From a plasmid: a stretch of DNA of 64,000 nucleotides. Under the pieces are notes generated by a model, which saw only the letters and a list, made by a program, of their open reading frames with translations, was not told the origin of the DNA and made no database searches. Shown in pieces: positions 1-64,000 of this stretch. A program made the position numbers and the translations under genes. Position 1 is the stretch's first letter, and every line of letters begins with the position of its first letter. The stretch lies in the sequence record NZ_CP031419.1; one strand, 5' to 3'.

Positions 1-10
1 CACCCTCACC

Positions 11-580
11 GTGCGCCGTGCGCTTCTGGTAGCCGTCGGGGGGTGGTCAGCCCTGCCCGTCTCTGAGGACATGGGGATGCTCGCGGGCCTGGACAGCCTG
101 GCCAGCGGGTACTTCTTGGCCAGGCCGGGCCTGGTGCGCCGCTCGCACCCAGGGCAGATGACCCGCACACCGGAGTTCGCCGGTCAGGTGGCCGCCTTGC
201 GGGGGTTCATCGCCGAACGCGCGACCGTCCTGCGCGGCCTTTTCCCCTCCGCCGAGGAAGACGCCGCCCAGGCGCGCCAGCTGCTCGGCCGGCGGCTGCG
301 CGACCTGCGCCGGGCGAGCAACCTGACGGGCCGGGATCTGGCGCACGAAGCAGGCTGGCATCCCTCGAAGGTCACCCGGACCGAGCAGGGCGGCCGGATG
401 CCCACGCCCGATGATCTGCGTACCTGGTGCGCGATCACCGGGGCCCAGCTACACCTCCAAGACCTTCTGGCCGCCGTCCGCAACGTCGATGCGGTCGCCG
501 TGGAGGCCCGGCGTGCCAGAGCGCGGCAACGAACCATCGGCGCGAGCCCGGACCGGAGCAGCCCTCGGAATGATGATTGA
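11..580 (+). CDS. XRE-family helix-turn-helix transcriptional regulator (may begin upstream of the window)
   Basis: HTH motif LRDLRRASNLTGRDLAHEAGWHPSKVTRTEQG typical of actinobacterial XRE proteins. The frame is open to position 1. An internal start near 158 (MTRTPEF) is possible. Confidence 0.6.
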   Translation: MRRALLVAVGGWSALPVSEDMGMLAGLDSLASGYFLARPGLVRRSHPGQMTRTPEFAGQVAALRGFIAERATVLRGLFPSAEEDAAQARQLLGRRLRDLRRASNLTGRDLAHEAGWHPSKVTRTEQGGRMPTPDDLRTWCAITGAQLHLQDLLAAVRNVDAVAVEARRARARQRTIGASPDRSSPRNDD

Positions 581-863
581 TCGAGAGCCCGGCCGCGCGG
601 CCACGATATCGGGCAGGATCGGCAGCGTGACCGATATCGCGGCCGCCGACGAGCGCGCAATCTTGGACCAGTTACGCAGGGCGCAGGACGCTCACCACGG
701 GGGCGATCAGCCCACCGCGAGCGCGTTGATAGACGACCTGCTGACCCGATACGGGCGCGAGACCGTGGACGCGGTGCGTTGGCGGCAGGCCCGTGACCAA
801 CTCGACGCAGATCTCAACCTGTACAGCATGTTCGGGACCGCCGGATTGATCGGCGACGACTAG
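570..863 (+). CDS. hypothetical protein (overlaps the stop of the XRE gene, ATGATGATTGA)
   Basis: ATG at 570/573 overlaps the upstream TGA. GC3 is about 75% from 570 onward. No recognisable domain. Confidence 0.3.
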   Translation: MMIDREPGRAATISGRIGSVTDIAAADERAILDQLRRAQDAHHGGDQPTASALIDDLLTRYGRETVDAVRWRQARDQLDADLNLYSMFGTAGLIGDD

Positions 864-1291
864 CCCCGCAGCCGCTCGACACCGATCCGGATCGTGGTGA
901 CGAACACCGCCGTCGCGGTGCGCGCGGCCGCACGCCGGTCCGCGACCGTCAGGGCCTCGCTCTGCGCGGCCAGCGTCGCCGCGTCGCCGCGTTCGGCGAC
1001 GGTCAGCGCCAACCGCCGGAACCCGATCGGCACCGGGCTATCAACGCTGTCGAGATCGGCCAAGTCCACCGGAAGCCCGCCCAAGGTGTCGATGACACCG
1101 ACACAAGCCAGCTCAACGAGCTGCGCCGTAGTCGGCGCGCTCTCGCCGACCAGCACCAAGAGCGGCTCCGGGCACGAGGGGCACTCGTCGTACGCGGCGC
1201 CGACGAGCTGGGCAAGTAAATCCGTGTCCACGCCCCATCCGGCCAGCTTGCCGGGTGGGACCTCGAACCCGCTGTGTCCGTGGTCAATCAC
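860..1291 (-). CDS. hypothetical protein
   Basis: 143-codon ORF with unbiased composition. It abuts the neighbouring gene. Confidence 0.35.
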   Translation of the reverse strand: MIDHGHSGFEVPPGKLAGWGVDTDLLAQLVGAAYDECPSCPEPLLVLVGESAPTTAQLVELACVGVIDTLGGLPVDLADLDSVDSPVPIGFRRLALTVAERGDAATLAAQSEALTVADRRAAARTATAVFVTTIRIGVERLRG

Positions 1292-1416
1292 ACGTAGATG
1301 GTGTCACCGATCAGCCCGGAAGTTCGGCCGAACGAGCACGAGAGCCCCAGGGCAGATGGCGCCGGGCTCCCACCCCGACCAATGCCGGGCGTGCCGGTGA
1401 GCCTTCCACGCCAGGA

Positions 1417-2087
1417 TCAGCGTCGCGGTTTCCTCGCGGTGAACAACGTGACATCTCCTACCTCGCTGAGATTCACCTCGGCGAAGGCGCTTCTCAGCGC
1501 CGTCTCCAGTCCGGCGTGGTCGTCCGCTGCGTTGTTGAACGCCCCGACCTCGGTGTAGATCGCAGTCAACACCCGGCCGAACAGCGTGCTGGACTTCCGG
1601 TTGAGGATGGTCGATCCGAACAGCACGCCGTCGTCGGCGAGCACCTGGGCGAGATGAGCGAACGCCACACCTTTCTCACCGAAATCGCCCGGTAGGCAGT
1701 GAAGAACGAAGTTGATCCCGATCGAGTCGAACCCAACCCCAGCGCTTTCGGGCACGGGGTCTAGAACGCTTGCTGCGACGGTACGAACGTCGCAGCTCCT
1801 ACCCTCCAGCCGACGGCGAGTATGCGCCAGCGGCTCCGGGTTCAGATCCATCAGCGTGACGGCGGACTCCGGGGGCAGCTCGGCGTTGGCCAGGTACCAC
1901 CCGGAACCCGGGCCCACCTCGAGGTGCTTCCGGCCGATGAACCGGTTGTACTGGTCCAGCATGACCTCTGCCGGGCATTGCCAGGCGAACCGGTCCGACA
2001 GCTTGATGACCCACAAGTCGTAGACCGCCAAGAACGCGGGCGTATACGGCTCTGCGGCGATGCGGGCGGCATCCTTGCCTGCCATGG
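1417..2087 (-). CDS. class I SAM-dependent methyltransferase
   Basis: Motif LEVGPGSGW (SAM-binding motif I). GGAGGA RBS 5 nt before the ATG at 2087. The internal start is preferred over the longer track ORF. Confidence 0.8.
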
Positions 2088-2390
2088 GTCCTCCCAGCTC
2101 AAGGAACGGGTCCGTCCGTCTGGAACCCTCACAACGCCAGCTGACCATGCTGGCGCAGTCCGGGCCCAGGATCTCACACACCCTGGCCACTCGGCGCAGA
2201 TCGCATTGCCTCGCACCCGGAAGAGATCATTGTGCGTTAATGTATCTAAAGAGTCTATAGACACCAACGAGGAAGGAGGCCGCTATCGAAGTGGACGCTG
2301 TGGCACACCCACGACCGTGGCCAGCAGCGATTCATCTTGGTTAACCGAAATCAGCGTGTCGCGTGCTCCGGCGCGACTCTCCATGCAAGG

Positions 2391-2660
2391 ATGTCGCACA
2401 TGGCTGGAGTAAAGCGCCTGTCTTACTCACGAAAGACGTACGGCTTCAAGCTGCATCAGAACGTCGACAAACTGATCGACGAGTTGGCCGCCGCCGAAAC
2501 TGGAGGCGACCGGAGCAGGTTGCTGACGTTGCTGGTGTGCGAGAGGCGCGGCGTCCCGGTCGACGAGATCCTCGTTCCCGATGAGAACGGCCAGGAGTCA
2601 CTACTCGACGGCACCACGAAAAAGGAGGTCACAAGGAAGCACCGACAATCGGTCGCATAG
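2391..2660 (+). CDS. small hypothetical protein
   Basis: MSHMAGVKRLSYSRKTYGFKLHQNVDKLIDELAAAE. GC3 about 72%. Lies downstream of a TTTAGATACA promoter box. Confidence 0.45.
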   Translation: MSHMAGVKRLSYSRKTYGFKLHQNVDKLIDELAAAETGGDRSRLLTLLVCERRGVPVDEILVPDENGQESLLDGTTKKEVTRKHRQSVA

Positions 2661-2857
2661 TCCGGGGCTAGCTCACGCCAGCACGCCCTGAAGACCAGCG
2701 GAGACCAAAGACCACAAACTGAACAATCGACCGGGTTAACCACATGGACGGAAGCCCTCAGCCACGCCTAGCCGAGAGCTCCCGGTTCGTCCATGGGGGA
2801 TGAGCATTCGCCTTCTCATCTCCACGGTGTACCCCCTCAGCAACGAAAGGCCATCCC

Positions 2858-4735
2858 TTGCTGAAGGAACCCAGGGTCGAGGATACCGCACGCCCGAAAT
2901 CCGGTTCAACCGAAACCGCAGAGTGTGTCGAAAACTCACCCTCCTCAAACCGAAGCGGCAGCCCACCAGGGCCACCATCACAGCTCAGATTGCGCGAGTT
3001 GGACCATGTCCTCTACTCCGGTCCCTACGTTCTCATCGACGCCGACAACCATTCGCCGCGCCGGACCCGGTCTCTCGACAGGGCGTACGCCGCGATCGAC
3101 GCCGGCGAGGTTGCTACGGCTGGTGGGACTCTCCGGCCTGGCAACGTCGGCGCAGACATCGACCCCCTCCCAGAGCACGCTGTGCTCGGTGACGCGGTCG
3201 CCGAGGTACTCGTCGGGTGGCTCCACGATCAGGGCATCTTCTACCTGGCGCGTGAGTCCGGTCGGCCCGGAGGTCGGCACGTTGTAGGCGTCGGCGCATC
3301 GCCGGACCAGATGGAGGAATGGAACCGCCTGTGCGCCGATACCGCGCAAGCGTTCGGCGTTCCGGTCGACGACCGCTCTGGCGGCGTGCTGAGACTGCTC
3401 GCCGCCCCGCACCGCAAGGGATACTCCGCACCTGTTCTCGGCGGAACGCTGACGCTGAACGCCCCCACCGTGAGGACGCGAGCCAGCCGGGTCCGCGGTG
3501 CGCGGCCGGCGCGTCGACGGCCTTCGCCTAGCTCTCGCCCGGCGCCCGCTGGTCCCGACACCTCCCGCTCTGCGCGGGAGTACGGGCAAGTCTGCGCCAT
3601 GATCCGCCGTGGATGCACCCCTGCCGAGGCGTGGCGGGCCCAGAACCGCCCCGGATCGAAAGCTTCCGAGCGTGGAGAGCACCGGTGGCGGCGCTTCGTC
3701 TGGCTCGATGCCCACACCACCGTGTGCGCCGAGGAAGGGCTTACGCCGGAGCAAGCATGGCAGCGGGTCAGCGCAGCAAGTCCGGCCGTGTGCCGCAAGA
3801 TCGGACGGCGAGCATGGCAGCGCCTCTGGGAGCGTGCGGTCGAGCAGGCGGCCATTCAGCGGCCGCGCCGGCGGCGCCTGCCGTCCGACACTGTGAATAG
3901 GTCGACGGGAGCGGACAACGCGCGGATCGCCGCTGTCGCAGCGGGCCTCAAAACAGCACTCGATGCGACAGATCTGGGCGTGCGCCCCCAACGACGGAGG
4001 AACTGCGAGATTCTGCTGCTGAACCTCGCGCCGGTCTTCGTCAGGCGGGAGGGTTCAATCTCGGTGCGGGATATCGCTCTTCGTGCGGGCATCGACGTGA
4101 AAACGGTCCGGGTGTGCCGCGACCTACTCATCGCCCACGGACTTCTCGCGACGACGCACCACTACGCAGGCGGCGCGTCGGACAGCCACGCTTACGCGAT
4201 GGGACCAGCGGCCCGTCCTTACGTCGACGACGCAGTTTCGAAAATTTCCCCCACTTGTCCGAAGGACACCCCCCTCCCCCCAACGCCCTCCGGCCGCGCC
4301 GACCGCTCCCTCCTCCGCTCCCGCTTCCGCCGTGAACGCCACCACTGGCGCATCCGCTGCGCAGCCCTAGCCGACCTACCCCCTGGTGAATCCCTGGCCA
4401 GCAGCTCGTCACCCGCGGTGAAGGCGTACCGCTCGCTGCGCTACCAGCAGCGCTGGTGGCGCAGCCTGTCGTGCGACGACCAGGAGGCGCGTCGGGCTGC
4501 CAGGCGCGCGACACTCGAGGCGCTGACCCCCAGCGCCCGCTCGGCCTGGTTCAACTGGCTGGACCGGCGGAACAGCCTGGTGGCCGTGGTTGATCGGGCT
4601 GCCGCCGGAACCTTCACTTCGACCGACCGATCTGTCCTGGCTGCTGCGCCTCGAACTGTGCACACGGGGCTGCAAGACCCCAGCTGGCAGCCCTGCCGCC
4701 CTCGGAGCAGACAGCTCGTCTTGGCGGCGGCTTAG
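2858..4735 (+). CDS. putative replication initiator (primase-polymerase-like DxD motif plus C-terminal winged-helix domain)
   Basis: TTG start with GAAAGG RBS. LIDADN (hhhDhD-like) motif and a C-terminal wHTH-like segment (SVRDIALRAGIDVKTVRVCRDLLIAHGLL). Sits next to a repeat-rich candidate origin. Confidence 0.5.
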   Translation: MLKEPRVEDTARPKSGSTETAECVENSPSSNRSGSPPGPPSQLRLRELDHVLYSGPYVLIDADNHSPRRTRSLDRAYAAIDAGEVATAGGTLRPGNVGADIDPLPEHAVLGDAVAEVLVGWLHDQGIFYLARESGRPGGRHVVGVGASPDQMEEWNRLCADTAQAFGVPVDDRSGGVLRLLAAPHRKGYSAPVLGGTLTLNAPTVRTRASRVRGARPARRRPSPSSRPAPAGPDTSRSAREYGQVCAMIRRGCTPAEAWRAQNRPGSKASERGEHRWRRFVWLDAHTTVCAEEGLTPEQAWQRVSAASPAVCRKIGRRAWQRLWERAVEQAAIQRPRRRRLPSDTVNRSTGADNARIAAVAAGLKTALDATDLGVRPQRRRNCEILLLNLAPVFVRREGSISVRDIALRAGIDVKTVRVCRDLLIAHGLLATTHHYAGGASDSHAYAMGPAARPYVDDAVSKISPTCPKDTPLPPTPSGRADRSLLRSRFRRERHHWRIRCAALADLPPGESLASSSSPAVKAYRSLRYQQRWWRSLSCDDQEARRAARRATLEALTPSARSAWFNWLDRRNSLVAVVDRAAAGTFTSTDRSVLAAAPRTVHTGLQDPSWQPCRPRSRQLVLAAA

Positions 4736-5422
4736 GCTAGACGGGGGTACTGAGCGCGCGGCGGATCGTAACCGGCAGGTGGAGGTCCGATAGCTTTGGA
4801 AGAGCCGTGAGCCCCGGCACTATTGGGGCTCTGCGGGCTTGTGGCGGACACGGACGCGGCGAGGGTAACGACTGAACTCTGACACGGTCCAGCGGGTTGA
4901 GCAGTGCCGGTGTCGGGCTCCGTCGGCTGGGCCGTACGGCATACACACCGCGTGAGCAGGGAGGCCAGGCGACCGGACTGGGCCCAGCAGTGCGAGCCGC
5001 CTCGCGCCTCGAACCTGATGTGGCGGGTCGAACGGTTCGAGCTGCGTGCTCAAGAGCGAAACTTCCCACACAACTTCGGAGTTGGGCCGGTTAAGGAGTG
5101 TTCGGTGCCAGCGGAAACTTCCCACACCGCGAATATCGGGTAAACCACGGTTTACCCGAGCCCGGGTTGAATCCGGCGCTGACGTCAGCAGGTCGAAGAA
5201 CTTCACTACGTGCGTGAGGTCGCAGGCCAGAGTGGAAACTTCCCACACTGACCACAATCTCAAAACGTCCGTTTTGGAAGCGTGGCAGGGCCGCGTGAAC
5301 GGCAAGGATTCCGCCGAGCCCTTCCGGGTCGACCGGCGACCGAGGGCCTCAGCGCGTCGTCACAGTGACGAAATGGTTTGGGGGAAGGCAGTGGTTGGTA
5401 AACGCAGTCTCTCGGCCCAACT

Positions 5423-5716
5423 TCAGGTTTGGTTCGAGGGGACCTCGGGCATGCGTCCGTGTTCGTCGGGTCGCGGCACGCCGGCCGAATCGAGCCAGGC
5501 GTTGACGGCATCGTCTACGGTCTTAGAGATGACGTAGCCGCGCTTCTTGATCCAGTCGAGACGAGCGATCGTCGAAGCATGGAGTTGCGTCCCAAACTGC
5601 TTCTTGCCGACGCCTTTTCGAACCGGCAGCTCCACGGCCGCGGCTACTGAGGAATCTCCGCTGGTAGGTGTACTGCGCGAAGCATTCACGGTAACTCCTC
5701 CAATGAAGATGGACAT
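5423..5716 (-). CDS. small putative DNA-binding protein, divergent from parA
   Basis: KKQFGTQLHASTIARLDWIKKRGYVISKTVDDAVNAWL resembles small RHH/partition-regulator proteins. The N-terminal 25 codons have low GC3, so the start is uncertain. Confidence 0.35.
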   Translation of the reverse strand: MSIFIGGVTVNASRSTPTSGDSSVAAAVELPVRKGVGKKQFGTQLHASTIARLDWIKKRGYVISKTVDDAVNAWLDSAGVPRPDEHGRMPEVPSNQT

Positions 5717-5877
5717 CCGGTTCTTCAGTGCGGTTTCGGCGAATCGCCGCCGTAGCCGTTGACACTAGAAAACTATCTTATATCCTCTCTTACAGTCGCA
5801 GTTACCACCGCGGCGATTCTCAAACCCAAATCCGAAGTAGCCCACACGATGTGGGCGAAGTACACGGAGGTAGAACC

Positions 5878-6591
5878 ATGGCATACGTCGAGGTTGTTCT
5901 GAATCAGAAGGGTGGCGTCGGCAAGTCCACGCTCACCGTCAACCTGGCGGCCACCACCGCGGATGCGCTGTCGAGCTCGGAGCCGGGCACCATCTCTCCC
6001 GTTGCGGCGGTCAGCATCGACCCCCAGGGGTCGGCAGTCTGGTGGGCAGACCGAGTTGCGGATCTGCCGTTTCATATCGTCCAGGCGCACAATGACATTG
6101 AAGGACTGCGCGCTCTCCGGAACAGCAGCAGCATCGACCACTTCTACGTCGACACCCCAGGCTGGATCGGCCACGACGAAGATGACGAAGCAGCTGCCGA
6201 CCCTCTCGGCAAGGGGCCCGCGGCCGAGGCGCTGCGCGCTGTGCTCGAATCCGCTGACCACGTGATCGTGCCGATCGAGCCCGAGCCGCTCGCGTTCGAT
6301 CCGACGGCTCGGACAATCGAGAAGGTCATCAAGCCGCGTGGGTTGGATTTCCTTGTCGTAGTCAACAACTGGGACCCACGAGACGGTATGGCGGACTTGG
6401 AGCAGACCAAGGACTACGTCAAGGCCAACGGGTGGCCTCTCGCGAATACCGTGATCCGCCACTACAAGGTTCACGCACGTGCCGCAGCCGAAGGCACCGT
6501 GGTGACGGAGTACCCGCGCAACCGAGTTAGCTTGGAAGCGCGTGCCGATTTCAGCAAGCTCGCTCTTGAGCTCAAGGCCGGGGCTCGCTGA
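5878..6591 (+). CDS. parA: ParA partition ATPase
   Basis: Deviant Walker A motif VVLNQKGGVGKSTLTVNLA. GGAGG RBS before the ATG at 5878. 1-nt overlap with parB (TGATG). Confidence 0.9.
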   Translation: MAYVEVVLNQKGGVGKSTLTVNLAATTADALSSSEPGTISPVAAVSIDPQGSAVWWADRVADLPFHIVQAHNDIEGLRALRNSSSIDHFYVDTPGWIGHDEDDEAAADPLGKGPAAEALRAVLESADHVIVPIEPEPLAFDPTARTIEKVIKPRGLDFLVVVNNWDPRDGMADLEQTKDYVKANGWPLANTVIRHYKVHARAAAEGTVVTEYPRNRVSLEARADFSKLALELKAGAR

Positions 6592-7508
6592 TGGCCGGCC
6601 GGGGCGGTCGTGCGAACCTCGCCGACCTGGTTGGTTCCACTGGGAAGAACTCCACGGTCGACGGTGTGAACGCACGAGCCAGTTCGCCTGCAAAAGGGTC
6701 GACACCCGAGGTGGTGGTCAATGGGGCGCCACTGGAGATCAAGCTGGAAGATCTCGTGGCGAATCCGTTGAACCCGCGCGAGATCATGGATGTGGACGAT
6801 CTCGCTTCTATCATCGAGATTCAGCTGCAACCGGCATTGATCATCGGCCGAGAGGCGTACCTGAAGCTCTGGCCCGAGCTGGAGTCGGAGCTGGGTGATG
6901 CCAAGTATGTCGTCATCAACGGTTGCCGACGTCTGGAGGCTGCCCGAAAGTTCGGCCGGACGACCCTTGAGTGCGTTCGCAAAGACGAAGTCGCTGACTC
7001 GAGAGCGAGTCTGCGAGCGGCGTCCATCCGAGAGAACGTCGAACGGGAGAACCTCGACGTAATCGAAGAGGCGAAGGCCGTCGAGGCGTTGGTTTCGGAC
7101 TGCGAGGGCAACGGAGCGCGGGCCGGGCAGATCCTCGGCAAGACGAAAATGTGGGTGTCTCAACGCCGGGCGCTTCTAAAGCTCACACCGGAGCTTCAGG
7201 CGAAGCTTCGGGCGGGCGAGCTTGCTATCCGAGAAGCCCGAGAACTCGGCCGAGTTCCCGCTGAGGAACAGGTCGCCCGCTGGAAGGCTCAGCTGGAGAA
7301 GAAGGAGAGGGAGCAAGAGGGCGAGACGTCGGAGTCGAATACGTCGAGGCGCGATGTCGACACCGTGAAGATCGTCAAGACGCTCAAGAAGTGGGACGCG
7401 GACACTGCGGTTCTCGCCTCCGCGCTCTTCGTGCATCTCGATCGAGGTGGTGTGCACGAGTTGATCGAGCAGCTAAATCAGATGGCTACGTCGAAGGAAG
7501 GCGAGTAG
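6591..7508 (+). CDS. parB: ParB/Spo0J partition protein
   Basis: ParB box VVINGCRRLEAARKFG and an NPREIM motif. Followed by a perfect 14-bp hairpin. Confidence 0.9.
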   Translation: MAGRGGRANLADLVGSTGKNSTVDGVNARASSPAKGSTPEVVVNGAPLEIKLEDLVANPLNPREIMDVDDLASIIEIQLQPALIIGREAYLKLWPELESELGDAKYVVINGCRRLEAARKFGRTTLECVRKDEVADSRASLRAASIRENVERENLDVIEEAKAVEALVSDCEGNGARAGQILGKTKMWVSQRRALLKLTPELQAKLRAGELAIREARELGRVPAEEQVARWKAQLEKKEREQEGETSESNTSRRDVDTVKIVKTLKKWDADTAVLASALFVHLDRGGVHELIEQLNQMATSKEGE

Positions 7509-7535
7509 TTCCTCGTCCTCTGTGTGGGAAGTTTC

Positions 7536-7567
7536 GGGGCCGGTAGACCAATGGTCTACCGGCCCCG
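7536..7567 (+). terminator. hairpin after parB (GGGGCCGGTAGACC aatg GGTCTACCGGCCCC)
   Basis: Perfect 14-bp inverted repeat immediately 3' of the parB stop. Confidence 0.5.
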
Positions 7568-7835
7568 ACTCAATTCACGTGATCAATTCGTCTAGTCGCG
7601 CGATGCGCTCCATGCGGTAAACCGCGGTTTACCCGGAGTGTCCGTGACTGCTGCCGGTGGCCCGCCGTCTCTGGACCTTCCGTCGGGTCCGACGCATGGA
7701 ATGCGAGCTGTTGGCGAAACTTCCCACACAACCTCTTCGGCGAGTAAACCGCGGTTTACCGTATGGCCCCACACCCGGCCATCGGCCACAGGGCGAGAAC
7801 TTCCCACACAAACTTCAATGGGGGTAAACCGCGGT

Positions 7836-8786
7836 TTACCCCCACATCGCCAGCACTCGGTCGGCTTCCGCTTCTGCCGCATCGAGCAGGGCTTCGACGT
7901 CAGCCATGGATTCCACTGCGCGCCGCCGGGCTGCGAGACCATGGTCAAAGTGGTCGTTACCGAGGGGTGGGCACTGGCTCTCGAAGGTGGGGTCATGGAC
8001 GAGGTCGACGCCGTCGTCTCGACGGCGTTTCCGTGGGCGATGGGTTGGCACTCTGCCGAGAATGTGCGCGGCGGTGATTACCCCGATCGAGCCGGGGGTG
8101 AGTGGCGAGGGATCGAGAGCCGGGCTACCGTCCCGGTCGAGGGCAAAGAGCAGCGGGCCTGTGGTGTGGGCCGCAGCGGATATGCGCTCAGGGAGCGTCT
8201 CGCGCTCGAGGTGCTGCTCCAGGAGATAGGTCGCGGTCGGCCGGTGCACGACAGCGAGGACTGCCGCCCAACGTCGGAAAGCGGCGACGGGGCAGATCGC
8301 GCGGTCGTCAGCGGCACGAAGGACTACGAGGGGCCCGGCGCCGATCTCGATGCGGTCCGAGCGGATCGCGACCTCGGATCGGTCAAGTCCTGCGATGAGC
8401 GGAAAGGAGAGGCCGGAGCGGGCTAGGTGGAGCAAGACCGCGTCGCGGCGGCCGAATAGCCCCGCAGGCCAGCCCCAGGTAGGAAGGTTCGGCAGGGCCG
8501 CTTCGATTAGTCCGTGAAGCCGCTCGGTCCTGGCGGCGCGGGCAGGATTCATCAAGTTGCGGACGTATGGTGATCGGCCGGGTGCGGGAAATCCAGCATT
8601 GCGGTGCGCCCAGTTGATGGCACTGAGGCGGCCTCGTTGGGTTGACGGTGCCGCCGGCGCGGACGCCAGGTACTCGCCGACCGCGCTCGGGTCGGCGGGC
8701 ATCGGCGTATGGCCATGCACGGCGCACCAGTCAGCGAAGCGGGAGTAGTCATAGCGGTAGCGCGCGGTGAGGGCATCGCTCACCAT
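7836..8786 (-). CDS. tyrosine recombinase-like protein with truncated or degenerate C-terminus
   Basis: N-terminal SAM-like core-binding domain (YRYDYSRFADWCAVHG, QRGRLSAINWAHRNAG) and an Arg-I box (GLFGRRDAVLLHLA). The HxxR...Y catalytic tail is not recognisable. 7-nt overlap with the upstream integrase gene. Confidence 0.5.
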   Translation of the reverse strand: MVSDALTARYRYDYSRFADWCAVHGHTPMPADPSAVGEYLASAPAAPSTQRGRLSAINWAHRNAGFPAPGRSPYVRNLMNPARAARTERLHGLIEAALPNLPTWGWPAGLFGRRDAVLLHLARSGLSFPLIAGLDRSEVAIRSDRIEIGAGPLVVLRAADDRAICPVAAFRRWAAVLAVVHRPTATYLLEQHLERETLPERISAAAHTTGPLLFALDRDGSPALDPSPLTPGSIGVITAAHILGRVPTHRPRKRRRDDGVDLVHDPTFESQCPPLGNDHFDHGLAARRRAVESMADVEALLDAAEAEADRVLAMWG

Positions 8787-10072
8787 GGCAGCCGGGTGGC
8801 GGCGTTGCCGACCAGAGGAGCGTGTTCACGGGCATACACCCGGAGCATGGAGACTGACTTGTGTCGGGTTTGGCGCTGGATCTCGTAGTCGCTGGCGCCG
8901 AGTCGGTAGCCCTGCGTAACGAAGCCGCTGCGAAGGGAATGGCCCGCGAATAAGGCTGCGGTCTCTTTGTCGTACCCGACTGCCATTAATCGGCGGCGCA
9001 GCATATCGCCGACGGCTTCGGCCGTCAGCGCGGTAGATGCGATGTTCCCGTGGCGGTCGACCGCACGGAAGGCGGGGTTTCGCGAATTGGTGAGTTCGGG
9101 CCAGCGGCCGCGGCATACGTGCCGCTCGCAGTAGTCGTCGGTCTTGTTCAGCAGCTCCTGCACAGCAATGCGACCGCCGGCGTCGCGCGCTGCCACGAGG
9201 TCGAGCCAGCGCCGCCACGCGCACGGCGGGCATGTTGCGGGCTCGCTGCCCCGTGGGAGTGCGACCACCACTTCCTCTTCCTGCGATCCCTTCGAGATTC
9301 GCAGCCGGACGTGGAGGCCGTCGAGCCTGTGCGGAGTGATGTCCTCAAGCCAGCGCTCGGTCATCTCCGAGGCACGGAACGCGCCAGTGAACCCCATCAG
9401 CAGCAGTGCGGCGTCGCGGTGGGCGGCGATGCGCTGAGCGTCGTTCACCGCCTGGCGGCGGGCCTGGGTGACGAGCTCGCGCACGTCGTCGACGAGTACC
9501 GGTTCGGCGCGTTTGGGGCGGCGCTCGCCCTTCTCTCGGCAGGCCCTCCGGATGCCGGTCAGTACCTCGGCGACGATCCGTGCCGAGCCCGGATGCGGGT
9601 AGCCGGCCGCCCGGTGGCGGTCCCCGATCGCGGCAACCCATCGGGTGAGGGTCGGCGGAGCGTAGCGGCGTCGTCCTTTGCTATCGCGCAGTACGGCGGC
9701 TTCGCTGATGTAGAGGGCCACGGTGAGTGGATGGGCGGGCAGCGCCTGGTGCCCCTGCGTAGCGTTCACCGCGCACCAGCGCTCGAACCGCCGCCAGTCC
9801 GTCGCGTAGGAGCGAATCGTGTTGCGGGCCTGGGCGGTGGCGGTGGACTCCCCGATGAGCCGGAGATCCTCGCTTGACAGCGACGGCAGCGGCGCCAATG
9901 CCAATTCCGCGTCGGAGTCCACATCGGCAATTCCAAGAGGCGTCAGCACCTCCCGAATGCGGTCGATCTCCGCGTCGGCCAGCGCCGGTGCTGCCGCCTG
10001 GCGGTAGACCTCGATCTCCTTGCCGGTCATGTGGAGGAGCTTAGCCGTGTGGGCCGACATCCTCACTGGCAC
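8780..10072 (-). CDS. tyrosine-type site-specific recombinase/integrase
   Basis: RASEM Arg box, GHSLRSGFVTQ (HxxR) and RHKSVSMLRVY with the catalytic Tyr. Confidence 0.85.
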   Translation of the reverse strand: MPVRMSAHTAKLLHMTGKEIEVYRQAAAPALADAEIDRIREVLTPLGIADVDSDAELALAPLPSLSSEDLRLIGESTATAQARNTIRSYATDWRRFERWCAVNATQGHQALPAHPLTVALYISEAAVLRDSKGRRRYAPPTLTRWVAAIGDRHRAAGYPHPGSARIVAEVLTGIRRACREKGERRPKRAEPVLVDDVRELVTQARRQAVNDAQRIAAHRDAALLLMGFTGAFRASEMTERWLEDITPHRLDGLHVRLRISKGSQEEEVVVALPRGSEPATCPPCAWRRWLDLVAARDAGGRIAVQELLNKTDDYCERHVCRGRWPELTNSRNPAFRAVDRHGNIASTALTAEAVGDMLRRRLMAVGYDKETAALFAGHSLRSGFVTQGYRLGASDYEIQRQTRHKSVSMLRVYAREHAPLVGNAATRLPW

Positions 10073-10119
10073 AAAACGTTCTGTGTCGGCGGATTGGAAG
10101 AGGCCCCGAAGTGTCGAGG

Positions 10120-11516
10120 TCAGTCGGTCTGCGCCGTCGTGTTATCCAGGCCAGCGGGCAGCGCGCGTTCGAAGAACCCGTCGTAGACCTCAGCCGGGAG
10201 CGTGCCCGACACGCGAAGGCATTCGCGGAGCGTGCGTGCGATAGTGCCCCGGCTGAGTTGCAACTCGGGCGAGCGGTCGGCTTCGCCGACGACCTCACCG
10301 ACCAAGCTTCGTGCGCGCGCCGGGTTGTGCGCGATGAGCCAGTCCAGGTTCCTGGCGACAGGGCCCGCGATCATGATCCAGTCGCTGGAGGGGCGTAGCC
10401 GCTCTCCCCGCCGCAACTGGTCGCGCAGCGCGTAGAACAGGGTGTCGCGCTGGTTGTCCATGCCCGCGATCCGGTCGAGGTCGTTGACCACGAAGAGCGC
10501 GAGATCTCGGGCGACCGCGGTGACTTGCTCCTTGTTGCGCTGTCCGATGACCCACCAACGCCGTCGTTTCGGGACGCCCCAGAAGTAGTGGGTGTACTCC
10601 TCCGTGAGCCGGTCGAACAGCGCGGCGATTCCGCGTGGCATCGGATTGTCGGGGCTGGTGGCGAGTACCTCCCCGATCCCGGCGGCTGACCGCTCACGGG
10701 CTTCGACCCAGTCGGCGGCGACAGGCCGGGACCACAATGCCCTGCCCCCGAGGACCAATTGAGGGTCGGGCAACAGCCCCTCCCCGCGAGCGCGATATCC
10801 GCGCACAGTGCCCGGCGCCAGTCCCGCCATGGCCGCGAGTTGGGTGGCGTTGATGAGCTGGTCCGCGCGGCCAGTTCGGGGGCATGCAGACTGACCACGC
10901 AGTCTTCGAGAGGGCGGCCGTCGCTGGTCCGCAAGTGCTCCCAGAGCGCGAGATCGTCGAGCCAGTGCGGTGATCCCTCGCTGTCGAGTTGGACATCCTC
11001 GACTGAAAGCAGGCGGCCGCGTCCGGGATCGGCTGGGGCGGACGCCAATTGCTGTGCTGCTGTGACAGTTTCGGCGTTGGCGACTTGCCGAAGGGCGTAG
11101 CCGCCGGCGACGGTGTCGACCACTTGCCGCGGGCGGTACCAAGATGTGCCGTCCCACCAGTAGCCCCCGGACCGGAACAGCAGCGGCGAGGGTCGGCCTG
11201 CGTCCCAGGCGGCCCAGAGTTCATGGAGGCCCGCAGCGTCCTCATCGCGCACCAGCAAGACGGTGCGCCCGTGGTCGGGATGGTAGTGGATCGACCATGC
11301 GAACTCGGGACGGCGTGGATCGGTGGTGAACGCCCACCAACGCTGGCCGCCGGTGCTGTAATCGAAGCGGCCCCAGGTCTTTTCGTCACGTCCCCGGCCT
11401 ACCCCCTCGATGTCCTCCGGGTCGTCTACGGGTATGTGAAGGTCGTCTACGAACGGCAACGACGGAACTGGATGATCGGTGCTGAGCCCGTTCGCGAGCG
11501 GCACAACTCCCAACAT
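10120..11516 (-). CDS. HTH-domain protein with apparent single-base frameshift near 10870-10880 (possible pseudogene or sequencing error)
   Basis: The N-terminal ~215 codons are protein-like in the frame of ORF 10371..11516. The HTH (LINATQLAAMAGLAPGTVRGYRA) and C-terminal ~240 codons are protein-like in the frame of ORF 10120..11157. The switch maps to ccccgaactggccgcgcgg. Confidence 0.5.
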
Positions 11517-11670
11517 GCTGACCCTCTTTCCTGAGCGTTGTAATGGTGCAGCGTAGGCGCTGCACCATTACAACGCAACCACCGCGCTCGGAGCTGCGGA
11601 CGCCGCCGGATTCAGATGTTTTCGATACACTCGAATAACTAGAACTTTCGACAGGAGGAGGTCTGAACCG

Positions 11671-12129
11671 ATGGAACTGGCGACGTATCCCCAGGTGCCG
11701 GGGCAGCTGGCCCTGTGGGAGCCCGAAGTCGAGCAGCCGCCCGCACGGCCGTCACATCCCCACCGGCCGGCCGGACTGCACACCTGCCCCAACCCGGAGT
11801 GCGGCTACCCCGCGAAGGGGGAAAGCGCACGCGGGCGCCTGCGAGAGGACGTGAAGGTCGTCTGGCTCGTACCCGACCCCGACCAGCCGGACACCCCAGC
11901 CGAGCGCCGCTACTGCAACCGCTGTCGCCCGCGGCCACCGCAGCAAATCGCCGATGTCGAGTGCGCGGCCTGCGACCATGGCGGGCCGCTCCTTGTCGGG
12001 GCACTCGCGATCACGCTGCGCGCCAAGGGGAAAGTCCCCACCGCCGTCCTCACATGGTTGATGGACCAGGGGTGGCGCGAGCAGGAGGGCGGGGGGCTCC
12101 TCTGTCCCGACCATCCCGCCCACCGATAA
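11671..12129 (+). CDS. Cys-rich (zinc-ribbon-like) small protein
   Basis: GGAGGAGG RBS. Cys pairs CPNPEC, CNRC and CAAC. Unbiased composition. Confidence 0.6.
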   Translation: MELATYPQVPGQLALWEPEVEQPPARPSHPHRPAGLHTCPNPECGYPAKGESARGRLREDVKVVWLVPDPDQPDTPAERRYCNRCRPRPPQQIADVECAACDHGGPLLVGALAITLRAKGKVPTAVLTWLMDQGWREQEGGGLLCPDHPAHR

Positions 12130-12398
12130 ACATCTAGTTATACAGCTATTGCGACTTGAGCATTGATTCTGGCCAGCGCCGAATGCCCCACCGAGCGTGG
12201 CGCACGGCTCGCGGCCCAGATACAGCCGTGCCCCGGGCGGCATGCTCAGCAGAGGCGGACCCGGGGCGTACGGGAACACGGTAGGCGGCCCGAGAACTTC
12301 CGGTCAACCTAATTTTCTAGCTGCGGCCCCGCAATTCAAAACGGCCGTTTTGGAATGCCGGGCGACCCGCTGGCCCGCGGCCGGGCGGGACCCCGGGG

Positions 12399-12902
12399 CT
12401 ATTCGGCGGACTGACGCAGGTGCGGGCGGGTCAGGCCCTTCCCGCGCCGCTCATTGAGTATCTCGACGACTCCGCGTGTGCGGTACACGGTGCGGGCCCC
12501 GCGGTCCTCGTGCTCGACCTTCTCGTCGAAGGTCTCGCGATATTGGGTCACGGTCTTGCCGTCGACGCCGAGCAGGCGGGCGATGGCGCCGAGGGTACGG
12601 AACTCGTCGGGCCCGTCGGGCATGAGGAAGGGAGCCGGCCGGTTGGCGGCTTCCCAGCGCTCGGCGAAGGCGTCGAGTTCGTCGGAGTCGTACTCCGGGG
12701 CGGGGGTGCCTTTGCCGGTGCGCGGGCGGGGTTGCTTCGGGGCCGGGAAGTCGTCGCGACCGGTCCAGTTGTTGCGGATCGAGCCATAGCTGCGGCCGCG
12801 CTGTTCGGCCCATTCCTTCAACGTGATCAGGGTTCCCACGCCCTCATTGTGGTCGGAGGCAGCTCCGGCGTGGTGGTCGGCTGTCGGCGCGGTGGGGATC
12901 AT
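12399..12902 (-). CDS. AlpA/excisionase-like DNA-binding protein (two HTH-like segments)
   Basis: ITLKEWAEQRGRSYGSIRNNW...FPAP (AlpA-like) and TLGAIARLLGVDGKTVTQYRE. Confidence 0.6.
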   Translation of the reverse strand: MIPTAPTADHHAGAASDHNEGVGTLITLKEWAEQRGRSYGSIRNNWTGRDDFPAPKQPRPRTGKGTPAPEYDSDELDAFAERWEAANRPAPFLMPDGPDEFRTLGAIARLLGVDGKTVTQYRETFDEKVEHEDRGARTVYRTRGVVEILNERRGKGLTRPHLRQSAE

Positions 12903-13073
12903 CGTCGCTTCTTCTCTCTCGCGGTGGCGGGGTGTCGAAGTGTCGAATCAGGGCGATTCGCTTGCTAAGCTTGGCGATGCCCTTCTTTTGCGAGTGGGGC
13001 ACTTTCGGGCGGCCTGGCGTGTCCGAGCTGCGGTCTTCGCGACCGAGGCTTCGCCGGCCGCCCGAGCCATGTC

Positions 13074-13778
13074 CTAGGAGCCCTCCAGGAACGCCGTGAG
13101 CGCCGCTGCGGCGGCGATGCTGGGTTCGGGCTCCCCGGCGTGCGGCCAGTCCTCCACGTGCAAGCTCAGGTCATCCCAGAGCTTTCGGGCTTCGGCGATC
13201 AGCACGGCCCGGTCGATACCGGTGCGGCCGTTCACCCACTCGGCCAAGTTCGGGCAATAGTGCTCCCCGGCCCAACCCTCGGCGATGGCCCTGGCCTCGT
13301 ACGCGGTGATCACGGTGTCGAAGCTGCCGTCGGTGTAGATGCGCTGGGCGACCGCTTCGTAGACGCTGGGCACCGTTTCAGTGGTTTGCCAGACACGCAC
13401 CTCGGTGGTGAAGGTCAGCACGTCACCGGGCATCTCCTCGTCGCGACGGTCGAGCCAGAACGGTGCCACCTCGGCTCTGGGGACACTGGTCAGGCTTTCG
13501 CGGTCGATGCACTTGTTGCCGTACATGCCGGAGGTGCCGGTGTAGTCGATGCTCCCATCGGGATCGAGAATGAAGCCGTAATCGGGGTCGTCCCCGCAGG
13601 CGAACAACTCGCCGCTGTAGGCAGTGACCCACAAACGGGAGCGGTACCCGCCGGGGTGAACGAGGATATCGCCGGTCCAGGGGCTGGTGGGCCCGGCCGC
13701 ACGGGCCACGACGCCGCGGCGAGCGCGGGCCTCATCGGCGGTGGTCCAGCGGGAGCGGTCGAACATCGTGAATGGCAT
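13074..13778 (-). CDS. hypothetical protein immediately downstream of the C5 methyltransferase (candidate cognate nuclease, unproven)
   Basis: The unbiased ~235-aa C-terminal part of the long track ORF 13074..15149. GGAAGGA RBS before the MPFTMFD start; the alternative start is 13805. No recognisable domain. Confidence 0.5.
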   Translation of the reverse strand: MPFTMFDRSRWTTADEARARRGVVARAAGPTSPWTGDILVHPGGYRSRLWVTAYSGELFACGDDPDYGFILDPDGSIDYTGTSGMYGNKCIDRESLTSVPRAEVAPFWLDRRDEEMPGDVLTFTTEVRVWQTTETVPSVYEAVAQRIYTDGSFDTVITAYEARAIAEGWAGEHYCPNLAEWVNGRTGIDRAVLIAEARKLWDDLSLHVEDWPHAGEPEPSIAAAAALTAFLEGS

Positions 13779-13862
13779 CGGAGGAAGTCCTTCCGGAGAA
13801 GTCATGGGGGCCAGGGGTTTCAATCGCGGATGGGGTTGCGGGAGTGGACGAGAAAGGAAGGG

Positions 13863-13898
13863 CCAGGGAGGGGGCCCGGTGTGCGGGCCCCCTCCCTG
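13863..13898 (-). terminator. perfect 16-bp inverted repeat between the C5-MTase stop and the next gene
   Basis: CCAGGGAGGGGGCCCG gtgtg CGGGCCCCCTCCCTGG. It also carries the gagtgg..gaagg leader motif. Confidence 0.4.
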
Positions 13899-13903
13899 GT
13901 GGA

Positions 13904-15583
13904 TCACGCCGCCGGGGTGTAGCGGTCGAGCTCTTCGCCGGTGATGGCCTCCACCAGCGCAGAGATCAAAATCTCGGCAGCGGGCGGGGTGACGGCGTTG
14001 CCGAGCTGGCGCACCCGTTGGCGCTTGTTGCCGAGCACGATGTAGTCCTTGCGGAACGCCATCGCGTCCTGGATCTCGTGCGGCTCCAACATGCGGAACC
14101 GAGTGTTCTCGATGTCGCGCTCGGTGATCATGTCGACCAGAGCGAACCGGTCGCGGGTGCTGACCGTGCCCAGCGGTTCGGTGGCGGGCCGGGCGGTGCC
14201 GGTGCTGTAGTAGGGCAGCAGCAGCGTGTTCCACAGCTCGGGCGACATCCCGGCGGGCGGCGTGACCAGGCCGTGGTGATTGCCGCTGGCGGTGACGGTG
14301 GCCAGGGCCTCGGTCACCGGACGCGCGTCCGAGGAACCGCCGCGCAGCTCGGCGACGAAGGGGAGGAACGCCACCGCCGTCTCGTTGCGGGTGGTCTGGG
14401 TGCGCAGCGGCATCGAGGCCAGCTGGGCTTCCTTGCCGTCGCGACCCTCCATCGGAATCATCAGCGGCGGCGGCACGACCAGGCCGTGGTTGGAGCCGTC
14501 GGCAACGACCGTGGCGAGGGGTTCGTTCAGCCCGATCGTGCGGGGGCGGTCCGAGCGCAGCAGCGCCAGGAACGGCTGCGGGATCGCGAGCCCGTCGTTC
14601 TCCCGGGTGGTGCGGGCGGCCATGGGCCCTGTGACCTGGGTGGCGTCGTCGCGCCAGGTTCCCCCGGCGGGGACCATCATCGGCATCATCGAGGCGTAGC
14701 GGCGCATCCCGACGCGAATGCGTTCCATGGTCTTGGGAGCCAGAGGCTTGTCCCGGTCGCCGATGCGGGTGCCCGGCAGGGTCCAGTCGATCGCGGCGGC
14801 CGCCGGGAGCGCGGGCGGCTCCACGATCGAGTTGCGGCAGCTGACGCGAGGGCAGCGGTACACGTACTGGGTGCGGTAGCGCCCCATGTCGGCATTGGGC
14901 TTCTTGAAGACCTGGAGGGCGCTCACCCACTCGTCGCAGGCCAGGCAGTACGACAACGGGCGGAGCCACTTGTTCCAGTCGGGCTCGCGGCCGAGCTTGA
15001 GATCCCAGTAGGCGACGTAGAGCCGGTCCCGGGACTGCGGGGCCGCCGGAGTGCGAACCGGCTGGGCATGGCTGGAGTTGAGGGCGATGACCTTGACCCC
15101 GTAGCCCAGGGCCCGGATCTCGCCGATCCAGCGGTTCCACTGGTCCCACTGACGGACCTCGACCACGTTCTCCACGACCCCGGCGCGGACCCGGCCACCG
15201 CGCTCGATCACGCCGCGCAGGTACATCGGGACCTCTTCCATCAGCGCCCTGCTGCGGTCGGCTTCCTCATCGCGCTGAAGGTCGAGGAGGTCACCTTGGA
15301 GGGTGTTGTCGTAGTCGCGCTTCTTGCCGCGCGCCGAGGACCACTGCGGGCACTCCGGCGAGGCCCAGAAGATATCGGCCACAGGCCATTTCACGATCTG
15401 TTCTTTGGCCTCTTCGGTGCTCAGGTCTCCGAGGAAGTGATCGGCCTCGGGGTAGTTGGTGGCATGGGTCTCGATGGCCTTCGACCAGTGGTTCGCCGCG
15501 CGGGTGACGCGCACACCGGGCACCTTCGATGCGCCCTGAGTGGAGCCGCCAGCGCCGCAGAACCAATCCATCAATTCGAGCAT
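13904..15583 (-). CDS. DNA (cytosine-5)-methyltransferase
   Basis: Motif I MDWFCGAGG, motif IV SPECPQWS (PC motif) and motif X QLGNAVTPP. GAAGGGA RBS. Confidence 0.9.
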   Translation of the reverse strand: MLELMDWFCGAGGSTQGASKVPGVRVTRAANHWSKAIETHATNYPEADHFLGDLSTEEAKEQIVKWPVADIFWASPECPQWSSARGKKRDYDNTLQGDLLDLQRDEEADRSRALMEEVPMYLRGVIERGGRVRAGVVENVVEVRQWDQWNRWIGEIRALGYGVKVIALNSSHAQPVRTPAAPQSRDRLYVAYWDLKLGREPDWNKWLRPLSYCLACDEWVSALQVFKKPNADMGRYRTQYVYRCPRVSCRNSIVEPPALPAAAAIDWTLPGTRIGDRDKPLAPKTMERIRVGMRRYASMMPMMVPAGGTWRDDATQVTGPMAARTTRENDGLAIPQPFLALLRSDRPRTIGLNEPLATVVADGSNHGLVVPPPLMIPMEGRDGKEAQLASMPLRTQTTRNETAVAFLPFVAELRGGSSDARPVTEALATVTASGNHHGLVTPPAGMSPELWNTLLLPYYSTGTARPATEPLGTVSTRDRFALVDMITERDIENTRFRMLEPHEIQDAMAFRKDYIVLGNKRQRVRQLGNAVTPPAAEILISALVEAITGEELDRYTPAA

Positions 15584-16019
15584 GGGAATCGTCCCTTCGT
15601 GATTTGCGAGTGGGTCGAAGAAGGCGGGGTGTCCGGTCCCGCTTCCTTCTATGTCATATATTACCCGTTAAAGTTGATCGAGGTCAAGAACTTTCTTGAC
15701 GTGTCTTTTATCGAAATTATCTGTGCGGCAACAGCTTTCGATTCTCCTGCCGACCTGGGGATCGGGGCCGCAAACGCTACCGATACAATGGATGTTTTAG
15801 ATACACTGGAAGTGTTCGAAAAGTGCCCGCTCCCCGCGTTCGCCCACGTCAACGGAGCCGGAAGGGCTCGACAACGGCGTCGGGCCCAGCGGCGAACCCG
15901 CGAGCAGACACCGATCACACGAGAACCGCTGAGCGCTCGCGCGTCTCGGACCGGCCGCATACGTCGGAACGAGGTGGAAGACTTGCGGGCGAACGAGGCG
16001 TGGCCGACGCAACCGAACG

Positions 16020-16964
16020 ATGGAGCAGCCGATGACCGATGCCAGATCCGACCCCGCCGCACCCGAGGCGAGCCTCGGGGACCTCCAGGCCGAGGCGATC
16101 ACCCTGCTCACCCGCGTCTCGAGGATGCAGCGCTCCCGTCCGGCGGCGAACGGCGCTGCGGCCGCCCGCGCGACCGATCCGATCGACTTCGCCGAATTCG
16201 TCACCCAGGTGATGGCCGGAGTGGCCGCCAACCGGGGCGGCGTCGCCGTGCTGGCCGGTCGGCCCGGCAGCTGGGAGGCCGACAAACTGCGCGACATGCT
16301 CTACAGCACCGTCGGCGAGGACGAATGGGCGCTGGCCGAGCACCGCACCGAACCCGTGGTGATCCCGCTCGCGATCGAGGAAGTCCTGATCGACGCCGGG
16401 GAGCCCGAGGAATACGAACCCGAGGACCGCGCCCAGGAGATCGTCCGGCGCGCCCAGACCGCCGGCCTCAGCGTGGACGAATGGCTGACCCGCTGGAACG
16501 GCCGCGAACCGGTCTTCACCCGATGGCGGCCGTTGATGAAGCCCGAGGACCACTACGACGAGCAGGTCAACGCGGTCGAGAACCGCCACGACGATGCCTA
16601 CACCGCCCTCGAGGCCCGCTACCCCGAGGACACCGACTACAGCGTCTACGCCGCCGAGGCCGAGCAGCTCGACGCGCAGCGTGACGCCGAACTCGCCGCG
16701 CTGCGGGAGCGGTGGCGTCGGCGCTACCAGCGCTACGCCACCGCATTCGAGGCGGCCGTGCGGGCCAAGGCCGACGAGCTCGGGGTGCGGGTACCGCTCG
16801 AAGTCCAGGTCGAGACGGACCCGGACCGAACCTGGGACGCCCGCCAGAACATCGCTCCCGGCTGGGCCGACGCCGACCGGCTCGCCGTCCGCCTGTACGA
16901 GCACGCCCGCGAAGTCACCCCCACCGCCCTTCTGACCACCGACGAGCCCGACACCGAAGGCTGA
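16020..16964 (+). CDS. acidic hypothetical protein
   Basis: 314 aa, strongly acidic, unbiased. First gene of a five-gene plus-strand operon with 4-nt overlaps. Confidence 0.6.
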   Translation: MEQPMTDARSDPAAPEASLGDLQAEAITLLTRVSRMQRSRPAANGAAAARATDPIDFAEFVTQVMAGVAANRGGVAVLAGRPGSWEADKLRDMLYSTVGEDEWALAEHRTEPVVIPLAIEEVLIDAGEPEEYEPEDRAQEIVRRAQTAGLSVDEWLTRWNGREPVFTRWRPLMKPEDHYDEQVNAVENRHDDAYTALEARYPEDTDYSVYAAEAEQLDAQRDAELAALRERWRRRYQRYATAFEAAVRAKADELGVRVPLEVQVETDPDRTWDARQNIAPGWADADRLAVRLYEHAREVTPTALLTTDEPDTEG

Positions 16965-16970
16965 GGCCCC

Positions 16971-17288
16971 ATGACCGCCGAGAGCGCCCCCAAAACCCCA
17001 CCGGCACAGCGGGTTCTGACCGTCGGGCAGATCCGCGAAGCCCTTGCACAGTTCCCCGACGATCTCCCGCTGATGGTGTGCGTTCCCGTCGACGACGACA
17101 CCTACGAAAGCTACGGAGTCACGATGGGCCCCTACCACCAGCGGGCTGACTGGGGCGACGGGCTCGGCCCGGTCGCTGACGAACGCTACGTCGCCATCGA
17201 CGCCATGGCGTACTTCCTTGCTCTGCGAGAGGAGCTGGAGATCACCTCCGCCGACTCGGTCGCATCCGAGCAGGAGGCCGGACTGTGA
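16971..17288 (+). CDS. hypothetical protein
   Basis: 105 aa with protein-like composition. Overlaps the next gene. Confidence 0.55.
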   Translation: MTAESAPKTPPAQRVLTVGQIREALAQFPDDLPLMVCVPVDDDTYESYGVTMGPYHQRADWGDGLGPVADERYVAIDAMAYFLALREELEITSADSVASEQEAGL

Positions 17289-17728
17289 GCACACCCCGGA
17301 ACCCGTCGAGTCGCGAAACCGCCACCACCGGAAGGGAACTCGTCAAGTACGAGCCCTACCTTGAGCTCGTCTCGCGGCTGTGGTTCGCGGCGGCCGTGAA
17401 CCCGAACCGCCTCGCCGAGAAGATCGCGAGAACGACCCGCTTGAGCCGCAGCAGCTCGGTCATTTTCGTCGACGAACCGGTGACCTGGGAGACGCTGCCG
17501 CAGCGGCTCGCCGAGCGCCGACGCGACTACGCCGGGTACTTCGCGTCCCTGCCCCCGGTGGAGGCCGCCGCCTCTCGGCGGGGCTTGCTCCAGCGGCCCA
17601 CGCCGGAGATGGAGGCTACCGTCGCGGAGGCCGCCGCGCGGGTCTTCGCGCGGAGACAACAACCCGGCCCGGCTCAAAAATCCCAGCGCGCCAACGACAC
17701 CCACGCATCCGAGGGGGAACACCGATGA
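17285..17728 (+). CDS. hypothetical protein
   Basis: 147 aa. Translationally coupled (ATGA) with its neighbours. Confidence 0.5.
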   Translation: MSTPRNPSSRETATTGRELVKYEPYLELVSRLWFAAAVNPNRLAEKIARTTRLSRSSSVIFVDEPVTWETLPQRLAERRRDYAGYFASLPPVEAAASRRGLLQRPTPEMEATVAEAAARVFARRQQPGPAQKSQRANDTHASEGEHR

Positions 17729-17976
17729 AGGATCTCACCGCGACCGACCGACGCTTGGGCGAGGCCCTGGCCCAGCGTGACGAGGCGGCCCTGTCCAAGG
17801 TGGCCGACGAATTCGCCGCCGCCGGGCTGCCCGCCATGGCGCAGCTGTTGCGCGACCGCGGGACCGCAGGCGCAGCAGGGTTGCTGTCGGGGTTGACCGG
17901 GTGGTCGGTTCCGTCGGCGCACGGAGTCCGCCATCACCGTCACGGTGACGTAACTCCCGAGGGTCGTAGGTCGTGA
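17725..17976 (+). CDS. hypothetical protein
   Basis: Internal start MKDLTATDRRL with a GAGGGGGAA RBS, inside the longer track ORF 17380..17976. Confidence 0.4.
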   Translation: MKDLTATDRRLGEALAQRDEAALSKVADEFAAAGLPAMAQLLRDRGTAGAAGLLSGLTGWSVPSAHGVRHHRHGDVTPEGRRS

Positions 17977-18236
17977 CGGAGTCATGGCACTGTGAAGCGT
18001 ACGGACCCGAAGGTGTCGAAGTCGGGGCCCGGTGTTTCGTCGCGGGCGAGCTGCACGAGCGGGTCTGCACCGATCCGGGCGTGTGTCACCGGACGATGGT
18101 GGCAGAACGCCAGAGGGTTTTCCGGCGGATGAACGAGTTGGCCGCCGGTGGGTCGCCGTGGGCGGCCGACTTGGCGCAGGAGTTCGCCAGCCCCGAGCGG
18201 ATTCTCGGCGGCACGGACGAAGACCCCAGTTCCTGA
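17973..18236 (+). CDS. hypothetical protein
   Basis: 87 aa. ATGA overlap with the previous gene. Confidence 0.45.
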   Translation: MTESWHCEAYGPEGVEVGARCFVAGELHERVCTDPGVCHRTMVAERQRVFRRMNELAAGGSPWAADLAQEFASPERILGGTDEDPSS

Positions 18237-18572
18237 TTCGGCCGTGGCCACGCGTGTGGGATGCCGCGTCTTTGGCATACTGGCTGCGGGCCGTGGCGGG
18301 CGGCCCTACGGCCTGCTGATGCAGCGGGAGACCCCGTTGAAGAAGCGTATCGCTCCACCCGCCCACTAACATTGATGCCCTGCTGACGCTGATATGGAGC
18401 TGAACTGGGCAAATGCGGTTCTGGCTCCGGATAACTGCCATTATCCGGAGTGACACCAAAAAACACTACGGTGAGATACCCCCGCGCGGAGCACCTTTAG
18501 ATACATTAGAATAAATGGGCATGGCGGGAGCGCGATACCCGCGTCCACCAGCGGCGAACGCCGCCGGAGGAG

Positions 18573-19505
18573 ATGACCCAGAGCGACGGGGGAGAGGGGA
18601 AACCGATGACCAAGGCAAACGACCCGGCGGTAGCGGCGGACGCGGAAGGCTGGCGGCTCGATCCGGTGCGCCTGGACTGGGATACGGTCCTCCTCCGCGA
18701 TCCCGCATACCGTGATCCTGCCGAACTGCTGTTCGCGGGCAAAACGATGGGGATCGGCGGAATTGCCGCTCTGGTCGGCGTACCCGTCACCGCCTTCCTG
18801 GCCCTGCTGACGGACTGGGCCTCGTGGTGGTGGTGCATTCTCGCCGCAGGCATCCTTATCGTATCCGGGCTGTCGACCGCAGCGATCGGAGCGGCCTTGG
18901 ATCAGCGGCAGATGGAGAAGGCCACGCTGACCGGGGCAAGGCTGAAGGTATTGCCGCCGGCCCTCTGCCGTCCGCTGGCCCGCGCGATTCTTGCCATCGA
19001 GGACATCAAGTCCGGCCGGGCATTTCGCGAGAAGTATCTGGGCGAGCTGGAGCTGAGCGCAACGGCCTGGCAGATGGCGCAAACAGCGCTGCGCGGAGGA
19101 GAACTGGTGGCGGCGCGGACCGAGCTGCTCGACGCCGAAGAAGGAGTCATCTCGCCCGCCGACCGTGTTGCGGCCGAAGCCGCGCAGCGGACGGTCGACG
19201 AGCTGGTCGAGGGCCTGGAGCGTGACGCCGAAGCCCTGGCCACCGCAGCGGCATCGGCCCGGACGCTGTCAACGGCGCTGGAGGACACGGAGGCGCGCGC
19301 ACTGGCGGAAACCGAGCGGGAACGAATCTCCCGCCAGCAGCTCGCGCGCCGACACCGGCTCGACGCGGCGCTCGCTGCGGTCCGCACCGCCGACGAGGCC
19401 AATTCCCCTGACACCGCAGATCTCGCGGTCGCCCGCGCCGCCGCCTACGCCGAAGTCATGCAGCTCGGTGGGACACCTACCCCCGGCCTGGTACAGCCGG
19501 ACTGA
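18573..19505 (+). CDS. membrane protein (possible start at 18606)
   Basis: Hydrophobic helices (GIGGIAALVGVPVTAFLALL, WWWCILAAGILIVSGL) and a coiled-coil tail. A GGGGAGAGGGG RBS favours the ATG at 18606. Confidence 0.6.
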   Translation: MTQSDGGEGKPMTKANDPAVAADAEGWRLDPVRLDWDTVLLRDPAYRDPAELLFAGKTMGIGGIAALVGVPVTAFLALLTDWASWWWCILAAGILIVSGLSTAAIGAALDQRQMEKATLTGARLKVLPPALCRPLARAILAIEDIKSGRAFREKYLGELELSATAWQMAQTALRGGELVAARTELLDAEEGVISPADRVAAEAAQRTVDELVEGLERDAEALATAAASARTLSTALEDTEARALAETERERISRQQLARRHRLDAALAAVRTADEANSPDTADLAVARAAAYAEVMQLGGTPTPGLVQPD

Positions 19506-19525
19506 CGCTCAGGAACCCCACCGGT

Positions 19526-19720
19526 TCAGGCCGCGGTAATCTCGAACAGGGTCAGCGCCGCGCTGTTAGCGTGTTGTTCGGCACGCTCCTTCACAGCACA
19601 GGTTGGGCCGATCCCCGCGCTCACCGAAGCCGCCGAAAGCAGCCAGCCGTGGCAGCGGCGGCAGTGCACGACGAGCCGCACCGTCGGCTGTTCCTGGTCA
19701 TCGGTCTCGGTCGCGGCCAT
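19526..19720 (-). CDS. small Cys-rich protein
   Basis: MAATETDD...HCRRCHGW...GIGPTC. GGAGGAGAG RBS. Confidence 0.45.
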   Translation of the reverse strand: MAATETDDQEQPTVRLVVHCRRCHGWLLSAASVSAGIGPTCAVKERAEQHANSAALTLFEITAA

Positions 19721-19859
19721 GTTCGATCTCTCCTCCGGCCGGGTGGGTCTCTCCCAGGGTGACACAAGTGACCGACAACTCCGGCACGGTAGGGACGGCA
19801 AGGTTTTGGGTCGTTCCGTCCCGCAGAGCATGGGGCAGCCGGGCCCGACTTAAGGGAGG

Positions 19860-20456
19860 TCAGACCGGCAGGGGGTCGATGCGGTCGGCGGCGTAGTGGT
19901 AGAGCCGCCAGACCGATTTCGAGAGCAGCTCCCGGTCGGCGCAGCACACGGTCGCCAGGGCCGGACGGCCGTCCTTGGTGGTGGGGTAGCGGCCCTGGTC
20001 GCCGTTGCGGTCGTGGCGTTCGAGGTCGCGGACGAAGGCAACGATGTCGCGCTCGGTCTCCCCAGTGCCGAGCAGCGGATCACCGGCCGCGGCGAGGGCG
20101 TCGAGGAATGCGGTGAGAACGTGGCTCGACCTCAGCGCGGGGATGCCGGAGTAGGCCGGATACAGCGCCTTGAGCGACAACTCGGCGAGCTGACGCGACA
20201 GGAAGAACGCCGGCTGCGCGGCCCCGGCGTCGATGGCGGCTTGGGCGGCCGAGGCGAATTCGAACAGCGTCGTCGAGGGCGCGTTGATCGGATGCTCGCG
20301 GGACATGCAGAGCACGTCGTCTCGGCTGTCGTGGTCGACCGTGGGGTCGCCGAACGGACTGATGTAGGCCACGGACGGGAATTCTGCTCCCCGATCCGGG
20401 GCGGGGGAAGCGGTTTTCGCGGCCCGTGCTGAGGCGGTCCGCGCCGTCTCCGGCAC
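19860..20456 (-). CDS. hypothetical protein
   Basis: 198 aa, unbiased. Contains RDLERH (a weak Rx4H HEPN-like motif). Start uncertain. Confidence 0.45.
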   Translation of the reverse strand: MPETARTASARAAKTASPAPDRGAEFPSVAYISPFGDPTVDHDSRDDVLCMSREHPINAPSTTLFEFASAAQAAIDAGAAQPAFFLSRQLAELSLKALYPAYSGIPALRSSHVLTAFLDALAAAGDPLLGTGETERDIVAFVRDLERHDRNGDQGRYPTTKDGRPALATVCCADRELLSKSVWRLYHYAADRIDPLPV

Positions 20457-20469
20457 GCGGCCGTGCTTG

Positions 20470-20784
20470 TCAGAGATCGAACCGGACGGCGAGCACCATC
20501 TTGATGAAGTCGAGCATCTCGGTAGTCACCGTCCCGTCGTAGGTTCCGGCCTCGAGTACCGCTCGCACGCAGGGAATGAACCGGTGTACGGCGAGCACGC
20601 GGCCCTCGTCCCAGCCCACCGAGAAGATTCGCAGGTCTTGCGGCATCTCCCGGGCGTCGACGACCGGCACCGCCAGCGCCACATCACGATGGCGCAGCAA
20701 CGCCTGGCCGTCGACGATCACCACGGTCAGATAGCCGTCACCGGCGGCGATGGTGTAGATGTCGCCCTGGTGCAGTTCCCTCAC
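20470..20784 (-). CDS. type II toxin (CcdB/MazF-fold-like)
   Basis: 104 aa. 4-nt overlap with the upstream RHH gene. Beta-rich sequence (GDIYTIAAGDGYLTVVIVDGQ). Confidence 0.55.
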   Translation of the reverse strand: MRELHQGDIYTIAAGDGYLTVVIVDGQALLRHRDVALAVPVVDAREMPQDLRIFSVGWDEGRVLAVHRFIPCVRAVLEAGTYDGTVTTEMLDFIKMVLAVRFDL

Positions 20785-20990
20785 AGGGACATGCCCATGC
20801 CGATGCGCAGCAAGTCGGCATCGCTGTACTTCGGCGGGTTCTGTTGCTCGTGCGCGGCGATGCGCCGCAACTCCTTGTCCGCGAGCCGCTGGAGCACGGC
20901 CCGGTTGATCTCGGCACTGACGTTGCCCTCCGCGCTCTCGCGCAGAGCCTGGGCCGTCGCGTCCGGGAGGCTGATGTTCAGTTTCGCCAT
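20781..20990 (-). CDS. ribbon-helix-helix antitoxin
   Basis: MAKLNISLPDATAQALRESAEG, a typical RHH N-terminus. 69 aa. Confidence 0.7.
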   Translation of the reverse strand: MAKLNISLPDATAQALRESAEGNVSAEINRAVLQRLADKELRRIAAHEQQNPPKYSDADLLRIGMGMSL

Positions 20991-21042
20991 GCCACCACGG
21001 TAAAGCGTGTCGCTTTACCGTGGCAAGCGGGCGGGCCGTCGA

Positions 21043-21747
21043 TCAGAGCGGGAACAGCGACGGTTGGGCGTTGGCATTGCCAGTCCAGGACAAAACGTTG
21101 GGGAGGTTCGCGTCCGGGGCGAAGGTGAGGTAGGTCCCATCGACACTGTCGCAGCCGATCGCAGTCGCGTAGTCATAGCGGCGGCGCGAGTTCACCCGGC
21201 CCATATGGACCCACTTGCCGAGGCTCGAGGCGACCGCGGCGAGGTTCGCCGCCGCCGGGCCGAGCTTCCAGGCGGTGTCCCCGGCGAGGAACAGACAGTC
21301 AATCTCGTCCCACGGGTCCCAGGTGTCGAACTCCATGAAATTCTGGGCCGCGAAGGCGACGGGAAACCCGAGATCGCGGATGCGCCGCAGCATCGGCAGA
21401 GAGCGGGCGAGCGTGGCGAAGTGGTCGCCGACAACGTCGGGCGCCACCACGAACAGACAGCGGTCGGCGTGCGGGCGCAGCCGGCCGAGCCAGTTCAGGT
21501 AGGCGTCGTCACCGGGATAGGCCCCGCCGAACACCCCGTTGTCGGCACACCACAGCGGGTAGTCAGCGCTCAGGCGGTTGCCTTGAGCGGGAGTCATGAT
21601 CGCGCCCAGTTCCTCGGCGCGGATTCGGTCGCGGATCGCGGGTGTGCTGGGTGGGGTGAGGTAGAGCGGAGCGCCAGGAGTGCAGTCGTGCCAGCGCTCG
21701 GCCGCCCAGCTCTCATTAAAACGTTCGTTTTGGTTATCGGCAGGCAT
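21043..21747 (-). CDS. hypothetical protein
   Basis: 234 aa, unbiased. A CAAAACGNNCGTTTTG-type palindrome lies in codons 5-10. Confidence 0.55.
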   Translation of the reverse strand: MPADNQNERFNESWAAERWHDCTPGAPLYLTPPSTPAIRDRIRAEELGAIMTPAQGNRLSADYPLWCADNGVFGGAYPGDDAYLNWLGRLRPHADRCLFVVAPDVVGDHFATLARSLPMLRRIRDLGFPVAFAAQNFMEFDTWDPWDEIDCLFLAGDTAWKLGPAAANLAAVASSLGKWVHMGRVNSRRRYDYATAIGCDSVDGTYLTFAPDANLPNVLSWTGNANAQPSLFPL

Positions 21748-21846
21748 GGATGCTTCCCTCCCACTGTGGCGGGGTGCGGTCGGAGACGGGAGAAGAAGGG
21801 CGGCGGACGAAGACCCCGGACCGCCGCCCCGCTCCCGATGGGAGGA

Positions 21847-22494
21847 CTAGAAGGTGAGTGTGAACCGCAGCGCGGCGCGGTACTCCTCGAACTCGACATC
21901 GAGGATCTTGCCGGTGAACTTCTCCCAGTTGCCCACAACGACGAAGTGCCGTTCGGCCAGCTGGCGCGTGGCTTCCTCGGTCGTGTCGACTGGAGTGGCT
22001 GGCGGGTCGAGCGGGACAAAGGTGCCCATCGGGTGGTCCTCGTAGTCGAAGACCTCGACCGTGCCGCCCGGGGACCAGGTCGCGCGCACCGTGATCACGC
22101 CCCGGAACTCGGCCTCCATGGCCCTGACGATTTCGGTCAGCTGATCGGCTGCGGTGAACAGCGCGGTCGCGCGCTCGTGCAGATCCGGGCGGTTACCAGC
22201 GAACAAGCGATCCATGTACGCGCGGGCGGTATCGGTGTAGGTGTTGACGGTGTCGCCCAGGACAGCGAGCACGCCGTCGCCCTCGGCGCCTCCGTGGAAG
22301 TGGCCGACGGCGGCCGCCGCCGCGAGCGCGCGAACGGTCAGGTCGGCGGCGCAATCGACGAACCCGTCGGCGTCCTGGACCGCCAACTCCTGCGCGACCT
22401 CGGTCAGGAACCGCACGACCTTGCTGGTCTCGGTCGCGGGCCGGGTGTCCTCGGTGGCGGGGCGCAGCGGGAACGGGTTGCTGATGATCTCCAT
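21847..22494 (-). CDS. hypothetical protein
   Basis: Start MEIISNPF with a GAAGGGA RBS. Preceded by the conserved leader. Confidence 0.5.
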   Translation of the reverse strand: MEIISNPFPLRPATEDTRPATETSKVVRFLTEVAQELAVQDADGFVDCAADLTVRALAAAAAVGHFHGGAEGDGVLAVLGDTVNTYTDTARAYMDRLFAGNRPDLHERATALFTAADQLTEIVRAMEAEFRGVITVRATWSPGGTVEVFDYEDHPMGTFVPLDPPATPVDTTEEATRQLAERHFVVVGNWEKFTGKILDVEFEEYRAALRFTLTF

Positions 22495-22631
22495 GATCGG
22501 GAGTCCCTTCAAGGTGTGCGAGTGGGGGATGAAGGGGCGGGGTGTCCGGTCCCGCCGCCTTCTGTGTCATATATTACCCGTTATCTGGAATGAGTCAAGT
22601 CTTCCCGCGTATGTGTGGTGTGTGTCGCCGG

Positions 22632-23902
22632 TCAGGCCGATATTGGGAACAGCGCCAGGTCGGTGCCGGTGGCCTGCGCCCACCAGTCGGCGAATCCTGG
22701 CCGTTCCTTGTCGGCGACGACGGCGGGGGCGACGACGAAGAAGTGCTCCAGCTCGTGCGGGCTCGTGCCGTCCCGGCCGGGGACGACCGCGCGGGCGATG
22801 CCGTCGTCCCCGAGCTCGCGGCGGGTGTCGACGAGCGCCGGGGAGCCGTCGGGCCCGCCGATATCGACCCGCAGCGGAGCGCCGTCGAGCCAGGCGGCCA
22901 TCTCTTCGCGAGAACCGACGTCGACCGACCGCACCGATCGCGCGACCATCTTGGCCCCGCCGGTTTGGGTGCGCCGGGCGAGGCGGCGGACCTCGTAGAG
23001 GGCGTGAGGTTGTTCGGCGAGCGCACTCTCGAAGGCGGCCAGGACGCCGGTGAGTCCGGCCGCGCGCACGTAGTCGATGGCGCGCTTGCCGCCGACGAGG
23101 CCCTGTTTGGCGTTGAGCGCGAGTGCGGTGTGCTCCATCAGCAGCATCCGCGCCCCGGCGTCTGGGAACGCCGCGTAGCGCGCCAGGGTGGCGACTCGAT
23201 TGGCAGCGGTGACCAGCGCGAAGGGACAGAACACGCACGCCGACTTCTGCCATGCTCGGCCGGTCTTCTCCCGGATGTAGGCCAGCACCTGTTCCCGGTC
23301 CCAGCCCCAGGAGATCAGTGGGTACTCACCACGCCGCAGCGCGGTGTCGTATCCGGCGTCGCGGCGGGCCCGCGTCAGCTCGCCTGCCTCGAATCCGACG
23401 ACGTGCCGGTACGGCCGTCCGTGTGTAATCGCGGCGATCACCGGGTCGAGCACTTCGCCCTTGGCCGACATGCTGCACCGACGACTGCCACCGACCTGCG
23501 GCTGAGTGCCGGCCGTGAGCATCTCGGTGCCGAGGGTGTAGGCGCCCTCGATATAGAGGCGGTGCGGCGATCGGGAGTCGTCGAAGACGATGACGCCGGT
23601 GCCATCAGCGCGCACCCGGCGGTCGGCCCGCCCGACCTGGATGAACCGAATCCGGTGCTGGGCCAGTAGCGGGAGCACGACCTCGGCCACGTCCCGTGCG
23701 GTGTCTTCCCATTCGTCGCCCACCATGGCGGTGACGACGGCCAGCTCCGCCAGGTCGAAGTCGCGGCTGTCGGGGTCGAAGATCCAGCGCAGCAGCAGGG
23801 CGGTGCTGTCGGCCCCAAGTCCATAGGACAGCACGACTCGGGGCGCGGGTTCGTGCGCGGCGAGCTGCTCCCGCAGTGCCGCGGGCACAGCGGGCCCGGT
23901 CA
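22632..23902 (-). CDS. PAPS reductase-like / PP-loop superfamily protein
   Basis: VVLSYGLGADSTALLLRW resembles an SGGxDS PP-loop. GTG start overlaps the upstream stop (GTGA). The track ORF's N-terminal extension is R/G-rich junk. Confidence 0.55.
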
Positions 23903-24212
23903 CCGGTTCGCCCGATCGCGGACGCGCAGGGCCACCCCGCCCGAGCCCGGCGGGCAGGTGCAGCCCGCCGCGTGCAGCTCGTCGGTGATGCGCCGCCAGG
24001 CGCGGTAGTGCCGTAGTCCGCCCTCGACGGCCACCGCACCGGCGAGGAACATCAGGCTGGAGATGATCGCGGGGAACTCCGACGACACTGCGCCGAGGGC
24101 GTACATCGAGCCCCCGGTCAGCCAGCCGGTGGCCACAACGGCGTGTGCCTGGGCGAGCCAACTCTGGTCGTGCTGTTCGTCATGACGTCGGTCGTGCTGG
24201 AAGTTGTTCACG
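23900..24212 (-). CDS. small hydrophobic protein
   Basis: GTG start with a GGAGGAG RBS. YALGAVSSEFPAIISSLMFLAGAVAV transmembrane segment. Confidence 0.35.
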
Positions 24213-24258
24213 GGAAAACTCCTCCGGGAATGCGCGAGTGGGGATGGGCGGATGGCGG

Positions 24259-24879
24259 TCAGCGCGCCGTGTCCGGTTCGGCGTCGGTGCCGCCCGCGAC
24301 GAGAGAGCGCGGGCGAAAGTCGCGCGCGAACCGGTCGGTGAGCTGCGCCAGCAGCGCGAGCAATTGGTCGCGGGGAACGTCGACCGACTGGAAGGACCCG
24401 CCGAAGCGCACCGCGTCGGCGTCCGGGGCGATGGTGAGCCGTTCCCGGCCGTCGCCGAGGTCGGTGACCTCGAGCCGGTCGCCGTCGGCGTCTTCGAAGA
24501 CGGTGTGCGGCATGACGCGGATGCTGTCGGGCAGGCCCGCCGGGCGGACGCCGTGGCGCAGCAGGGCGACGGTCTCGGGCGTCAGCGCGCTCGCGGTGCG
24601 CAGCCGGAGTTCGAGTTCGCCGTCGTCGCTGTAGGCGATCAGCCGCCCGTCGAGGTCGTAGAAGTCGAGCCAGAGCCCGAACTCGTCGGCGCGGTCGGTG
24701 GCCGCGCCGACGGCCAGCCCGTTGGCCAGCAGCCCGCGAATGATCCAGCCGGTCGGCCCGAGCGGGGTCACCTGGGCGGAGTCGACGCTGTAGCGGTCGA
24801 TGAGGTCGAGCTCGTCGCGGAACGGGGTGTCCAGCACCGAGGACCACGCCCGCGCGTCCTGGTCTTTGCGCGACATCAC
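24259..24879 (-). CDS. hypothetical protein
   Basis: Starts MSRKDQDARAW (ATG at 24877-24879). 207 aa, unbiased. Confidence 0.5.
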   Translation of the reverse strand: MMSRKDQDARAWSSVLDTPFRDELDLIDRYSVDSAQVTPLGPTGWIIRGLLANGLAVGAATDRADEFGLWLDFYDLDGRLIAYSDDGELELRLRTASALTPETVALLRHGVRPAGLPDSIRVMPHTVFEDADGDRLEVTDLGDGRERLTIAPDADAVRFGGSFQSVDVPRDQLLALLAQLTDRFARDFRPRSLVAGGTDAEPDTAR

Positions 24880-25535
24880 GCCCGCCCCTCGTCGGTCAGC
24901 GAGGCCCACCAGCCGTCGACGAGGCCGTGCGCTGTCCAGTCCGCGAGCTGGGCGTGCGCGCAATCGCGGTGTGCGACCACCGCCGCGGCGCGCTCGATCG
25001 GGTAGCAGTGCGAATGCGTCGAGCAGCCCTGAGTCCAACCGGGTACGTCCTCGTCGAGCACGATGACGTTCGTAGGGACCAAGCCGTCGGAGGTGAGCGG
25101 GCCGAGCAGAGTGGCTTCCCGGTCCGGGTCGCCGAGCGCGGCGGCGGGCAGCATCGCGAAATCCCAGCGCCGGGAAGAGGACAGGACTGCGACGCGGACC
25201 GGATCGTGCAGCAGCGCGGCGGCGGCCTGCACGGCGGCCACGGCGGTGTAGCCGTAGCAGAAGATCTCGAGCGGGGTGCCGTCGAGACGGGAGTAGACCG
25301 AGGCGCACCACTCGGTGCTAGCGGCGATTTCGTCCGCGCCGAGCGCCAGGCCGTCGCCGTTGCACACGAGCATCTCCAGCGGGATGCCCCGGACTTCGCC
25401 GACGGGAATGTAGATGTTCACGTGGCCGACGACGCGGACCTGCGCGTCGTAACCGAGTTCGGTCAGCGCGGTCAACTCAGGTGCGTAGCGCACCTGTGCC
25501 TCGGCGACGAGAGCGTCGAATTTGGTGGAGGGCAT
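24876..25535 (-). CDS. hypothetical protein (Cys/His-rich segment THSHCYPIE...HRDCAH)
   Basis: 219 aa. ATGA overlap with the downstream gene. Preceded by a partial conserved leader. Confidence 0.55.
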   Translation of the reverse strand: MPSTKFDALVAEAQVRYAPELTALTELGYDAQVRVVGHVNIYIPVGEVRGIPLEMLVCNGDGLALGADEIAASTEWCASVYSRLDGTPLEIFCYGYTAVAAVQAAAALLHDPVRVAVLSSSRRWDFAMLPAAALGDPDREATLLGPLTSDGLVPTNVIVLDEDVPGWTQGCSTHSHCYPIERAAAVVAHRDCAHAQLADWTAHGLVDGWWASLTDEGRA

Positions 25536-25624
25536 TGCCCTGCTCCCTTCGGGGGATTTGCGAGTGGGGATCGAAGGGGGCGGGGTGTCCGGTCCCGCCC
25601 GGCTTCGGTGTTGCTCAGGTGGTG

Positions 25625-26288
25625 TCAGTGGCGCTCGCGCGGTTCTGCGGTGGCGAGCAGTTCGAGCAGGGCTTCGATGTCGCTAGAGCCCGCGAGGCGG
25701 GCGGCGAGGGGTGTCCGCATGCGGGTGATTACGGCGTGCAGCGTGCCGCGCGGACCATCGGACACTGGATGCCGGTCGCCGGTGCGCGGGTCCACGAGCT
25801 CGCCGGTGACCTGGATGTCGATCAACGGGTTCCGGCGGAACACCAGGAAGCAGCGCGTGGTGACGTAGTCGAATTCGATGTCGGCTCCGAACGCAAGGGC
25901 CGGTTCGGGGGCGTCGCGGACGATGACCTCGAAGTAGCGGTAGCCAGAGAAGATCGCGGTGAACGGTGCGGTGCACACGGTGACGCTGAGCCATTGCCGG
26001 GTGCCCGCGTGCCAGGCGGTGTAGGGGCCGGTGCGGGTGAGATCGGTCAGGGTCTCCACGAACGCCGCGTGACGCGCCTCGTAGTCCGGCGTCCGCCACC
26101 ATGCGCGGCTGTCGCCCCGATGGAACCGGGCGATACAGAACAACACGGTCCCGCTGACGAGCAAGCCCGCGACGTCGAGCCAAGCGCGCCGTTGCACCGC
26201 CGTGTACAGGCTGGAGCCGATCGCGGCGGCCGCCACGAACATGGTCAGGGGGAACAGCTTGTTGAGAATCTTGCGGATCACGATCGAA
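25625..26288 (-). CDS. membrane protein
   Basis: LFPLTMFVAAAAIGSSLY and LLVSGTVLFCIARF helices. GAAAGG RBS. GTG start inferred. Confidence 0.5.
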
Positions 26289-26331
26289 ACCTTTCGTCGA
26301 TAGGAAAAGGAGGGAGGGAGCCGGGCGCGGC

Positions 26332-26716
26332 TCAGCCGTTGACCCACTCGATCGGCACTTCCACGCCCCAGAAGCGGCGGTGGAGCAGCCGCCGGGCGTT
26401 CTCGGCGTCGGTCAGCCGTCCGTCGCGGCGGCGGAAGTGGACGATCGGGCAGCCCTCGATCGAGGGCCAGAAGGTGCCGTCGGCGTGCCGGATTCCGGAC
26501 TGGATCAGGGCGTACGCCTCGCGGCCGGAGCCACCCGAGTTGCACGCGGTCACCCGGACGACGGGCACCCCGGCGGCGATCCGCGCGTCGCGCTCGGCGA
26601 CGGCCTCGGCGGTGTCGAAGTACTCGGGGTCGTGATTAGAGGCGTAGAGAGCGGCGCGGATCTGCTCGGCGGTGCACTGCACGTTCAGCTGTCCGGCCGC
26701 GGCGGTGGAGGGCATG
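26332..26716 (-). CDS. hypothetical protein
   Basis: MPSTAAAGQLNVQC start with a GAAGGAG RBS. 128 aa. Confidence 0.5.
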
Positions 26717-26801
26717 AGGTGCTCCTTCGGCGATGGCGAGTGGGGGAGCGACGGGCGGAAGTGTCCGGTTTCCGCCCCGTCGCTTCGGGTGACGGAAAGG
26801 G

Positions 26802-27212
26802 TCAGAAGGGTGCTTCGTCGTCGCCCCACGGGGCGCTTGAGTCACCGCGCCCGTCGGCGGGCTCGTCGTCCTCGTCGTCGGGGTTCCAGTCGTCGGGGAC
26901 GCCGTCGGCCCACACCACTGCCTTGGCGTTGTGGTCCCAGGTGACGTTGGCGAGGGCCTGCACGTTCTCCAGCGAGGCGTCGTCTTCGACGCGAACGCCC
27001 GCCGGGATGTGCCACAGGTCGCCCCGGAAGTCCCAGGCCGACCCGCTGCGCTGGGCCGAGGAGCTGACTTCCTCGGCCGCCCAGGCGCGGGCGTCGGCCT
27101 CGGTGACGAATTCCTTCTCGTCGAGGGAGCGTCGCTCGGACGCGGGCGGGACGTCGGAGAAGACGACGTAGAAGCGATCGTGGTCCGCGACCACTGCTGC
27201 CAGAGGACTCAT
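26802..27212 (-). CDS. acidic hypothetical protein
   Basis: 136 aa, Asp/Glu-rich C-terminus. Preceded by a full copy of the conserved leader. Confidence 0.55.
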   Translation of the reverse strand: MSPLAAVVADHDRFYVVFSDVPPASERRSLDEKEFVTEADARAWAAEEVSSSAQRSGSAWDFRGDLWHIPAGVRVEDDASLENVQALANVTWDHNAKAVVWADGVPDDWNPDDEDDEPADGRGDSSAPWGDDEAPF

Positions 27213-27372
27213 GGGAATGCCCTTTCGTAGGGTGCGAGTGGGGTCGAAGAAGGCGGGGTGTCCGGTCCCGCTTCCTTCTATGTCATATATTACCCGATAT
27301 ATCGGCGAAGGCCAAGCACTTTCCGATGGGTGAGTCGGATTGGTTCCCGCCCGATCGGTCTCGGGCGGGAAG

Positions 27373-27837
27373 TCAGTCGGTGCTGTAGGAGTGCCGGTGC
27401 CGGGCCGGGGCGCATTGCCGACGGCGCAGCACGGCGAGCCGTCGCGTGTCCTGCGATCGGGCGGGGCTCGATGGGCGCGCCGCCGGGCATCCCTCCGGTT
27501 CGCCGAGCGGTGCGGTGGCAGACAGAACAGCGAGGGCCGCCTCCCAGCGATCGGCCCGGTCCGCCGCCCGCAGCTGCACCGCCAGAACGGTCAGGCTCGC
27601 CGCGCCGACACCGACGGCGACCACGGCGAGCGGCGCGGACAACGGCATGGTCGCCACCGCCCACAGGAACGACAGCGCCGCGAGGCAGCCGTGCGCCGCC
27701 GACAGCGTGGTCGCGCCGGGTCGCTCGCCGGTGGCGGGGAACCGTTGCGCGTCTCGGCGGTAGGAGAGCGCGAGCGCGGCGAACACGACACCCGGCCCGC
27801 CGAGGAGCAGGGCCGGGACGGCGTACGAGGCGGACAC
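27373..27837 (-). CDS. membrane protein
   Basis: Several hydrophobic helices (AVPALLLGGPGVVFAALAL, AALSFLWAVATMPL, LAVVAVGVGAASLTVLAV). Confidence 0.45.
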   Translation of the reverse strand: MSASYAVPALLLGGPGVVFAALALSYRRDAQRFPATGERPGATTLSAAHGCLAALSFLWAVATMPLSAPLAVVAVGVGAASLTVLAVQLRAADRADRWEAALAVLSATAPLGEPEGCPAARPSSPARSQDTRRLAVLRRRQCAPARHRHSYSTD

Positions 27838-27842
27838 AGCCG

Positions 27843-28379
27843 TCAGCTCCGCACCCGTGCGGCGGCTGGCGCGCCCGCGTCGGCGGCAGCGACCCGAACC
27901 GGATCGGCAGCGGCGGACGGACCGCCGGAACCGGCTGGAGCCGGATCGGGTTGTGGGACGGCGGCGGACGGGGTGACCGGCGTGCCCGGGGAGGTCGACT
28001 CAAGTTCGGAGTCCTCCGCCGGCGGCGGAGTCAGCGGCGCTTCGGCCGCAGCGGTCGACGCACGTGAGGGGCGAGGCCGAGGCTTGGCCTTCGCCCGCTT
28101 CGCCACAGCACGGATAGCGTCGGTGGGCTTGAGTCCGATCCGTTCCAGCGCGGCCGCCTCGGCTCCGGCATTGGTGGCCGCCTCGTAGGCAGCCACCACG
28201 GCATCCTCGGCAGCTTCCTCATCGGCGATCAACCGCGCTGTCTCGGCCCGGCGCGTCTCGGACGCCTGCTGCCATTCCCCGACCTTCACCGCGAGTTCGC
28301 CGATGCGCGTCTCCATATCGTCGTCGATGACCGCCCGCCGGTACGCGGACAGAGCATCGGTCGCCATCTTCTTCGCCAT
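27843..28379 (-). CDS. hypothetical protein with low-complexity Ala/Pro tail
   Basis: MAKKMATDALSAYRR... N-terminal helical part. A TTTAGATACA box lies about 50 bp upstream. Confidence 0.5.
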   Translation of the reverse strand: MAKKMATDALSAYRRAVIDDDMETRIGELAVKVGEWQQASETRRAETARLIADEEAAEDAVVAAYEAATNAGAEAAALERIGLKPTDAIRAVAKRAKAKPRPRPSRASTAAAEAPLTPPPAEDSELESTSPGTPVTPSAAVPQPDPAPAGSGGPSAAADPVRVAAADAGAPAAARVRS

Positions 28380-28698
28380 GGGAAACCTCTCGTCGCTCAG
28401 CGCTCACTAATGGAGCGATCGAACCTAGTGTATCTAATGTATCTACAGAACGGAGGTGGTCAACCATGCGAACGGGAGTCGGGTGAGTGCGCGCCTTGCT
28501 CGCCGGGTGTCCCGTTCGTTCAGTCTGCGCACCGGGGCGGGCTGGGGTCGGGCGCCCGCAGCCTCGATCCAGCCCCCCTCGTTCACGGCACCGGCCTCGT
28601 CGCGTATCGCGCCCGCCCAGCGAACGAAAGCGTTTTCCACGTGGAGCTCACCGTGAGCCGCAGCGTGGCTGACCAGCCTTTTCCGGTGAGCAAGATAT

Positions 28699-28880
28699 CC
28701 CAAAACCCCGGGGTTTTGGGTTGCGCCCGGGGACGGGCGCGAGACACACTCGAAGTGATTCGAGTGTGTCTAAAGCCTCCAGAGGATCTGGAGGCGCCGA
28801 TGTACCCAGACCTGCGGTCCGGCCACATCGGCTGGCCCGGCAGGCGACTGCCGGCCCTGCGAGCGCACCAGTGCGCCCGG
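28699..28880 (+). other. candidate oriT upstream of mobC (stacked inverted repeats plus an RSF1010-like nic motif)
   Basis: Perfect 22-bp palindrome CCCAAAACCCCGGGGTTTTGGG (28699-28720). IR GACACACTCGAA/TTCGAGTGTGTC (28743-28771). IR CCTCCAGA/TCTGGAGG (28777-28795). GCGCACCAGTGCGCCCGG (28862-28880) resembles the MOBQ nic core AAGTGCG|CCCT. Confidence 0.45.
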
Positions 28881-28898
28881 TAGGCGAAAGGACGTGAA

Positions 28899-29318
28899 GT
28901 GCCCCCGAAGAGCAGACAGGGCCATCGGCCTCACTCCGTCGAGAAGCGGACGCGCCGCCATGAGGCGCTGTTCGCACCCGCGGAGTGGGCACTAGTGGCC
29001 GCCGCGGCGGCCACTGTCGGGCTGAAGCCTGGCGCCTTCATCGCCAAGGCAGCCGTTGGTGCCGCGCGTGCGTTCGCCGCACAGCGCAATGGCTCAGCCG
29101 TCCGCACCAGCGGCCAGGTGGAGATCCTCATCGCCGAGGTTCGGGAGTTGCGCCGACTGCTGGGCAACGTGGCCGGGAATGTGAACGATGTCGCCAAGCA
29201 CGCGAACTCCACCGGCGAACTCGGCCAGAACGCGGACGCGGTGCTCGCCTACACCCGCAAGATCAACGGCCGCATCGACACATGGTTGGTTGAACAGCTT
29301 CGGCACGGTGCGCTGTGA
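28899..29318 (+). CDS. mobC: MobC-family mobilisation protein
   Basis: GNVAGNVNDVAKHANSTGEL matches the MobC signature (GNNLNQLAKhAN). Confidence 0.8.
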   Translation: MPPKSRQGHRPHSVEKRTRRHEALFAPAEWALVAAAAATVGLKPGAFIAKAAVGAARAFAAQRNGSAVRTSGQVEILIAEVRELRRLLGNVAGNVNDVAKHANSTGELGQNADAVLAYTRKINGRIDTWLVEQLRHGAL

Positions 29319-30946
29319 TCGGCAAGGCGATCAGGGGATGGGACGGGCAGCGGCTCGTGCGGTACCTGTTCTCGAAGGGCAAGTACAACGAGCACACCAA
29401 CCCCACCGTGATCGCAGCATGGCAATCCGACCCCGACGCCCTTCAACCGGTATGGGTCGGCCCCGACGACTGCGACTTCGCGCCCGGTGAGATCGGCAAA
29501 CTCGCCAACCAGGTAACCGCCCTGTCGGATGCGATCGGGCTGCCCACCGAACAGCCCGAGCCCGGCCAGCCGGGCTACACCAAGCACGGCTACATCTGGC
29601 ACCTGCCGGTGGCCATCGGCGCCGAAGACGGGGAACTCGGCCACGACACCTGGCGGCGCATCGCCGAGGACATGCTGCACGAGACCGGGATCGCGAAAGC
29701 GGGAGACGCCGGGGCGTGCCGGTGGATCGCGGTGCACCACGGCAAGTCCGTCGACGGCAACGACCACATTCACATCGCCGCGGTCCTCGTGCGCGCCGAC
29801 ACCGGCAAACGCTTCTACCCCGACAACGATTGGAAAGCCGTACGCCGCGTCGCCCGGCGCTGGGAACAAGCTCTCGGTCTGCGAATGACCGCCATCAACG
29901 ACCCGTCGGCCGTACCCACCCCGACGCGCGGGGAACAGGAAAAGGCGAAGCGCCGCCACGCCGCCGGCGACGACGGCATGCTGCGAGCGACACCAGGTGC
30001 CGCGGCACGGGTACAGCTGCGGCAGATGATCACCGAGACCGCCGCCGTCGCGACGAGCGCCGACGAATTCGTTGCCCGGCTCCGCGACGCGGGCATGCTC
30101 ATCGACTTCAAGTACGACGCCATCGGGCAGATCAAGGGATGGGCGGTCGCCGCTCCCGGGGACGTATCGGCGAGAACCGGCGAGCCCATCTACTTCGCGC
30201 CCAGCCGGCACTTGGGCGCAGATATGTCTTGGCCGCGGATCACCGCCCGCTGGTCGGCCTCCGTGCCCGGCCGTCCCGGCGCCGCGCGGGAAGCGGCCGC
30301 CACCGACACAGCACGCGAGCCGCATGCAGTGCTGGCCGACAGCGCTGAGCGGGTCCGGTCGGTCACCACCGCAGTGCGCGGTGGCCGCGCCGACGTGGCG
30401 ACCGTGGCCCGCGAGTTGCAGGACGTCATCAGTAGTTGGGCATCCATCGCCGACGGTGCGGCGCGCCAGGGCCCGCTCTCCCGGGCCGCCTGGGTCTACG
30501 ACCGCGCCGCCCGCACCCGGCGCGGTCTGGCCGCCGTTCCCGCCGGGCAACTCGCCGCCGAACTGCGTGAGGTCTCGCGCGGACTCGCTGCGGTCCGAAT
30601 GCTGTCCGGTCGCGGCCTGCAACGAGATCCGAGCCTGCAACTCGGGCTCGCTATCGCCGAACTGTTGCTGGAGATCGCCGCATGGCACCAGCAGAACCAG
30701 CGCATCGCTGCCGCGCGCAGTGCCCGCGAAGCCGCCGGCCTGGTGCGCGCGCACGGGGAGGCCACCGGTGCCGTCCCGGGCCAGCTCCCGCCGCGGCGCG
30801 CCCCGGCGGGCACCGGGCACACGCCCACCGTCACAGCACACCCCGGTCCGGCCGCGCGGCCGGGCGAAGGCCGCCGCGAACTGCCTGCGGTGCGCGGCGT
30901 CCGTGAACTGCCGTCCGGCCCAACAAGGAAGGAACACCGACGATGA
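29315..30946 (+). CDS. relaxase/mobilisation nuclease (MOBQ/MOBP-like)
   Basis: N-terminal Tyr region (RLVRYLFSKGKY). His-triad motif HHGKSVDGNDHIHIAAV (HxDxxNxHxH). Confidence 0.85.
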   Translation: MIGKAIRGWDGQRLVRYLFSKGKYNEHTNPTVIAAWQSDPDALQPVWVGPDDCDFAPGEIGKLANQVTALSDAIGLPTEQPEPGQPGYTKHGYIWHLPVAIGAEDGELGHDTWRRIAEDMLHETGIAKAGDAGACRWIAVHHGKSVDGNDHIHIAAVLVRADTGKRFYPDNDWKAVRRVARRWEQALGLRMTAINDPSAVPTPTRGEQEKAKRRHAAGDDGMLRATPGAAARVQLRQMITETAAVATSADEFVARLRDAGMLIDFKYDAIGQIKGWAVAAPGDVSARTGEPIYFAPSRHLGADMSWPRITARWSASVPGRPGAAREAAATDTAREPHAVLADSAERVRSVTTAVRGGRADVATVARELQDVISSWASIADGAARQGPLSRAAWVYDRAARTRRGLAAVPAGQLAAELREVSRGLAAVRMLSGRGLQRDPSLQLGLAIAELLLEIAAWHQQNQRIAAARSAREAAGLVRAHGEATGAVPGQLPPRRAPAGTGHTPTVTAHPGPAARPGEGRRELPAVRGVRELPSGPTRKEHRR

Positions 30947-32676
30947 ACCAGCCGGTCATTGAAACGCCCGTGATGGGCATCCCTCGCGAGGACACCATGC
31001 GCATGGCACTGGCAGCACGCACGCTGTCGGGAGTGCTGAGGCAGCTACGGGAACGGCGGGGCCGCTCCGCCTGGGACGACGCCGAGAACGCCGCCCGCAA
31101 GAACGCGGTCCTCGACCGCCACACGGTCAACCGATTCAGCCGTGCCGACGCCGAGGAATGGAACACTGCGGAAAGGGAAGGTCGCATCCGAGCCGAACGG
31201 CACCCGGATACCGGCATGACAATTCGTGTGGCCCCACTCTCGCGCGGCCGATTCGGGGTGCAAGCCGGATGGGAGGACAACCACGCCGAGGCAGTGTTCG
31301 GCTCCGAGGATCTTGCCGCCCGGGTGGCCGACTGGCTGCGAGCCGACGGCTCAGCCGATGCTGTCGACGATCTACGCCGCAATGTCGAGGACATGCACGC
31401 CACGTCCCGGCCACGGCAGCAACGGACTCTCCGAGACATCGAGCTCGCCGAGGCCCGCAAATGGGCACAAGAGAACGATGCCGACTGGTACCGCTGGTGG
31501 GAGTTGAGCTACACCAACGCCGACACCATCGATGGACGCCGCCTCGACGAGGCCGAGATCATCAACAAGTGGGTCGACGCCACCGGCGGCACCACCCGCA
31601 GCGCCGTCGGCGTGGCCCGGCGCTGGCTGGCCGAACACGATCCGGAGTGGACCAAGAACTGGGTGGCCGAATACGACAACTGCGACACACGCGACGGACG
31701 CCGCAGCCTCGAAGCTGAGATCGTTCGCCGATGGCGCGCCCAGTCTCGCGCTGGGCGTGGACGTGGCGGAGCCGGCCAGGACCAGGGCGCTGACGCAGGT
31801 GCCGCGGAACAGGGCAGCGGTCCGCAGGACCAGCGCACTCCGACCCCACTCGCAGACCGACTGCGGGGGCGAGTGCCTGATCGTGTTCTCGATGATCCGC
31901 GTTGGCATGTCGCCGAGGACCAGTTTGCTGTGCTCACCTCGCAGGGCGCCGACCCGGACACCCTCATCGAATCCGTTGCCGCGATCGACTTCAACAACGG
32001 CCAGATCCGCGCACCCAGCGGCTTCGCCGCCTGGGCAATGCGCGAAGCCGCGAAGAAGGGGAAAGCAGCCAACGCGCACACCCGCAGCGAGGAAGATGCT
32101 CGCCGCTCGGTGGCAGAGGAATGGCTCATGAGTGCGGACCCGGACTCACCGTTCGACCGAGCCCGCGCGGCGCAGTTGGTCGGCGAGATCGACGATGACT
32201 TCGACGCCCTGCTCGCCCGCAAGTACCCGGGCATCCTCGATGGCGATGCCGAGCAGGCGCGAGCCAAGGCCGCACAGCACGAGAGCAACGCCGATACCGC
32301 TGACGACCAGGCTCGCAAGGACAACGCCGCGGCCCAGCAGACCGCGGACGAGGACGAGGCTGAGGACACGGTGTTCGTGGTCGACAGCGACGGCACCGTC
32401 ATCACCGTGCCGTTCGTTCCAGCACCGGAACCCCCGCCCGAAGCCGAAGCCGAAGCGGCCAGCCACGCCGCCGACGCCGACCGCGAGCACGAGGCCGCCG
32501 ACCGCGAGCACGACACCGACTCCCAACACCGCGCCACCCGCACCGCCGAAGCCGCAGCGCAGGCTCCGCTCACCCCACCCAAACAAGCCAAAACCAACGC
32601 CAAGACCCGTCGGCGAACCCCACCGCCGGCCAAACCCGCGGCGACGCACACCCGGAACCGGGGCCGCGCGCACTGA
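30943..32676 (+). CDS. hypothetical protein with two internal repeat modules and acidic low-complexity tail
   Basis: DADWYRWWELSYTNADTIDGRRLDEAEIINKW and DPEWTKNWVAEYDNCDTRDGRRSLEAEIVRRW are tandem repeats. ATGA overlap with the relaxase gene. Confidence 0.6.
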   Translation: MNQPVIETPVMGIPREDTMRMALAARTLSGVLRQLRERRGRSAWDDAENAARKNAVLDRHTVNRFSRADAEEWNTAEREGRIRAERHPDTGMTIRVAPLSRGRFGVQAGWEDNHAEAVFGSEDLAARVADWLRADGSADAVDDLRRNVEDMHATSRPRQQRTLRDIELAEARKWAQENDADWYRWWELSYTNADTIDGRRLDEAEIINKWVDATGGTTRSAVGVARRWLAEHDPEWTKNWVAEYDNCDTRDGRRSLEAEIVRRWRAQSRAGRGRGGAGQDQGADAGAAEQGSGPQDQRTPTPLADRLRGRVPDRVLDDPRWHVAEDQFAVLTSQGADPDTLIESVAAIDFNNGQIRAPSGFAAWAMREAAKKGKAANAHTRSEEDARRSVAEEWLMSADPDSPFDRARAAQLVGEIDDDFDALLARKYPGILDGDAEQARAKAAQHESNADTADDQARKDNAAAQQTADEDEAEDTVFVVDSDGTVITVPFVPAPEPPPEAEAEAASHAADADREHEAADREHDTDSQHRATRTAEAAAQAPLTPPKQAKTNAKTRRRTPPPAKPAATHTRNRGRAH

Positions 32677-32943
32677 GGCGGCCTCTTCATCGTCGGGTGG
32701 CCTGCGCGGGCGAGATCCTGCGCGGGCCACCCGGGATCGGCGTCGCCAGACAGAATCGCCCGCCCATCGTCTGCGGTGCTTATGCTGGGCCCTGAGCAGT
32801 GGAACGCGAATCACTGGCTGCTCTGGGACATGGCCCTCCCCTCCGGCCATGTACACGAAGATGCCCATCGGTTGAATCCGATGGGCATCTCTTTCCTCGT
32901 CCAGTCCCGGCGATCCGGGGGTAAGCCGCCGGGGCGGCTGCGG

Positions 32944-33219
32944 TCACAGGATCGCGCGGAACTCGATGGTCACCACCACGCTGACCAGATACTCGATCGG
33001 TGCGGCGAGCAGCGGCACGATCGTGTGGTCGATGCCGACGACGGTCGGCGCGTAGGTCTCACCGGTCAGGGTGGTCTCTTCGGCCGCCGCAGTGCGAGCA
33101 CGCTCCTGACACTGTTCGACAAGAGCCTCGACGCTATCGGGAATCTCGGCGGATGAGGAGACGGTCCGGGTGGCCGCATACGCGACCACATCGTCGTGCA
33201 GGGAAGTCGGGCTGCTCAT
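32944..33219 (-). CDS. hypothetical protein
   Basis: 91 aa, unbiased. Confidence 0.4.
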   Translation of the reverse strand: MSSPTSLHDDVVAYAATRTVSSSAEIPDSVEALVEQCQERARTAAAEETTLTGETYAPTVVGIDHTIVPLLAAPIEYLVSVVVTIEFRAIL

Positions 33220-33297
33220 GATCTCGTGTCCTTATATCGGAGGGAATGGGGTCCTCGGCCCATGCCCAACTAGCGGGCATGCACCGGAGTCGGTGGT

Positions 33298-34008
33298 TCA
33301 GCGGTCAGCGCTGGTGACAGTGTCGATGAACGTGCGCCCGTCGCGGTCGACGGTGGTCACGTTCTGGCGGTAGGTCTTGGTCTCGCCGGATGGCCTGCGC
33401 TCGAATACCTCGACGAGGTGCCGCGCAGGTTCCAGCTCGGTGATTGTCAGGCAGTAGCTCGTCTTGTCGGGGATGGTGTTGATTCCCTTCTGGATCGTGT
33501 CCGCAGAGGAGACGGGGGCCTCCGGCAGCACCAGGGCACGCACTTGCTCCCCTGACCGGGCGACATAGTAGGCGTGCTGGAAGGCGAAGATGACGGGCAC
33601 GCTCCCGACCAGACCGCCCTGGTTGTCGCCGCGATGTACCTTGCCCTCCGCGGTGTTCGGGCACTTCCCGCCAGCGAGAAAGCCCACCGTTGTGGTCACC
33701 GCTGGCGGTGGTGGTGGGGCCACAGACAGAGCGGGTTGCGGCGGCGGGGTGGGCTCCAAGCTGTTGAGCCCCACAGCGAGCGCACCCAGTCCCAGCGCAC
33801 TGACGGCGGCTGCAATGCCGAGCGCCTTGTACCGAGGTCGGCGACTGGGCACGGGCGCCGGCTCGGGGGCTCTCTCAACGGCGTCCGCCGGTTGGAACTC
33901 GAGGTCCTGTTCGTCGGGCTCCGGCAGGACCTCTGGAATTTTCAGGGGCGATAGAACCGGGGTCCACCGGCCAGAAGCCGGGACGGGTCGATCGGTGTTT
34001 GCGTTCAT
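33298..34008 (-). CDS. membrane-anchored/secreted hypothetical protein
   Basis: Single TM segment (ALGIAAAVSALGLGALAV) followed by a Pro-rich linker and a globular domain. Confidence 0.55.
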   Translation of the reverse strand: MNANTDRPVPASGRWTPVLSPLKIPEVLPEPDEQDLEFQPADAVERAPEPAPVPSRRPRYKALGIAAAVSALGLGALAVGLNSLEPTPPPQPALSVAPPPPPAVTTTVGFLAGGKCPNTAEGKVHRGDNQGGLVGSVPVIFAFQHAYYVARSGEQVRALVLPEAPVSSADTIQKGINTIPDKTSYCLTITELEPARHLVEVFERRPSGETKTYRQNVTTVDRDGRTFIDTVTSADR

Positions 34009-34021
34009 CCTCGTTCCCCTT

Positions 34022-35893
34022 TCAACGTCCGCGTCCGGGAGTCCGCTGCGGGGCAGCGCTGGTATTTGCTCTACTGGCCGGGGTCATCGACGTACCGGCG
34101 GCCGCGGGCGCTCCGGCAGACGGGGTCAGCGGTCCGTTCGCCGCCCGCAGCGCCTGTTCCCCGCGCCGGGCCTCTTGCAGCTGGGCGAAGGTTGGGCGCC
34201 CACTGCCGTTGCGGGCGGTAGCCGTCACCGTCGAGGTCTGGCTGCGTGCTACGGGGGCGGTAGCTTCGGCGGCGCTGGCCTGCTGCACGTAGCGCAGGGC
34301 GGCCTCCACCACCGCGCCAGTCTTGCGAGGGTCACCGTTGGGAAGTGCGGCCCACTGCGGTGAGCCAACCTCTGGGATCTCCCCCCGCCGCATGGCAGCG
34401 CGCAGATACGGGCCTGCCCACGCCTGTACCGCGTCGACGCTCAGGCGATCCGCCGTGGATGGAAACCCAGGCTGCACAGCAGCCGCCTCCTGTTCTGCCA
34501 GCACATCAGCGCGCATAACACCGGGCAGGGTCTTGAGCTTGTCGGGACGGAATCCGGAGAACCGAACGTCTCCCGCCTCCACCACCGGCGCGCCCTGGAA
34601 CCCCATGTCCAGCAATCGCTGGCGTGCGGCCGAGTCCTGGGTGACATCGACGATCCGATAGTCGAACCCGAGATTGTCGAGGGTGCGCTTGGTGGCATCG
34701 CACTGCGGGCACTGCGGTTTGGTGTAGACGGTTATCTGGACGCCTTCGCCCGGCGCGATTGCGGTCTGTGCCATGGTCGTCTCCGGATTCTGTTGGTTCT
34801 GCACTGATTTCGCGGGCGCACTCTCGATCCCGAGTTCGGTCTCTGCTTCCGGGGCCCACTGCCACCGCCAGCCTGTCTCGGGGTCGAACGACCGCCGGAA
34901 CACGCCCTCCATGGCCTTCTCGGCCGCCGCGATGGCCTCGTCCGCACCGGGGAATCCGCGCTCGAGTTGCTCATCGGTGACGGGCACAAACTCGTCGAAG
35001 TCGTGCCCGAGATCGAAGTGGTTGCTGGCGTCCTTGCCGGTCGCCGCTTCCACGACGAGCACTTCCCCCACACGCCCGACCAGCATCCGCTTGACCTGGA
35101 GGGCGTGCTGGTAGCCCGCTGAATCGCGATCAGCGATGATGATTACTCGCCGTGCGCCGGTGAGCTGGCGGGCGTGCTCGAGCCGAAACGAACCGGCACC
35201 CATTGCATTGCAGGTGGCGAACCGCCCGGCAGCCCGAATTCGGTCGACGTCCTTCTCTCCTTCGGGGAGGTGGATGTCTTCGCCGTCAGCGATTGCCTGT
35301 ACCACCTCGGGAAGGTGATACAGCACCGGTTCGAACCCGCCTTTGCTCCACCGCCCGCCGGCATCCATCTTGCGCTGGAAGAACATCTTGTCGGTGCCGC
35401 GCTCGTGCGGAACGTGCATTCGCACGACCTCACCGAGGGGGCGTCCTCGGTGGTCGGTGTAGTGGTAGATCGCCGCCTGGTAGCGGGGACCAACCACCTT
35501 GCCGAGGCGTTCCTTCTTTGAGGGCTTCGGCGGAACCTGTGCGTCACGTCGCGCTTCCGGACCTTCCGGTCGCGGCGCTCGCGGCCGCGACGGCGAGCCG
35601 GGCGCGCGGACCCACTGCCGGTCCCAAATCGCTGATTCAGGCAGGCCGACCGTGGCCAGCACCTCGGTGTCGGAGCATCCGGTAAAGCATCTGACCACGG
35701 TCTTGTGCTTGTCCGCGTTGTAGATCAGGCCCAAGCTCGGATCATCGTCCTGATGCGCCGGGCAGTGGTACATCGTCCACTGCCCGCGCTTCGATGCTGG
35801 TCCTGCCGGGCGACTGTTCTCGAATGCCCACTCGTCGAGTGCCCGGGTGATCCGGGCAAACGACGGAGGTGAGCCGGGCTTATCAGTTCTCAC
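34022..35893 (-). CDS. DNA primase (zinc-finger plus TOPRIM) fused in frame to an NrdH/glutaredoxin-like domain
   Basis: CPAHQDD...CFTGCS zinc finger. TOPRIM segment RVIIIADRDSAGYQHA. NrdH-like ITVYTKPQCPQCDATKRTLDNLGFDYRIVDV (CxxC) with no intervening stop. Confidence 0.7.
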   Translation of the reverse strand: MRTDKPGSPPSFARITRALDEWAFENSRPAGPASKRGQWTMYHCPAHQDDDPSLGLIYNADKHKTVVRCFTGCSDTEVLATVGLPESAIWDRQWVRAPGSPSRPRAPRPEGPEARRDAQVPPKPSKKERLGKVVGPRYQAAIYHYTDHRGRPLGEVVRMHVPHERGTDKMFFQRKMDAGGRWSKGGFEPVLYHLPEVVQAIADGEDIHLPEGEKDVDRIRAAGRFATCNAMGAGSFRLEHARQLTGARRVIIIADRDSAGYQHALQVKRMLVGRVGEVLVVEAATGKDASNHFDLGHDFDEFVPVTDEQLERGFPGADEAIAAAEKAMEGVFRRSFDPETGWRWQWAPEAETELGIESAPAKSVQNQQNPETTMAQTAIAPGEGVQITVYTKPQCPQCDATKRTLDNLGFDYRIVDVTQDSAARQRLLDMGFQGAPVVEAGDVRFSGFRPDKLKTLPGVMRADVLAEQEAAAVQPGFPSTADRLSVDAVQAWAGPYLRAAMRRGEIPEVGSPQWAALPNGDPRKTGAVVEAALRYVQQASAAEATAPVARSQTSTVTATARNGSGRPTFAQLQEARRGEQALRAANGPLTPSAGAPAAAGTSMTPASRANTSAAPQRTPGRGR

Positions 35894-35985
35894 GGCGCAC
35901 CACCTCCACGGGTGCTTATGAATCTGATGGAGCTAATGTATCTAAAATGGAGCCCGCGCCAGCGCTGCGAGTCCGCCGGGACTGC

Positions 35986-36189
35986 TTACCTGCGCTTTGC
36001 GACTCCGGCCAGACCGGCCAGCGTCATGCCCACGGCCGCGCCGAGGACACCACCCACTGCTCCCAGAGCCTTCCGCCCCGTCCGCTTACGGCCTCGCGTG
36101 GGGGCCGGGTTCGGGTGCGCCATGTTGACGGCGACCACCACGACCACGATCAGCACAGCAACGACCGGGTACACCAGCAGAAGCGACAT
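35986..36189 (-). CDS. small membrane protein
   Basis: AAGAGGAGG RBS. MSLLLVYPVVAVLIVVVVVAV and GAVGGVLGAAVGMTLAGL helices. Confidence 0.45.
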   Translation of the reverse strand: MSLLLVYPVVAVLIVVVVVAVNMAHPNPAPTRGRKRTGRKALGAVGGVLGAAVGMTLAGLAGVAKRR

Positions 36190-36283
36190 TTCTGATGACC
36201 TCCTCTTTCGTCGTCGATGGCCAACCTGCACGTGGTGCGAATGTATCTAAAAGCAGTGTCGCAGTTTCGCCGGCCGGCCGCAA

Positions 36284-36703
36284 TCATGCCGCCGACCGCT
36301 GCTCGGCAGTGGCTGCGACCTCGGCCCACTCTCGGCAGTAATCCAGGGCCGTGCCCGGAGAGAATCCCGGGACGGTTTCTTCCCAGCTCAGCGACGGATT
36401 CACGGTTGCGCTGAGGCTGGGACCACACACGTACCACGCCCAGCGATTGCCTTCGGGCAGGCGGTCAAGGGTGCGCGGGTCCTGCGGACCGATGAGGAAC
36501 CAGTGTTCGCCGACTCGCACGGTGGAGACGTCGTAGGTCGCCATCAGCGTATGCAGCACACGCCGCCAGTCGGCGCCATCGGCCTTGACCAGCAGAGCCA
36601 GTCGCAACGCGCGGCAATACCGCAGTTCAGCGCAGAGATTTCGGACCCGGTAGCGGACGGCATAGACGAGATCCGCAGCGATGGTCGTGGCCCGCGCGTT
36701 CAT
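36284..36703 (-). CDS. hypothetical protein
   Basis: 139 aa, unbiased. 4-nt overlap with the upstream gene. Confidence 0.5.
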   Translation of the reverse strand: MNARATTIAADLVYAVRYRVRNLCAELRYCRALRLALLVKADGADWRRVLHTLMATYDVSTVRVGEHWFLIGPQDPRTLDRLPEGNRWAWYVCGPSLSATVNPSLSWEETVPGFSPGTALDYCREWAEVAATAEQRSAA

Positions 36704-37686
36704 CGCGCTGCCCTCCTCGCCGCAGCGGCCACCGGTGCGGCCTGAGCTGCCGGTGCGGCGCCGAAGGTGAATTCCCGTCTACCGGTGGCTGCTGCTGCGG
36801 GTGGCGTCAGCGGACCGCGGGCGGCCGCCTGGATTTTCGACCACATCCCCTGCCGTTGCGGTTCGGTCTGGCTCGCTTGATGCGCGGCACGCAGTTCCTG
36901 GTTGATTCGGTCGGAGGTGATGCCGAGTTGTTGTGTGCGGGTGAGGGCTTCGTGGAACTCGGTCACCACCGCCGCGAGATCGGTCTCAGCCTCCTTGGCT
37001 TCGCGTGCCTGTGTCGACGCCTTGTCGAAGCGCTGCGCCGCCGCCGTCAGATCGGCCAGGGCAGCGGCTTGGCCGGGCGTGAGCCACGACGAGGGGCCTT
37101 CCGGCTGTCGCGCCTGGTTGTGCATCGCGTCTGCCTGCCACTGAGCCAGCCGGAAGGGAGCTGAACGCAACTGCTGCGTCACGGCGGTGATGCCGAGACG
37201 GATCGCGGAGACCTTCTCCGCGACACGAGCTTTGAGCGCTTCCATGGCACTGTTGACCTCCCACTTCACTCGCACCGCGGCCCCCGGCACAGCGTGCGCC
37301 TGCGCCAGCGCCTCCACGGCCCTACCCCGGTCGGTCGCGCTTAGGTGGGGTAATTCGTGAATCCGTCGCTCAAGTCGGGTAGCGGCGTCACTCAGCTCTG
37401 CCTGCTTGCGGGCCCACGTCTCGTGCTGCTCCTCCTTCTCGGGTTTGAATCCCGCCGCGACGACCGCCTTCTGATGGTGCAGGATGTCCAGTTCGAGCTG
37501 CGTGCGCGTGATCGAGACATCCAGCTGGCGGGAGCGGGTGTCGTTGCGTACGGCGCGCGAGATTTCCCGGCGCACGTGCCGCGGGATCGCCTGGGCGGTC
37601 GGGTCCTGCGCCCGCCACGCGGCGATCGTCTCCGCCACCGCTGCGGCGAGAGTGTTGGGCTCGGGCCCAGCTTTCGCGTCGGCCAT
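36700..37686 (-). CDS. coiled-coil hypothetical protein
   Basis: Start MADAKAGPEPN with a GAGAGGAAGGAG RBS. Heptad-like helical sequence. Confidence 0.55.
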   Translation of the reverse strand: MADAKAGPEPNTLAAAVAETIAAWRAQDPTAQAIPRHVRREISRAVRNDTRSRQLDVSITRTQLELDILHHQKAVVAAGFKPEKEEQHETWARKQAELSDAATRLERRIHELPHLSATDRGRAVEALAQAHAVPGAAVRVKWEVNSAMEALKARVAEKVSAIRLGITAVTQQLRSAPFRLAQWQADAMHNQARQPEGPSSWLTPGQAAALADLTAAAQRFDKASTQAREAKEAETDLAAVVTEFHEALTRTQQLGITSDRINQELRAAHQASQTEPQRQGMWSKIQAAARGPLTPPAAAATGRREFTFGAAPAAQAAPVAAAARRAAR

Positions 37687-37830
37687 CGTCGACTCCTTCC
37701 TCTCGGTGATCGGTCGCTGGCAGTGGGTGCCGGCCACGAATGGGCACAGCACCCAGAGCCGCTAGTTATGTTAATGGTTCGAGTGTATCTAAAACATGGT
37801 TGGTGTCATCCCTGTTGACCAGATCGTTCG

Positions 37831-39018
37831 CTAGCGTCCGGGCCGCACCAGCCCGGAAGTGGGCGAGTACTTCATCGGGAACAGGCCCGCCAGGGTCGCC
37901 GCAAGCTCTCGATAGGCCAGCACCGTGCGCGGGTGCAGCAACTGCGGATCGATGACGCCGCCCTCGTCGAGGTGACGGTCATAGGGGATCTCGTGCACGG
38001 CGTGGACCAAGTGGTTGAACCACCTCGTTGCCGCGCTCGCGTCGAACATTCGCCGGCCGGGCTGCTGATGGGAGATCACGACGACGGTCCGGGACAGCAA
38101 GCCCCGGTACAGCCAACGGCGCTCGCCCCGTTCGTCCAGCAATGGGTCCCCGGTCACGGGGTCCTTCGCGAAGGCGGTGTGCAGGTACTCGACCGCCGCC
38201 ACCGCCTCGTCGGCGGAATCCTTCTTGGCGTCGAGGGGGATCACCAGCGCATCGGCCTCGTCGAGAACGGCCTGGGTGGCTGGGTGGGTGATCCCGGTTC
38301 CGCAATCGGCCAGCATCAGCGGGAAGTAGTCGCTCGCCAGGTCGACCAGCTGGCGGTAGTCGTGGGCGGAGAAGCTGTCGGCCGTCGCCGGATCGGCTGC
38401 CGAGGCCAAGATGTCCAGGCCCGCCGGTGTCAGTTGCGTGTGAGTGCGCACGTCCTGCACCCGCCGCGGCCGCGGTCCGGCCAGCAGGGTCAACGCCGAG
38501 GACTCGGTGCGCGCCGTTGTCCGGCGTGCCAGGTTGCCCCTATCGGGATTGACGTCGAACGCGATTACGCCATCGGTCCGGCAGGCTGCGAAGGCGTTGC
38601 CGATCCCCATGGCGGTCGTTGTCTTCCCTGATCCGCCCTTGAGCTGTACCACTCCGATGCGGAAATCGGACTCGATCGCGGTGCGGATTCGCCGGTCGAG
38701 CTCCCTGGCGCGCACTTCGGCGGGGCTCTCTCCGAGGTTCAGCGTTTTGCCCGACATCAGATAAAGCGCACGCCGCCAACCCGATCCCGGAGCTGGGCGA
38801 ACCGGGTCTCGGCGCCAGTCCCGCGACTCTGGGGTAACCGCCGCTGACCGATCAGACGACGTGTGCCGCCACTCGCCGGCATGCGCCCGCTGGAGCGGGC
38901 TGACGCCCTGTGCGGGAACGCCGTCTGTCCATAGCCCGCTGTCGGCGCGCCCTCCGTAGGCCGCGGTGTCCGTACTCCACGGCGCCACCACGGGCGGGGG
39001 CGAGTACTGCTTGGCCAT
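37831..39018 (-). CDS. ParA/MinD-family ATPase with N-terminal extension
   Basis: Deviant Walker A VQLKGGSGKTTTAMGIGNA. Confidence 0.75.
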   Translation of the reverse strand: MAKQYSPPPVVAPWSTDTAAYGGRADSGLWTDGVPAQGVSPLQRAHAGEWRHTSSDRSAAVTPESRDWRRDPVRPAPGSGWRRALYLMSGKTLNLGESPAEVRARELDRRIRTAIESDFRIGVVQLKGGSGKTTTAMGIGNAFAACRTDGVIAFDVNPDRGNLARRTTARTESSALTLLAGPRPRRVQDVRTHTQLTPAGLDILASAADPATADSFSAHDYRQLVDLASDYFPLMLADCGTGITHPATQAVLDEADALVIPLDAKKDSADEAVAAVEYLHTAFAKDPVTGDPLLDERGERRWLYRGLLSRTVVVISHQQPGRRMFDASAATRWFNHLVHAVHEIPYDRHLDEGGVIDPQLLHPRTVLAYRELAATLAGLFPMKYSPTSGLVRPGR

Positions 39019-39035
39019 CCTCTATTCCCTTCTGC

Positions 39036-39488
39036 TCATGAGGTTTTCGATGAGATCTTGTCCTCGGTCGACTCCGATTGGGTGATCCGCTTGTCGCCCT
39101 CGGCCTTCTCGGCGACGGCCTCTTCGGCCCAGTCCGACCACGCCGGGTAGGACTCCGCTTCGGCCCACCATGCGTTGCGCGCGTCCTGCCACACCTCGAC
39201 AGAGCAGCTGAACGAGCGCCGAGGCCGAGTGCCGGCCTGATCCGGGGGTGTGCGCCGACCAGGCGGCAATCGGTCCGGGGCGGGCTCGAACGTGGAGATA
39301 CCGAGGTTCTGGCGCGTGCGCGCGGTCTTCTCGGCGAGCGCCGCCTCGAGCCATCCGGTCCAGGTCGGGTACTGGCGGAGTTGCTGGCCCCACTTCTTCT
39401 TGGCGGCTCCCCACACCTCGTCACTGCACGAAAAGTTCTCTCGGCTCCATCGACGTCCCCCCGCCGCGTCGGACTGTGTGTCGGCCAC
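39036..39488 (-). CDS. hypothetical protein with duplicated Trp-rich module
   Basis: NFSCSDEVWGAAKKKWGQQLRQYPTWTGWLEAALAEK and SFSCSVEVWQDARNAWWAEAESYPAWSDWAEEAVAEK are tandem repeats. Confidence 0.55.
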   Translation of the reverse strand: MADTQSDAAGGRRWSRENFSCSDEVWGAAKKKWGQQLRQYPTWTGWLEAALAEKTARTRQNLGISTFEPAPDRLPPGRRTPPDQAGTRPRRSFSCSVEVWQDARNAWWAEAESYPAWSDWAEEAVAEKAEGDKRITQSESTEDKISSKTS

Positions 39489-39770
39489 AGGCTCTTCCTT
39501 CCTCTCGACGGCGTCGCAGGCTGGGTCGCACCTGACCGCAGCCGCAGGGTTCCACTGTATCTAAAGGTGCGTCCACACCTAATGGTCCGAGTACCCCCGC
39601 CGAGCCTTTCGGATCTATCGCACCATTAGATACATTAGAGGCATACCAAGTTTACCTGCGGCAACCGTCGCAGGTGAAACCGCAAAACGGATGTTTTAGA
39701 TACATCAGCTACAACGGAACCATTGGGGCTGGTGACCATCGCCGCCCCGCCGCCGAACAAGGAGGCGAAC

Positions 39771-42700
39771 ATGGCGCGGCGAATGCGAAGAATGCAGAGC
39801 GAAGGCCAGCTCAGCCTGGAGGCTCTATGGGGTGACCCGGACCCGGCCCCCTCGACCGTCGACAACCGAAAGGACAATGAGCGCGATGATCATCGATCAG
39901 GTCAGGACGTACTACTCGACGTACCTGCCACAGACGACCGCAGCACTGGACGACTCGGAGGAGTTCTTCCAGGAGCTGAGCGACCAGATCAGCCAGCGGG
40001 TCGAGCAGATCACGGCGCAGCTCGAAACGAACGCGATCGTGCCGGGGCAGGACTACCTGGAGCGAGTGGGAACGCTGAACACCCTGCGAGCGCAGGCACT
40101 GGAATCGGCGCTGGCGGAGCTGCTGTACTCGACACCCCCGGAAGTCGACGAGGACCCGGAACCCAGCCAGACCGAACGCGACCTGCTGGTGATGCAGCAG
40201 GAGGAACGCGCGGTGGATCAGCGGCTGGAGATGGCACCGGGCAGCCCGGAGGCGATCGAGTGGGATCGCCGGTATCCGCATCTGGTCGAGGAAGTGAACT
40301 GGATGCTGACCGATCACGGGGAGCTGACGGTCGAGCAGAAGCGCGAGCAACTGGCGCAGATCATGCACCGGCAGGACGAAGCGAGGGCCCGGCTCCGTCC
40401 GTAGAGCCCCGCACCGGCGAAGGTGGGGACGTCCTTCCCGCCGGGGAACGGCATTACCTGATCGACGGGCTAGAAGTCTGGGAAGCAACCGCCAGCGACT
40501 CCCAGGAGGGCCGATGGGAACGTGCCCGCAGCATCGGTACGGCCACCAGCGCTGAGGAAGCCATCCGCTTGGCGCAGGCCGACGCAATGTTCACCCCGGC
40601 CGAGCTGGCAACGCTGCGCTGCAAGGTCGAGGACGAGGCGTACTCCTACGGCGGGTACAACCGCCCACTGGAGATCTTCAACCCCGGCACCGCCCCTCGC
40701 TACTTGACCGAGGGGCCGCTCAAGTCGTTGTCCACCGGGGAGCGGTTCGGCCCGACCTGGCTTCTGGTGGAGTCCTACCTGCGCGCGCACCCGGACCTCT
40801 ACGACGAGACACCCACTTCGGTGGAAGCCCGCCAGGCGCAACGCAGTGCGGCCGTCAAATCGCTGACCACCGAGGCCGCCGAGCACTTCCGGGCCGGCCG
40901 ACTCGCCCGCGCGCGAGAACTCGTCGATCAGGCCGAACTCGCCAACCCCTACGAGACCGGGACATACGACGGCATCCGCGCCCGCATCGACCGGCTCGCA
41001 GGGATCGTCGACGAACTCGGGCTCTCGCGACCGCAGGAACGGTTCGACGGGCTGCCCGGGGGCAAGCAGGCACAGGTCAGCGTCGGCGACCACAGCTTCT
41101 CCCTCGAGCCCCGAGGGGGCGGCCGTTGGGTCGTCTACCCGAAAACCGGCGGCGTCGAGGACCAATCCACACTGGCGGAACCCATGCCGACCAGCGAGGT
41201 AATGCCGCGCATTCGGACCTACCTGGCAACTCTCTCCGCCCCGCAGAACCCCGAGCCAGCAGCTCACGCTCCCAGCGCTGCGACGACTGCCGCAGAACCG
41301 CGCAATCCCGCGACCCCAGGGGCTGCCCCGGAGGAACCGCTTCTGATCGTCATCGAGCACACCGCGGAGGGCACGCTCGTCCGCAACACCGACAAGAACA
41401 ACCTCGAGCTCCGGCAGGCCCTGCATGACGCCAAGTTCAATTGGTCACGCCCGCAAAAGTTCTGGTACCAGCGGCGGGCAACAGATTTCGCGGTGCGTAC
41501 CCGTCGAGTCGGTTACCTCCGGGCCTCGCTGACCAGGCTCGGGTTGCCCTTCACGGAGACGAATCCGGCGAGTGCCTTGTCCGCCACCGCGGCCGCGGAC
41601 GCCGTTGAGGTCGCGGCTCCGGAGAGAGCGCACGAGCAGCGAACACCCACTGAAACCCAACGTGATCCGGCAGCGGAGTCGGTGGCCTCCGCCGAGGTTT
41701 CACCGACGGCTTCGAGCACGCCGACGCCGCCTTCACTGTCACCTGAAGGCACTGCTAACACCACGACGGCGACATCGACGGCGGTTCCTACCTCCCGAAC
41801 CGAACCGCCCGCCGACCAGCCGGACAGCGCCGCCGGAATTGCCGAAGTCCCGGCACCCGAACAATCGCCGGCTCCGAAGGTCGAGGTGCCACGCTCGACC
41901 CAGCGCCGCATCGAGGCGAACCTGGCAGCGATCAGGACTCTCCAGCTGGTCGAGGCCGAGAGCCGTCAGCCGACCGACGCCGAGCGGGAAGTGCTGGCGA
42001 AGTGGACCTCGTGGGGTGCTGCTCCCCAGATCTTTGACGCTGAGCGCGAAGAGTTCCGTTCGGACGCCGAGTCGCTGCGGGCCCTGATCGGCGAGGAAGG
42101 CTGGAAACAAGCCAATCGCACCGTCCTCAATGCCCACTACACCGATCCGATGATTGTTCGGGCGATGTGGGACCACCTTCGGGCACTCGGGTTCACCGGC
42201 GGTCAGGTACTCGAGCCAGGTTGCGGGGCGGGGGCCTTTATCGGGCACGCTCCGCAGGCGGCATCGATGACCGGCATCGAGCTGGACTCCACCACAGCGC
42301 GCATCGCGCAAACGCTGTACCCGCGCGCCAACATTCGCGTCGAGTCCTTCGCGGACACCCGGCTCCCGGAGGGGCACTTCGACGCCGCGATCGGAAACGT
42401 GCCGTTCTCCTCGGCCCGCCTCCACGACCCGGTCCACAACGCCGGCGAGCACACCATGCACAACCACTTCATTCTCAAGTCGCTCGCGCTGACCAAGCCC
42501 GGCGGCGTGGTGGCGGTGGTGACCAGCTCGTTCACGATGGACAACAAGAACCCCGCTGCTCGCCGCGAAATCGCCGCGCAAGCGGACTTTCTGGGCGCAA
42601 TCCGACTTCCCAACGGTACGCACCGACGGGTCGCGGGCACCGACGTGCTCACCGACATCCTGATCCTGCGCCGCCGCGACGGTGAAGCCCGCCGACCCGG

Positions 42701-45700
42701 CGGGCCCTTCGAGCTAGCCGTCACCGCCGAGCTCCCGCTGACCCGGGGACAAGGGGAGACAGAATCGGTACTGGTCAACGAGTACTTCCTCAACAATCCG
42801 GAGATGGTGCTCGGTGACCTGCGGGCGGGCACCAGCGTTTACGGTGGGCTCGCGGTCGAAGTGCTCGGCCGCGGCGACCTGGAGCAGCACCTGCGCGACG
42901 CGCTGGCTCGAATCGCCGAACGCGCCCTGTCCGAGGGCATCGCCCATCAGCCCAGGGAGCTGGCCAGTGGCGAGCGTCGGGCAGCCGCAGCCGCTCCCGG
43001 TGATCCGAACGAATTCCCTGGCCATCTGCGCACCACGGCGAGCGGATTCGAAGTGCTGCACACCGATGGCACCTACAGCGAGCTGAAGGTGCCCAGCACC
43101 CAAGCCGAGGAGCTGCGGGCACTGCTCGGCTTGCGAGACACCGCGGTTGACCTCTTGGAAAACGAGGCCGCCAACGCCGAGGACTCCGACGAGATCGAGG
43201 CCCTGCGCACGCGCCTCAACCAGCGCTACGACCGCTACGTCGAGCGCTATGGAGCGATCAACCGATGCTCCTGGCATCCGACCGGCCGTGTCGACGACGC
43301 CGGGGAACCGGTGATGTCCGTACGCCGGCCGCCGGTGATGCGGGTGTTCCGCGACGATCCGCACGCGCCGGTTGTGCTGGCCCTCGAGGACTACGACGCC
43401 ACCACCGACAGCGCGGTGAAGATGGCCATCATGCGTCAGCGCGTCGTCGCGCCGCGCAGTCCGCGCCTGGGTGCGGATACTGCCGAGGACGCGGTGGCGA
43501 TCTGCCTCGACACCCACGGCAAGATCGATCTCCCGGTCATCGCGGGCCTGCTCGGCGTAGACGACGACGAAGCCCGCGTCCAATGCCGAGGTCTCATCTA
43601 CCCCGACCCCGCCGACAACGGCCGGTACGTTCCAGCGGCGGAATACCTCTCGGGGAACGTGCGGGTCAAACTCGATCAGGCCCGCGAGGCGGCTGCGGCG
43701 AACCCGGAGACCTACAGCGACAACGTCACCGCGCTCACCGCGGTCATCCCGCCCGACCTCGGACCGGCCGAGATCGACGCCCGCCTGGGCGCGGTGTGGA
43801 TCGAAGCGCCCGACGTGCAGGCGTTCCTCAACGAGATCCTCAACGATGACACGATCACCGTCGAGCACACCAAGGCGGGGGAGTGGAAGGTCACCGGCGG
43901 CCGTCGCGGCATTCTGTCGACCCAGGAATTCGGCACTTCCCGCGTCCCGGCGCCCAAACTCGCCCAGGCCCTGCTGCGGCAGGCCCCGATCCGCGTCTAC
44001 GACCCGGACGAGAACGGTGAGGCTCGCATCCCCAACCCCACCGAAACCGAAGCCGCCAACGAGAAGGCCGAGCAGCTCAACGAGCGGTTCTCCGAATGGG
44101 TGTGGGAGAACCCGGTCCGGGCCGCACGCCTGAGCGAGGAATACAACCGGCGCTTCAACAACCTGGTGCTGCGCAACTACGAGGCCGACGGCAAGATGCT
44201 CAGTCTGCCCGGCCTGTCCAAGGTCTACACCCCGCGTCCGCACCAGCGCGCCGCGGTGGCTCGCATGATCGCCGAACCGAACGTGGGCCTCTTCCACGCG
44301 GTCGGCGCTGGCAAGACCCTCGAAATGGCGATGGGCGTCATGGAGCTCAAACGCCTGGGCCTGGTGAACAAGCCTGCCATCATGGTGCCCAACTCCATGC
44401 TCGACCAGTTCGCCCGCGAATTCCTCCAGGCATACCCGCAGGCGCGCATCCTTGCCGCCGGCACCGAGGATCTGGCCGGGGAGAAGCGGCGGCAGTTCGT
44501 CGCTCGCGCGGCCACCGGGGACTGGGACGCGATCATCCTGACCCGCGGGTCATTCCAGCGCCTCGAGGTCTCCCGCGAGACCGCGCACTGGTACTTCGAT
44601 CGTGAGATCGAGCCCCGGCGCCAGTACCTGGCGGAACTGATGTCCGGCAGCGCGAAACGCAGCGTCGTCAAGCGTATCGAAGACGCGATCCTCAAGTCCG
44701 AGGAGAAGCTGAAGAAGAAGCTCGGCGGTCCCACCGATCCGGGCATCACCTTCGAGCAGTCCGGCATCGACTACATCGTGGTCGACGAGCTGCACGACTT
44801 CAAGAATCTGGCTACCGACACCCAGATCGAGTCCGCCGCCATTGCGGGCAGCCAGCGGGCGCAGAAGCTGCACATGGTCGTGGAGTACCTGCGCGACAAG
44901 CACAACGGTCGCGCCATCACCGGCGCCACGGCCACCCCGCTGGCGAACTCGATCACCGAGGCGTACGTCGTGCAGCGCTACCTGCGCCCGGACCTGCTCG
45001 AAGAGGCCGGAATCCGCAACTTCGACGAGTGGGCGGCCACCTTCGGCAAGACCAAAACCGAGCTGGAGATGTCGGTCGACGGCAACTCCTGGAACCTCAA
45101 GACCCGGCTCGTGGGCTTCCGCAACGTTCCTGAGCTGCAACGCATGTTCCATGTCGCCGCCGACGTGAAACTGCCCGAGGATCTGAACCTCCCGGTGCCC
45201 AAGCTCGCCCGCCGTGCCGACGGGCAGCGTGCGCCGGAGGTCATCTCGGTGCCAGCCACCGAGACCCAGCTCGAGTACGTCCGCGACCTCGGGCACCGCG
45301 CCCAGATGGTGAAATCGCGGGCGGTCGACCCGACCCGCGACAACATGCTCAAGATCTCCTCCGACGGCCGCGCCGCAGCGCTGGATCTCCGGCTGGTCAA
45401 GTCGCTCGGCCTCACCCCTGGCGCCGCAGAAGAACAGGGGAGCCCGACGCTGGACACCGCAGAGGGAGCCGCCATTGCCGGATATCTCCACTCGAAATCC
45501 CCGAGTCCGTCTACAGCGAGGTATGTCGCACTGTACGCAGCGCGATCACGCCACGAACCGCAGCGCCAGGAACCGCAGGAGATTGCCGAGGAAGAGTTCG
45601 GTCTCAAGCTCGAGGCGGCGGCGGACTGGATGTTCCAGAAGTGGCAGGCCGCCAAGGATCAGGTCTACCTCGGCCGGGATGGGCAACCCCACGCCCGCCG

Positions 45701-47057
45701 AGGCGGGCTCGTCGTCGCGTTCTGCGATCTGGGCACCCCCGGTGAGGACTGGAACGCCTACGACGAGCTCAAGACGAAGCTCATCGCGCGGGGCGCTCCG
45801 CCGGAGCTGTTCGCCTACATCCACGACGCGAAGAACGACAAGGGCAAAGCGGCGCTGTTCACCAAGGCCCGAAACGGCAGCATCCAGTTCTTGTTCGGTT
45901 CCACGTCCAAGATGGGCGTCGGCGTGAACATCCAAGACCGCATGGTCGCCATGCTGCACGTCGACTGCCCTTGGCGGCCCGCCGATATCGAGCAGCGCGA
46001 CGGCCGCGGCATCCGCCAGGGCAATCAGAACGAGGAGATCGCGGTTGGCCGAGTCGTCACCGAAGGCACCTTCGACGCCCGAATGTGGGCGGCCCAGGCG
46101 CGCAAGGCGGCCATGGTCAATCAGTTCATGAAGGGCTCTCTGACCGCCCGCGAGATCGACGACATCGGCGACGCGGCCCTCAACGCCAACGAGGCCCTCG
46201 CTATCGCCAGCGGCAACCCCCTGGTGCTGGAGAAGGCCGAGATCGACATCGAGGTCACCAAACTCGAACGTCTGCGGCGCGCGCACCAGCGCAGCCAGTC
46301 CATGCTGCAAATCCGCATCCGTGATGCCAACGACGCGATCCCCAAACTGGAGGCCGAGATCGACGCCTACACCCGGGCGATCGAGCACCGCAGGCCAACC
46401 AAGGGCGATGCCTTCGCCGCCAAGGTCAGCGGACGCTTCTACGACCACCGCGGCGACGCCGGCGACGCCTTGGCCGCCCGGCTGCTCAAGCTGATCGAAG
46501 ACCCCCGGGCGGTGTGGAAGGAGTTCGAGGACCACGGAGTGGCCGAGATCGCTGGCTTCACCTTGGACGCCCGCAACGTCCCGACGGGCCGCGAAGCCAG
46601 GGTGTCGGTGGTGTTCTCCGACATCGGCGACGATGTCTACGTCACGCTCGACAAGGCGACGCTCCAGAAGGGCGGGACCGCCGTGATGCTCCGCCTGGAG
46701 AACGCCGTCAACGGCTTGGACAAGCGGCTTGAGGTTGCCACCGGGCGGCTCGAAACCGAGCGCACGGAACGAGAGCGCTCCGAACTCCGCCTCGGCAAAC
46801 CGTTCGAGCACAGCGAACGGCTGGATGCGCTCCGGGAACGACAGAAGGAGATCAACAAAGAGCTGCTCGGCAGCAAGGAAACGGAGACCGAGAACGCCTC
46901 GACCGATCCGGCGACGGCGCCCGACGAGGCCGAATCCATCCGGTCGGCCGCAATGCACGACGCCGCAGCAATGGTTCACCAGATGGGAGGTGCCGCAGTG
47001 GTCAACAGCCCCAGTGGGATCACGATCATCAGCGATCGGGGCGGGCGGGCTCGGTGA
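39771..47057 (+). CDS. giant N6-type DNA methyltransferase / SNF2-family helicase (P1 DarB-like); true start unresolved
   Basis: Methyltransferase motif I GQVLEPGCGAGAFIG and motif IV NVPFS. Helicase motif I HAVGAGKTLEMAMG, motif II VVDELHDFKN (DExH) and motif VI QRDGRGIRQGN. Its frame is clearly coding only from about 40404 onward. The 39771-40400 portion overlaps the real alternate-frame gene above. Confidence 0.8.
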   Translation: MARRMRRMQSEGQLSLEALWGDPDPAPSTVDNRKDNERDDHRSGQDVLLDVPATDDRSTGRLGGVLPGAERPDQPAGRADHGAARNERDRAGAGLPGASGNAEHPASAGTGIGAGGAAVLDTPGSRRGPGTQPDRTRPAGDAAGGTRGGSAAGDGTGQPGGDRVGSPVSASGRGSELDADRSRGADGRAEARATGADHAPAGRSEGPAPSVEPRTGEGGDVLPAGERHYLIDGLEVWEATASDSQEGRWERARSIGTATSAEEAIRLAQADAMFTPAELATLRCKVEDEAYSYGGYNRPLEIFNPGTAPRYLTEGPLKSLSTGERFGPTWLLVESYLRAHPDLYDETPTSVEARQAQRSAAVKSLTTEAAEHFRAGRLARARELVDQAELANPYETGTYDGIRARIDRLAGIVDELGLSRPQERFDGLPGGKQAQVSVGDHSFSLEPRGGGRWVVYPKTGGVEDQSTLAEPMPTSEVMPRIRTYLATLSAPQNPEPAAHAPSAATTAAEPRNPATPGAAPEEPLLIVIEHTAEGTLVRNTDKNNLELRQALHDAKFNWSRPQKFWYQRRATDFAVRTRRVGYLRASLTRLGLPFTETNPASALSATAAADAVEVAAPERAHEQRTPTETQRDPAAESVASAEVSPTASSTPTPPSLSPEGTANTTTATSTAVPTSRTEPPADQPDSAAGIAEVPAPEQSPAPKVEVPRSTQRRIEANLAAIRTLQLVEAESRQPTDAEREVLAKWTSWGAAPQIFDAEREEFRSDAESLRALIGEEGWKQANRTVLNAHYTDPMIVRAMWDHLRALGFTGGQVLEPGCGAGAFIGHAPQAASMTGIELDSTTARIAQTLYPRANIRVESFADTRLPEGHFDAAIGNVPFSSARLHDPVHNAGEHTMHNHFILKSLALTKPGGVVAVVTSSFTMDNKNPAARREIAAQADFLGAIRLPNGTHRRVAGTDVLTDILILRRRDGEARRPGGPFELAVTAELPLTRGQGETESVLVNEYFLNNPEMVLGDLRAGTSVYGGLAVEVLGRGDLEQHLRDALARIAERALSEGIAHQPRELASGERRAAAAAPGDPNEFPGHLRTTASGFEVLHTDGTYSELKVPSTQAEELRALLGLRDTAVDLLENEAANAEDSDEIEALRTRLNQRYDRYVERYGAINRCSWHPTGRVDDAGEPVMSVRRPPVMRVFRDDPHAPVVLALEDYDATTDSAVKMAIMRQRVVAPRSPRLGADTAEDAVAICLDTHGKIDLPVIAGLLGVDDDEARVQCRGLIYPDPADNGRYVPAAEYLSGNVRVKLDQAREAAAANPETYSDNVTALTAVIPPDLGPAEIDARLGAVWIEAPDVQAFLNEILNDDTITVEHTKAGEWKVTGGRRGILSTQEFGTSRVPAPKLAQALLRQAPIRVYDPDENGEARIPNPTETEAANEKAEQLNERFSEWVWENPVRAARLSEEYNRRFNNLVLRNYEADGKMLSLPGLSKVYTPRPHQRAAVARMIAEPNVGLFHAVGAGKTLEMAMGVMELKRLGLVNKPAIMVPNSMLDQFAREFLQAYPQARILAAGTEDLAGEKRRQFVARAATGDWDAIILTRGSFQRLEVSRETAHWYFDREIEPRRQYLAELMSGSAKRSVVKRIEDAILKSEEKLKKKLGGPTDPGITFEQSGIDYIVVDELHDFKNLATDTQIESAAIAGSQRAQKLHMVVEYLRDKHNGRAITGATATPLANSITEAYVVQRYLRPDLLEEAGIRNFDEWAATFGKTKTELEMSVDGNSWNLKTRLVGFRNVPELQRMFHVAADVKLPEDLNLPVPKLARRADGQRAPEVISVPATETQLEYVRDLGHRAQMVKSRAVDPTRDNMLKISSDGRAAALDLRLVKSLGLTPGAAEEQGSPTLDTAEGAAIAGYLHSKSPSPSTARYVALYAARSRHEPQRQEPQEIAEEEFGLKLEAAADWMFQKWQAAKDQVYLGRDGQPHARRGGLVVAFCDLGTPGEDWNAYDELKTKLIARGAPPELFAYIHDAKNDKGKAALFTKARNGSIQFLFGSTSKMGVGVNIQDRMVAMLHVDCPWRPADIEQRDGRGIRQGNQNEEIAVGRVVTEGTFDARMWAAQARKAAMVNQFMKGSLTAREIDDIGDAALNANEALAIASGNPLVLEKAEIDIEVTKLERLRRAHQRSQSMLQIRIRDANDAIPKLEAEIDAYTRAIEHRRPTKGDAFAAKVSGRFYDHRGDAGDALAARLLKLIEDPRAVWKEFEDHGVAEIAGFTLDARNVPTGREARVSVVFSDIGDDVYVTLDKATLQKGGTAVMLRLENAVNGLDKRLEVATGRLETERTERERSELRLGKPFEHSERLDALRERQKEINKELLGSKETETENASTDPATAPDEAESIRSAAMHDAAAMVHQMGGAAVVNSPSGITIISDRGGRAR
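39877..40404 (+). CDS. acidic hypothetical protein in a different frame from the track's giant ORF
   Basis: GC3 about 88% with typical actinobacterial codon usage (CAG/GAG/CTG/GTC). The overlapping giant-ORF frame has GC3 about 40% over the same span. GAAAGGA RBS before the ATG. Confidence 0.55.
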   Translation: MSAMIIDQVRTYYSTYLPQTTAALDDSEEFFQELSDQISQRVEQITAQLETNAIVPGQDYLERVGTLNTLRAQALESALAELLYSTPPEVDEDPEPSQTERDLLVMQQEERAVDQRLEMAPGSPEAIEWDRRYPHLVEEVNWMLTDHGELTVEQKREQLAQIMHRQDEARARLRP

Positions 47058-47077
47058 CCTTGACGATCACCTATCCG

Positions 47078-47118
47078 CATACGGTGCGGCGGCCTGCGCG
47101 GCCGCACCGTATGCCACG
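47078..47118 (+). terminator. perfect 14-bp inverted repeat after the giant gene
   Basis: GCATACGGTGCGGC [GGCCTGCGCGGCC] GCCGCACCGTATGC. Confidence 0.45.
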
Positions 47119-47172
47119 TTGTTGCTGGTGGGAGTGGGAAATGTGGTTGCGGGGTGTGTGAGGATTGTCGGT

Positions 47173-48039
47173 ATGCCATTGCTGCGCGTCGCTGTCCCGA
47201 ACAAAGGTTCTCTGAGCGAATCGGCTCTGACGTTGCTCACCGAGGCCGGGTATCGCCTACCGCGGGTGCGGAACAAGGAGTTGAACTGCTTCGATCCCGA
47301 GAACGAGATCGAGTTCTTCTTCCAGCGGCCCCGCGATATCGCGGTGTACGTGGGCGCGGGAACCCTGGATCTGGGGATCACGGGCAAGGATCTGCTCGAC
47401 GACGCCGCCGCGCCGGCGGAGTCGGTTCTCGACCTCGGGTTCGCCCGGTCGACGTTCTATTTCGCGGCGCGTCCGGACGGGCCGAAGTCGGTGGCGGACC
47501 TGGCGGGCCGGTCGGTGGCGACGTCGTATCCGGAACTGGTGCGCAAGCACTTGGCCCAGGCGGGGGTGTCGGCCAACGTCGTGGTGTTGCAAGGCGCGGT
47601 GGAGAACGCGGTCGCCCTCGGCTTGGCGGATGCGATCGCCGATGTGGTGGAGACCGGGACGTCGTTGGAGAACGCGGGCCTGGTCACCTTCGGTGAGCCC
47701 CTGATGAGGTCGGAGGCGGTGCTGATCCGCAGTACCACGGCGGAGTGGACCGATGAGCGGGCCGAGGCGGTGACGGTGATGCTGGACCGCCTCAACGGGG
47801 TGTTGACCGCGCGCCGGTACGTGATGGTCGATTACGACTGCCCGCGGGCGGTGCTCGATGCGGCGTGTGCGTTGACGCCGGGGATCGAGTCGCCGACGGT
47901 GTCGCCACTGGCGGACCCGGATTGGGTGGCGGTGCGGTCGTTGGTGGAGCGCAAGAGCATCAACCGCACCATGGACGACCTCAAGAAGCTCGGGGCCTCC
48001 GCGATCCTGGCGACCGAACTGGCTGCCTGCCGCCTATGA
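47173..48039 (+). CDS. hisG: ATP phosphoribosyltransferase (long form)
   Basis: MPLLRVAVPNKGSLSE...; 288 aa with HisG-typical length and motifs. Confidence 0.9.
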   Translation: MPLLRVAVPNKGSLSESALTLLTEAGYRLPRVRNKELNCFDPENEIEFFFQRPRDIAVYVGAGTLDLGITGKDLLDDAAAPAESVLDLGFARSTFYFAARPDGPKSVADLAGRSVATSYPELVRKHLAQAGVSANVVVLQGAVENAVALGLADAIADVVETGTSLENAGLVTFGEPLMRSEAVLIRSTTAEWTDERAEAVTVMLDRLNGVLTARRYVMVDYDCPRAVLDAACALTPGIESPTVSPLADPDWVAVRSLVERKSINRTMDDLKKLGASAILATELAACRL

Positions 48040-48053
48040 CCCACGCACCCGTG

Positions 48054-48317
48054 TCATCGCTGGTGTTGGCCGCCGTCGGCGCGGCGCTGGACGGCGGTGG
48101 CGATGAGTCGTATATCCCGCCCGGCGCCGTGTGCGGCAGCAACGGCTTCGCGTAGCGCGGCGATTTCCTCTGGCCGCAGCGCGGCGAGCGGCACATCCTC
48201 GCCGATCACCTGGAGCGCCTGTTGGGAGGCGGTTTCCAGCTCGTCGGCGCACTTGACCAGCTGGGCAGTGAGCGGAAATCTCGCCTTGTCTGCGGTCAGC
48301 AGAAAGTCGTCAGCCAC
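48054..48317 (-). CDS. hypothetical protein
   Basis: GTG start, 87 aa, GC3 about 75%. No domain recognised. Confidence 0.3.
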   Translation of the reverse strand: MADDFLLTADKARFPLTAQLVKCADELETASQQALQVIGEDVPLAALRPEEIAALREAVAAAHGAGRDIRLIATAVQRRADGGQHQR

Positions 48318-48326
48318 GGCGCAAAC

Positions 48327-49685
48327 CTAGCGCCCCCGACCGCCCATGGAGTTCACTTCCGCGGTATCGGGGGCCCGGATCGGCCACAGTGCTGGTACAC
48401 AGCTTGATTCGTCGCGCTTACGCCGGATCTCCGGAATCTGGGCCCCCACGGGCCCGGATTCACGATCGGTGGTCAGCGTGTCGAACACCTCGACCGCGCA
48501 CCGGTCGGTGTAGGCCGCGACCTGATCAACGACCACCCGGACCCGGGCGGCGTCGGTGTCGGCGCGCAACCACGCCGCGGCGAAGCGGGGTTCGAGCAGG
48601 TCGGGGGCGGCGGTGAGGAGGGCGTCGAAGACGGTGTCGATGACGTGGCGCTGCCACGCCCGGCGGGCCCGCAAAGCGGGTGCACGGAGCACGAAGTGCA
48701 GGTGCACGGCTTTGAGTACCGCGATTTCGGCGCGGACGTGGGCGGGCACGACCAGATCGGCGGTGAACCGGTGGTGCGGGCCGAGTCCGGTGCCGGCTTT
48801 TGTCGCCTCTGTGATCGCGGTGGTGAACCGGGCGGTGAGCGCGTGCTCCAGCGCGGAGATCGCGGCCAGGTCGCCGGGCCCGGGGCGGGTGAGGGCAGCG
48901 ACGGCGGGCAGGCCCAGCAGGTCGTTGGTGTGGGCGTCGATGTCGTCGACGGCCACGGTGGTGAAGTGGCCGTGGGCGAGCTTGGCGAACTCGGCGCGCT
49001 CGGACGCAGACGTGAGCGGGGACAGGGTGATCGCACCGGTGCGCAGCCCGGCGGTCAGGTCGGTGACAGCGTTGGCGATGTCGTCCGCTGTGTCCATGAT
49101 CTGCGCCTCCACGCACAGCCGCCGATCCGGTGCGCCGTGGCGGACCCAGGCCAGGGTGTCGGCGTCGTCGGGGTAAGCGCCGAACTTGCGGGCCGGGCCC
49201 GGGGTCCACGGGTATTTGCAGGTCGCGTCCAGGCTGGCGCGCGTCAGGTTCAACCCGCCACCGGTAGCGGTGCTGGGTTCGAGTCGGGTGAGGATGCGCA
49301 GGGTCTGGGCGTTGGCCTCGAACCCGAGCCCGTGGGCGCGGGCCTTGGTGCGCAACGCCATCTCGCCGTTGTGCCCGAACGGTGGATGTCCGAGATCGTG
49401 TGCCAGGCAACCGGTTTCGACCAGCGTGGGGTCGGCGCCGACGCCGAGGGCGATGCGGCGGCCGAGGGTGGCCACGGTCAGGGAGTGGGTGAGCCGGTTG
49501 TGGGGTACCGGCCCGGCGTCGGGTTCGTCGACCTGGGTGATGTTCGACAGTCGGTGCAGCGCGCCGCTGGCGAGCAGCCGGCCGCGGTCGTGGTCGAACA
49601 CGGTGGCCGGATCGCGGTAGGGGTGGCCGTGTTCGGGGATGCGGCGAGCCCGGTCGTGGTGGCTGTAGCCGGTCGGGGTCGTCAT
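48327..49685 (-). CDS. dgt: dGTP triphosphohydrolase-like HD-domain protein
   Basis: HD motif HSLTVA...AHDLGHPPFGH. Confidence 0.85.
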   Translation of the reverse strand: MTTPTGYSHHDRARRIPEHGHPYRDPATVFDHDRGRLLASGALHRLSNITQVDEPDAGPVPHNRLTHSLTVATLGRRIALGVGADPTLVETGCLAHDLGHPPFGHNGEMALRTKARAHGLGFEANAQTLRILTRLEPSTATGGGLNLTRASLDATCKYPWTPGPARKFGAYPDDADTLAWVRHGAPDRRLCVEAQIMDTADDIANAVTDLTAGLRTGAITLSPLTSASERAEFAKLAHGHFTTVAVDDIDAHTNDLLGLPAVAALTRPGPGDLAAISALEHALTARFTTAITEATKAGTGLGPHHRFTADLVVPAHVRAEIAVLKAVHLHFVLRAPALRARRAWQRHVIDTVFDALLTAAPDLLEPRFAAAWLRADTDAARVRVVVDQVAAYTDRCAVEVFDTLTTDRESGPVGAQIPEIRRKRDESSCVPALWPIRAPDTAEVNSMGGRGR

Positions 49686-49704
49686 CGGCGTGGTCCTCTC
49701 GTCG

Positions 49705-50458
49705 CTATGGGGTGATCGGCTCGTCGACGGTGGTCGACGCGGCGAACAGGGCCTCGATCTGGGCGGGGTGCAGGTAGCGGGTGATCAGTGGATCGGTCCG
49801 GAACCGGGCGGCCGGGACGCCGAGGAACCGGTGCTCGAGGTACATCAACCGCCGAAACACCAGCCGGTAGATGTGTGCGGGGACGCCGTGGCAGGAGACG
49901 GTCAGCAGCTGCCCGGCGTGGTGGTGGCGGCGGAGTTCGAGGGTGCTGATCAGCCGGTTGGTGTCGAGCAGCCGCAACTGCCCGGCGACGTCGACGACGA
50001 GGTTGTCCATCGGCGGATCGATGAAGTCCGGGATCAGCGACGCTTCGGCATCGAGGGCGGGCACCGGCGCGGTGTCGGCCAGCAGCCCGCGCACCACGCC
50101 GGTGAACACGGCGAGCTGGTCGAGGGTTTGCCGCGGGAGCCGGTGGCGCGCGGCGATGCGCAGCGACCAGGCGGGCGCCACCGGCACGAAGTCCTTGACC
50201 ACCACCGCCTCGCACAACCGCGCGGACGGGGCGGGCAGCAGCAGGCGCTCGTTCGGGATCAGGCCGGGCAGGACCGGATCGAAGATCGCCCGCAGGTATC
50301 GGTACTCGCGGCGCACCTTGGCCACGGTGAGTTCGGGGGCGTCGGGCCGGAACACCTGCATCACCACCGGGCTGCCGGGCCGGTGGTAGACCGTGGAATG
50401 GTTGCCCTGCCCGATCGCCCGATGCCGCCGGGCCGTCCCGATCACCGCGGTCATGCCC
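49705..50458 (-). CDS. kinase-like protein (P-loop-like GQGNHSTVY)
   Basis: Real part of track ORF 49705..50994. Start MTAVIGTARRH. 8-nt overlap with the upstream GT gene. Confidence 0.55.
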
Positions 50459-51784
50459 GCACCGCCTCGTGGGAGCCGATGACCTGGGCGTAGCCGGTGG
50501 CCATCTGCTCCACCCCGAACCGGGTGGCACTGGCCCGCCCGTTGCGCGCCAGGCGCCGGTGCAGTGCGGTGTCGGTGAGCACGCGTGCCAGGGCGTCGGC
50601 GAGCGCGCCGGGATCGCTCGGTGGCACCAGCAGCCCGGAGCGGCCGTGGTCGATGTAGTCGCGTGGTCCGCCGTGGTCGGTGGTGATCACCGGGGTGCCG
50701 GCGAGCATCGCTTCGATGTTGGCGTAGCCGAACGCTTCCGGGCAGCGCGACGGCAGTACCGCGACCGTCGCGGCCCGGTAGCAGGCCGCGACCTCGACCG
50801 GGGAGAGCTCGTCGAGCAGGAACACCCGCCCGGCCAGGTCGCTGGCGTTGATCAGATCGGTCAGCTCCCGGGTGTAGTCCAGGGCGCGGGTGTCGTGCAT
50901 GTCGTGGCCGTTGAACACCGCGAACGCCTCCCCGGCGACACCGCGGGCGGACAGGATGCGCAGGGCGGCGATCAGATCGGCGTGGCCCTTCCACGCCACC
51001 CGCCGCGCCGAGAGCAACACCATCGGCCCGTCCGGAAGCTGGTTGCGGCGCGCGAGGGCGGCGAAGGCGTTCTCGGCGGCGGCCGCGCGCATCCGGGACT
51101 CGAACTCGGCGATGTCCATGCCGTTGGGCACCGTGTGGACCCGCTCGCCGGTGATTCCGGCCTTGGCCAGGTGTTCGGCCACCGCGGTCGACACCGCGAC
51201 GATCCGCACCGAGTGCTCGGTGACCTCGAGACGGCGGCGCAGGTAGTCGAACCGCCGCTCGGCGCCGGCGAGATCGTGCACCACCCCGGTCACGTTCAGG
51301 CGGCCGACGCCGGCCGCGGCCAGCCGACCGGACTGTTCGGCTTTGAGCACCGACACGATCGGATTGATGTTCTGCGCCAGCAGATCCGGTGTATCGGCGG
51401 TGGCGATGACGTAGGCGTACTGCCGCGCCAAACCCGCATACACCGGATTTGCCGGGTCGTCGATGGCGTCCTCGTAGAAGTGGCGCACCCGCGCGGGGTC
51501 CTTGCCGCCGTCCGCACCGCCGAGGTACTGGCCGAACCCGCTCCGAATCCCTTGGGCCAGCACCACGGTGCCGTCCGGGGTGCGCAACTGGTAGGCGCCG
51601 GGGCGGGTGGCGCCGGTCTGGGTGATCGCCCAGCGCGTCCCAGGATGCCGGGCGGCCAGCGCGGCGAGCAGATGGTGGGTGTGGGCGACCAGACCGGTGT
51701 GGCGACAGGGTTTTCGCTGTCCCGTGGCCACGACGGTGCCGTGCATGTCGTAGGTGAGGATGTGCATCGCCGACGGGAATTCCA
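50451..51784 (-). CDS. glycosyltransferase family 4
   Basis: EAFGYANIEAMLAGTPVITTDHGG (GT4 EX7E region). Start MEFPSAM with a GGAGGACGGT RBS. Confidence 0.8.
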
Positions 51785-51990
51785 TACCGTCCTCCACGTT
51801 CCGAGACGACCGGATCAACAACCCCAGCAACCGGTTTCGGTGAACCAGGTCACATCAGGACACCGCGCGTATGGCCGGTCGCGGCAGTGGTGCGCTTGGT
51901 GCGTTTCGGTGCGTTTCGGTGCCGAGAGCGCACCGCGGTCGGTACCCTCGCCGCATCGACGCCGACGATCCGGTCCAGGGGGCGAGGTGG

Positions 51991-53361
51991 GTGAACGCAC
52001 AGCTGGCCACGTTGTTGTCCGACCTGGGATGGCGGCCGGAAACCTTCGCCCGCAAGCTGAGCGAGCACGCCCAGCTGCACGGACGCCGCGAGCATGTCCA
52101 CCCGAAAACCCCCTACAAATGGCTCGCCGGTGCCCGCCCGCGCTCACCCTGGCCGGACCTGGCAGCAGCGCTGCTCACCGCCGAACTCGCCCGGCCGATC
52201 ACCCCCGCAGACCTCGGGTGGAACGCCGCCCCCACCGCTCCGCTACTCCCGGCCGACTCCGGGCTGGACGGGCCATGGACAGCGGAAGGGGCCTTGCGCG
52301 CCATAGCGGCGGTCACAGAGGCTGATCCCATGCAGCGAAGGCTCTTCCTCACCCTGATGGGCACCGCGATCACCGCGCCAGCGCACCAGTGGCTACTCGC
52401 CGCCGAAGGCAGCGACCTCACCCACACCGCCGGCACGCGCATCGGGATCGGCACGGTCGAGGAGATCGACACCATGACCGCCAGCCTGCGCCGCATGGAC
52501 GACCAGCTCGGCGGCGGCACCCTGCTAAAAATGGTCCGCGCCCACCTGCGCCACGTCCTGAACCTGCTGCGCCACGGCAGCTACGACGACACCACCGGAC
52601 GCCGCCTGCACGCCTCGGCCGCCGAACTCCTGCGCCTGGCCGGATGGCTGTGCTTCGACACCAGCCAGCACGCCCGCGCCCAGCGCTACTGGGTCGCCGC
52701 GCTGCGCACCGCCCACACCGCCGGCGACCGCGCCCTCGCCGCCAACGTCCTCGGATTCATGAGCTGCCAGGCCAAGGACATCGGCCAACCCCGCGAGGCC
52801 GCGATGCTGGCCGACACCGCGATCTCGGGCTATCCCGGTGCCAGCGCACGAGTTTCAGCGATCCTGCAACTGCGCGCCGCCGAAGCCCACGCCGTCGACG
52901 GATCGCCGACCAACACCCGCCGCGCCATCGACGCCGCCTTCACCCACCTCGATACCCCTACCGACGGAGCGCCGGACTGGAGCTACTGGCTCGACGAAAC
53001 CCACGCCCACGGCCAAGCCGGATACTGCTACCTGCGCCTCGGAGAACACAGCGCAGCCCGGCATCACCTTCGGGCCGCGCTACGCAACAGCAGCGGCAAC
53101 GACTCCCGCGAAGGCGCTCTTCGCTACGCGCTGCTGGCCACCACCTACGCCCGCCAGCCCGAACCCGACATCGACCACGCCCTGCACCACGCCGAACACG
53201 CCGTGGACCTGCTCACCGCCCAGGTCACCTCGACCCGGGTGACCGGCCACCTCACCACGCTGCTCAGCGACCTCACCCCTTACCGCCACCGACCCGGCGT
53301 CCGCCAACTATCCGACCGCGTCCGCGCACTCCAGGCAGCCACCAGCAGCAGAAGCGCCTGA
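51991..53361 (+). CDS. XRE-family transcriptional regulator with TPR-like C-terminal domain
   Basis: GTG start with a GAGGTGG RBS. N-terminal HTH (AQLATLLSDLGWRPETFARKLSEH). Confidence 0.7.
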   Translation: MNAQLATLLSDLGWRPETFARKLSEHAQLHGRREHVHPKTPYKWLAGARPRSPWPDLAAALLTAELARPITPADLGWNAAPTAPLLPADSGLDGPWTAEGALRAIAAVTEADPMQRRLFLTLMGTAITAPAHQWLLAAEGSDLTHTAGTRIGIGTVEEIDTMTASLRRMDDQLGGGTLLKMVRAHLRHVLNLLRHGSYDDTTGRRLHASAAELLRLAGWLCFDTSQHARAQRYWVAALRTAHTAGDRALAANVLGFMSCQAKDIGQPREAAMLADTAISGYPGASARVSAILQLRAAEAHAVDGSPTNTRRAIDAAFTHLDTPTDGAPDWSYWLDETHAHGQAGYCYLRLGEHSAARHHLRAALRNSSGNDSREGALRYALLATTYARQPEPDIDHALHHAEHAVDLLTAQVTSTRVTGHLTTLLSDLTPYRHRPGVRQLSDRVRALQAATSSRSA

Positions 53362-53396
53362 CACATTCGCGCGGGGGTGGGGAATCCCGGGCAGGT

Positions 53397-53735
53397 TCAG
53401 AGGTCGTGGACGTCGTCGACGCGCGCCTCGGGGTCCACGTATACCAGGATTCCCAGGGCAGCACCCACGCGCAGGGCGAGGCTCCGAGCCTTGGCTTCAG
53501 GCAGGTCGGCGAAGCCTCGGCAGATCGCCGACAACGGCTGATCGAGAGTCGAGTGGCAGGTGATATGTCCCTCGTCGTGGAGCGCATCCCGCACCATCTG
53601 CGACCGGCGGCCCGGCCGCAGCCTCATGAGGTTTCCGGGGCGGAAGATGCAGGTACTGCACTTGTCCTCACAGACGCGAACCTCGTTGTGCGAGTACACA
53701 ATAGCGGTTCGCGCATCGTCCTCCGCGGTGTCCAA
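53397..53735 (-). CDS. Cys-rich hypothetical protein
   Basis: 112 aa with Cys-rich CEDKCSTC...CHST motifs. Confidence 0.4.
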   Translation of the reverse strand: MDTAEDDARTAIVYSHNEVRVCEDKCSTCIFRPGNLMRLRPGRRSQMVRDALHDEGHITCHSTLDQPLSAICRGFADLPEAKARSLALRVGAALGILVYVDPEARVDDVHDL

Positions 53736-53839
53736 ATGCCCGCATACCTCCTGTTGCGATGGCCGGTCCGGTTCCGGGAGGCCACGATGGCAATCCAGCG
53801 TGCCAGCTTCCTGGTGCGACCGGTACCGGGAGGCCGGGA

Positions 53840-54907
53840 TCAGTCGTCACAAATGCTGCCTGGTGTTCGGCCGCGTGTCGCCCGGAGACGGGAGTCGTCG
53901 TGGCGGAAGTCGGAGGGGCTGCCGGAGTTGCTGTCGGGTTCGGGGGTGTCGTAGGCGGCGGCTGCGTCGGCGTGGTGTTGTCGTAGCGCAGCGCGGAGTT
54001 CGGGGGGTTGTTCGATGATCACGTCGCTGCCGAAGCTGGCGACGAGTGGGATGAGCCATTTCCAGCGGTCGACGTAGAGGACGATGCGGGTGGTGCCGTC
54101 GGGGTCGTGGTGGACTTCGGAGTCGGGTTTGAGTCCCAGGCGCAGCATTTCCTCGCGGCTGCCGGGGCGCACGCGGATGACGACTCGGGTGGGTCCGCGG
54201 CCGAAGTCTTCGAGTGCTTGGCGCCACCAGTCCTTGAGGTTGAAGGTGGTTTCGGGGTAGACGAACTTCAGGTCGGTGGCGGTGAGCCGGTCGATGTTGT
54301 TGAGCTGGTAGCGCTGGGGTTCTGAGTGTGGTGGTGCGGCGACGAGCCACCATTCCCCACCTTTCCAGACCATGCCGTAGGGCTTGACGATGAGGTGCTG
54401 GTGGTCGTCGCTGTGGTGGACGCGGACGGTGATCTGGATGGCGGTCCCGGTGAGCAGGGCCTCGCGGAGTGTGGCGAGGTGACCGGAGCTTTCGTCGCGC
54501 CAGTACCAGTCGGTGGTGTCGAAGTAGATGCGGTGGGCGAGACGGTGCAGGAACCGGGCGCGTGAGGCGCTGACGTTGTTCCTGCCGGAGTTTGCTTCGC
54601 CGCCTGTGGGTTCGGGGTGGGCGTGTCCTTGTTCGAGGAGGCCGAGGACGTAGAGGCGCAGGGCGTCGTCGCCGTCGACAAGCAGGGAGTCCAGCGGTTG
54701 ATCGGTGGTGAGCCGGAATCCGCCGCCGCGGCCGGCCACGGACTCGATCGGGATGCCGAACGCGATCAGTTCCTCGATGTCGCGGTAGATGGTGCGCGCA
54801 TTGACGCCGAACCGGGCGGCCAGCGAGGTCGCGGAAACCCATGTGCGGGACCGCAACTGGTGAACGATGGCGGTGTGGCGGGCGTGGCGTGGGTTGGTCG
54901 GCGGCAT
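53840..54907 (-). CDS. YafY/WYL-domain transcriptional regulator
   Basis: N-terminal HTH (VSATSLAARFGVNARTIYRDIEEL), then WYL and C-terminal WCX-like regions. Confidence 0.8.
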   Translation of the reverse strand: MPPTNPRHARHTAIVHQLRSRTWVSATSLAARFGVNARTIYRDIEELIAFGIPIESVAGRGGGFRLTTDQPLDSLLVDGDDALRLYVLGLLEQGHAHPEPTGGEANSGRNNVSASRARFLHRLAHRIYFDTTDWYWRDESSGHLATLREALLTGTAIQITVRVHHSDDHQHLIVKPYGMVWKGGEWWLVAAPPHSEPQRYQLNNIDRLTATDLKFVYPETTFNLKDWWRQALEDFGRGPTRVVIRVRPGSREEMLRLGLKPDSEVHHDPDGTTRIVLYVDRWKWLIPLVASFGSDVIIEQPPELRAALRQHHADAAAAYDTPEPDSNSGSPSDFRHDDSRLRATRGRTPGSICDD

Positions 54908-54933
54908 GCGCGCGAGTCTGCTCGGCGGTGTGG

Positions 54934-56031
54934 TCAGCTCGCTGCGGCGGCCTGCCGGTAGACCTCGATCAGACGGCGGCCGACCGATTCCGCGGTGTAG
55001 TTGCTCAGGTGCGCGGTGACCGCGTCGTGGTCAGCGGGTTCTGCGTCGCAGACGGCGATGATGTTCTTGGCCAGGATCTCCTCGTCGTGCGGGTCGGTGT
55101 AGCGGGCGGCCAGGCCGCCGGTGACTTCGCGGAGGACGGGCAGGTCCGAGCACAGCAGCGGTGTTCCGGCGACGAGGGCTTCCTGGGCGGGGATGCCGAA
55201 GCCCTCGAACAGGGTGGGGAACACGAACGCGGTCGCGGCCCGGTACAGGGCGGCGAGCTCGGCGTCGCCGATGTGGCCGAGGATCGTGATCTCGGGGTCG
55301 CGCATCGGCAGGCCCCGTTCCCAGCCGCGGCGCCCGGCCAGCAGCAGCCGGGCCGGTACCTGGTCGGGGGCGGCTGCTCGGGCGAGCCGGAAGGCGCGGA
55401 CGAGGCGGGGGATGTTCTTCGACGGCATGTACACGCCGACGCCGAACAGGAAGGGCTCGGACGGGGCCAGGGCCGGGTCGGCGGTGCGCAGTTGGTGCGC
55501 GAAGTCGGTGGCCACGTAGTTCGGTACGACCTCAAGGGGTTTGCCGAGATCGCCGAGGGCGCCGACGATATCGGCGCGGGCCGCGTGGGAGACGGTGATG
55601 ACCGCGCGCAGGTCCTCACCGGCCAGCAGGGTGTGCAGGCGCGGGTTCTGTACGTCGCGGACTGCGCGGACCATCTGGTCGGGGAACAGGTAGCGGCCGG
55701 CGTCGTGCAGGGTGAACACCGCGGGCCGCGGCAGGGCGGCGGGCAGCGCGAACGGGTAGTGCACGAGGTCGGCGTCGAAGTGCTCGATCTGGCGGTGCAG
55801 GTGGTGTTCGCGCCGGTCCGGCACGGTGAGAACGCGGATACCCGCGCGCTGGGCACGCGGGTATCGGTCGGCATGCTCGGCGGTGAGCACGACGGCGATC
55901 TCGACCTTCTCACCGGTCGCGGCGAGGGCGTCGGTGAGCAGGTGGATGTAGCGTTCGACACCGGTCTGGATGGTGGCGCGCCAGTAGCGGGCGTCGATCG
56001 CCACGCGCAGTGCTCGGTCAGACACGGGCAC
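54934..56031 (-). CDS. glycosyltransferase family 4
   Basis: FEGFGIPAQEALVAGTPLLCSD motif. Confidence 0.8.
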   Translation of the reverse strand: MPVSDRALRVAIDARYWRATIQTGVERYIHLLTDALAATGEKVEIAVVLTAEHADRYPRAQRAGIRVLTVPDRREHHLHRQIEHFDADLVHYPFALPAALPRPAVFTLHDAGRYLFPDQMVRAVRDVQNPRLHTLLAGEDLRAVITVSHAARADIVGALGDLGKPLEVVPNYVATDFAHQLRTADPALAPSEPFLFGVGVYMPSKNIPRLVRAFRLARAAAPDQVPARLLLAGRRGWERGLPMRDPEITILGHIGDAELAALYRAATAFVFPTLFEGFGIPAQEALVAGTPLLCSDLPVLREVTGGLAARYTDPHDEEILAKNIIAVCDAEPADHDAVTAHLSNYTAESVGRRLIEVYRQAAAAS

Positions 56032-56970
56032 CGGATTTCACGCCGACCTGCGTGCCCAGCTGCGCTACCCAGGTCTCGGTGTCGGTGGTGAGGAAGTCGA
56101 GCACGGTGTCGCCGAGGTCGCCCCAGCGGTCGGCGATGAACGCGGTGACCGTCTCGGGGGTCGGGTTCGGGTCGTCGAGGTAGAGGCGGCCGATCACGTC
56201 GACGACGTAGGTGTCGACGTGGGCGTGCCCGCCGGTGCCGTAGGACAGGTTCACCGCGAGGTTCGCGGTGTAGGGCCCGACGCCTTTGATCTGGAGCAGG
56301 TCGGTGATGACCTCGGCGGTGGGGCGGTGGCGCCATTCGTGCCAGCTGTAGCCCGCCTCGGCCAGCGTCGCGGCGGCGGCCGCGAGTCCTTTGGCGCGGA
56401 ACCCGACCTTGCAGGCCCGCAGCTGCTCGTCGCTGGCCTGTGCCAGCTGCGCGGGGGTGGGGAAGGCGTAGATCGTGGCGTCGTCGACGGTGGTGTCGGT
56501 GGGCACGCCGAAGGCTTGGGCGAGGTTGCGCATCATCGCGTAGATGCGGGCGAAGTTGGTGCGCTGAGCGCAGATCACCCCGCACAGCGCTTCGAAGATG
56601 TCGGGGTAGAGCTTGCCGCGTCCCAGCCCGCGGTGCGCGACGGCGGCCGCGAGCACCGGGTCGTCGGCGGTGAGGGCGTGCACCTGGTCGTAGGGGTAGT
56701 CCAGTTGCAGGCAGCGGGTCAACGTTTCGGTGACCGCCGCGACGGTGGCGGTGTCGAGGTCGGGGCCGGTCAGGGTGGCGCTCAAGGTGGTCGGCGCGGT
56801 CTGACGAATCCGGGCGGTGGTGATCGTGGCATCGCCCGGCCCGGTGCGCACGGGCCGCACCAGGTCCTCGCCGTCGCGCACCCACGGGTAGATCAGGTAG
56901 GTCTCCAGCGCGTGGGTGAAGTCGACGTGGCCGTTGACCGGCAGCTCGATCACGGTGGTCTGGTCGGTCA
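56018..56970 (-). CDS. AlkA-like HhH-GPD DNA glycosylase
   Basis: HhH LQIKGVGPYTANLAV, catalytic Asp region HVDTYVVDVIGR and an AlkA N-terminal domain. Start MTDQTTV. The gene is embedded in the operon by overlaps. Confidence 0.65.
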
Positions 56971-57905
56971 TGCGATCACCAGGTCCTCGAGGTAGCGCAG
57001 CGTCGGGGTGCCGGTCAGGTCGACTTCGACGTCGAGGCCGAGCGGCAGCGGGAACTTGGTGGAGGTGTGCCCGAATTCGGCGCCGGTGACGATCGGGAAG
57101 TTCCCGCCGGCGCAGCGCAGGATCAGCTCGTCGTAGGTCTCGTCGGGGGCGTCGTCGCGGGGGCTGTCGACCGGTGCGGCCACGACCAGACCGGCGATGT
57201 GGTCGAGCACTCCGGCCAGCCGCAGGTGGGTCAGCGCGGCATCGACCTGCACCCACGGCACGAACACCTCCTCGAGGATCAGCACCGCCCCGCGGGTGTC
57301 GGGCATCCACGGGGTGCCGACGAGGGCGCGGATGGTGCCCAGGTGGCCACCGACGACCGGGCCGGAGAACACCCGCCCGGCCCCGCGCGGCACCCGCCAG
57401 TCGCTGCCGGAGACTGTCTGTCCCTTCACCCGGCCGGACACGATGGACCAGAACCGGTCAGCGGTCGCCGAGTTCACCGGTTCCCGGGTGAAGTCGTAGC
57501 CCGTGGGCCCGTGCACGGTGGCCAGCCCGGTCCGCGCAGTGATCGCATTGGCCACGATCACCGGGTCCGACAAGGCGGTGAACACCGTCGGGTTCTCGGC
57601 GATCACCGCGTAGTCGAGCAGGTCGAGCAGCTGCGCGGCGCCTTTGCCGCCGGTCGCCGGGACGATCAGGCCGATGCCGGGGTCGGCGAAGGCGGCCATG
57701 AGGTCGGCGGCCCGGTCGGCGGGCGGCCCGGCGAGGTAGCCCGTCGCGGCCCGCGCGTGCGCGCCGACGGTGACCGGGTGCCCACGATCAGCGAAATACG
57801 CTGTGAGCCGGTCGAGTTCGTCGCCGGGGACCGGTGAGGAGGTGGAGACGATCGCGACGCCGGTGCCGGGGGTGACGGCGGGAGGCCGGATTACGGGGCG
57901 GGTCA
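56968..57905 (-). CDS. LD-carboxypeptidase (S66, MccF/LdcA-like)
   Basis: Real C-terminal 312 aa of track ORF 56968..59931 (start MTRPVIRPP). ATGA overlaps on both sides. Confidence 0.7.
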
Positions 57906-60304
57906 TGGTTGTGGTGCTCCTGCTCGTGTCGTCGGGTCGATGTCGCGCACCACGCGCACGCCGACCAGATGCCCGCACTTCTCGGCGGCTTCCAGCGGGC
58001 GCACGGTCGTGCGCAGGAAGTACGTGTTGGAGGCCACGTCCCCACCCCGGTAGACCGGGTGGCCGCGGTAGGAATCCGAACACCACTGCCAGACATGGCC
58101 GGTCAGGTCGGCGAGACCGAACGGTGATGGCCCGTCGTCTCCGTCGTCGATGGTAGACACGGCCGCACCGCGCTCCAAGCACCGTGGCGGACCGGGCAAC
58201 GCTGCGCCCCAAGGGAACCAGCGCCCGTCGCTGCCGCGCGCGGCGTACTCCCATTCGGCCTCGGTCGGCAGCCGGCCACCAGCCCAGCCCGCGTACCGGT
58301 CGGCCCAGTCGAACGGCACGATCACCGGCTCGGCGGGCCGCTCGGCCCGCACCGGGGTCTCGGCGAGGGTGAACCCGCCACCGGCCGCGTGGGCCGCGGC
58401 GGCCGCGTCGTCGGGGGCCAGTGCGGTCAGGAACCGGGCGAACTGGGCGCGGGTGGCCGGGGTGACGCTGAACCACACGCCGGCGATGTCCACCGGCGCC
58501 TGCCCGCGTTCCCCGATGGGCTCGATGCCGAACACCGCCCGCACCACGTCGGCTTCGTCGTCGGTGAGGCCGGGCGCGAACCGGGCGGCGGGCAACCGGA
58601 TCTCGCGCGCACCGTCGACCGCGCGCCGCCGTGTCGGCAGACCGGTCGCCGGTTCGGCGGCCGGGCGGGTGGTGAGGTAGTTGGTGAGCACGGTGAGCAT
58701 GTCGGCGGGGGCGATGCCGTCGCGGGTCGCGGTCGGGCCGGTGAACCAGGCCCCGCCGTCGCCGATCCCGTCGGGCCCGTGCTCGGCGGCCCACCCGATA
58801 TCGGCGAACCAGGCGGCGTAGGCGTCGTTGCGGCCGTTGGGCCGGAACACCGCGGTCAACGTGGGGATGTCGCGGCGGTGGGCGTCGCGGCGGATGAGAT
58901 CGAGCATCCGCTGGTGCGTGCCCGCCCACAGCAGGCGGCAGCTGGCCAGCAGCGAGTCCAGCCGCGCCGTGCCGTCGCGGTAGTCGACCTCGGCGACGCC
59001 GACGATTTCCGGCGCCAGGGCCGTGCCGTGGTAGCGGACCTCGAACGCCAGCACCGCCCAGTCCGGGTCGGCGGCCAGCTTGGCCAGTTCGTCGGCGCTG
59101 CGCCGGGGGGAGGTCATGTTGAACTGGTTGCTGCGCTGGTGCAGCTGCGCGCACCGGTCGAGCACCGCCGGGTCGGTGGGATCGGTCAGGCACACCACTT
59201 CCGGGATCAGCTCGCCGGTGGCCTTGGCCCGATAGAACGCGGTGCGGGCGGTGTCGGAGGCGGTGACCGGCGCCGCACCGGGAGGCGGAAGCTGGGCCAG
59301 CAGGTCCGCGACGAGCAGCGGCGGCCCGGCCACCGACGGCACCCGCAGGTCCGGCCACACCGTGCGGGCCCGTTCCTGCTGCGCCGGGTCGTCGTCGACG
59401 AACACCACACTGTCGGGGGCGATGCCGTCGAAGAAGCCGAGGATGTCGGTGATCCGGTCGGCCTTGTCGATATCCGGCTGCGCCCACAGCCCGGCCAGCC
59501 CGATATCGGCGGCGTGGGCCTGCACCGCGGCCGCGGCGGCGTCGCGGTCGTTGCGCGACAGGCCCGCCACCAGCGTGCCGTGGGAGCGGCGATCGGCCAG
59601 CACCGACCGCCACACCCGGTGCGGTGCCGCAGCCAGCATGTCGGTGCCGTCGAGACCGGTCGTGCCGTCCTCGGCGACGGTGCCGGGCCACAGGACTCCG
59701 TCGAGGTCGCTGATCACCGCTTTCGGCCCCGGCTGGGTCTGTGCGGCGATCAGCTGCCAGTGCAACCAGGCCGTATCCACCAGCCCCGCCCACAGCGCGG
59801 CCGCGCGGATGTGTCGCCCCATCGCCCGCAGCGCCGCCGACGTCGCCGGGTAGTCCGCGCCGGCGGACAGCACATCCAGGGACGCGACCCGGTGCAGCGC
59901 GGCCACCGTCACCCCGTGGCGGGCAGCCCACTGCGACAGGGCGCGGTTGGCGTCCTCGATCACCGCATCGATCCGGCCGTCACCGGTGAAGGGCACGGTC
60001 TGCACGATCACGGCGGGTTCGGCGGCCGCGACCTGTTCGACGGCGTCGACCAGGCCGGTGGCCGCGCCCGCGTCGCCGGTGAAGATCGCGGCGGCTTCCG
60101 GCAGGGCAGCGGTGACCAGCACGGTCGCGGTGATCTCGTCGCGGTCGGGGGCCAGGCGGGCGGTGAGCCGTCCCAGCAGCTCGCCCAGCGCGGGCAACGC
60201 CACCGGCTCGGGCAGCAGACGCAGGCACAGCCCGGCCCCGGGGTCGCCGAACCCGGACTCGAGGCTGGTGAGCCAGTGCAGGTAGTTGGTCTTGGTCATG
60301 GGAG
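57903..60304 (-). CDS. multidomain protein: N-terminal region, FkbH-like HAD domain, C-terminal FGE-sulfatase (SUMF1-like) domain
   Basis: HAD motif ISDLDGVLWPG. FGE-like GHVWQWCSDSY...YRGG. Start MTKTNYLHW. Confidence 0.7.
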
Positions 60305-61061
60305 ATCCCCCGGAATATCGGCGTCCAATCGGATGATCTGGCCGCTCACGTACTGCCACGACGGGTCGCACACCACCGCGACCGTCGTCTGCGCGACCTC
60401 GTCGATGCTCAGCGCGCGGCCCCACGGCAACCGCGCGTAGTAGTCGGCCGGGTCGGTGATGCCTTTGCGGGCCAGGATCTGCTCGGCCATGGGCGAGCAG
60501 ATCAGCGACGGCGCAACCACATTCACGCGCACCCCGTGGCCCGCCTCTTCCTTGGCCAGCGTCCACGCCAACGCCTCCAACGCCGCCTTCGACGCGCTGT
60601 AGGCGCCGTTGCCGGGCGTGCAGGTCGCCGCCGCCTGCGAGCTGAGCACCACAACCCGCGCCCGCCCCGACCGCGCGGCCGGATGCACCGCCCGCCACAT
60701 CTGGTGCAGCGCACCGGCATTGACCGTGAACAGGTCGGACAATTCGGCGGGGGATGTCGCGTCCAGGCGGGCCTTGCTCGAGGCCGCGCCGGCGGCGAAC
60801 ACCATCACGCCCAGGTGCTGCCCGACGGCGGCCGCGAGCCCGCCGAGATCATCGCCGGACCGGGCATCGAACCGGGTCCAGGTCAGGTCCGGCGCGGCTG
60901 GGCCGGTGCCGGTGGTCGAGGTCGCCACGACGCGATGCCCCCGCTCGAGCAGAAGCTGCACCACCGCGGCGCCCACCGCGCCGCTGCCACCGATCACCAG
61001 CGCAGCACCCGCACCGTCGCGCGGTGCGTGCCCGCCCGTCTCAGACTCCAGCGCGGCGGCC
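60296..61061 (-). CDS. SDR-family oxidoreductase
   Basis: ALVIGGSGAVGAAV (TGxxxGxG) and YSASKAAL (YxxxK). GTG start with a GGAAGGAGG RBS. Confidence 0.8.
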
Positions 61062-61458
61062 ACGGTCGCCTCCTTCCACCGGGTCGGAGTCGGGGTGGTC
61101 GGTGACGAACATGTCCTGGAAGCGCATCTGCCGGTCCGGGATGCCGAAGAACGCGCCGATGGCACGGGCCCGCTCGGCGGCCGCCTCGTCGCCGCGCCGG
61201 ACCTGGACCACGACACCGGGAAAGATCACGATCATCAGCTCGTCGTCGAGCAGGTGCGCGTACCACCCATCTGGTGCGAGCACCGCGGCCAGCCGAACCG
61301 CGACCTCGGCGGCGCGTCCCGGCGCGACCTGCACCTCGAGCACCTCGACCGGGATGCGCCGGTCCAGCAGGTGCGGATACGAGCCGGTGAGCACCACCGG
61401 CATCGGCAGCGGCAGGCTCCGATCCGGCAAGCTCTCCCGCAACACGATCCCGCGCATG
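61041..61458 (-). CDS. hypothetical protein
   Basis: 139 aa (MRGIVLRESLPD...). Start overlaps the upstream rSAM stop. Confidence 0.45.
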
Positions 61459-61459
61459 C

Positions 61460-62815
61460 TCAGCTCACCCCCGCGCCGGGTGCCTTGACCAGGCGAGTGT
61501 GCGCGCGAGCGCGGGCCACCATCTCGCTGCTGGTCCACGGCGTCTGCGAGTCGTAGTAGTCGAAGTCCGCCCACTGCGCCAGCGTCGTCGGCGCCTGGAA
61601 CCCTCGTTCGAGCGCCAGGTCGAACAGCGGAACGCCCGGGAAGGGCCCGAACAGGTGCACGCGGGTCTCCGGACGCGGGTCCAACGTGCTGATCTCCTCG
61701 ATCAGGCTGTAGGTCGCCTCGATCTCGGCCTCGGTCTCGTCCGGGAATCCGACGATGAACGTGTACGCGCCGAGAATCCCGTGGTTGGCGATATCGCGGG
61801 CGACATCGAGAACCTGGGCTCGGGTGACCTCCTTGCGCACCACCTCGCGCAGTACCCGGTCGTCGCCGGACTCGATACCCATCAGCAGTCGGCGGCAGCC
61901 GGAATCGGCGATCGAACCGAGCAGGTCGAGCCGCTGCTTGCGGGCGCGCAGCACGTCGTTGGGGTTGATCGAGGCCGCCCACGCCAGGTCGATGCCGCGC
62001 TCGGCCTTGAGCTGGCAGAACTCCACCGCCCGGCGCACGTTGACGAACCAGTCCGCGTCGTAGAACTTCACCCCGTTGATGCCGTAGCGATCGGCGAGGT
62101 CGGCCAGGTCGTCCAGCAGCGAATCCGCCTGCATCGCACTGTATTTGCGCTGATAGGTCAACTCGTAGCAGAACGCGCACTTGTACACGCAGCCCTGGGA
62201 GGACACGTAGTTCAAGGTGCGCGGCGCCACGGTCGGGTCGTCGCGGATGTAGTCGCCGACGGCCAGCAGGTCCCACGGGTAAGCACCCAGGTTCCCCGCC
62301 CGCGGCGGGTTGATCGGTCCCTCGATCCGGTTGCGGCCGTGCACGGCGAGCAGGCCGGGCACCGAGTCCCAGCCGGCCCGGTTGCGCAGGGCCTCGACGA
62401 ACGCGGGCATCGATGCCTGTCCCGGGCCTGCCAGCGTGACGTCGACCAGCTCGTGCTCGGCGGTCTGCTCGGCGAGCACATTGACGTGCGGGCCGCCGAA
62501 CACCAGCGGCGGGCAGCCCGGACGGTTCTGCGCCACCTCGGCCATCTCCAGGGCGTGCCGGATCTGCGCGCCGCCGGTCATGATGCTGATCCCGATACAC
62601 ATCGCCCGGTCGGCGTGCTCGTCGAGGAAGCCCGGCCACTCGGTCTGCGGACGCTGGTTGCCGTCGAAGATCACCACCTCGACGCCGTTGTCCATCAACG
62701 GTTTGGCGATGGTGAGCAGCGAGAACGGCATCCAGTGGTACAGGTAGTCCTTCTCGTGCTCCACCTGCGGATACACCAGGATCACCAACGGGCGATCCAC
62801 CAGCAACGCGGTCAC
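61460..62815 (-). CDS. B12-binding radical SAM protein (class B)
   Basis: N-terminal cobalamin-binding-like region plus a CVYKCAFC radical SAM cluster motif. Confidence 0.85.
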   Translation of the reverse strand: MTALLVDRPLVILVYPQVEHEKDYLYHWMPFSLLTIAKPLMDNGVEVVIFDGNQRPQTEWPGFLDEHADRAMCIGISIMTGGAQIRHALEMAEVAQNRPGCPPLVFGGPHVNVLAEQTAEHELVDVTLAGPGQASMPAFVEALRNRAGWDSVPGLLAVHGRNRIEGPINPPRAGNLGAYPWDLLAVGDYIRDDPTVAPRTLNYVSSQGCVYKCAFCYELTYQRKYSAMQADSLLDDLADLADRYGINGVKFYDADWFVNVRRAVEFCQLKAERGIDLAWAASINPNDVLRARKQRLDLLGSIADSGCRRLLMGIESGDDRVLREVVRKEVTRAQVLDVARDIANHGILGAYTFIVGFPDETEAEIEATYSLIEEISTLDPRPETRVHLFGPFPGVPLFDLALERGFQAPTTLAQWADFDYYDSQTPWTSSEMVARARAHTRLVKAPGAGVS

Positions 62816-63897
62816 GACGACACCCCCACCACGGGCAGCATCCGAACCCCGCTGGACTGGCCGCCACCGGGGTGGAAGCTCGCCCCGGCGTAGGTCGCCA
62901 ACGCATCGGCCAGCGCACGCTCCAGCCGCGCCGGATCGTGCAGGATCGGCGCGAGCGGCACCGAGATCTCATCCCGCAGCAGGCAGAACTGCAACCGGCG
63001 ATCGGCGGTCAGCCGCAGCGCCATCAACGCATCATGGCACGGGAAGAACCGGCACCCCGAGCACACATCGCCGTACCAGGCCCCGGCGCGGCTGTCCTTC
63101 AGCACGACCTCGAATCCCGAGGCCAGGGTCATCACCGTCATCGGGTGGCCGAGCCCGCCCTGAGACCGGCTCTCCACCACCACCGCGCGGGCCCGCAGCC
63201 CTCCCGCCACCTCCTCCAGCGGCACATACAGCGACTCGACCGTGGCACCGCCGCGGGTGATGGCCAGCCGCCGGGCGAAGGACTCGGCGCCGGCGTCCAG
63301 GTCGCGGATGACATCGAGCAGCTTCAGCGTCGCCACGCCCTCGCTCTCGCACCACGCGGCCAGATCGGGCACCTCACCCGCGTTCACCCCGGCCATCACC
63401 ACCGTGTTGATCTTCACCGGCACACCGGTGGCCACGCAGGCGCGCATCGCCGACTGCACCTCGGCCAGGTCGTCGATACCGCAGATCTGGCGGTGCAGGC
63501 CCGCGTCCAAGGTGTCGATGCTCATGTTGAACTGGGTGACCCCGGCCGCGGCGAGCGCACCGGCCCGCTCACCGATTCGCGGGTGCCGCGAGATCACCTC
63601 GATCTCCGACATCCCCGCATCCCGCAGCCCCGCCACCGCTTCCTCGAGCGGGGCCCACAGTGCCGGATCACCACCGGTCAGCTTGATCGAGGTCAGGCCA
63701 CGCTCGACCAAGGGCGCGACGACGGCCAGCAAGTCGGCCACGGTCAGTTCCTCCCCCGCGGTGGTGGCCACCGCCTCCCCCGAGGGGCGGCAGAAGAAGC
63801 ACGCCCGCCCGCACCGCGAATTCACCGTCACCCGGAACTGCGGCAGCCGCTCGGGGAAACCTTGACGTTCCGACATTGCTTTCATACCTGTCATCAT
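62812..63897 (-). CDS. radical SAM protein with C-terminal auxiliary-cluster (SPASM/twitch-like) region
   Basis: CGRACFFC (CxxxCxxC). C-terminal Cys cluster CSGCRFFPCHD...C. ATGA overlap with the downstream B12-rSAM gene. Confidence 0.75.
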   Translation of the reverse strand: MMTGMKAMSERQGFPERLPQFRVTVNSRCGRACFFCRPSGEAVATTAGEELTVADLLAVVAPLVERGLTSIKLTGGDPALWAPLEEAVAGLRDAGMSEIEVISRHPRIGERAGALAAAGVTQFNMSIDTLDAGLHRQICGIDDLAEVQSAMRACVATGVPVKINTVVMAGVNAGEVPDLAAWCESEGVATLKLLDVIRDLDAGAESFARRLAITRGGATVESLYVPLEEVAGGLRARAVVVESRSQGGLGHPMTVMTLASGFEVVLKDSRAGAWYGDVCSGCRFFPCHDALMALRLTADRRLQFCLLRDEISVPLAPILHDPARLERALADALATYAGASFHPGGGQSSGVRMLPVVGVSS

Positions 63898-63980
63898 GAG
63901 CCCATCTCAAGCGAAATTGCCGACAGTACAACAGAATTCGATGTCAGTGTTTCTGTGCGCGGCGCGCGAAACCCTGACAT
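63894..63980 (-). CDS. 28-codon ORF translationally coupled to the radical SAM/SPASM gene (candidate precursor peptide)
   Basis: MSGFRAPRTETLTSNSVVLSAISLEMGS. Its TGA overlaps the rSAM ATG (ATGA). GGAAG lies 10 nt upstream. Codon usage is atypically AT-rich. Confidence 0.3.
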   Translation of the reverse strand: MSGFRAPRTETLTSNSVVLSAISLEMGS

Positions 63981-64000
63981 CGAGAGTGCTTCCGAACCAC

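Follow-up and report, generated by a model that had tools for sequence, protein, structure and literature searches.

A candidate non-ribosomal biosynthetic operon on a Nocardia plasmid carries a conserved palindrome where a precursor peptide had been proposed

A conjugative Nocardia plasmid (record NZ_CP031419.1) carries a minus-strand operon that opens with two radical SAM genes directly behind a 28-codon open reading frame (ORF), which raises the question of whether this ORF encodes a RiPP precursor, as the original prediction proposed, or whether the operon makes something else. Our analysis of the window (the whole stretch of 64,000 nt examined) led us to prefer, with a probability of about 0.55, a WYL-regulated operon whose non-ribosomal pathway makes an uncharacterised acylated small molecule.

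Operon Organization

The operon at 53840-63897 consists of nine enzyme genes and one regulator gene, the ten being co-directional with 4-nt overlaps at most joints. Its features are as follows.

62812-63897, minus: MoaA-paralogue radical SAM enzyme (rSAM), 361 aa from the first ATG; Pfam Radical_SAM
61460-62815, minus: B12-binding-domain radical SAM enzyme (B12-rSAM), 451 aa; Pfam B12-binding and Radical_SAM
61041-61457, minus: orphan 138-aa protein (D138), predicted ferredoxin-like fold; signature gene of the cluster family
60296-61063, minus: short-chain dehydrogenase/reductase (SDR), 255 aa; Pfam adh_short/adh_short_C2
57903-60299, minus: FkbH-like/FGE fusion, 798 aa; BF1531-like N-domain, HAD-IIIC, GNAT-fold and C-terminal FGE/EgtB-C-like domains
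56968-57906, minus: S66 serine peptidase (LD-carboxypeptidase/MccF family), 312 aa; Pfam S66 N and C domains
56018-56971, minus: HhH-GPD DNA glycosylase, AlkA/OGG clade, 317 aa; Pfam HhH-GPD
54934-56031, minus: GT4-family glycosyltransferase, 365 aa; Pfam Glyco_transf_4, Glycos_transf_1 and GT4-conflict
53840-54907, minus: HTH-WYL-WCX transcription regulator, 355 aa; Pfam HTH_11, WYL and WCX; last gene of the unit

The large ORFs have the domain content first claimed for them (rSAM, B12-rSAM, SDR, FkbH/FGE, S66, HhH-GPD and GT4), and together with the junctions this bears out a tightly coupled unit of co-transcribed biosynthetic genes, unusual in its composition. The D138 gene, between B12-rSAM and SDR, had been overlooked, and the WYL regulator gene is part of the same unit. 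The two radical SAM genes share a GTGA overlap, a 2-nt spacer separates B12-rSAM from D138, D138 and SDR overlap by 23 nt, and ATGA overlaps join SDR to the FkbH/FGE fusion, the fusion to S66, and S66 to HhH-GPD. The junction of HhH-GPD and GT4 is a 14-nt overlap or a 13-nt gap, set by the choice of GTG start (56031 or 56004), and a 26-nt gap precedes the WYL gene. The operon had been thought to run past position 64000, which is wrong; other assemblies of the same DNA show that the next gene upstream is divergently transcribed, so the operon ends at its rSAM side, with a 128-nt intergenic region between the two. A dGTPase gene neighbours the locus.

The 28-Codon ORF and the Promoter Palindrome

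Three further features lie in or next to the promoter region.

63894-63980, minus: 28-codon ORF MSGFRAPRTETLTSNSVVLSAISLEMGS, judged non-coding promoter/5′ leader DNA
63942-63979, no strand: putative palindromic operator TGTCAGGGTT-N18-AACaCTGACA, with 10-bp inverted arms
63866-63875, minus: third half-site-like motif TGTCGGAACG, some 61-67 nt downstream of the palindrome, at the beginning of the rSAM coding sequence and overlapping it

The 28-codon ORF exists; its TGA stop and the first in-frame ATG of the rSAM ORF meet in an overlapping ATGA junction. Since the window holds 361 ATG-started ORFs of at least 28 codons, its presence is no more than chance would give. Its GC3 is 0.50 versus 0.84-0.94 for the genes. 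It is the last stretch of a longer open frame of 197 codons, an antisense shadow of the divergently transcribed gene. In RefSeq the orthologous rSAM gene is annotated from a start 12 nt further downstream than the first ATG (alternative starts here are 63885 and 63876), and with that start the ATGA "coupling" vanishes. No tblastn match to the ORF was found outside conspecific DNA. At the two closest orthologous loci, both in Nocardia (rSAM identity 78% and 74%), the ATG-started frames are MSGYL* (5 aa) and an unrelated 21-mer, and most other loci have no ATG at this position. The original prediction had named conservation in homologous loci as its own check; the short ORF is not conserved there, and the RiPP reading fails on those terms. 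The 28-residue precursor is not a gene, and the sequence proposed for it sits over a conserved regulatory DNA site of the operon.

What is conserved at this position is a DNA palindrome, with the reading frame varying between loci; the ATG of the ORF is simply the base preceding the palindrome plus the palindrome's first two bases. The consensus over loci is TGTCAGGGTT-N18/19-AACCCTGACA, with arms that are kept and a spacer and flanks that vary. It is unique in the window (0 expected in 100 shuffles), and across 32 sequences (1.09 Mb) each locus has exactly one copy, invariably a short way upstream of the rSAM gene. The motif (T/C)GTC(A/G)G follows at +60 to +67 downstream of the palindrome in 24/29 loci, where the background expectation is 0.03 per 20-nt window, and this third half-site is kept despite differing encoded rSAM N-termini. 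Together the two elements fill the space taken by the ORF. An Rfam search of the leaders found no riboswitch and no other Rfam element.

Most likely the palindrome serves as operator for the WYL regulator that the operon itself encodes, which would bind there. The half-site TGTCAG(G/T)G presumably resembles the RecA-NDp element of PafBC, and PafBC (7p5x) is the best solved relative of the regulator. In about 40 loci the regulator gene lies co-linear with the cluster. The HTH-WYL-WCX architecture is shared with the homodimeric SiwR, BrxR, CapW and DriD and with the heterodimeric PafBC. Homodimeric WYL regulators bind palindromes beside operons under their control (SiwR, PMC10693628), and as with SiwR, the palindrome here lies in the promoter of the adjoining operon. 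Unlike in these systems, the putative operator has 10-bp arms 18-19 bp apart plus a third half-site at about +61, and the regulator is encoded at the very end of the operon it presumably controls. The palindrome is missing from non-actinobacterial loci that still have a WYL gene, a point against our main reading.

Gene-Cluster Family

We found the cluster family at 51 loci in GTDB species genomes, seven of them on plasmids, and compared loci by tblastn synteny and a presence/absence matrix. The family occurs in Actinobacteria and in a few genomes of other phyla, the latter without the palindrome. The conserved core comprises the MoaA-like rSAM, B12-rSAM, D138, SDR and S66 peptidase. Joined to it is a variable acyl/aminoacyl-activating module, which is either a paralogue of the LysRS catalytic core, or FkbH/GNAT/FGE with GT4, or NRPS A/PCP-C proteins. 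The main types are mutually exclusive, with about 33 LysRS-like loci (type I) and about 10 FkbH/FGE + GT4 loci (type II, the type found here), GT4 being restricted to the latter. NRPS A and PCP-C proteins occur in two variants; locus L012 has D138, PCP-C, MFS, A-domain, rSAM and B12 genes, and locus L047 has MbtH-A-PCP and an ABC-2 exporter next to the core. Some loci add MFS or ABC exporters, and in Streptomyces an MsbA-type exporter and a NUDIX gene follow the cluster. Actinobacterial loci additionally have the WYL regulator and the AlkA/OGG-type glycosylase; minimal loci have neither, and a Calothrix plasmid carries a minimal six-gene version. A Micromonospora chromosome carries the identical ten-gene operon, and neither this twin nor the window's type II operon includes a transporter gene, which speaks against our main reading. 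The impression that the combination is unlike known loci held up, as no characterised pathway was found to match.

Enzymes of the Operon

The first enzyme had been described as a radical SAM/SPASM maturase. It is instead a MoaA paralogue in which no SPASM domain was detected (Pfam finds Radical_SAM only), SPASM-family NCBIfam models matching its N-terminal core only. It matches models of MoaA, the GTP 3',8-cyclase of molybdenum cofactor biosynthesis, better than any others: the score with NCBIfam moaA is 121 bits, under its cutoff of 284, the archaeal moaA model aligns to residues 17-333, and among solved structures S. aureus MoaA (1tv7) is the best relative. The CX3CX2C core (C29/C33/C36), an Arg aligned with catalytic R17 and a C-terminal Cys-rich domain (C279, C282, C287, C305) with an "RLTAD..L..CL" motif are all MoaA-like. 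Across the family K72, N124, K162, N164 and K192 never vary, and from the alignment to MoaA they presumably correspond to its nucleotide-contact positions. Because the R17-equivalent Arg and the C-terminal cluster domain are kept, a purine nucleotide is our leading guess for the substrate; for the roles of the MoaA residues we followed PMC9026282. Unlike MoaA, the enzyme has no moaB/C/D/E neighbours and no C-terminal GG tail, is always paired with a B12-domain rSAM, and has a 9-residue insertion in the auxiliary-cluster motif that adds a fourth invariant Cys, C287, which could fully ligate the auxiliary cluster and would then argue against MoaA-style guanine N1 binding. Equivalents of MoaA R266/R268 could not be aligned; this, the extra Cys and a score far under the MoaA cutoff weigh against the main reading.

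No NCBIfam model reaches its cutoff on B12-rSAM. The best match is the RiPP enzyme ApyD (110 bits vs 750), AprD4 scores 68 bits vs 500, and the ApyD, PhpK and BchE models score similarly. Among solved structures the best relative is AprD4 (6fd2, 61 bits), then TokK. The earlier label of class-B methyltransferase therefore holds at superfamily level and no further, as AprD4 is a non-methylating dehydratase. AprD4 and AprD3 are the radical SAM diol dehydratase and SDR-type reductase of apramycin biosynthesis, and an SDR is likewise always in the cluster, but the likeness of B12-rSAM is at superfamily level only and there is no aminoglycoside context here. The SDR itself begins at a GTG behind GGAAGGAGG (RBS).

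D138 has a confident fold that matched no known family. In other genomes it is fused, always N-terminal to its partner, to the SDR, the S66 peptidase or the LysRS-like ligase, and it is likely a shared substrate-binding adaptor for these steps.

The FkbH-like fusion scores 88 bits with TIGR01686 (cutoff 146.65) and 84 bits with PF03781, and its AF2 model (pLDDT 83) matches 3slr, GNATs and EgtB/OvsA in Foldseek. D198/D200, K279, D302/D303, C454, C740, H747, C775 and H777 are invariant. FkbH is the glyceryl-ACP-forming HAD/acyltransferase of methoxymalonyl-ACP pathways, and the fusion has its HAD-IIIC DxD, Lys and DD motifs followed by a GNAT-fold domain and an invariant Cys. It differs in falling under the family cutoff and in being fused to an FGE/EgtB-C-like domain, whose alignment to FGEs breaks off short of the catalytic Cys segment. 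In canonical FkbH systems the acceptor is a carrier protein; the operon has no ACP or other carrier partner, a further point against the main reading.

The S66 triad Ser113-Glu212-His280 is intact and kept in 40/40 homologues. Microcin C is an aminoacyl-nucleotide "Trojan horse" antibiotic with MccF immunity, and ascamycin is a nucleoside antibiotic that uses an aaRS-like ligase; the cluster resembles both in combining an S66/MccF-family hydrolase, an aaRS-core ligase (type I) and a nucleotide-type rSAM, and in the logic of an interchangeable promoiety. With that said, the cluster has neither an MccB/ThiF enzyme nor a precursor peptide as in microcin C, its S66 enzyme is equally similar to LdcA and MccF structures, and the window's type has FkbH/GNAT/FGE and GT4 in place of the ligase. 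For the HhH-GPD glycosylase, the best solved relatives are the AlkA-type 3-methyladenine DNA glycosylase 4ejy and OGG1. Asp253, the catalytic residue, is kept in 35/36, and Tyr234 occupies the Lys position; we predict that the enzyme is monofunctional. DNA-glycosylase self-resistance is known from genotoxin clusters (azinomycin AlkZ, yatakemycin YtkR2), and here too translational coupling links an alkylpurine-type glycosylase with biosynthetic genes, alongside a regulator from a class that senses DNA damage. It differs in being HhH-GPD (AlkA/OGG clade) rather than HTH_42 or AlkD-like, and the biosynthetic enzymes are unrelated.

Proposed Pathway and Alternatives

Every chemical step of the proposed pathway is inferred from superfamily membership. 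The operon would be transcribed from the promoter region under its own WYL regulator, a dimer of which may switch it from the palindrome when it senses a nucleic-acid or stress ligand. The scaffold would be built by both radical SAM enzymes together with the SDR, with a purine nucleotide as the possible substrate of the MoaA-like enzyme and the AprD4-like rSAM and SDR acting as a dehydratase/reductase or methylase pair, D138 serving as adaptor for the SDR, S66 and LysRS-like steps. The FkbH-like/GNAT enzyme may then acylate the scaffold and GT4 glycosylate it; in type I loci Lys or another amino acid would be attached instead. The S66 hydrolase could cut the acyl/aminoacyl bond, either as MccF-like self-immunity or as maturation, and the glycosylase may clear product-derived lesions from producer DNA.

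HhH-GPD, WYL, a plasmid location and a dGTPase neighbour are also typical of defence islands, which counts against the small-molecule reading. An inducible conflict or anti-phage system, in which WYL induces the operon on infection or DNA damage, a viperin-like nucleotide analogue made inside the cell poisons replication of the phage, and the glycosylase together with the S66 hydrolase keeps damage to the cell itself low, is nevertheless unlikely. WYL regulators often accompany defence systems (PADLOC WYL models match at 1e-29), the rSAM is weakly similar to prokaryotic viperins (34 bits), GT4 matches the "GT4-conflict" family, and the conjugative plasmid, adjacent dGTPase, exporter-less type II loci and patchy distribution over phyla and plasmids would all fit. 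However, PADLOC system models match none of the enzymes, the minimal loci dispense with both WYL and glycosylase, regulators of antibiotic production of the NsdA type often lie nearby, and variants with NRPS modules and MFS/ABC exporters are expected for a secreted metabolite. Less likely again is that D138 is a new carrier, onto which an amino acid (LysRS-like/NRPS) or glyceryl unit (FkbH) is loaded, to be tailored by both radical SAM enzymes plus the SDR before the S66 carboxypeptidase sets it free, as in LysW-dependent or pearlin-type biosynthesis. D138 is fused to precisely the ligase, reductase and peptidase, all three alternative loading enzymes normally acylate a macromolecular acceptor, S66 enzymes are carboxypeptidases, and type II loci and some others have two D138 paralogues. 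Against this, the D138 C-terminus is variable and disordered and, D138 being N-terminal in fusions, is not free there; the best-conserved residues (Y66, H68, D120, H121) resemble a binding or catalytic site more than an attachment site, and there is no phosphopantetheinyl transferase or ACP-like fold.

We consider modification of a macromolecule slightly less probable still, whether hypermodification of a DNA/RNA base or of a protein residue (EF-P-like lysylation) with the glycosylase or peptidase as editor. The LysRS-core paralogue resembles EpmA/GenX, the best NCBIfam match of the SDR is EF-P aminopentanone reductase (far under cutoff), DNA is the substrate of HhH-GPD enzymes, and the wider superfamily includes MoaA-type and B12-type rSAM enzymes with nucleic-acid substrates. 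On the other hand, no transferase, kinase or recognition domain that would target DNA or RNA is present, the family occurs sporadically and on plasmids, unlike housekeeping genes, NRPS and exporter variants occur, and no phage carries the cluster (phage matches are at most 39% identical and mostly partial). By far the least probable is a RiPP locus, with a 28-aa peptide modified by an rSAM/SPASM enzyme and B12-rSAM and trimmed by the S66 peptidase. The overlapping stop and the ApyD match would suit it, but SPASM is absent from the rSAM and RRE/PqqD from the operon, the peptide has no Cys, and RefSeq starts the rSAM downstream of the overlap. We rejected it, as the ORF is non-conserved, non-coding in composition and placed within the divergent intergenic region over the palindrome, and the rSAM is a MoaA paralogue.

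The small-molecule reading thus remains the one we prefer. The gene-cluster family is widespread and undescribed, and the acylated product of this operon may stem from a purine nucleotide or have DNA as its target.

Operon organization and boundaries

GC content in the window is high (~0.62–0.74), and the minus strand from 53840 to 63897 carries a co-directional gene run that was counted as ten, the tenth feature in the original prediction being a 28-codon ORF. The genes, with the letters used for them here, are:

62812–63897, minus, 361 aa: radical SAM enzyme (B)
61460–62815, minus, 451 aa: B12-binding-domain radical SAM enzyme (C)
61041–61457, minus, 138 aa: protein with no family match, absent from the original gene list (D138)
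60296–61063, minus, 255 aa: SDR (E)
57903–60299, minus, 798 aa: FkbH-like/FGE fusion (F)
56968–57906, minus, 312 aa: S66 peptidase (G)
56018–56971, minus, 317 aa: HhH-GPD glycosylase (H)
54934–56031, minus, 365 aa: GT4 glycosyltransferase (I)
53840–54907, minus, 355 aa: HTH-WYL-WCX regulator (J)

Five junctions are 4-nt ATGA/GTGA overlaps, D138 and E overlap by 23 nt with GGAAGGAGG preceding the GTG start of E, the C/D138 spacer is 2 nt, the I/J gap is 26 nt and the H/I junction is ambiguous. Given these overlaps and short spacers, the shared direction and a GC3 of 0.84–0.94 in all operon genes, the proposal of a tightly coupled operon was correct in substance. It had also been proposed that the operon continues past 64000; this is not so, since the 128-nt intergenic region upstream of the radical SAM gene is followed by a divergently transcribed 130-aa gene. 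The latter encodes a D138 paralogue (30% identity, E 4e-10). It lies just past the window end (window-equivalent 64026–64418; 8398–8790, minus strand, in the homologous Nocardia plasmid sequence L001), lacks the conserved DHP motif, is found only in FkbH-type loci and shares its operator-bearing intergenic region with the radical SAM operon. Scans for sigma-70 promoters and intrinsic terminators gave nothing informative, and no Rfam elements, riboswitches included, were found at gathering thresholds in the leaders of seven loci.

The 28-codon ORF and the palindrome beneath it

The 28-codon ORF had been proposed as a RiPP precursor coupled to its maturase. It is present at 63894–63980, one of 361 ORFs in the window that begin with ATG and have 28 codons or more. 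It is the last part of an open stretch of 197 codons, the antisense shadow of the divergent gene, and its GC3 is 0.50 versus the 0.84–0.94 of real genes. Conservation of the peptide was checked with tblastn, which returned matches in conspecific DNA only. In the nearest orthologous loci, on a plasmid of Nocardia sp. CA-084685 and in N. miyunensis (radical SAM proteins 78% and 74% identical, neighbouring proteins 62–82%), the frame from the equivalent ATG reads MSGYL* and an unrelated 21-mer, the latter ending 18 nt before the radical SAM gene. Across more than 30 loci the equivalent frames are 0–80 aa long and unrelated, and the ATG is missing from most of the other loci. The ATGA coupling to the radical SAM gene is itself insecure, because RefSeq places the orthologous start 12 nt downstream of the first ATG and related proteins begin at the equivalent of 63885. 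All tests agree, which argues that the ORF is not a gene, and a RiPP precursor was rejected on the basis of tblastn, frame analysis and codon composition. We also looked for an RRE/PqqD-like leader-recognition domain and found no Pfam or NCBIfam match among the ten proteins; the fold of D138 is ferredoxin-like and not that of a winged-helix RRE. With no conserved precursor, no such domain and no SPASM domain in the supposed maturase, we give a RiPP locus as first proposed almost no credence.

What is conserved at this site instead is a palindrome, TGTCAGGGTT-N18-AACACTGACA, at 63942–63979, and the ATG of the ORF consists of the base before it plus its first two bases. The palindrome is unique in the window, with 0 matches in 100 shuffles, and when up to one mismatch per arm was allowed it occurred exactly once per source, always just upstream of the radical SAM gene (32 sequences, 1.09 Mb). 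The 10-bp arms are kept while the 18–19-bp spacer, the flanks and the reading frame vary. It was seen in actinobacterial loci, nearly all of them WYL-bearing where the contig is long enough, and was missing from complete loci without a WYL gene and from four non-actinobacterial loci with a diverged WYL gene. J has the HTH, WYL and WCX domains of a WYL regulator, with the palindrome at the presumed promoter, and its closest solved relative is PafBC. Homodimeric WYL regulators bind palindromes in the promoter of the adjacent operon, as described for SiwR (PMC10693628). From the conservation of the arms, their placement, the co-occurrence with WYL genes, the SiwR precedent and the kinship with PafBC, we conclude that the palindrome is the predicted operator of J.

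Of 29 loci, 24 have a third half-site, (T/C)GTC(A/G)G..., at 60–67 nt downstream of the right arm, where chance would give 0.03 per 20 nt; in the window it lies at 63866–63875. In the homologous loci L006–L053 it is ~61 nt from the palindrome and overlaps the first codons of the radical SAM gene, where the N-termini differ (MDRQG, MNVSD, MTVRD). This suggests constraint on the third half-site at the DNA level, and it is possibly a second contact for the regulator. The TGTCAG(G/T)G half-site of the palindrome may resemble the RecA-NDp motif of PafBC. As a caution for similar searches, where the DNA has 70% GC, what looks like a short ORF next to a radical SAM gene may be no more than an operator translated into codons.

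A MoaA paralogue without molybdenum cofactor genes

The first enzyme of the operon had been described as a radical SAM/SPASM maturase. Pfam matched only Radical_SAM in B, with SPASM unmatched at E ≤ 0.01, and SPASM-family NCBIfam models align only with its N-terminal core (residues ~20–195), so the SPASM assignment was rejected and B is better described as a MoaA paralogue. The NCBIfam models that fit it best are those for bacterial and archaeal MoaA, the archaeal one spanning residues 17–333, though the scores fall below the MoaA equivalog cutoffs (TIGR02666, 121.2 bits vs 284.05; TIGR02668, 120.5 vs 325.25), and its best solved relative is S. aureus MoaA. In a 15-sequence alignment C29/C33/C36, R22, K72, N124, K162, N164, K192, C279, C282, C287 and C305 are invariant. 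B thus has the CX3CX2C motif and the three-Cys auxiliary cluster of MoaA (C279, C282 and C305), plus an extra Cys, C287, in an insertion. These four Cys are clustered in the C-terminal half in a MoaA-like arrangement, within '...C..C....CHDALMALRLTAD.RLQFCLL', and are accompanied by C183.

MoaA binds GTP through R17, R266 and R268 and through coordination of N1 to the three-Cys auxiliary cluster (PMC9026282). R22 of B aligns with R17; the C-terminal half was not aligned to S. aureus MoaA by HMMER and no equivalent of R266 was identified, but R295 in 'LRLTAD' is plausibly the counterpart of R268. Relatives of B have no conserved C-terminal GG, their C-termini being variable, and moaC and other Moco genes are absent from all loci examined. 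Based on the kinship with MoaA and the conserved residues, a purine nucleotide is a reasonable guess for the substrate, made no firmer by the extra invariant Cys, the unaligned C-terminal half and the lack of Moco genes.

Other proteins of the operon

The original annotations of the remaining enzymes held up to differing degrees. C, predicted to be a class-B radical SAM methyltransferase, does have the B12-binding (PF02310, residues 26–139) and radical SAM (PF04055, residues 204–372) domains, but the methyltransferase label is unproven, as no curated family cutoff was reached and the best solved relative is AprD4, with TokK a weaker match. AprD4, which does not methylate, is a radical SAM diol dehydratase with a partner reductase. 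Similarly, the MccF-like peptidase G belongs to the S66 family (PF02016 and PF17676 both matched) and has its Ser113/Glu212/His280 triad in 40 of 40 homologues, but it is equally similar to LdcA and MccF structures and sequence scores do not separate the two subtypes. The AlkA-like glycosylase was confirmed: H is an HhH-GPD protein of the AlkA/OGG clade (PF00730, 47.8 bits; best structures 4ejy and OGG1; ogg equivalog 67.7 against a cutoff of 397.85) with the hairpin, the Gly/Pro loop (I228-G-V-G-P-Y234) and the catalytic D253, kept in 34–36 of 36 homologues. Since Tyr occupies the position of the lyase Lys while the catalytic Asp is retained, H is predicted to be monofunctional.

F belongs to a small family of ~35 actinobacterial proteins, all ~800 aa long. 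Its AlphaFold model (pLDDT 83) has a BF1531-like N-domain with HAD phosphatase, a GNAT-fold domain and an FGE/EgtB-C-like domain. The HAD-IIIC motifs are invariant (D198/D200, K279, D302/D303), as are several Cys and His, and the fold matches BF1531; scores for TIGR01686 (88 vs 146.65) and TIGR01681 (20.7 vs 35.75) are below cutoff. A PP-binding domain that could serve FkbH as acyl carrier acceptor was not found in the operon, a PCP occurring only in the variant locus L047. The predicted FGE-type domain stands as a fold (PF03781, 84.3 bits vs a cutoff of 23.3, residues 600–785) and lacks the catalytic Cys pair. Alignments to six FGE structures stop at 'WQWCSDSY', before the segment with the catalytic Cys, and by inspection of the stretch 'RGGDVASNTYFLR' Ser and Leu are found where the pair would fall; the alignments that reach the end of F are all to EgtB-type domains. 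Because the alignments stop there, F is, judged by its sequence, not a functional FGE.

The model of D138 is confident (pLDDT 88.6) and shows a ferredoxin-like domain whose structural neighbours are all generic. The protein is rare (211 of 1.84 billion cluster representatives), and Y66, H68, D120, H121 and P122 are kept family-wide.

A family of related clusters

Scanning GTDB at one genome per species gave 51 loci, hosted by Nocardia, Micromonospora, Streptomyces, Streptacidiphilus, Prauserella, Frankia and Actinomadura and, more distantly, by a Calothrix plasmid, Bryobacterales, Brevundimonas, Rhodobacteraceae and several Firmicutes MAGs; in PLSDB the radical SAM gene is on seven plasmids. 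By synteny the constant core is the radical SAM enzyme, the B12-radical SAM enzyme, the S66 peptidase, D138 and the SDR. Two main types are mutually exclusive: type I (~33 loci) encodes a 336-aa protein paralogous to the LysRS catalytic core, and type II (the window and ~10 others) lacks this protein and has in its place F, the GT4 and the divergent paralogue of D138. The WYL regulator and the glycosylase are found at the end of actinobacterial loci of both types, and a Micromonospora chromosome has exactly the ten-gene arrangement of the window plus the divergent paralogue. The Calothrix plasmid has only a six-gene type I core. In that plasmid (AP018278, L057 14285–16101) a group II intron with reverse transcriptase follows directly after the SDR gene, and the original 3′ end of the cluster may therefore have been lost.

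In two variants NRPS parts replace or supplement the loading enzyme. The Actinomadura variant has the order D138, PCP-C didomain, MFS transporter, stand-alone A domain, radical SAM enzyme, B12-radical SAM enzyme, and a Streptosporangiaceae MAG has an MbtH-A-PCP protein and an ABC-2 exporter. About 12 Streptomyces loci have an MsbA-type exporter and a NUDIX gene after the cluster. Fusions of D138 occur in different genomes, with the SDR (including a case in a Bacilli MAG), with the S66 peptidase and with the N-terminus of the LysRS-like core. The original view that the combination is unlike known loci was borne out, as full-text literature on combinations of the components yielded no description of the cluster and PADLOC gave no system match. 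The parts all come from known superfamilies, and the cluster is coherent, widespread and uncharacterised.

Plasmid context

The same DNA was found in an 83.6-kb Logan contig, in a Nocardia neocaledoniensis contig (98% protein identity) and in the Nocardia cyriacigeorgica plasmid NZ_CP026745 (99.7% protein identity). In the last of these (NZ_CP026745.1, L056, 117871–128692) the B12-radical SAM gene is split by an insertion carrying a site-specific integrase, the chromate resistance genes chrA and chrB, a group II intron-type reverse transcriptase and an IS256 transposase. The remainder of the window encodes conjugative-plasmid functions, including a relaxase, a putative coupling protein, ParA and a 2156-aa methyltransferase/helicase, and several genes next to the operon:

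29315–30946: relaxase, conjugative-plasmid backbone
30943–32676: 577-aa protein with no precomputed Pfam family, taken as a putative coupling protein
37831–39018: ParA-like protein
40587–47057, plus: 2156-aa protein with methyltransferase, winged-helix, DUF8437 and helicase domains
47173–48039, plus: full-length, plasmid-borne HisG (ATP phosphoribosyltransferase), adjoining the dGTPase operon
48327–51785, minus: operon of a GT4 (444 aa), a 249-aa familyless protein and a dGTP triphosphohydrolase
51871–53361, plus: NsdA-family TPR regulator (NF053720, 346 bits; precomputed Pfam 'SP15_N')

The dGTP triphosphohydrolase scores above cutoff for NF002829 (420 bits), and the anti-phage dGTPase model matched below cutoff. 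Past the window end, upstream of the divergent gene, L001 has a seven-gene operon (4468–8285) with an inosine-uridine-type nucleoside hydrolase and DUF4254 that is not kept in the orthologous Nocardia loci L002 and L004. These neighbours were rejected as members of the system, as other loci keep neither the nucleoside hydrolase/DUF4254 genes nor the downstream dGTPase/GT4/HisG genes beside the cluster. The NsdA-like regulator was rejected as well; relatives occur within 10 kb of the cluster in ~12 other loci, but their position and orientation vary. Upstream of the type II cluster, both L001 (2814–4126) and a Micromonospora chromosome (L058, 8386–9430) have a DUF397 and HTH_31/DUF5753 (Scr1/WhiJ-like) gene pair, an association that may be coincidence, such pairs being very common in actinomycetes.

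Possible functions of the cluster

We favour a WYL-regulated operon for small-molecule biosynthesis, at a probability of roughly 55%. This reading comes from the conserved core, the interchangeable acyl- or aminoacyl-activating enzyme (aaRS-core, FkbH/GNAT or NRPS) and the occasional exporters, which together are the signature of a secondary-metabolite pathway that decorates a conserved scaffold with differing acyl or aminoacyl groups. Going by family membership, the two radical SAM enzymes and the SDR would build the scaffold, possibly from a purine nucleotide, with D138 as a shared adaptor; F would acylate it and the GT4 glycosylate it, the S66 peptidase may be an MccF-like immunity or maturation hydrolase, and H could protect producer DNA from a product that targets DNA or mimics a nucleotide.

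Foremost among the rivals is an anti-phage or conflict system that is inducible and acts inside the cell; in its favour are the WYL, glycosylase and plasmid context and the fact that type II loci have no transporter. We consider it unlikely, as PADLOC-DB v2 matched only its generic WYL model and, weakly, a viperin-like one (pVip, 34 bits), with no matches for the other proteins, and a known defence system was rejected on this basis; the architecture of Aravind-type NTP-dependent conflict systems is likewise unmatched. Phage genomes hold only distant, mostly partial matches to the radical SAM protein and the whole cluster was not found in them, leading us to discard a phage origin or a phage DNA-hypermodification cluster. 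The chances are slimmer that D138 is a carrier or scaffold protein on which the product is built. One of three interchangeable loaders (LysRS-core paralogue, FkbH-like or NRPS) would then place an amino acid or glyceryl unit on D138, the MoaA-derived and B12-type radical SAM enzymes and the SDR would remodel the loaded unit and the S66 carboxypeptidase would release it, each step being as doubtful as the carrier role itself. Such a pathway would be comparable to LysW/pearlin chemistry in being protein-templated small-molecule synthesis, though with unrelated parts and WYL control. Modification of a macromolecule is improbable, and both it and the RiPP locus are less likely than the other rivals. 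A sinefungin-type cluster, with B12-radical SAM enzyme and PEARLs, was rejected because its gene set differs from that of the operon.

Under the favoured small-molecule reading, a well-conserved MoaA paralogue, always paired with a B12-domain radical SAM enzyme, would have a non-Moco function, and there would be new chemistry for two heavily studied enzyme classes; new radical SAM chemistry is probably present in the cluster. The co-transcribed AlkA/OGG-type glycosylase hints at a DNA-directed or nucleotide-mimicking product, which if so would be relevant to antibiotic or antiviral discovery. The regulator and operator would be a clean and testable WYL pair (10-bp arms, 18–19-bp spacer, phased third half-site) that could help define how WYL proteins recognize DNA and what they sense. 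If the reading holds, the 51 loci, several on plasmids, are a compact mobile cluster family with a modular swap of the acyl-activating enzyme and a 138-aa domain, so far uncharacterised, that has fusions with three different enzymes, and the family would lend itself to genome mining and heterologous expression.
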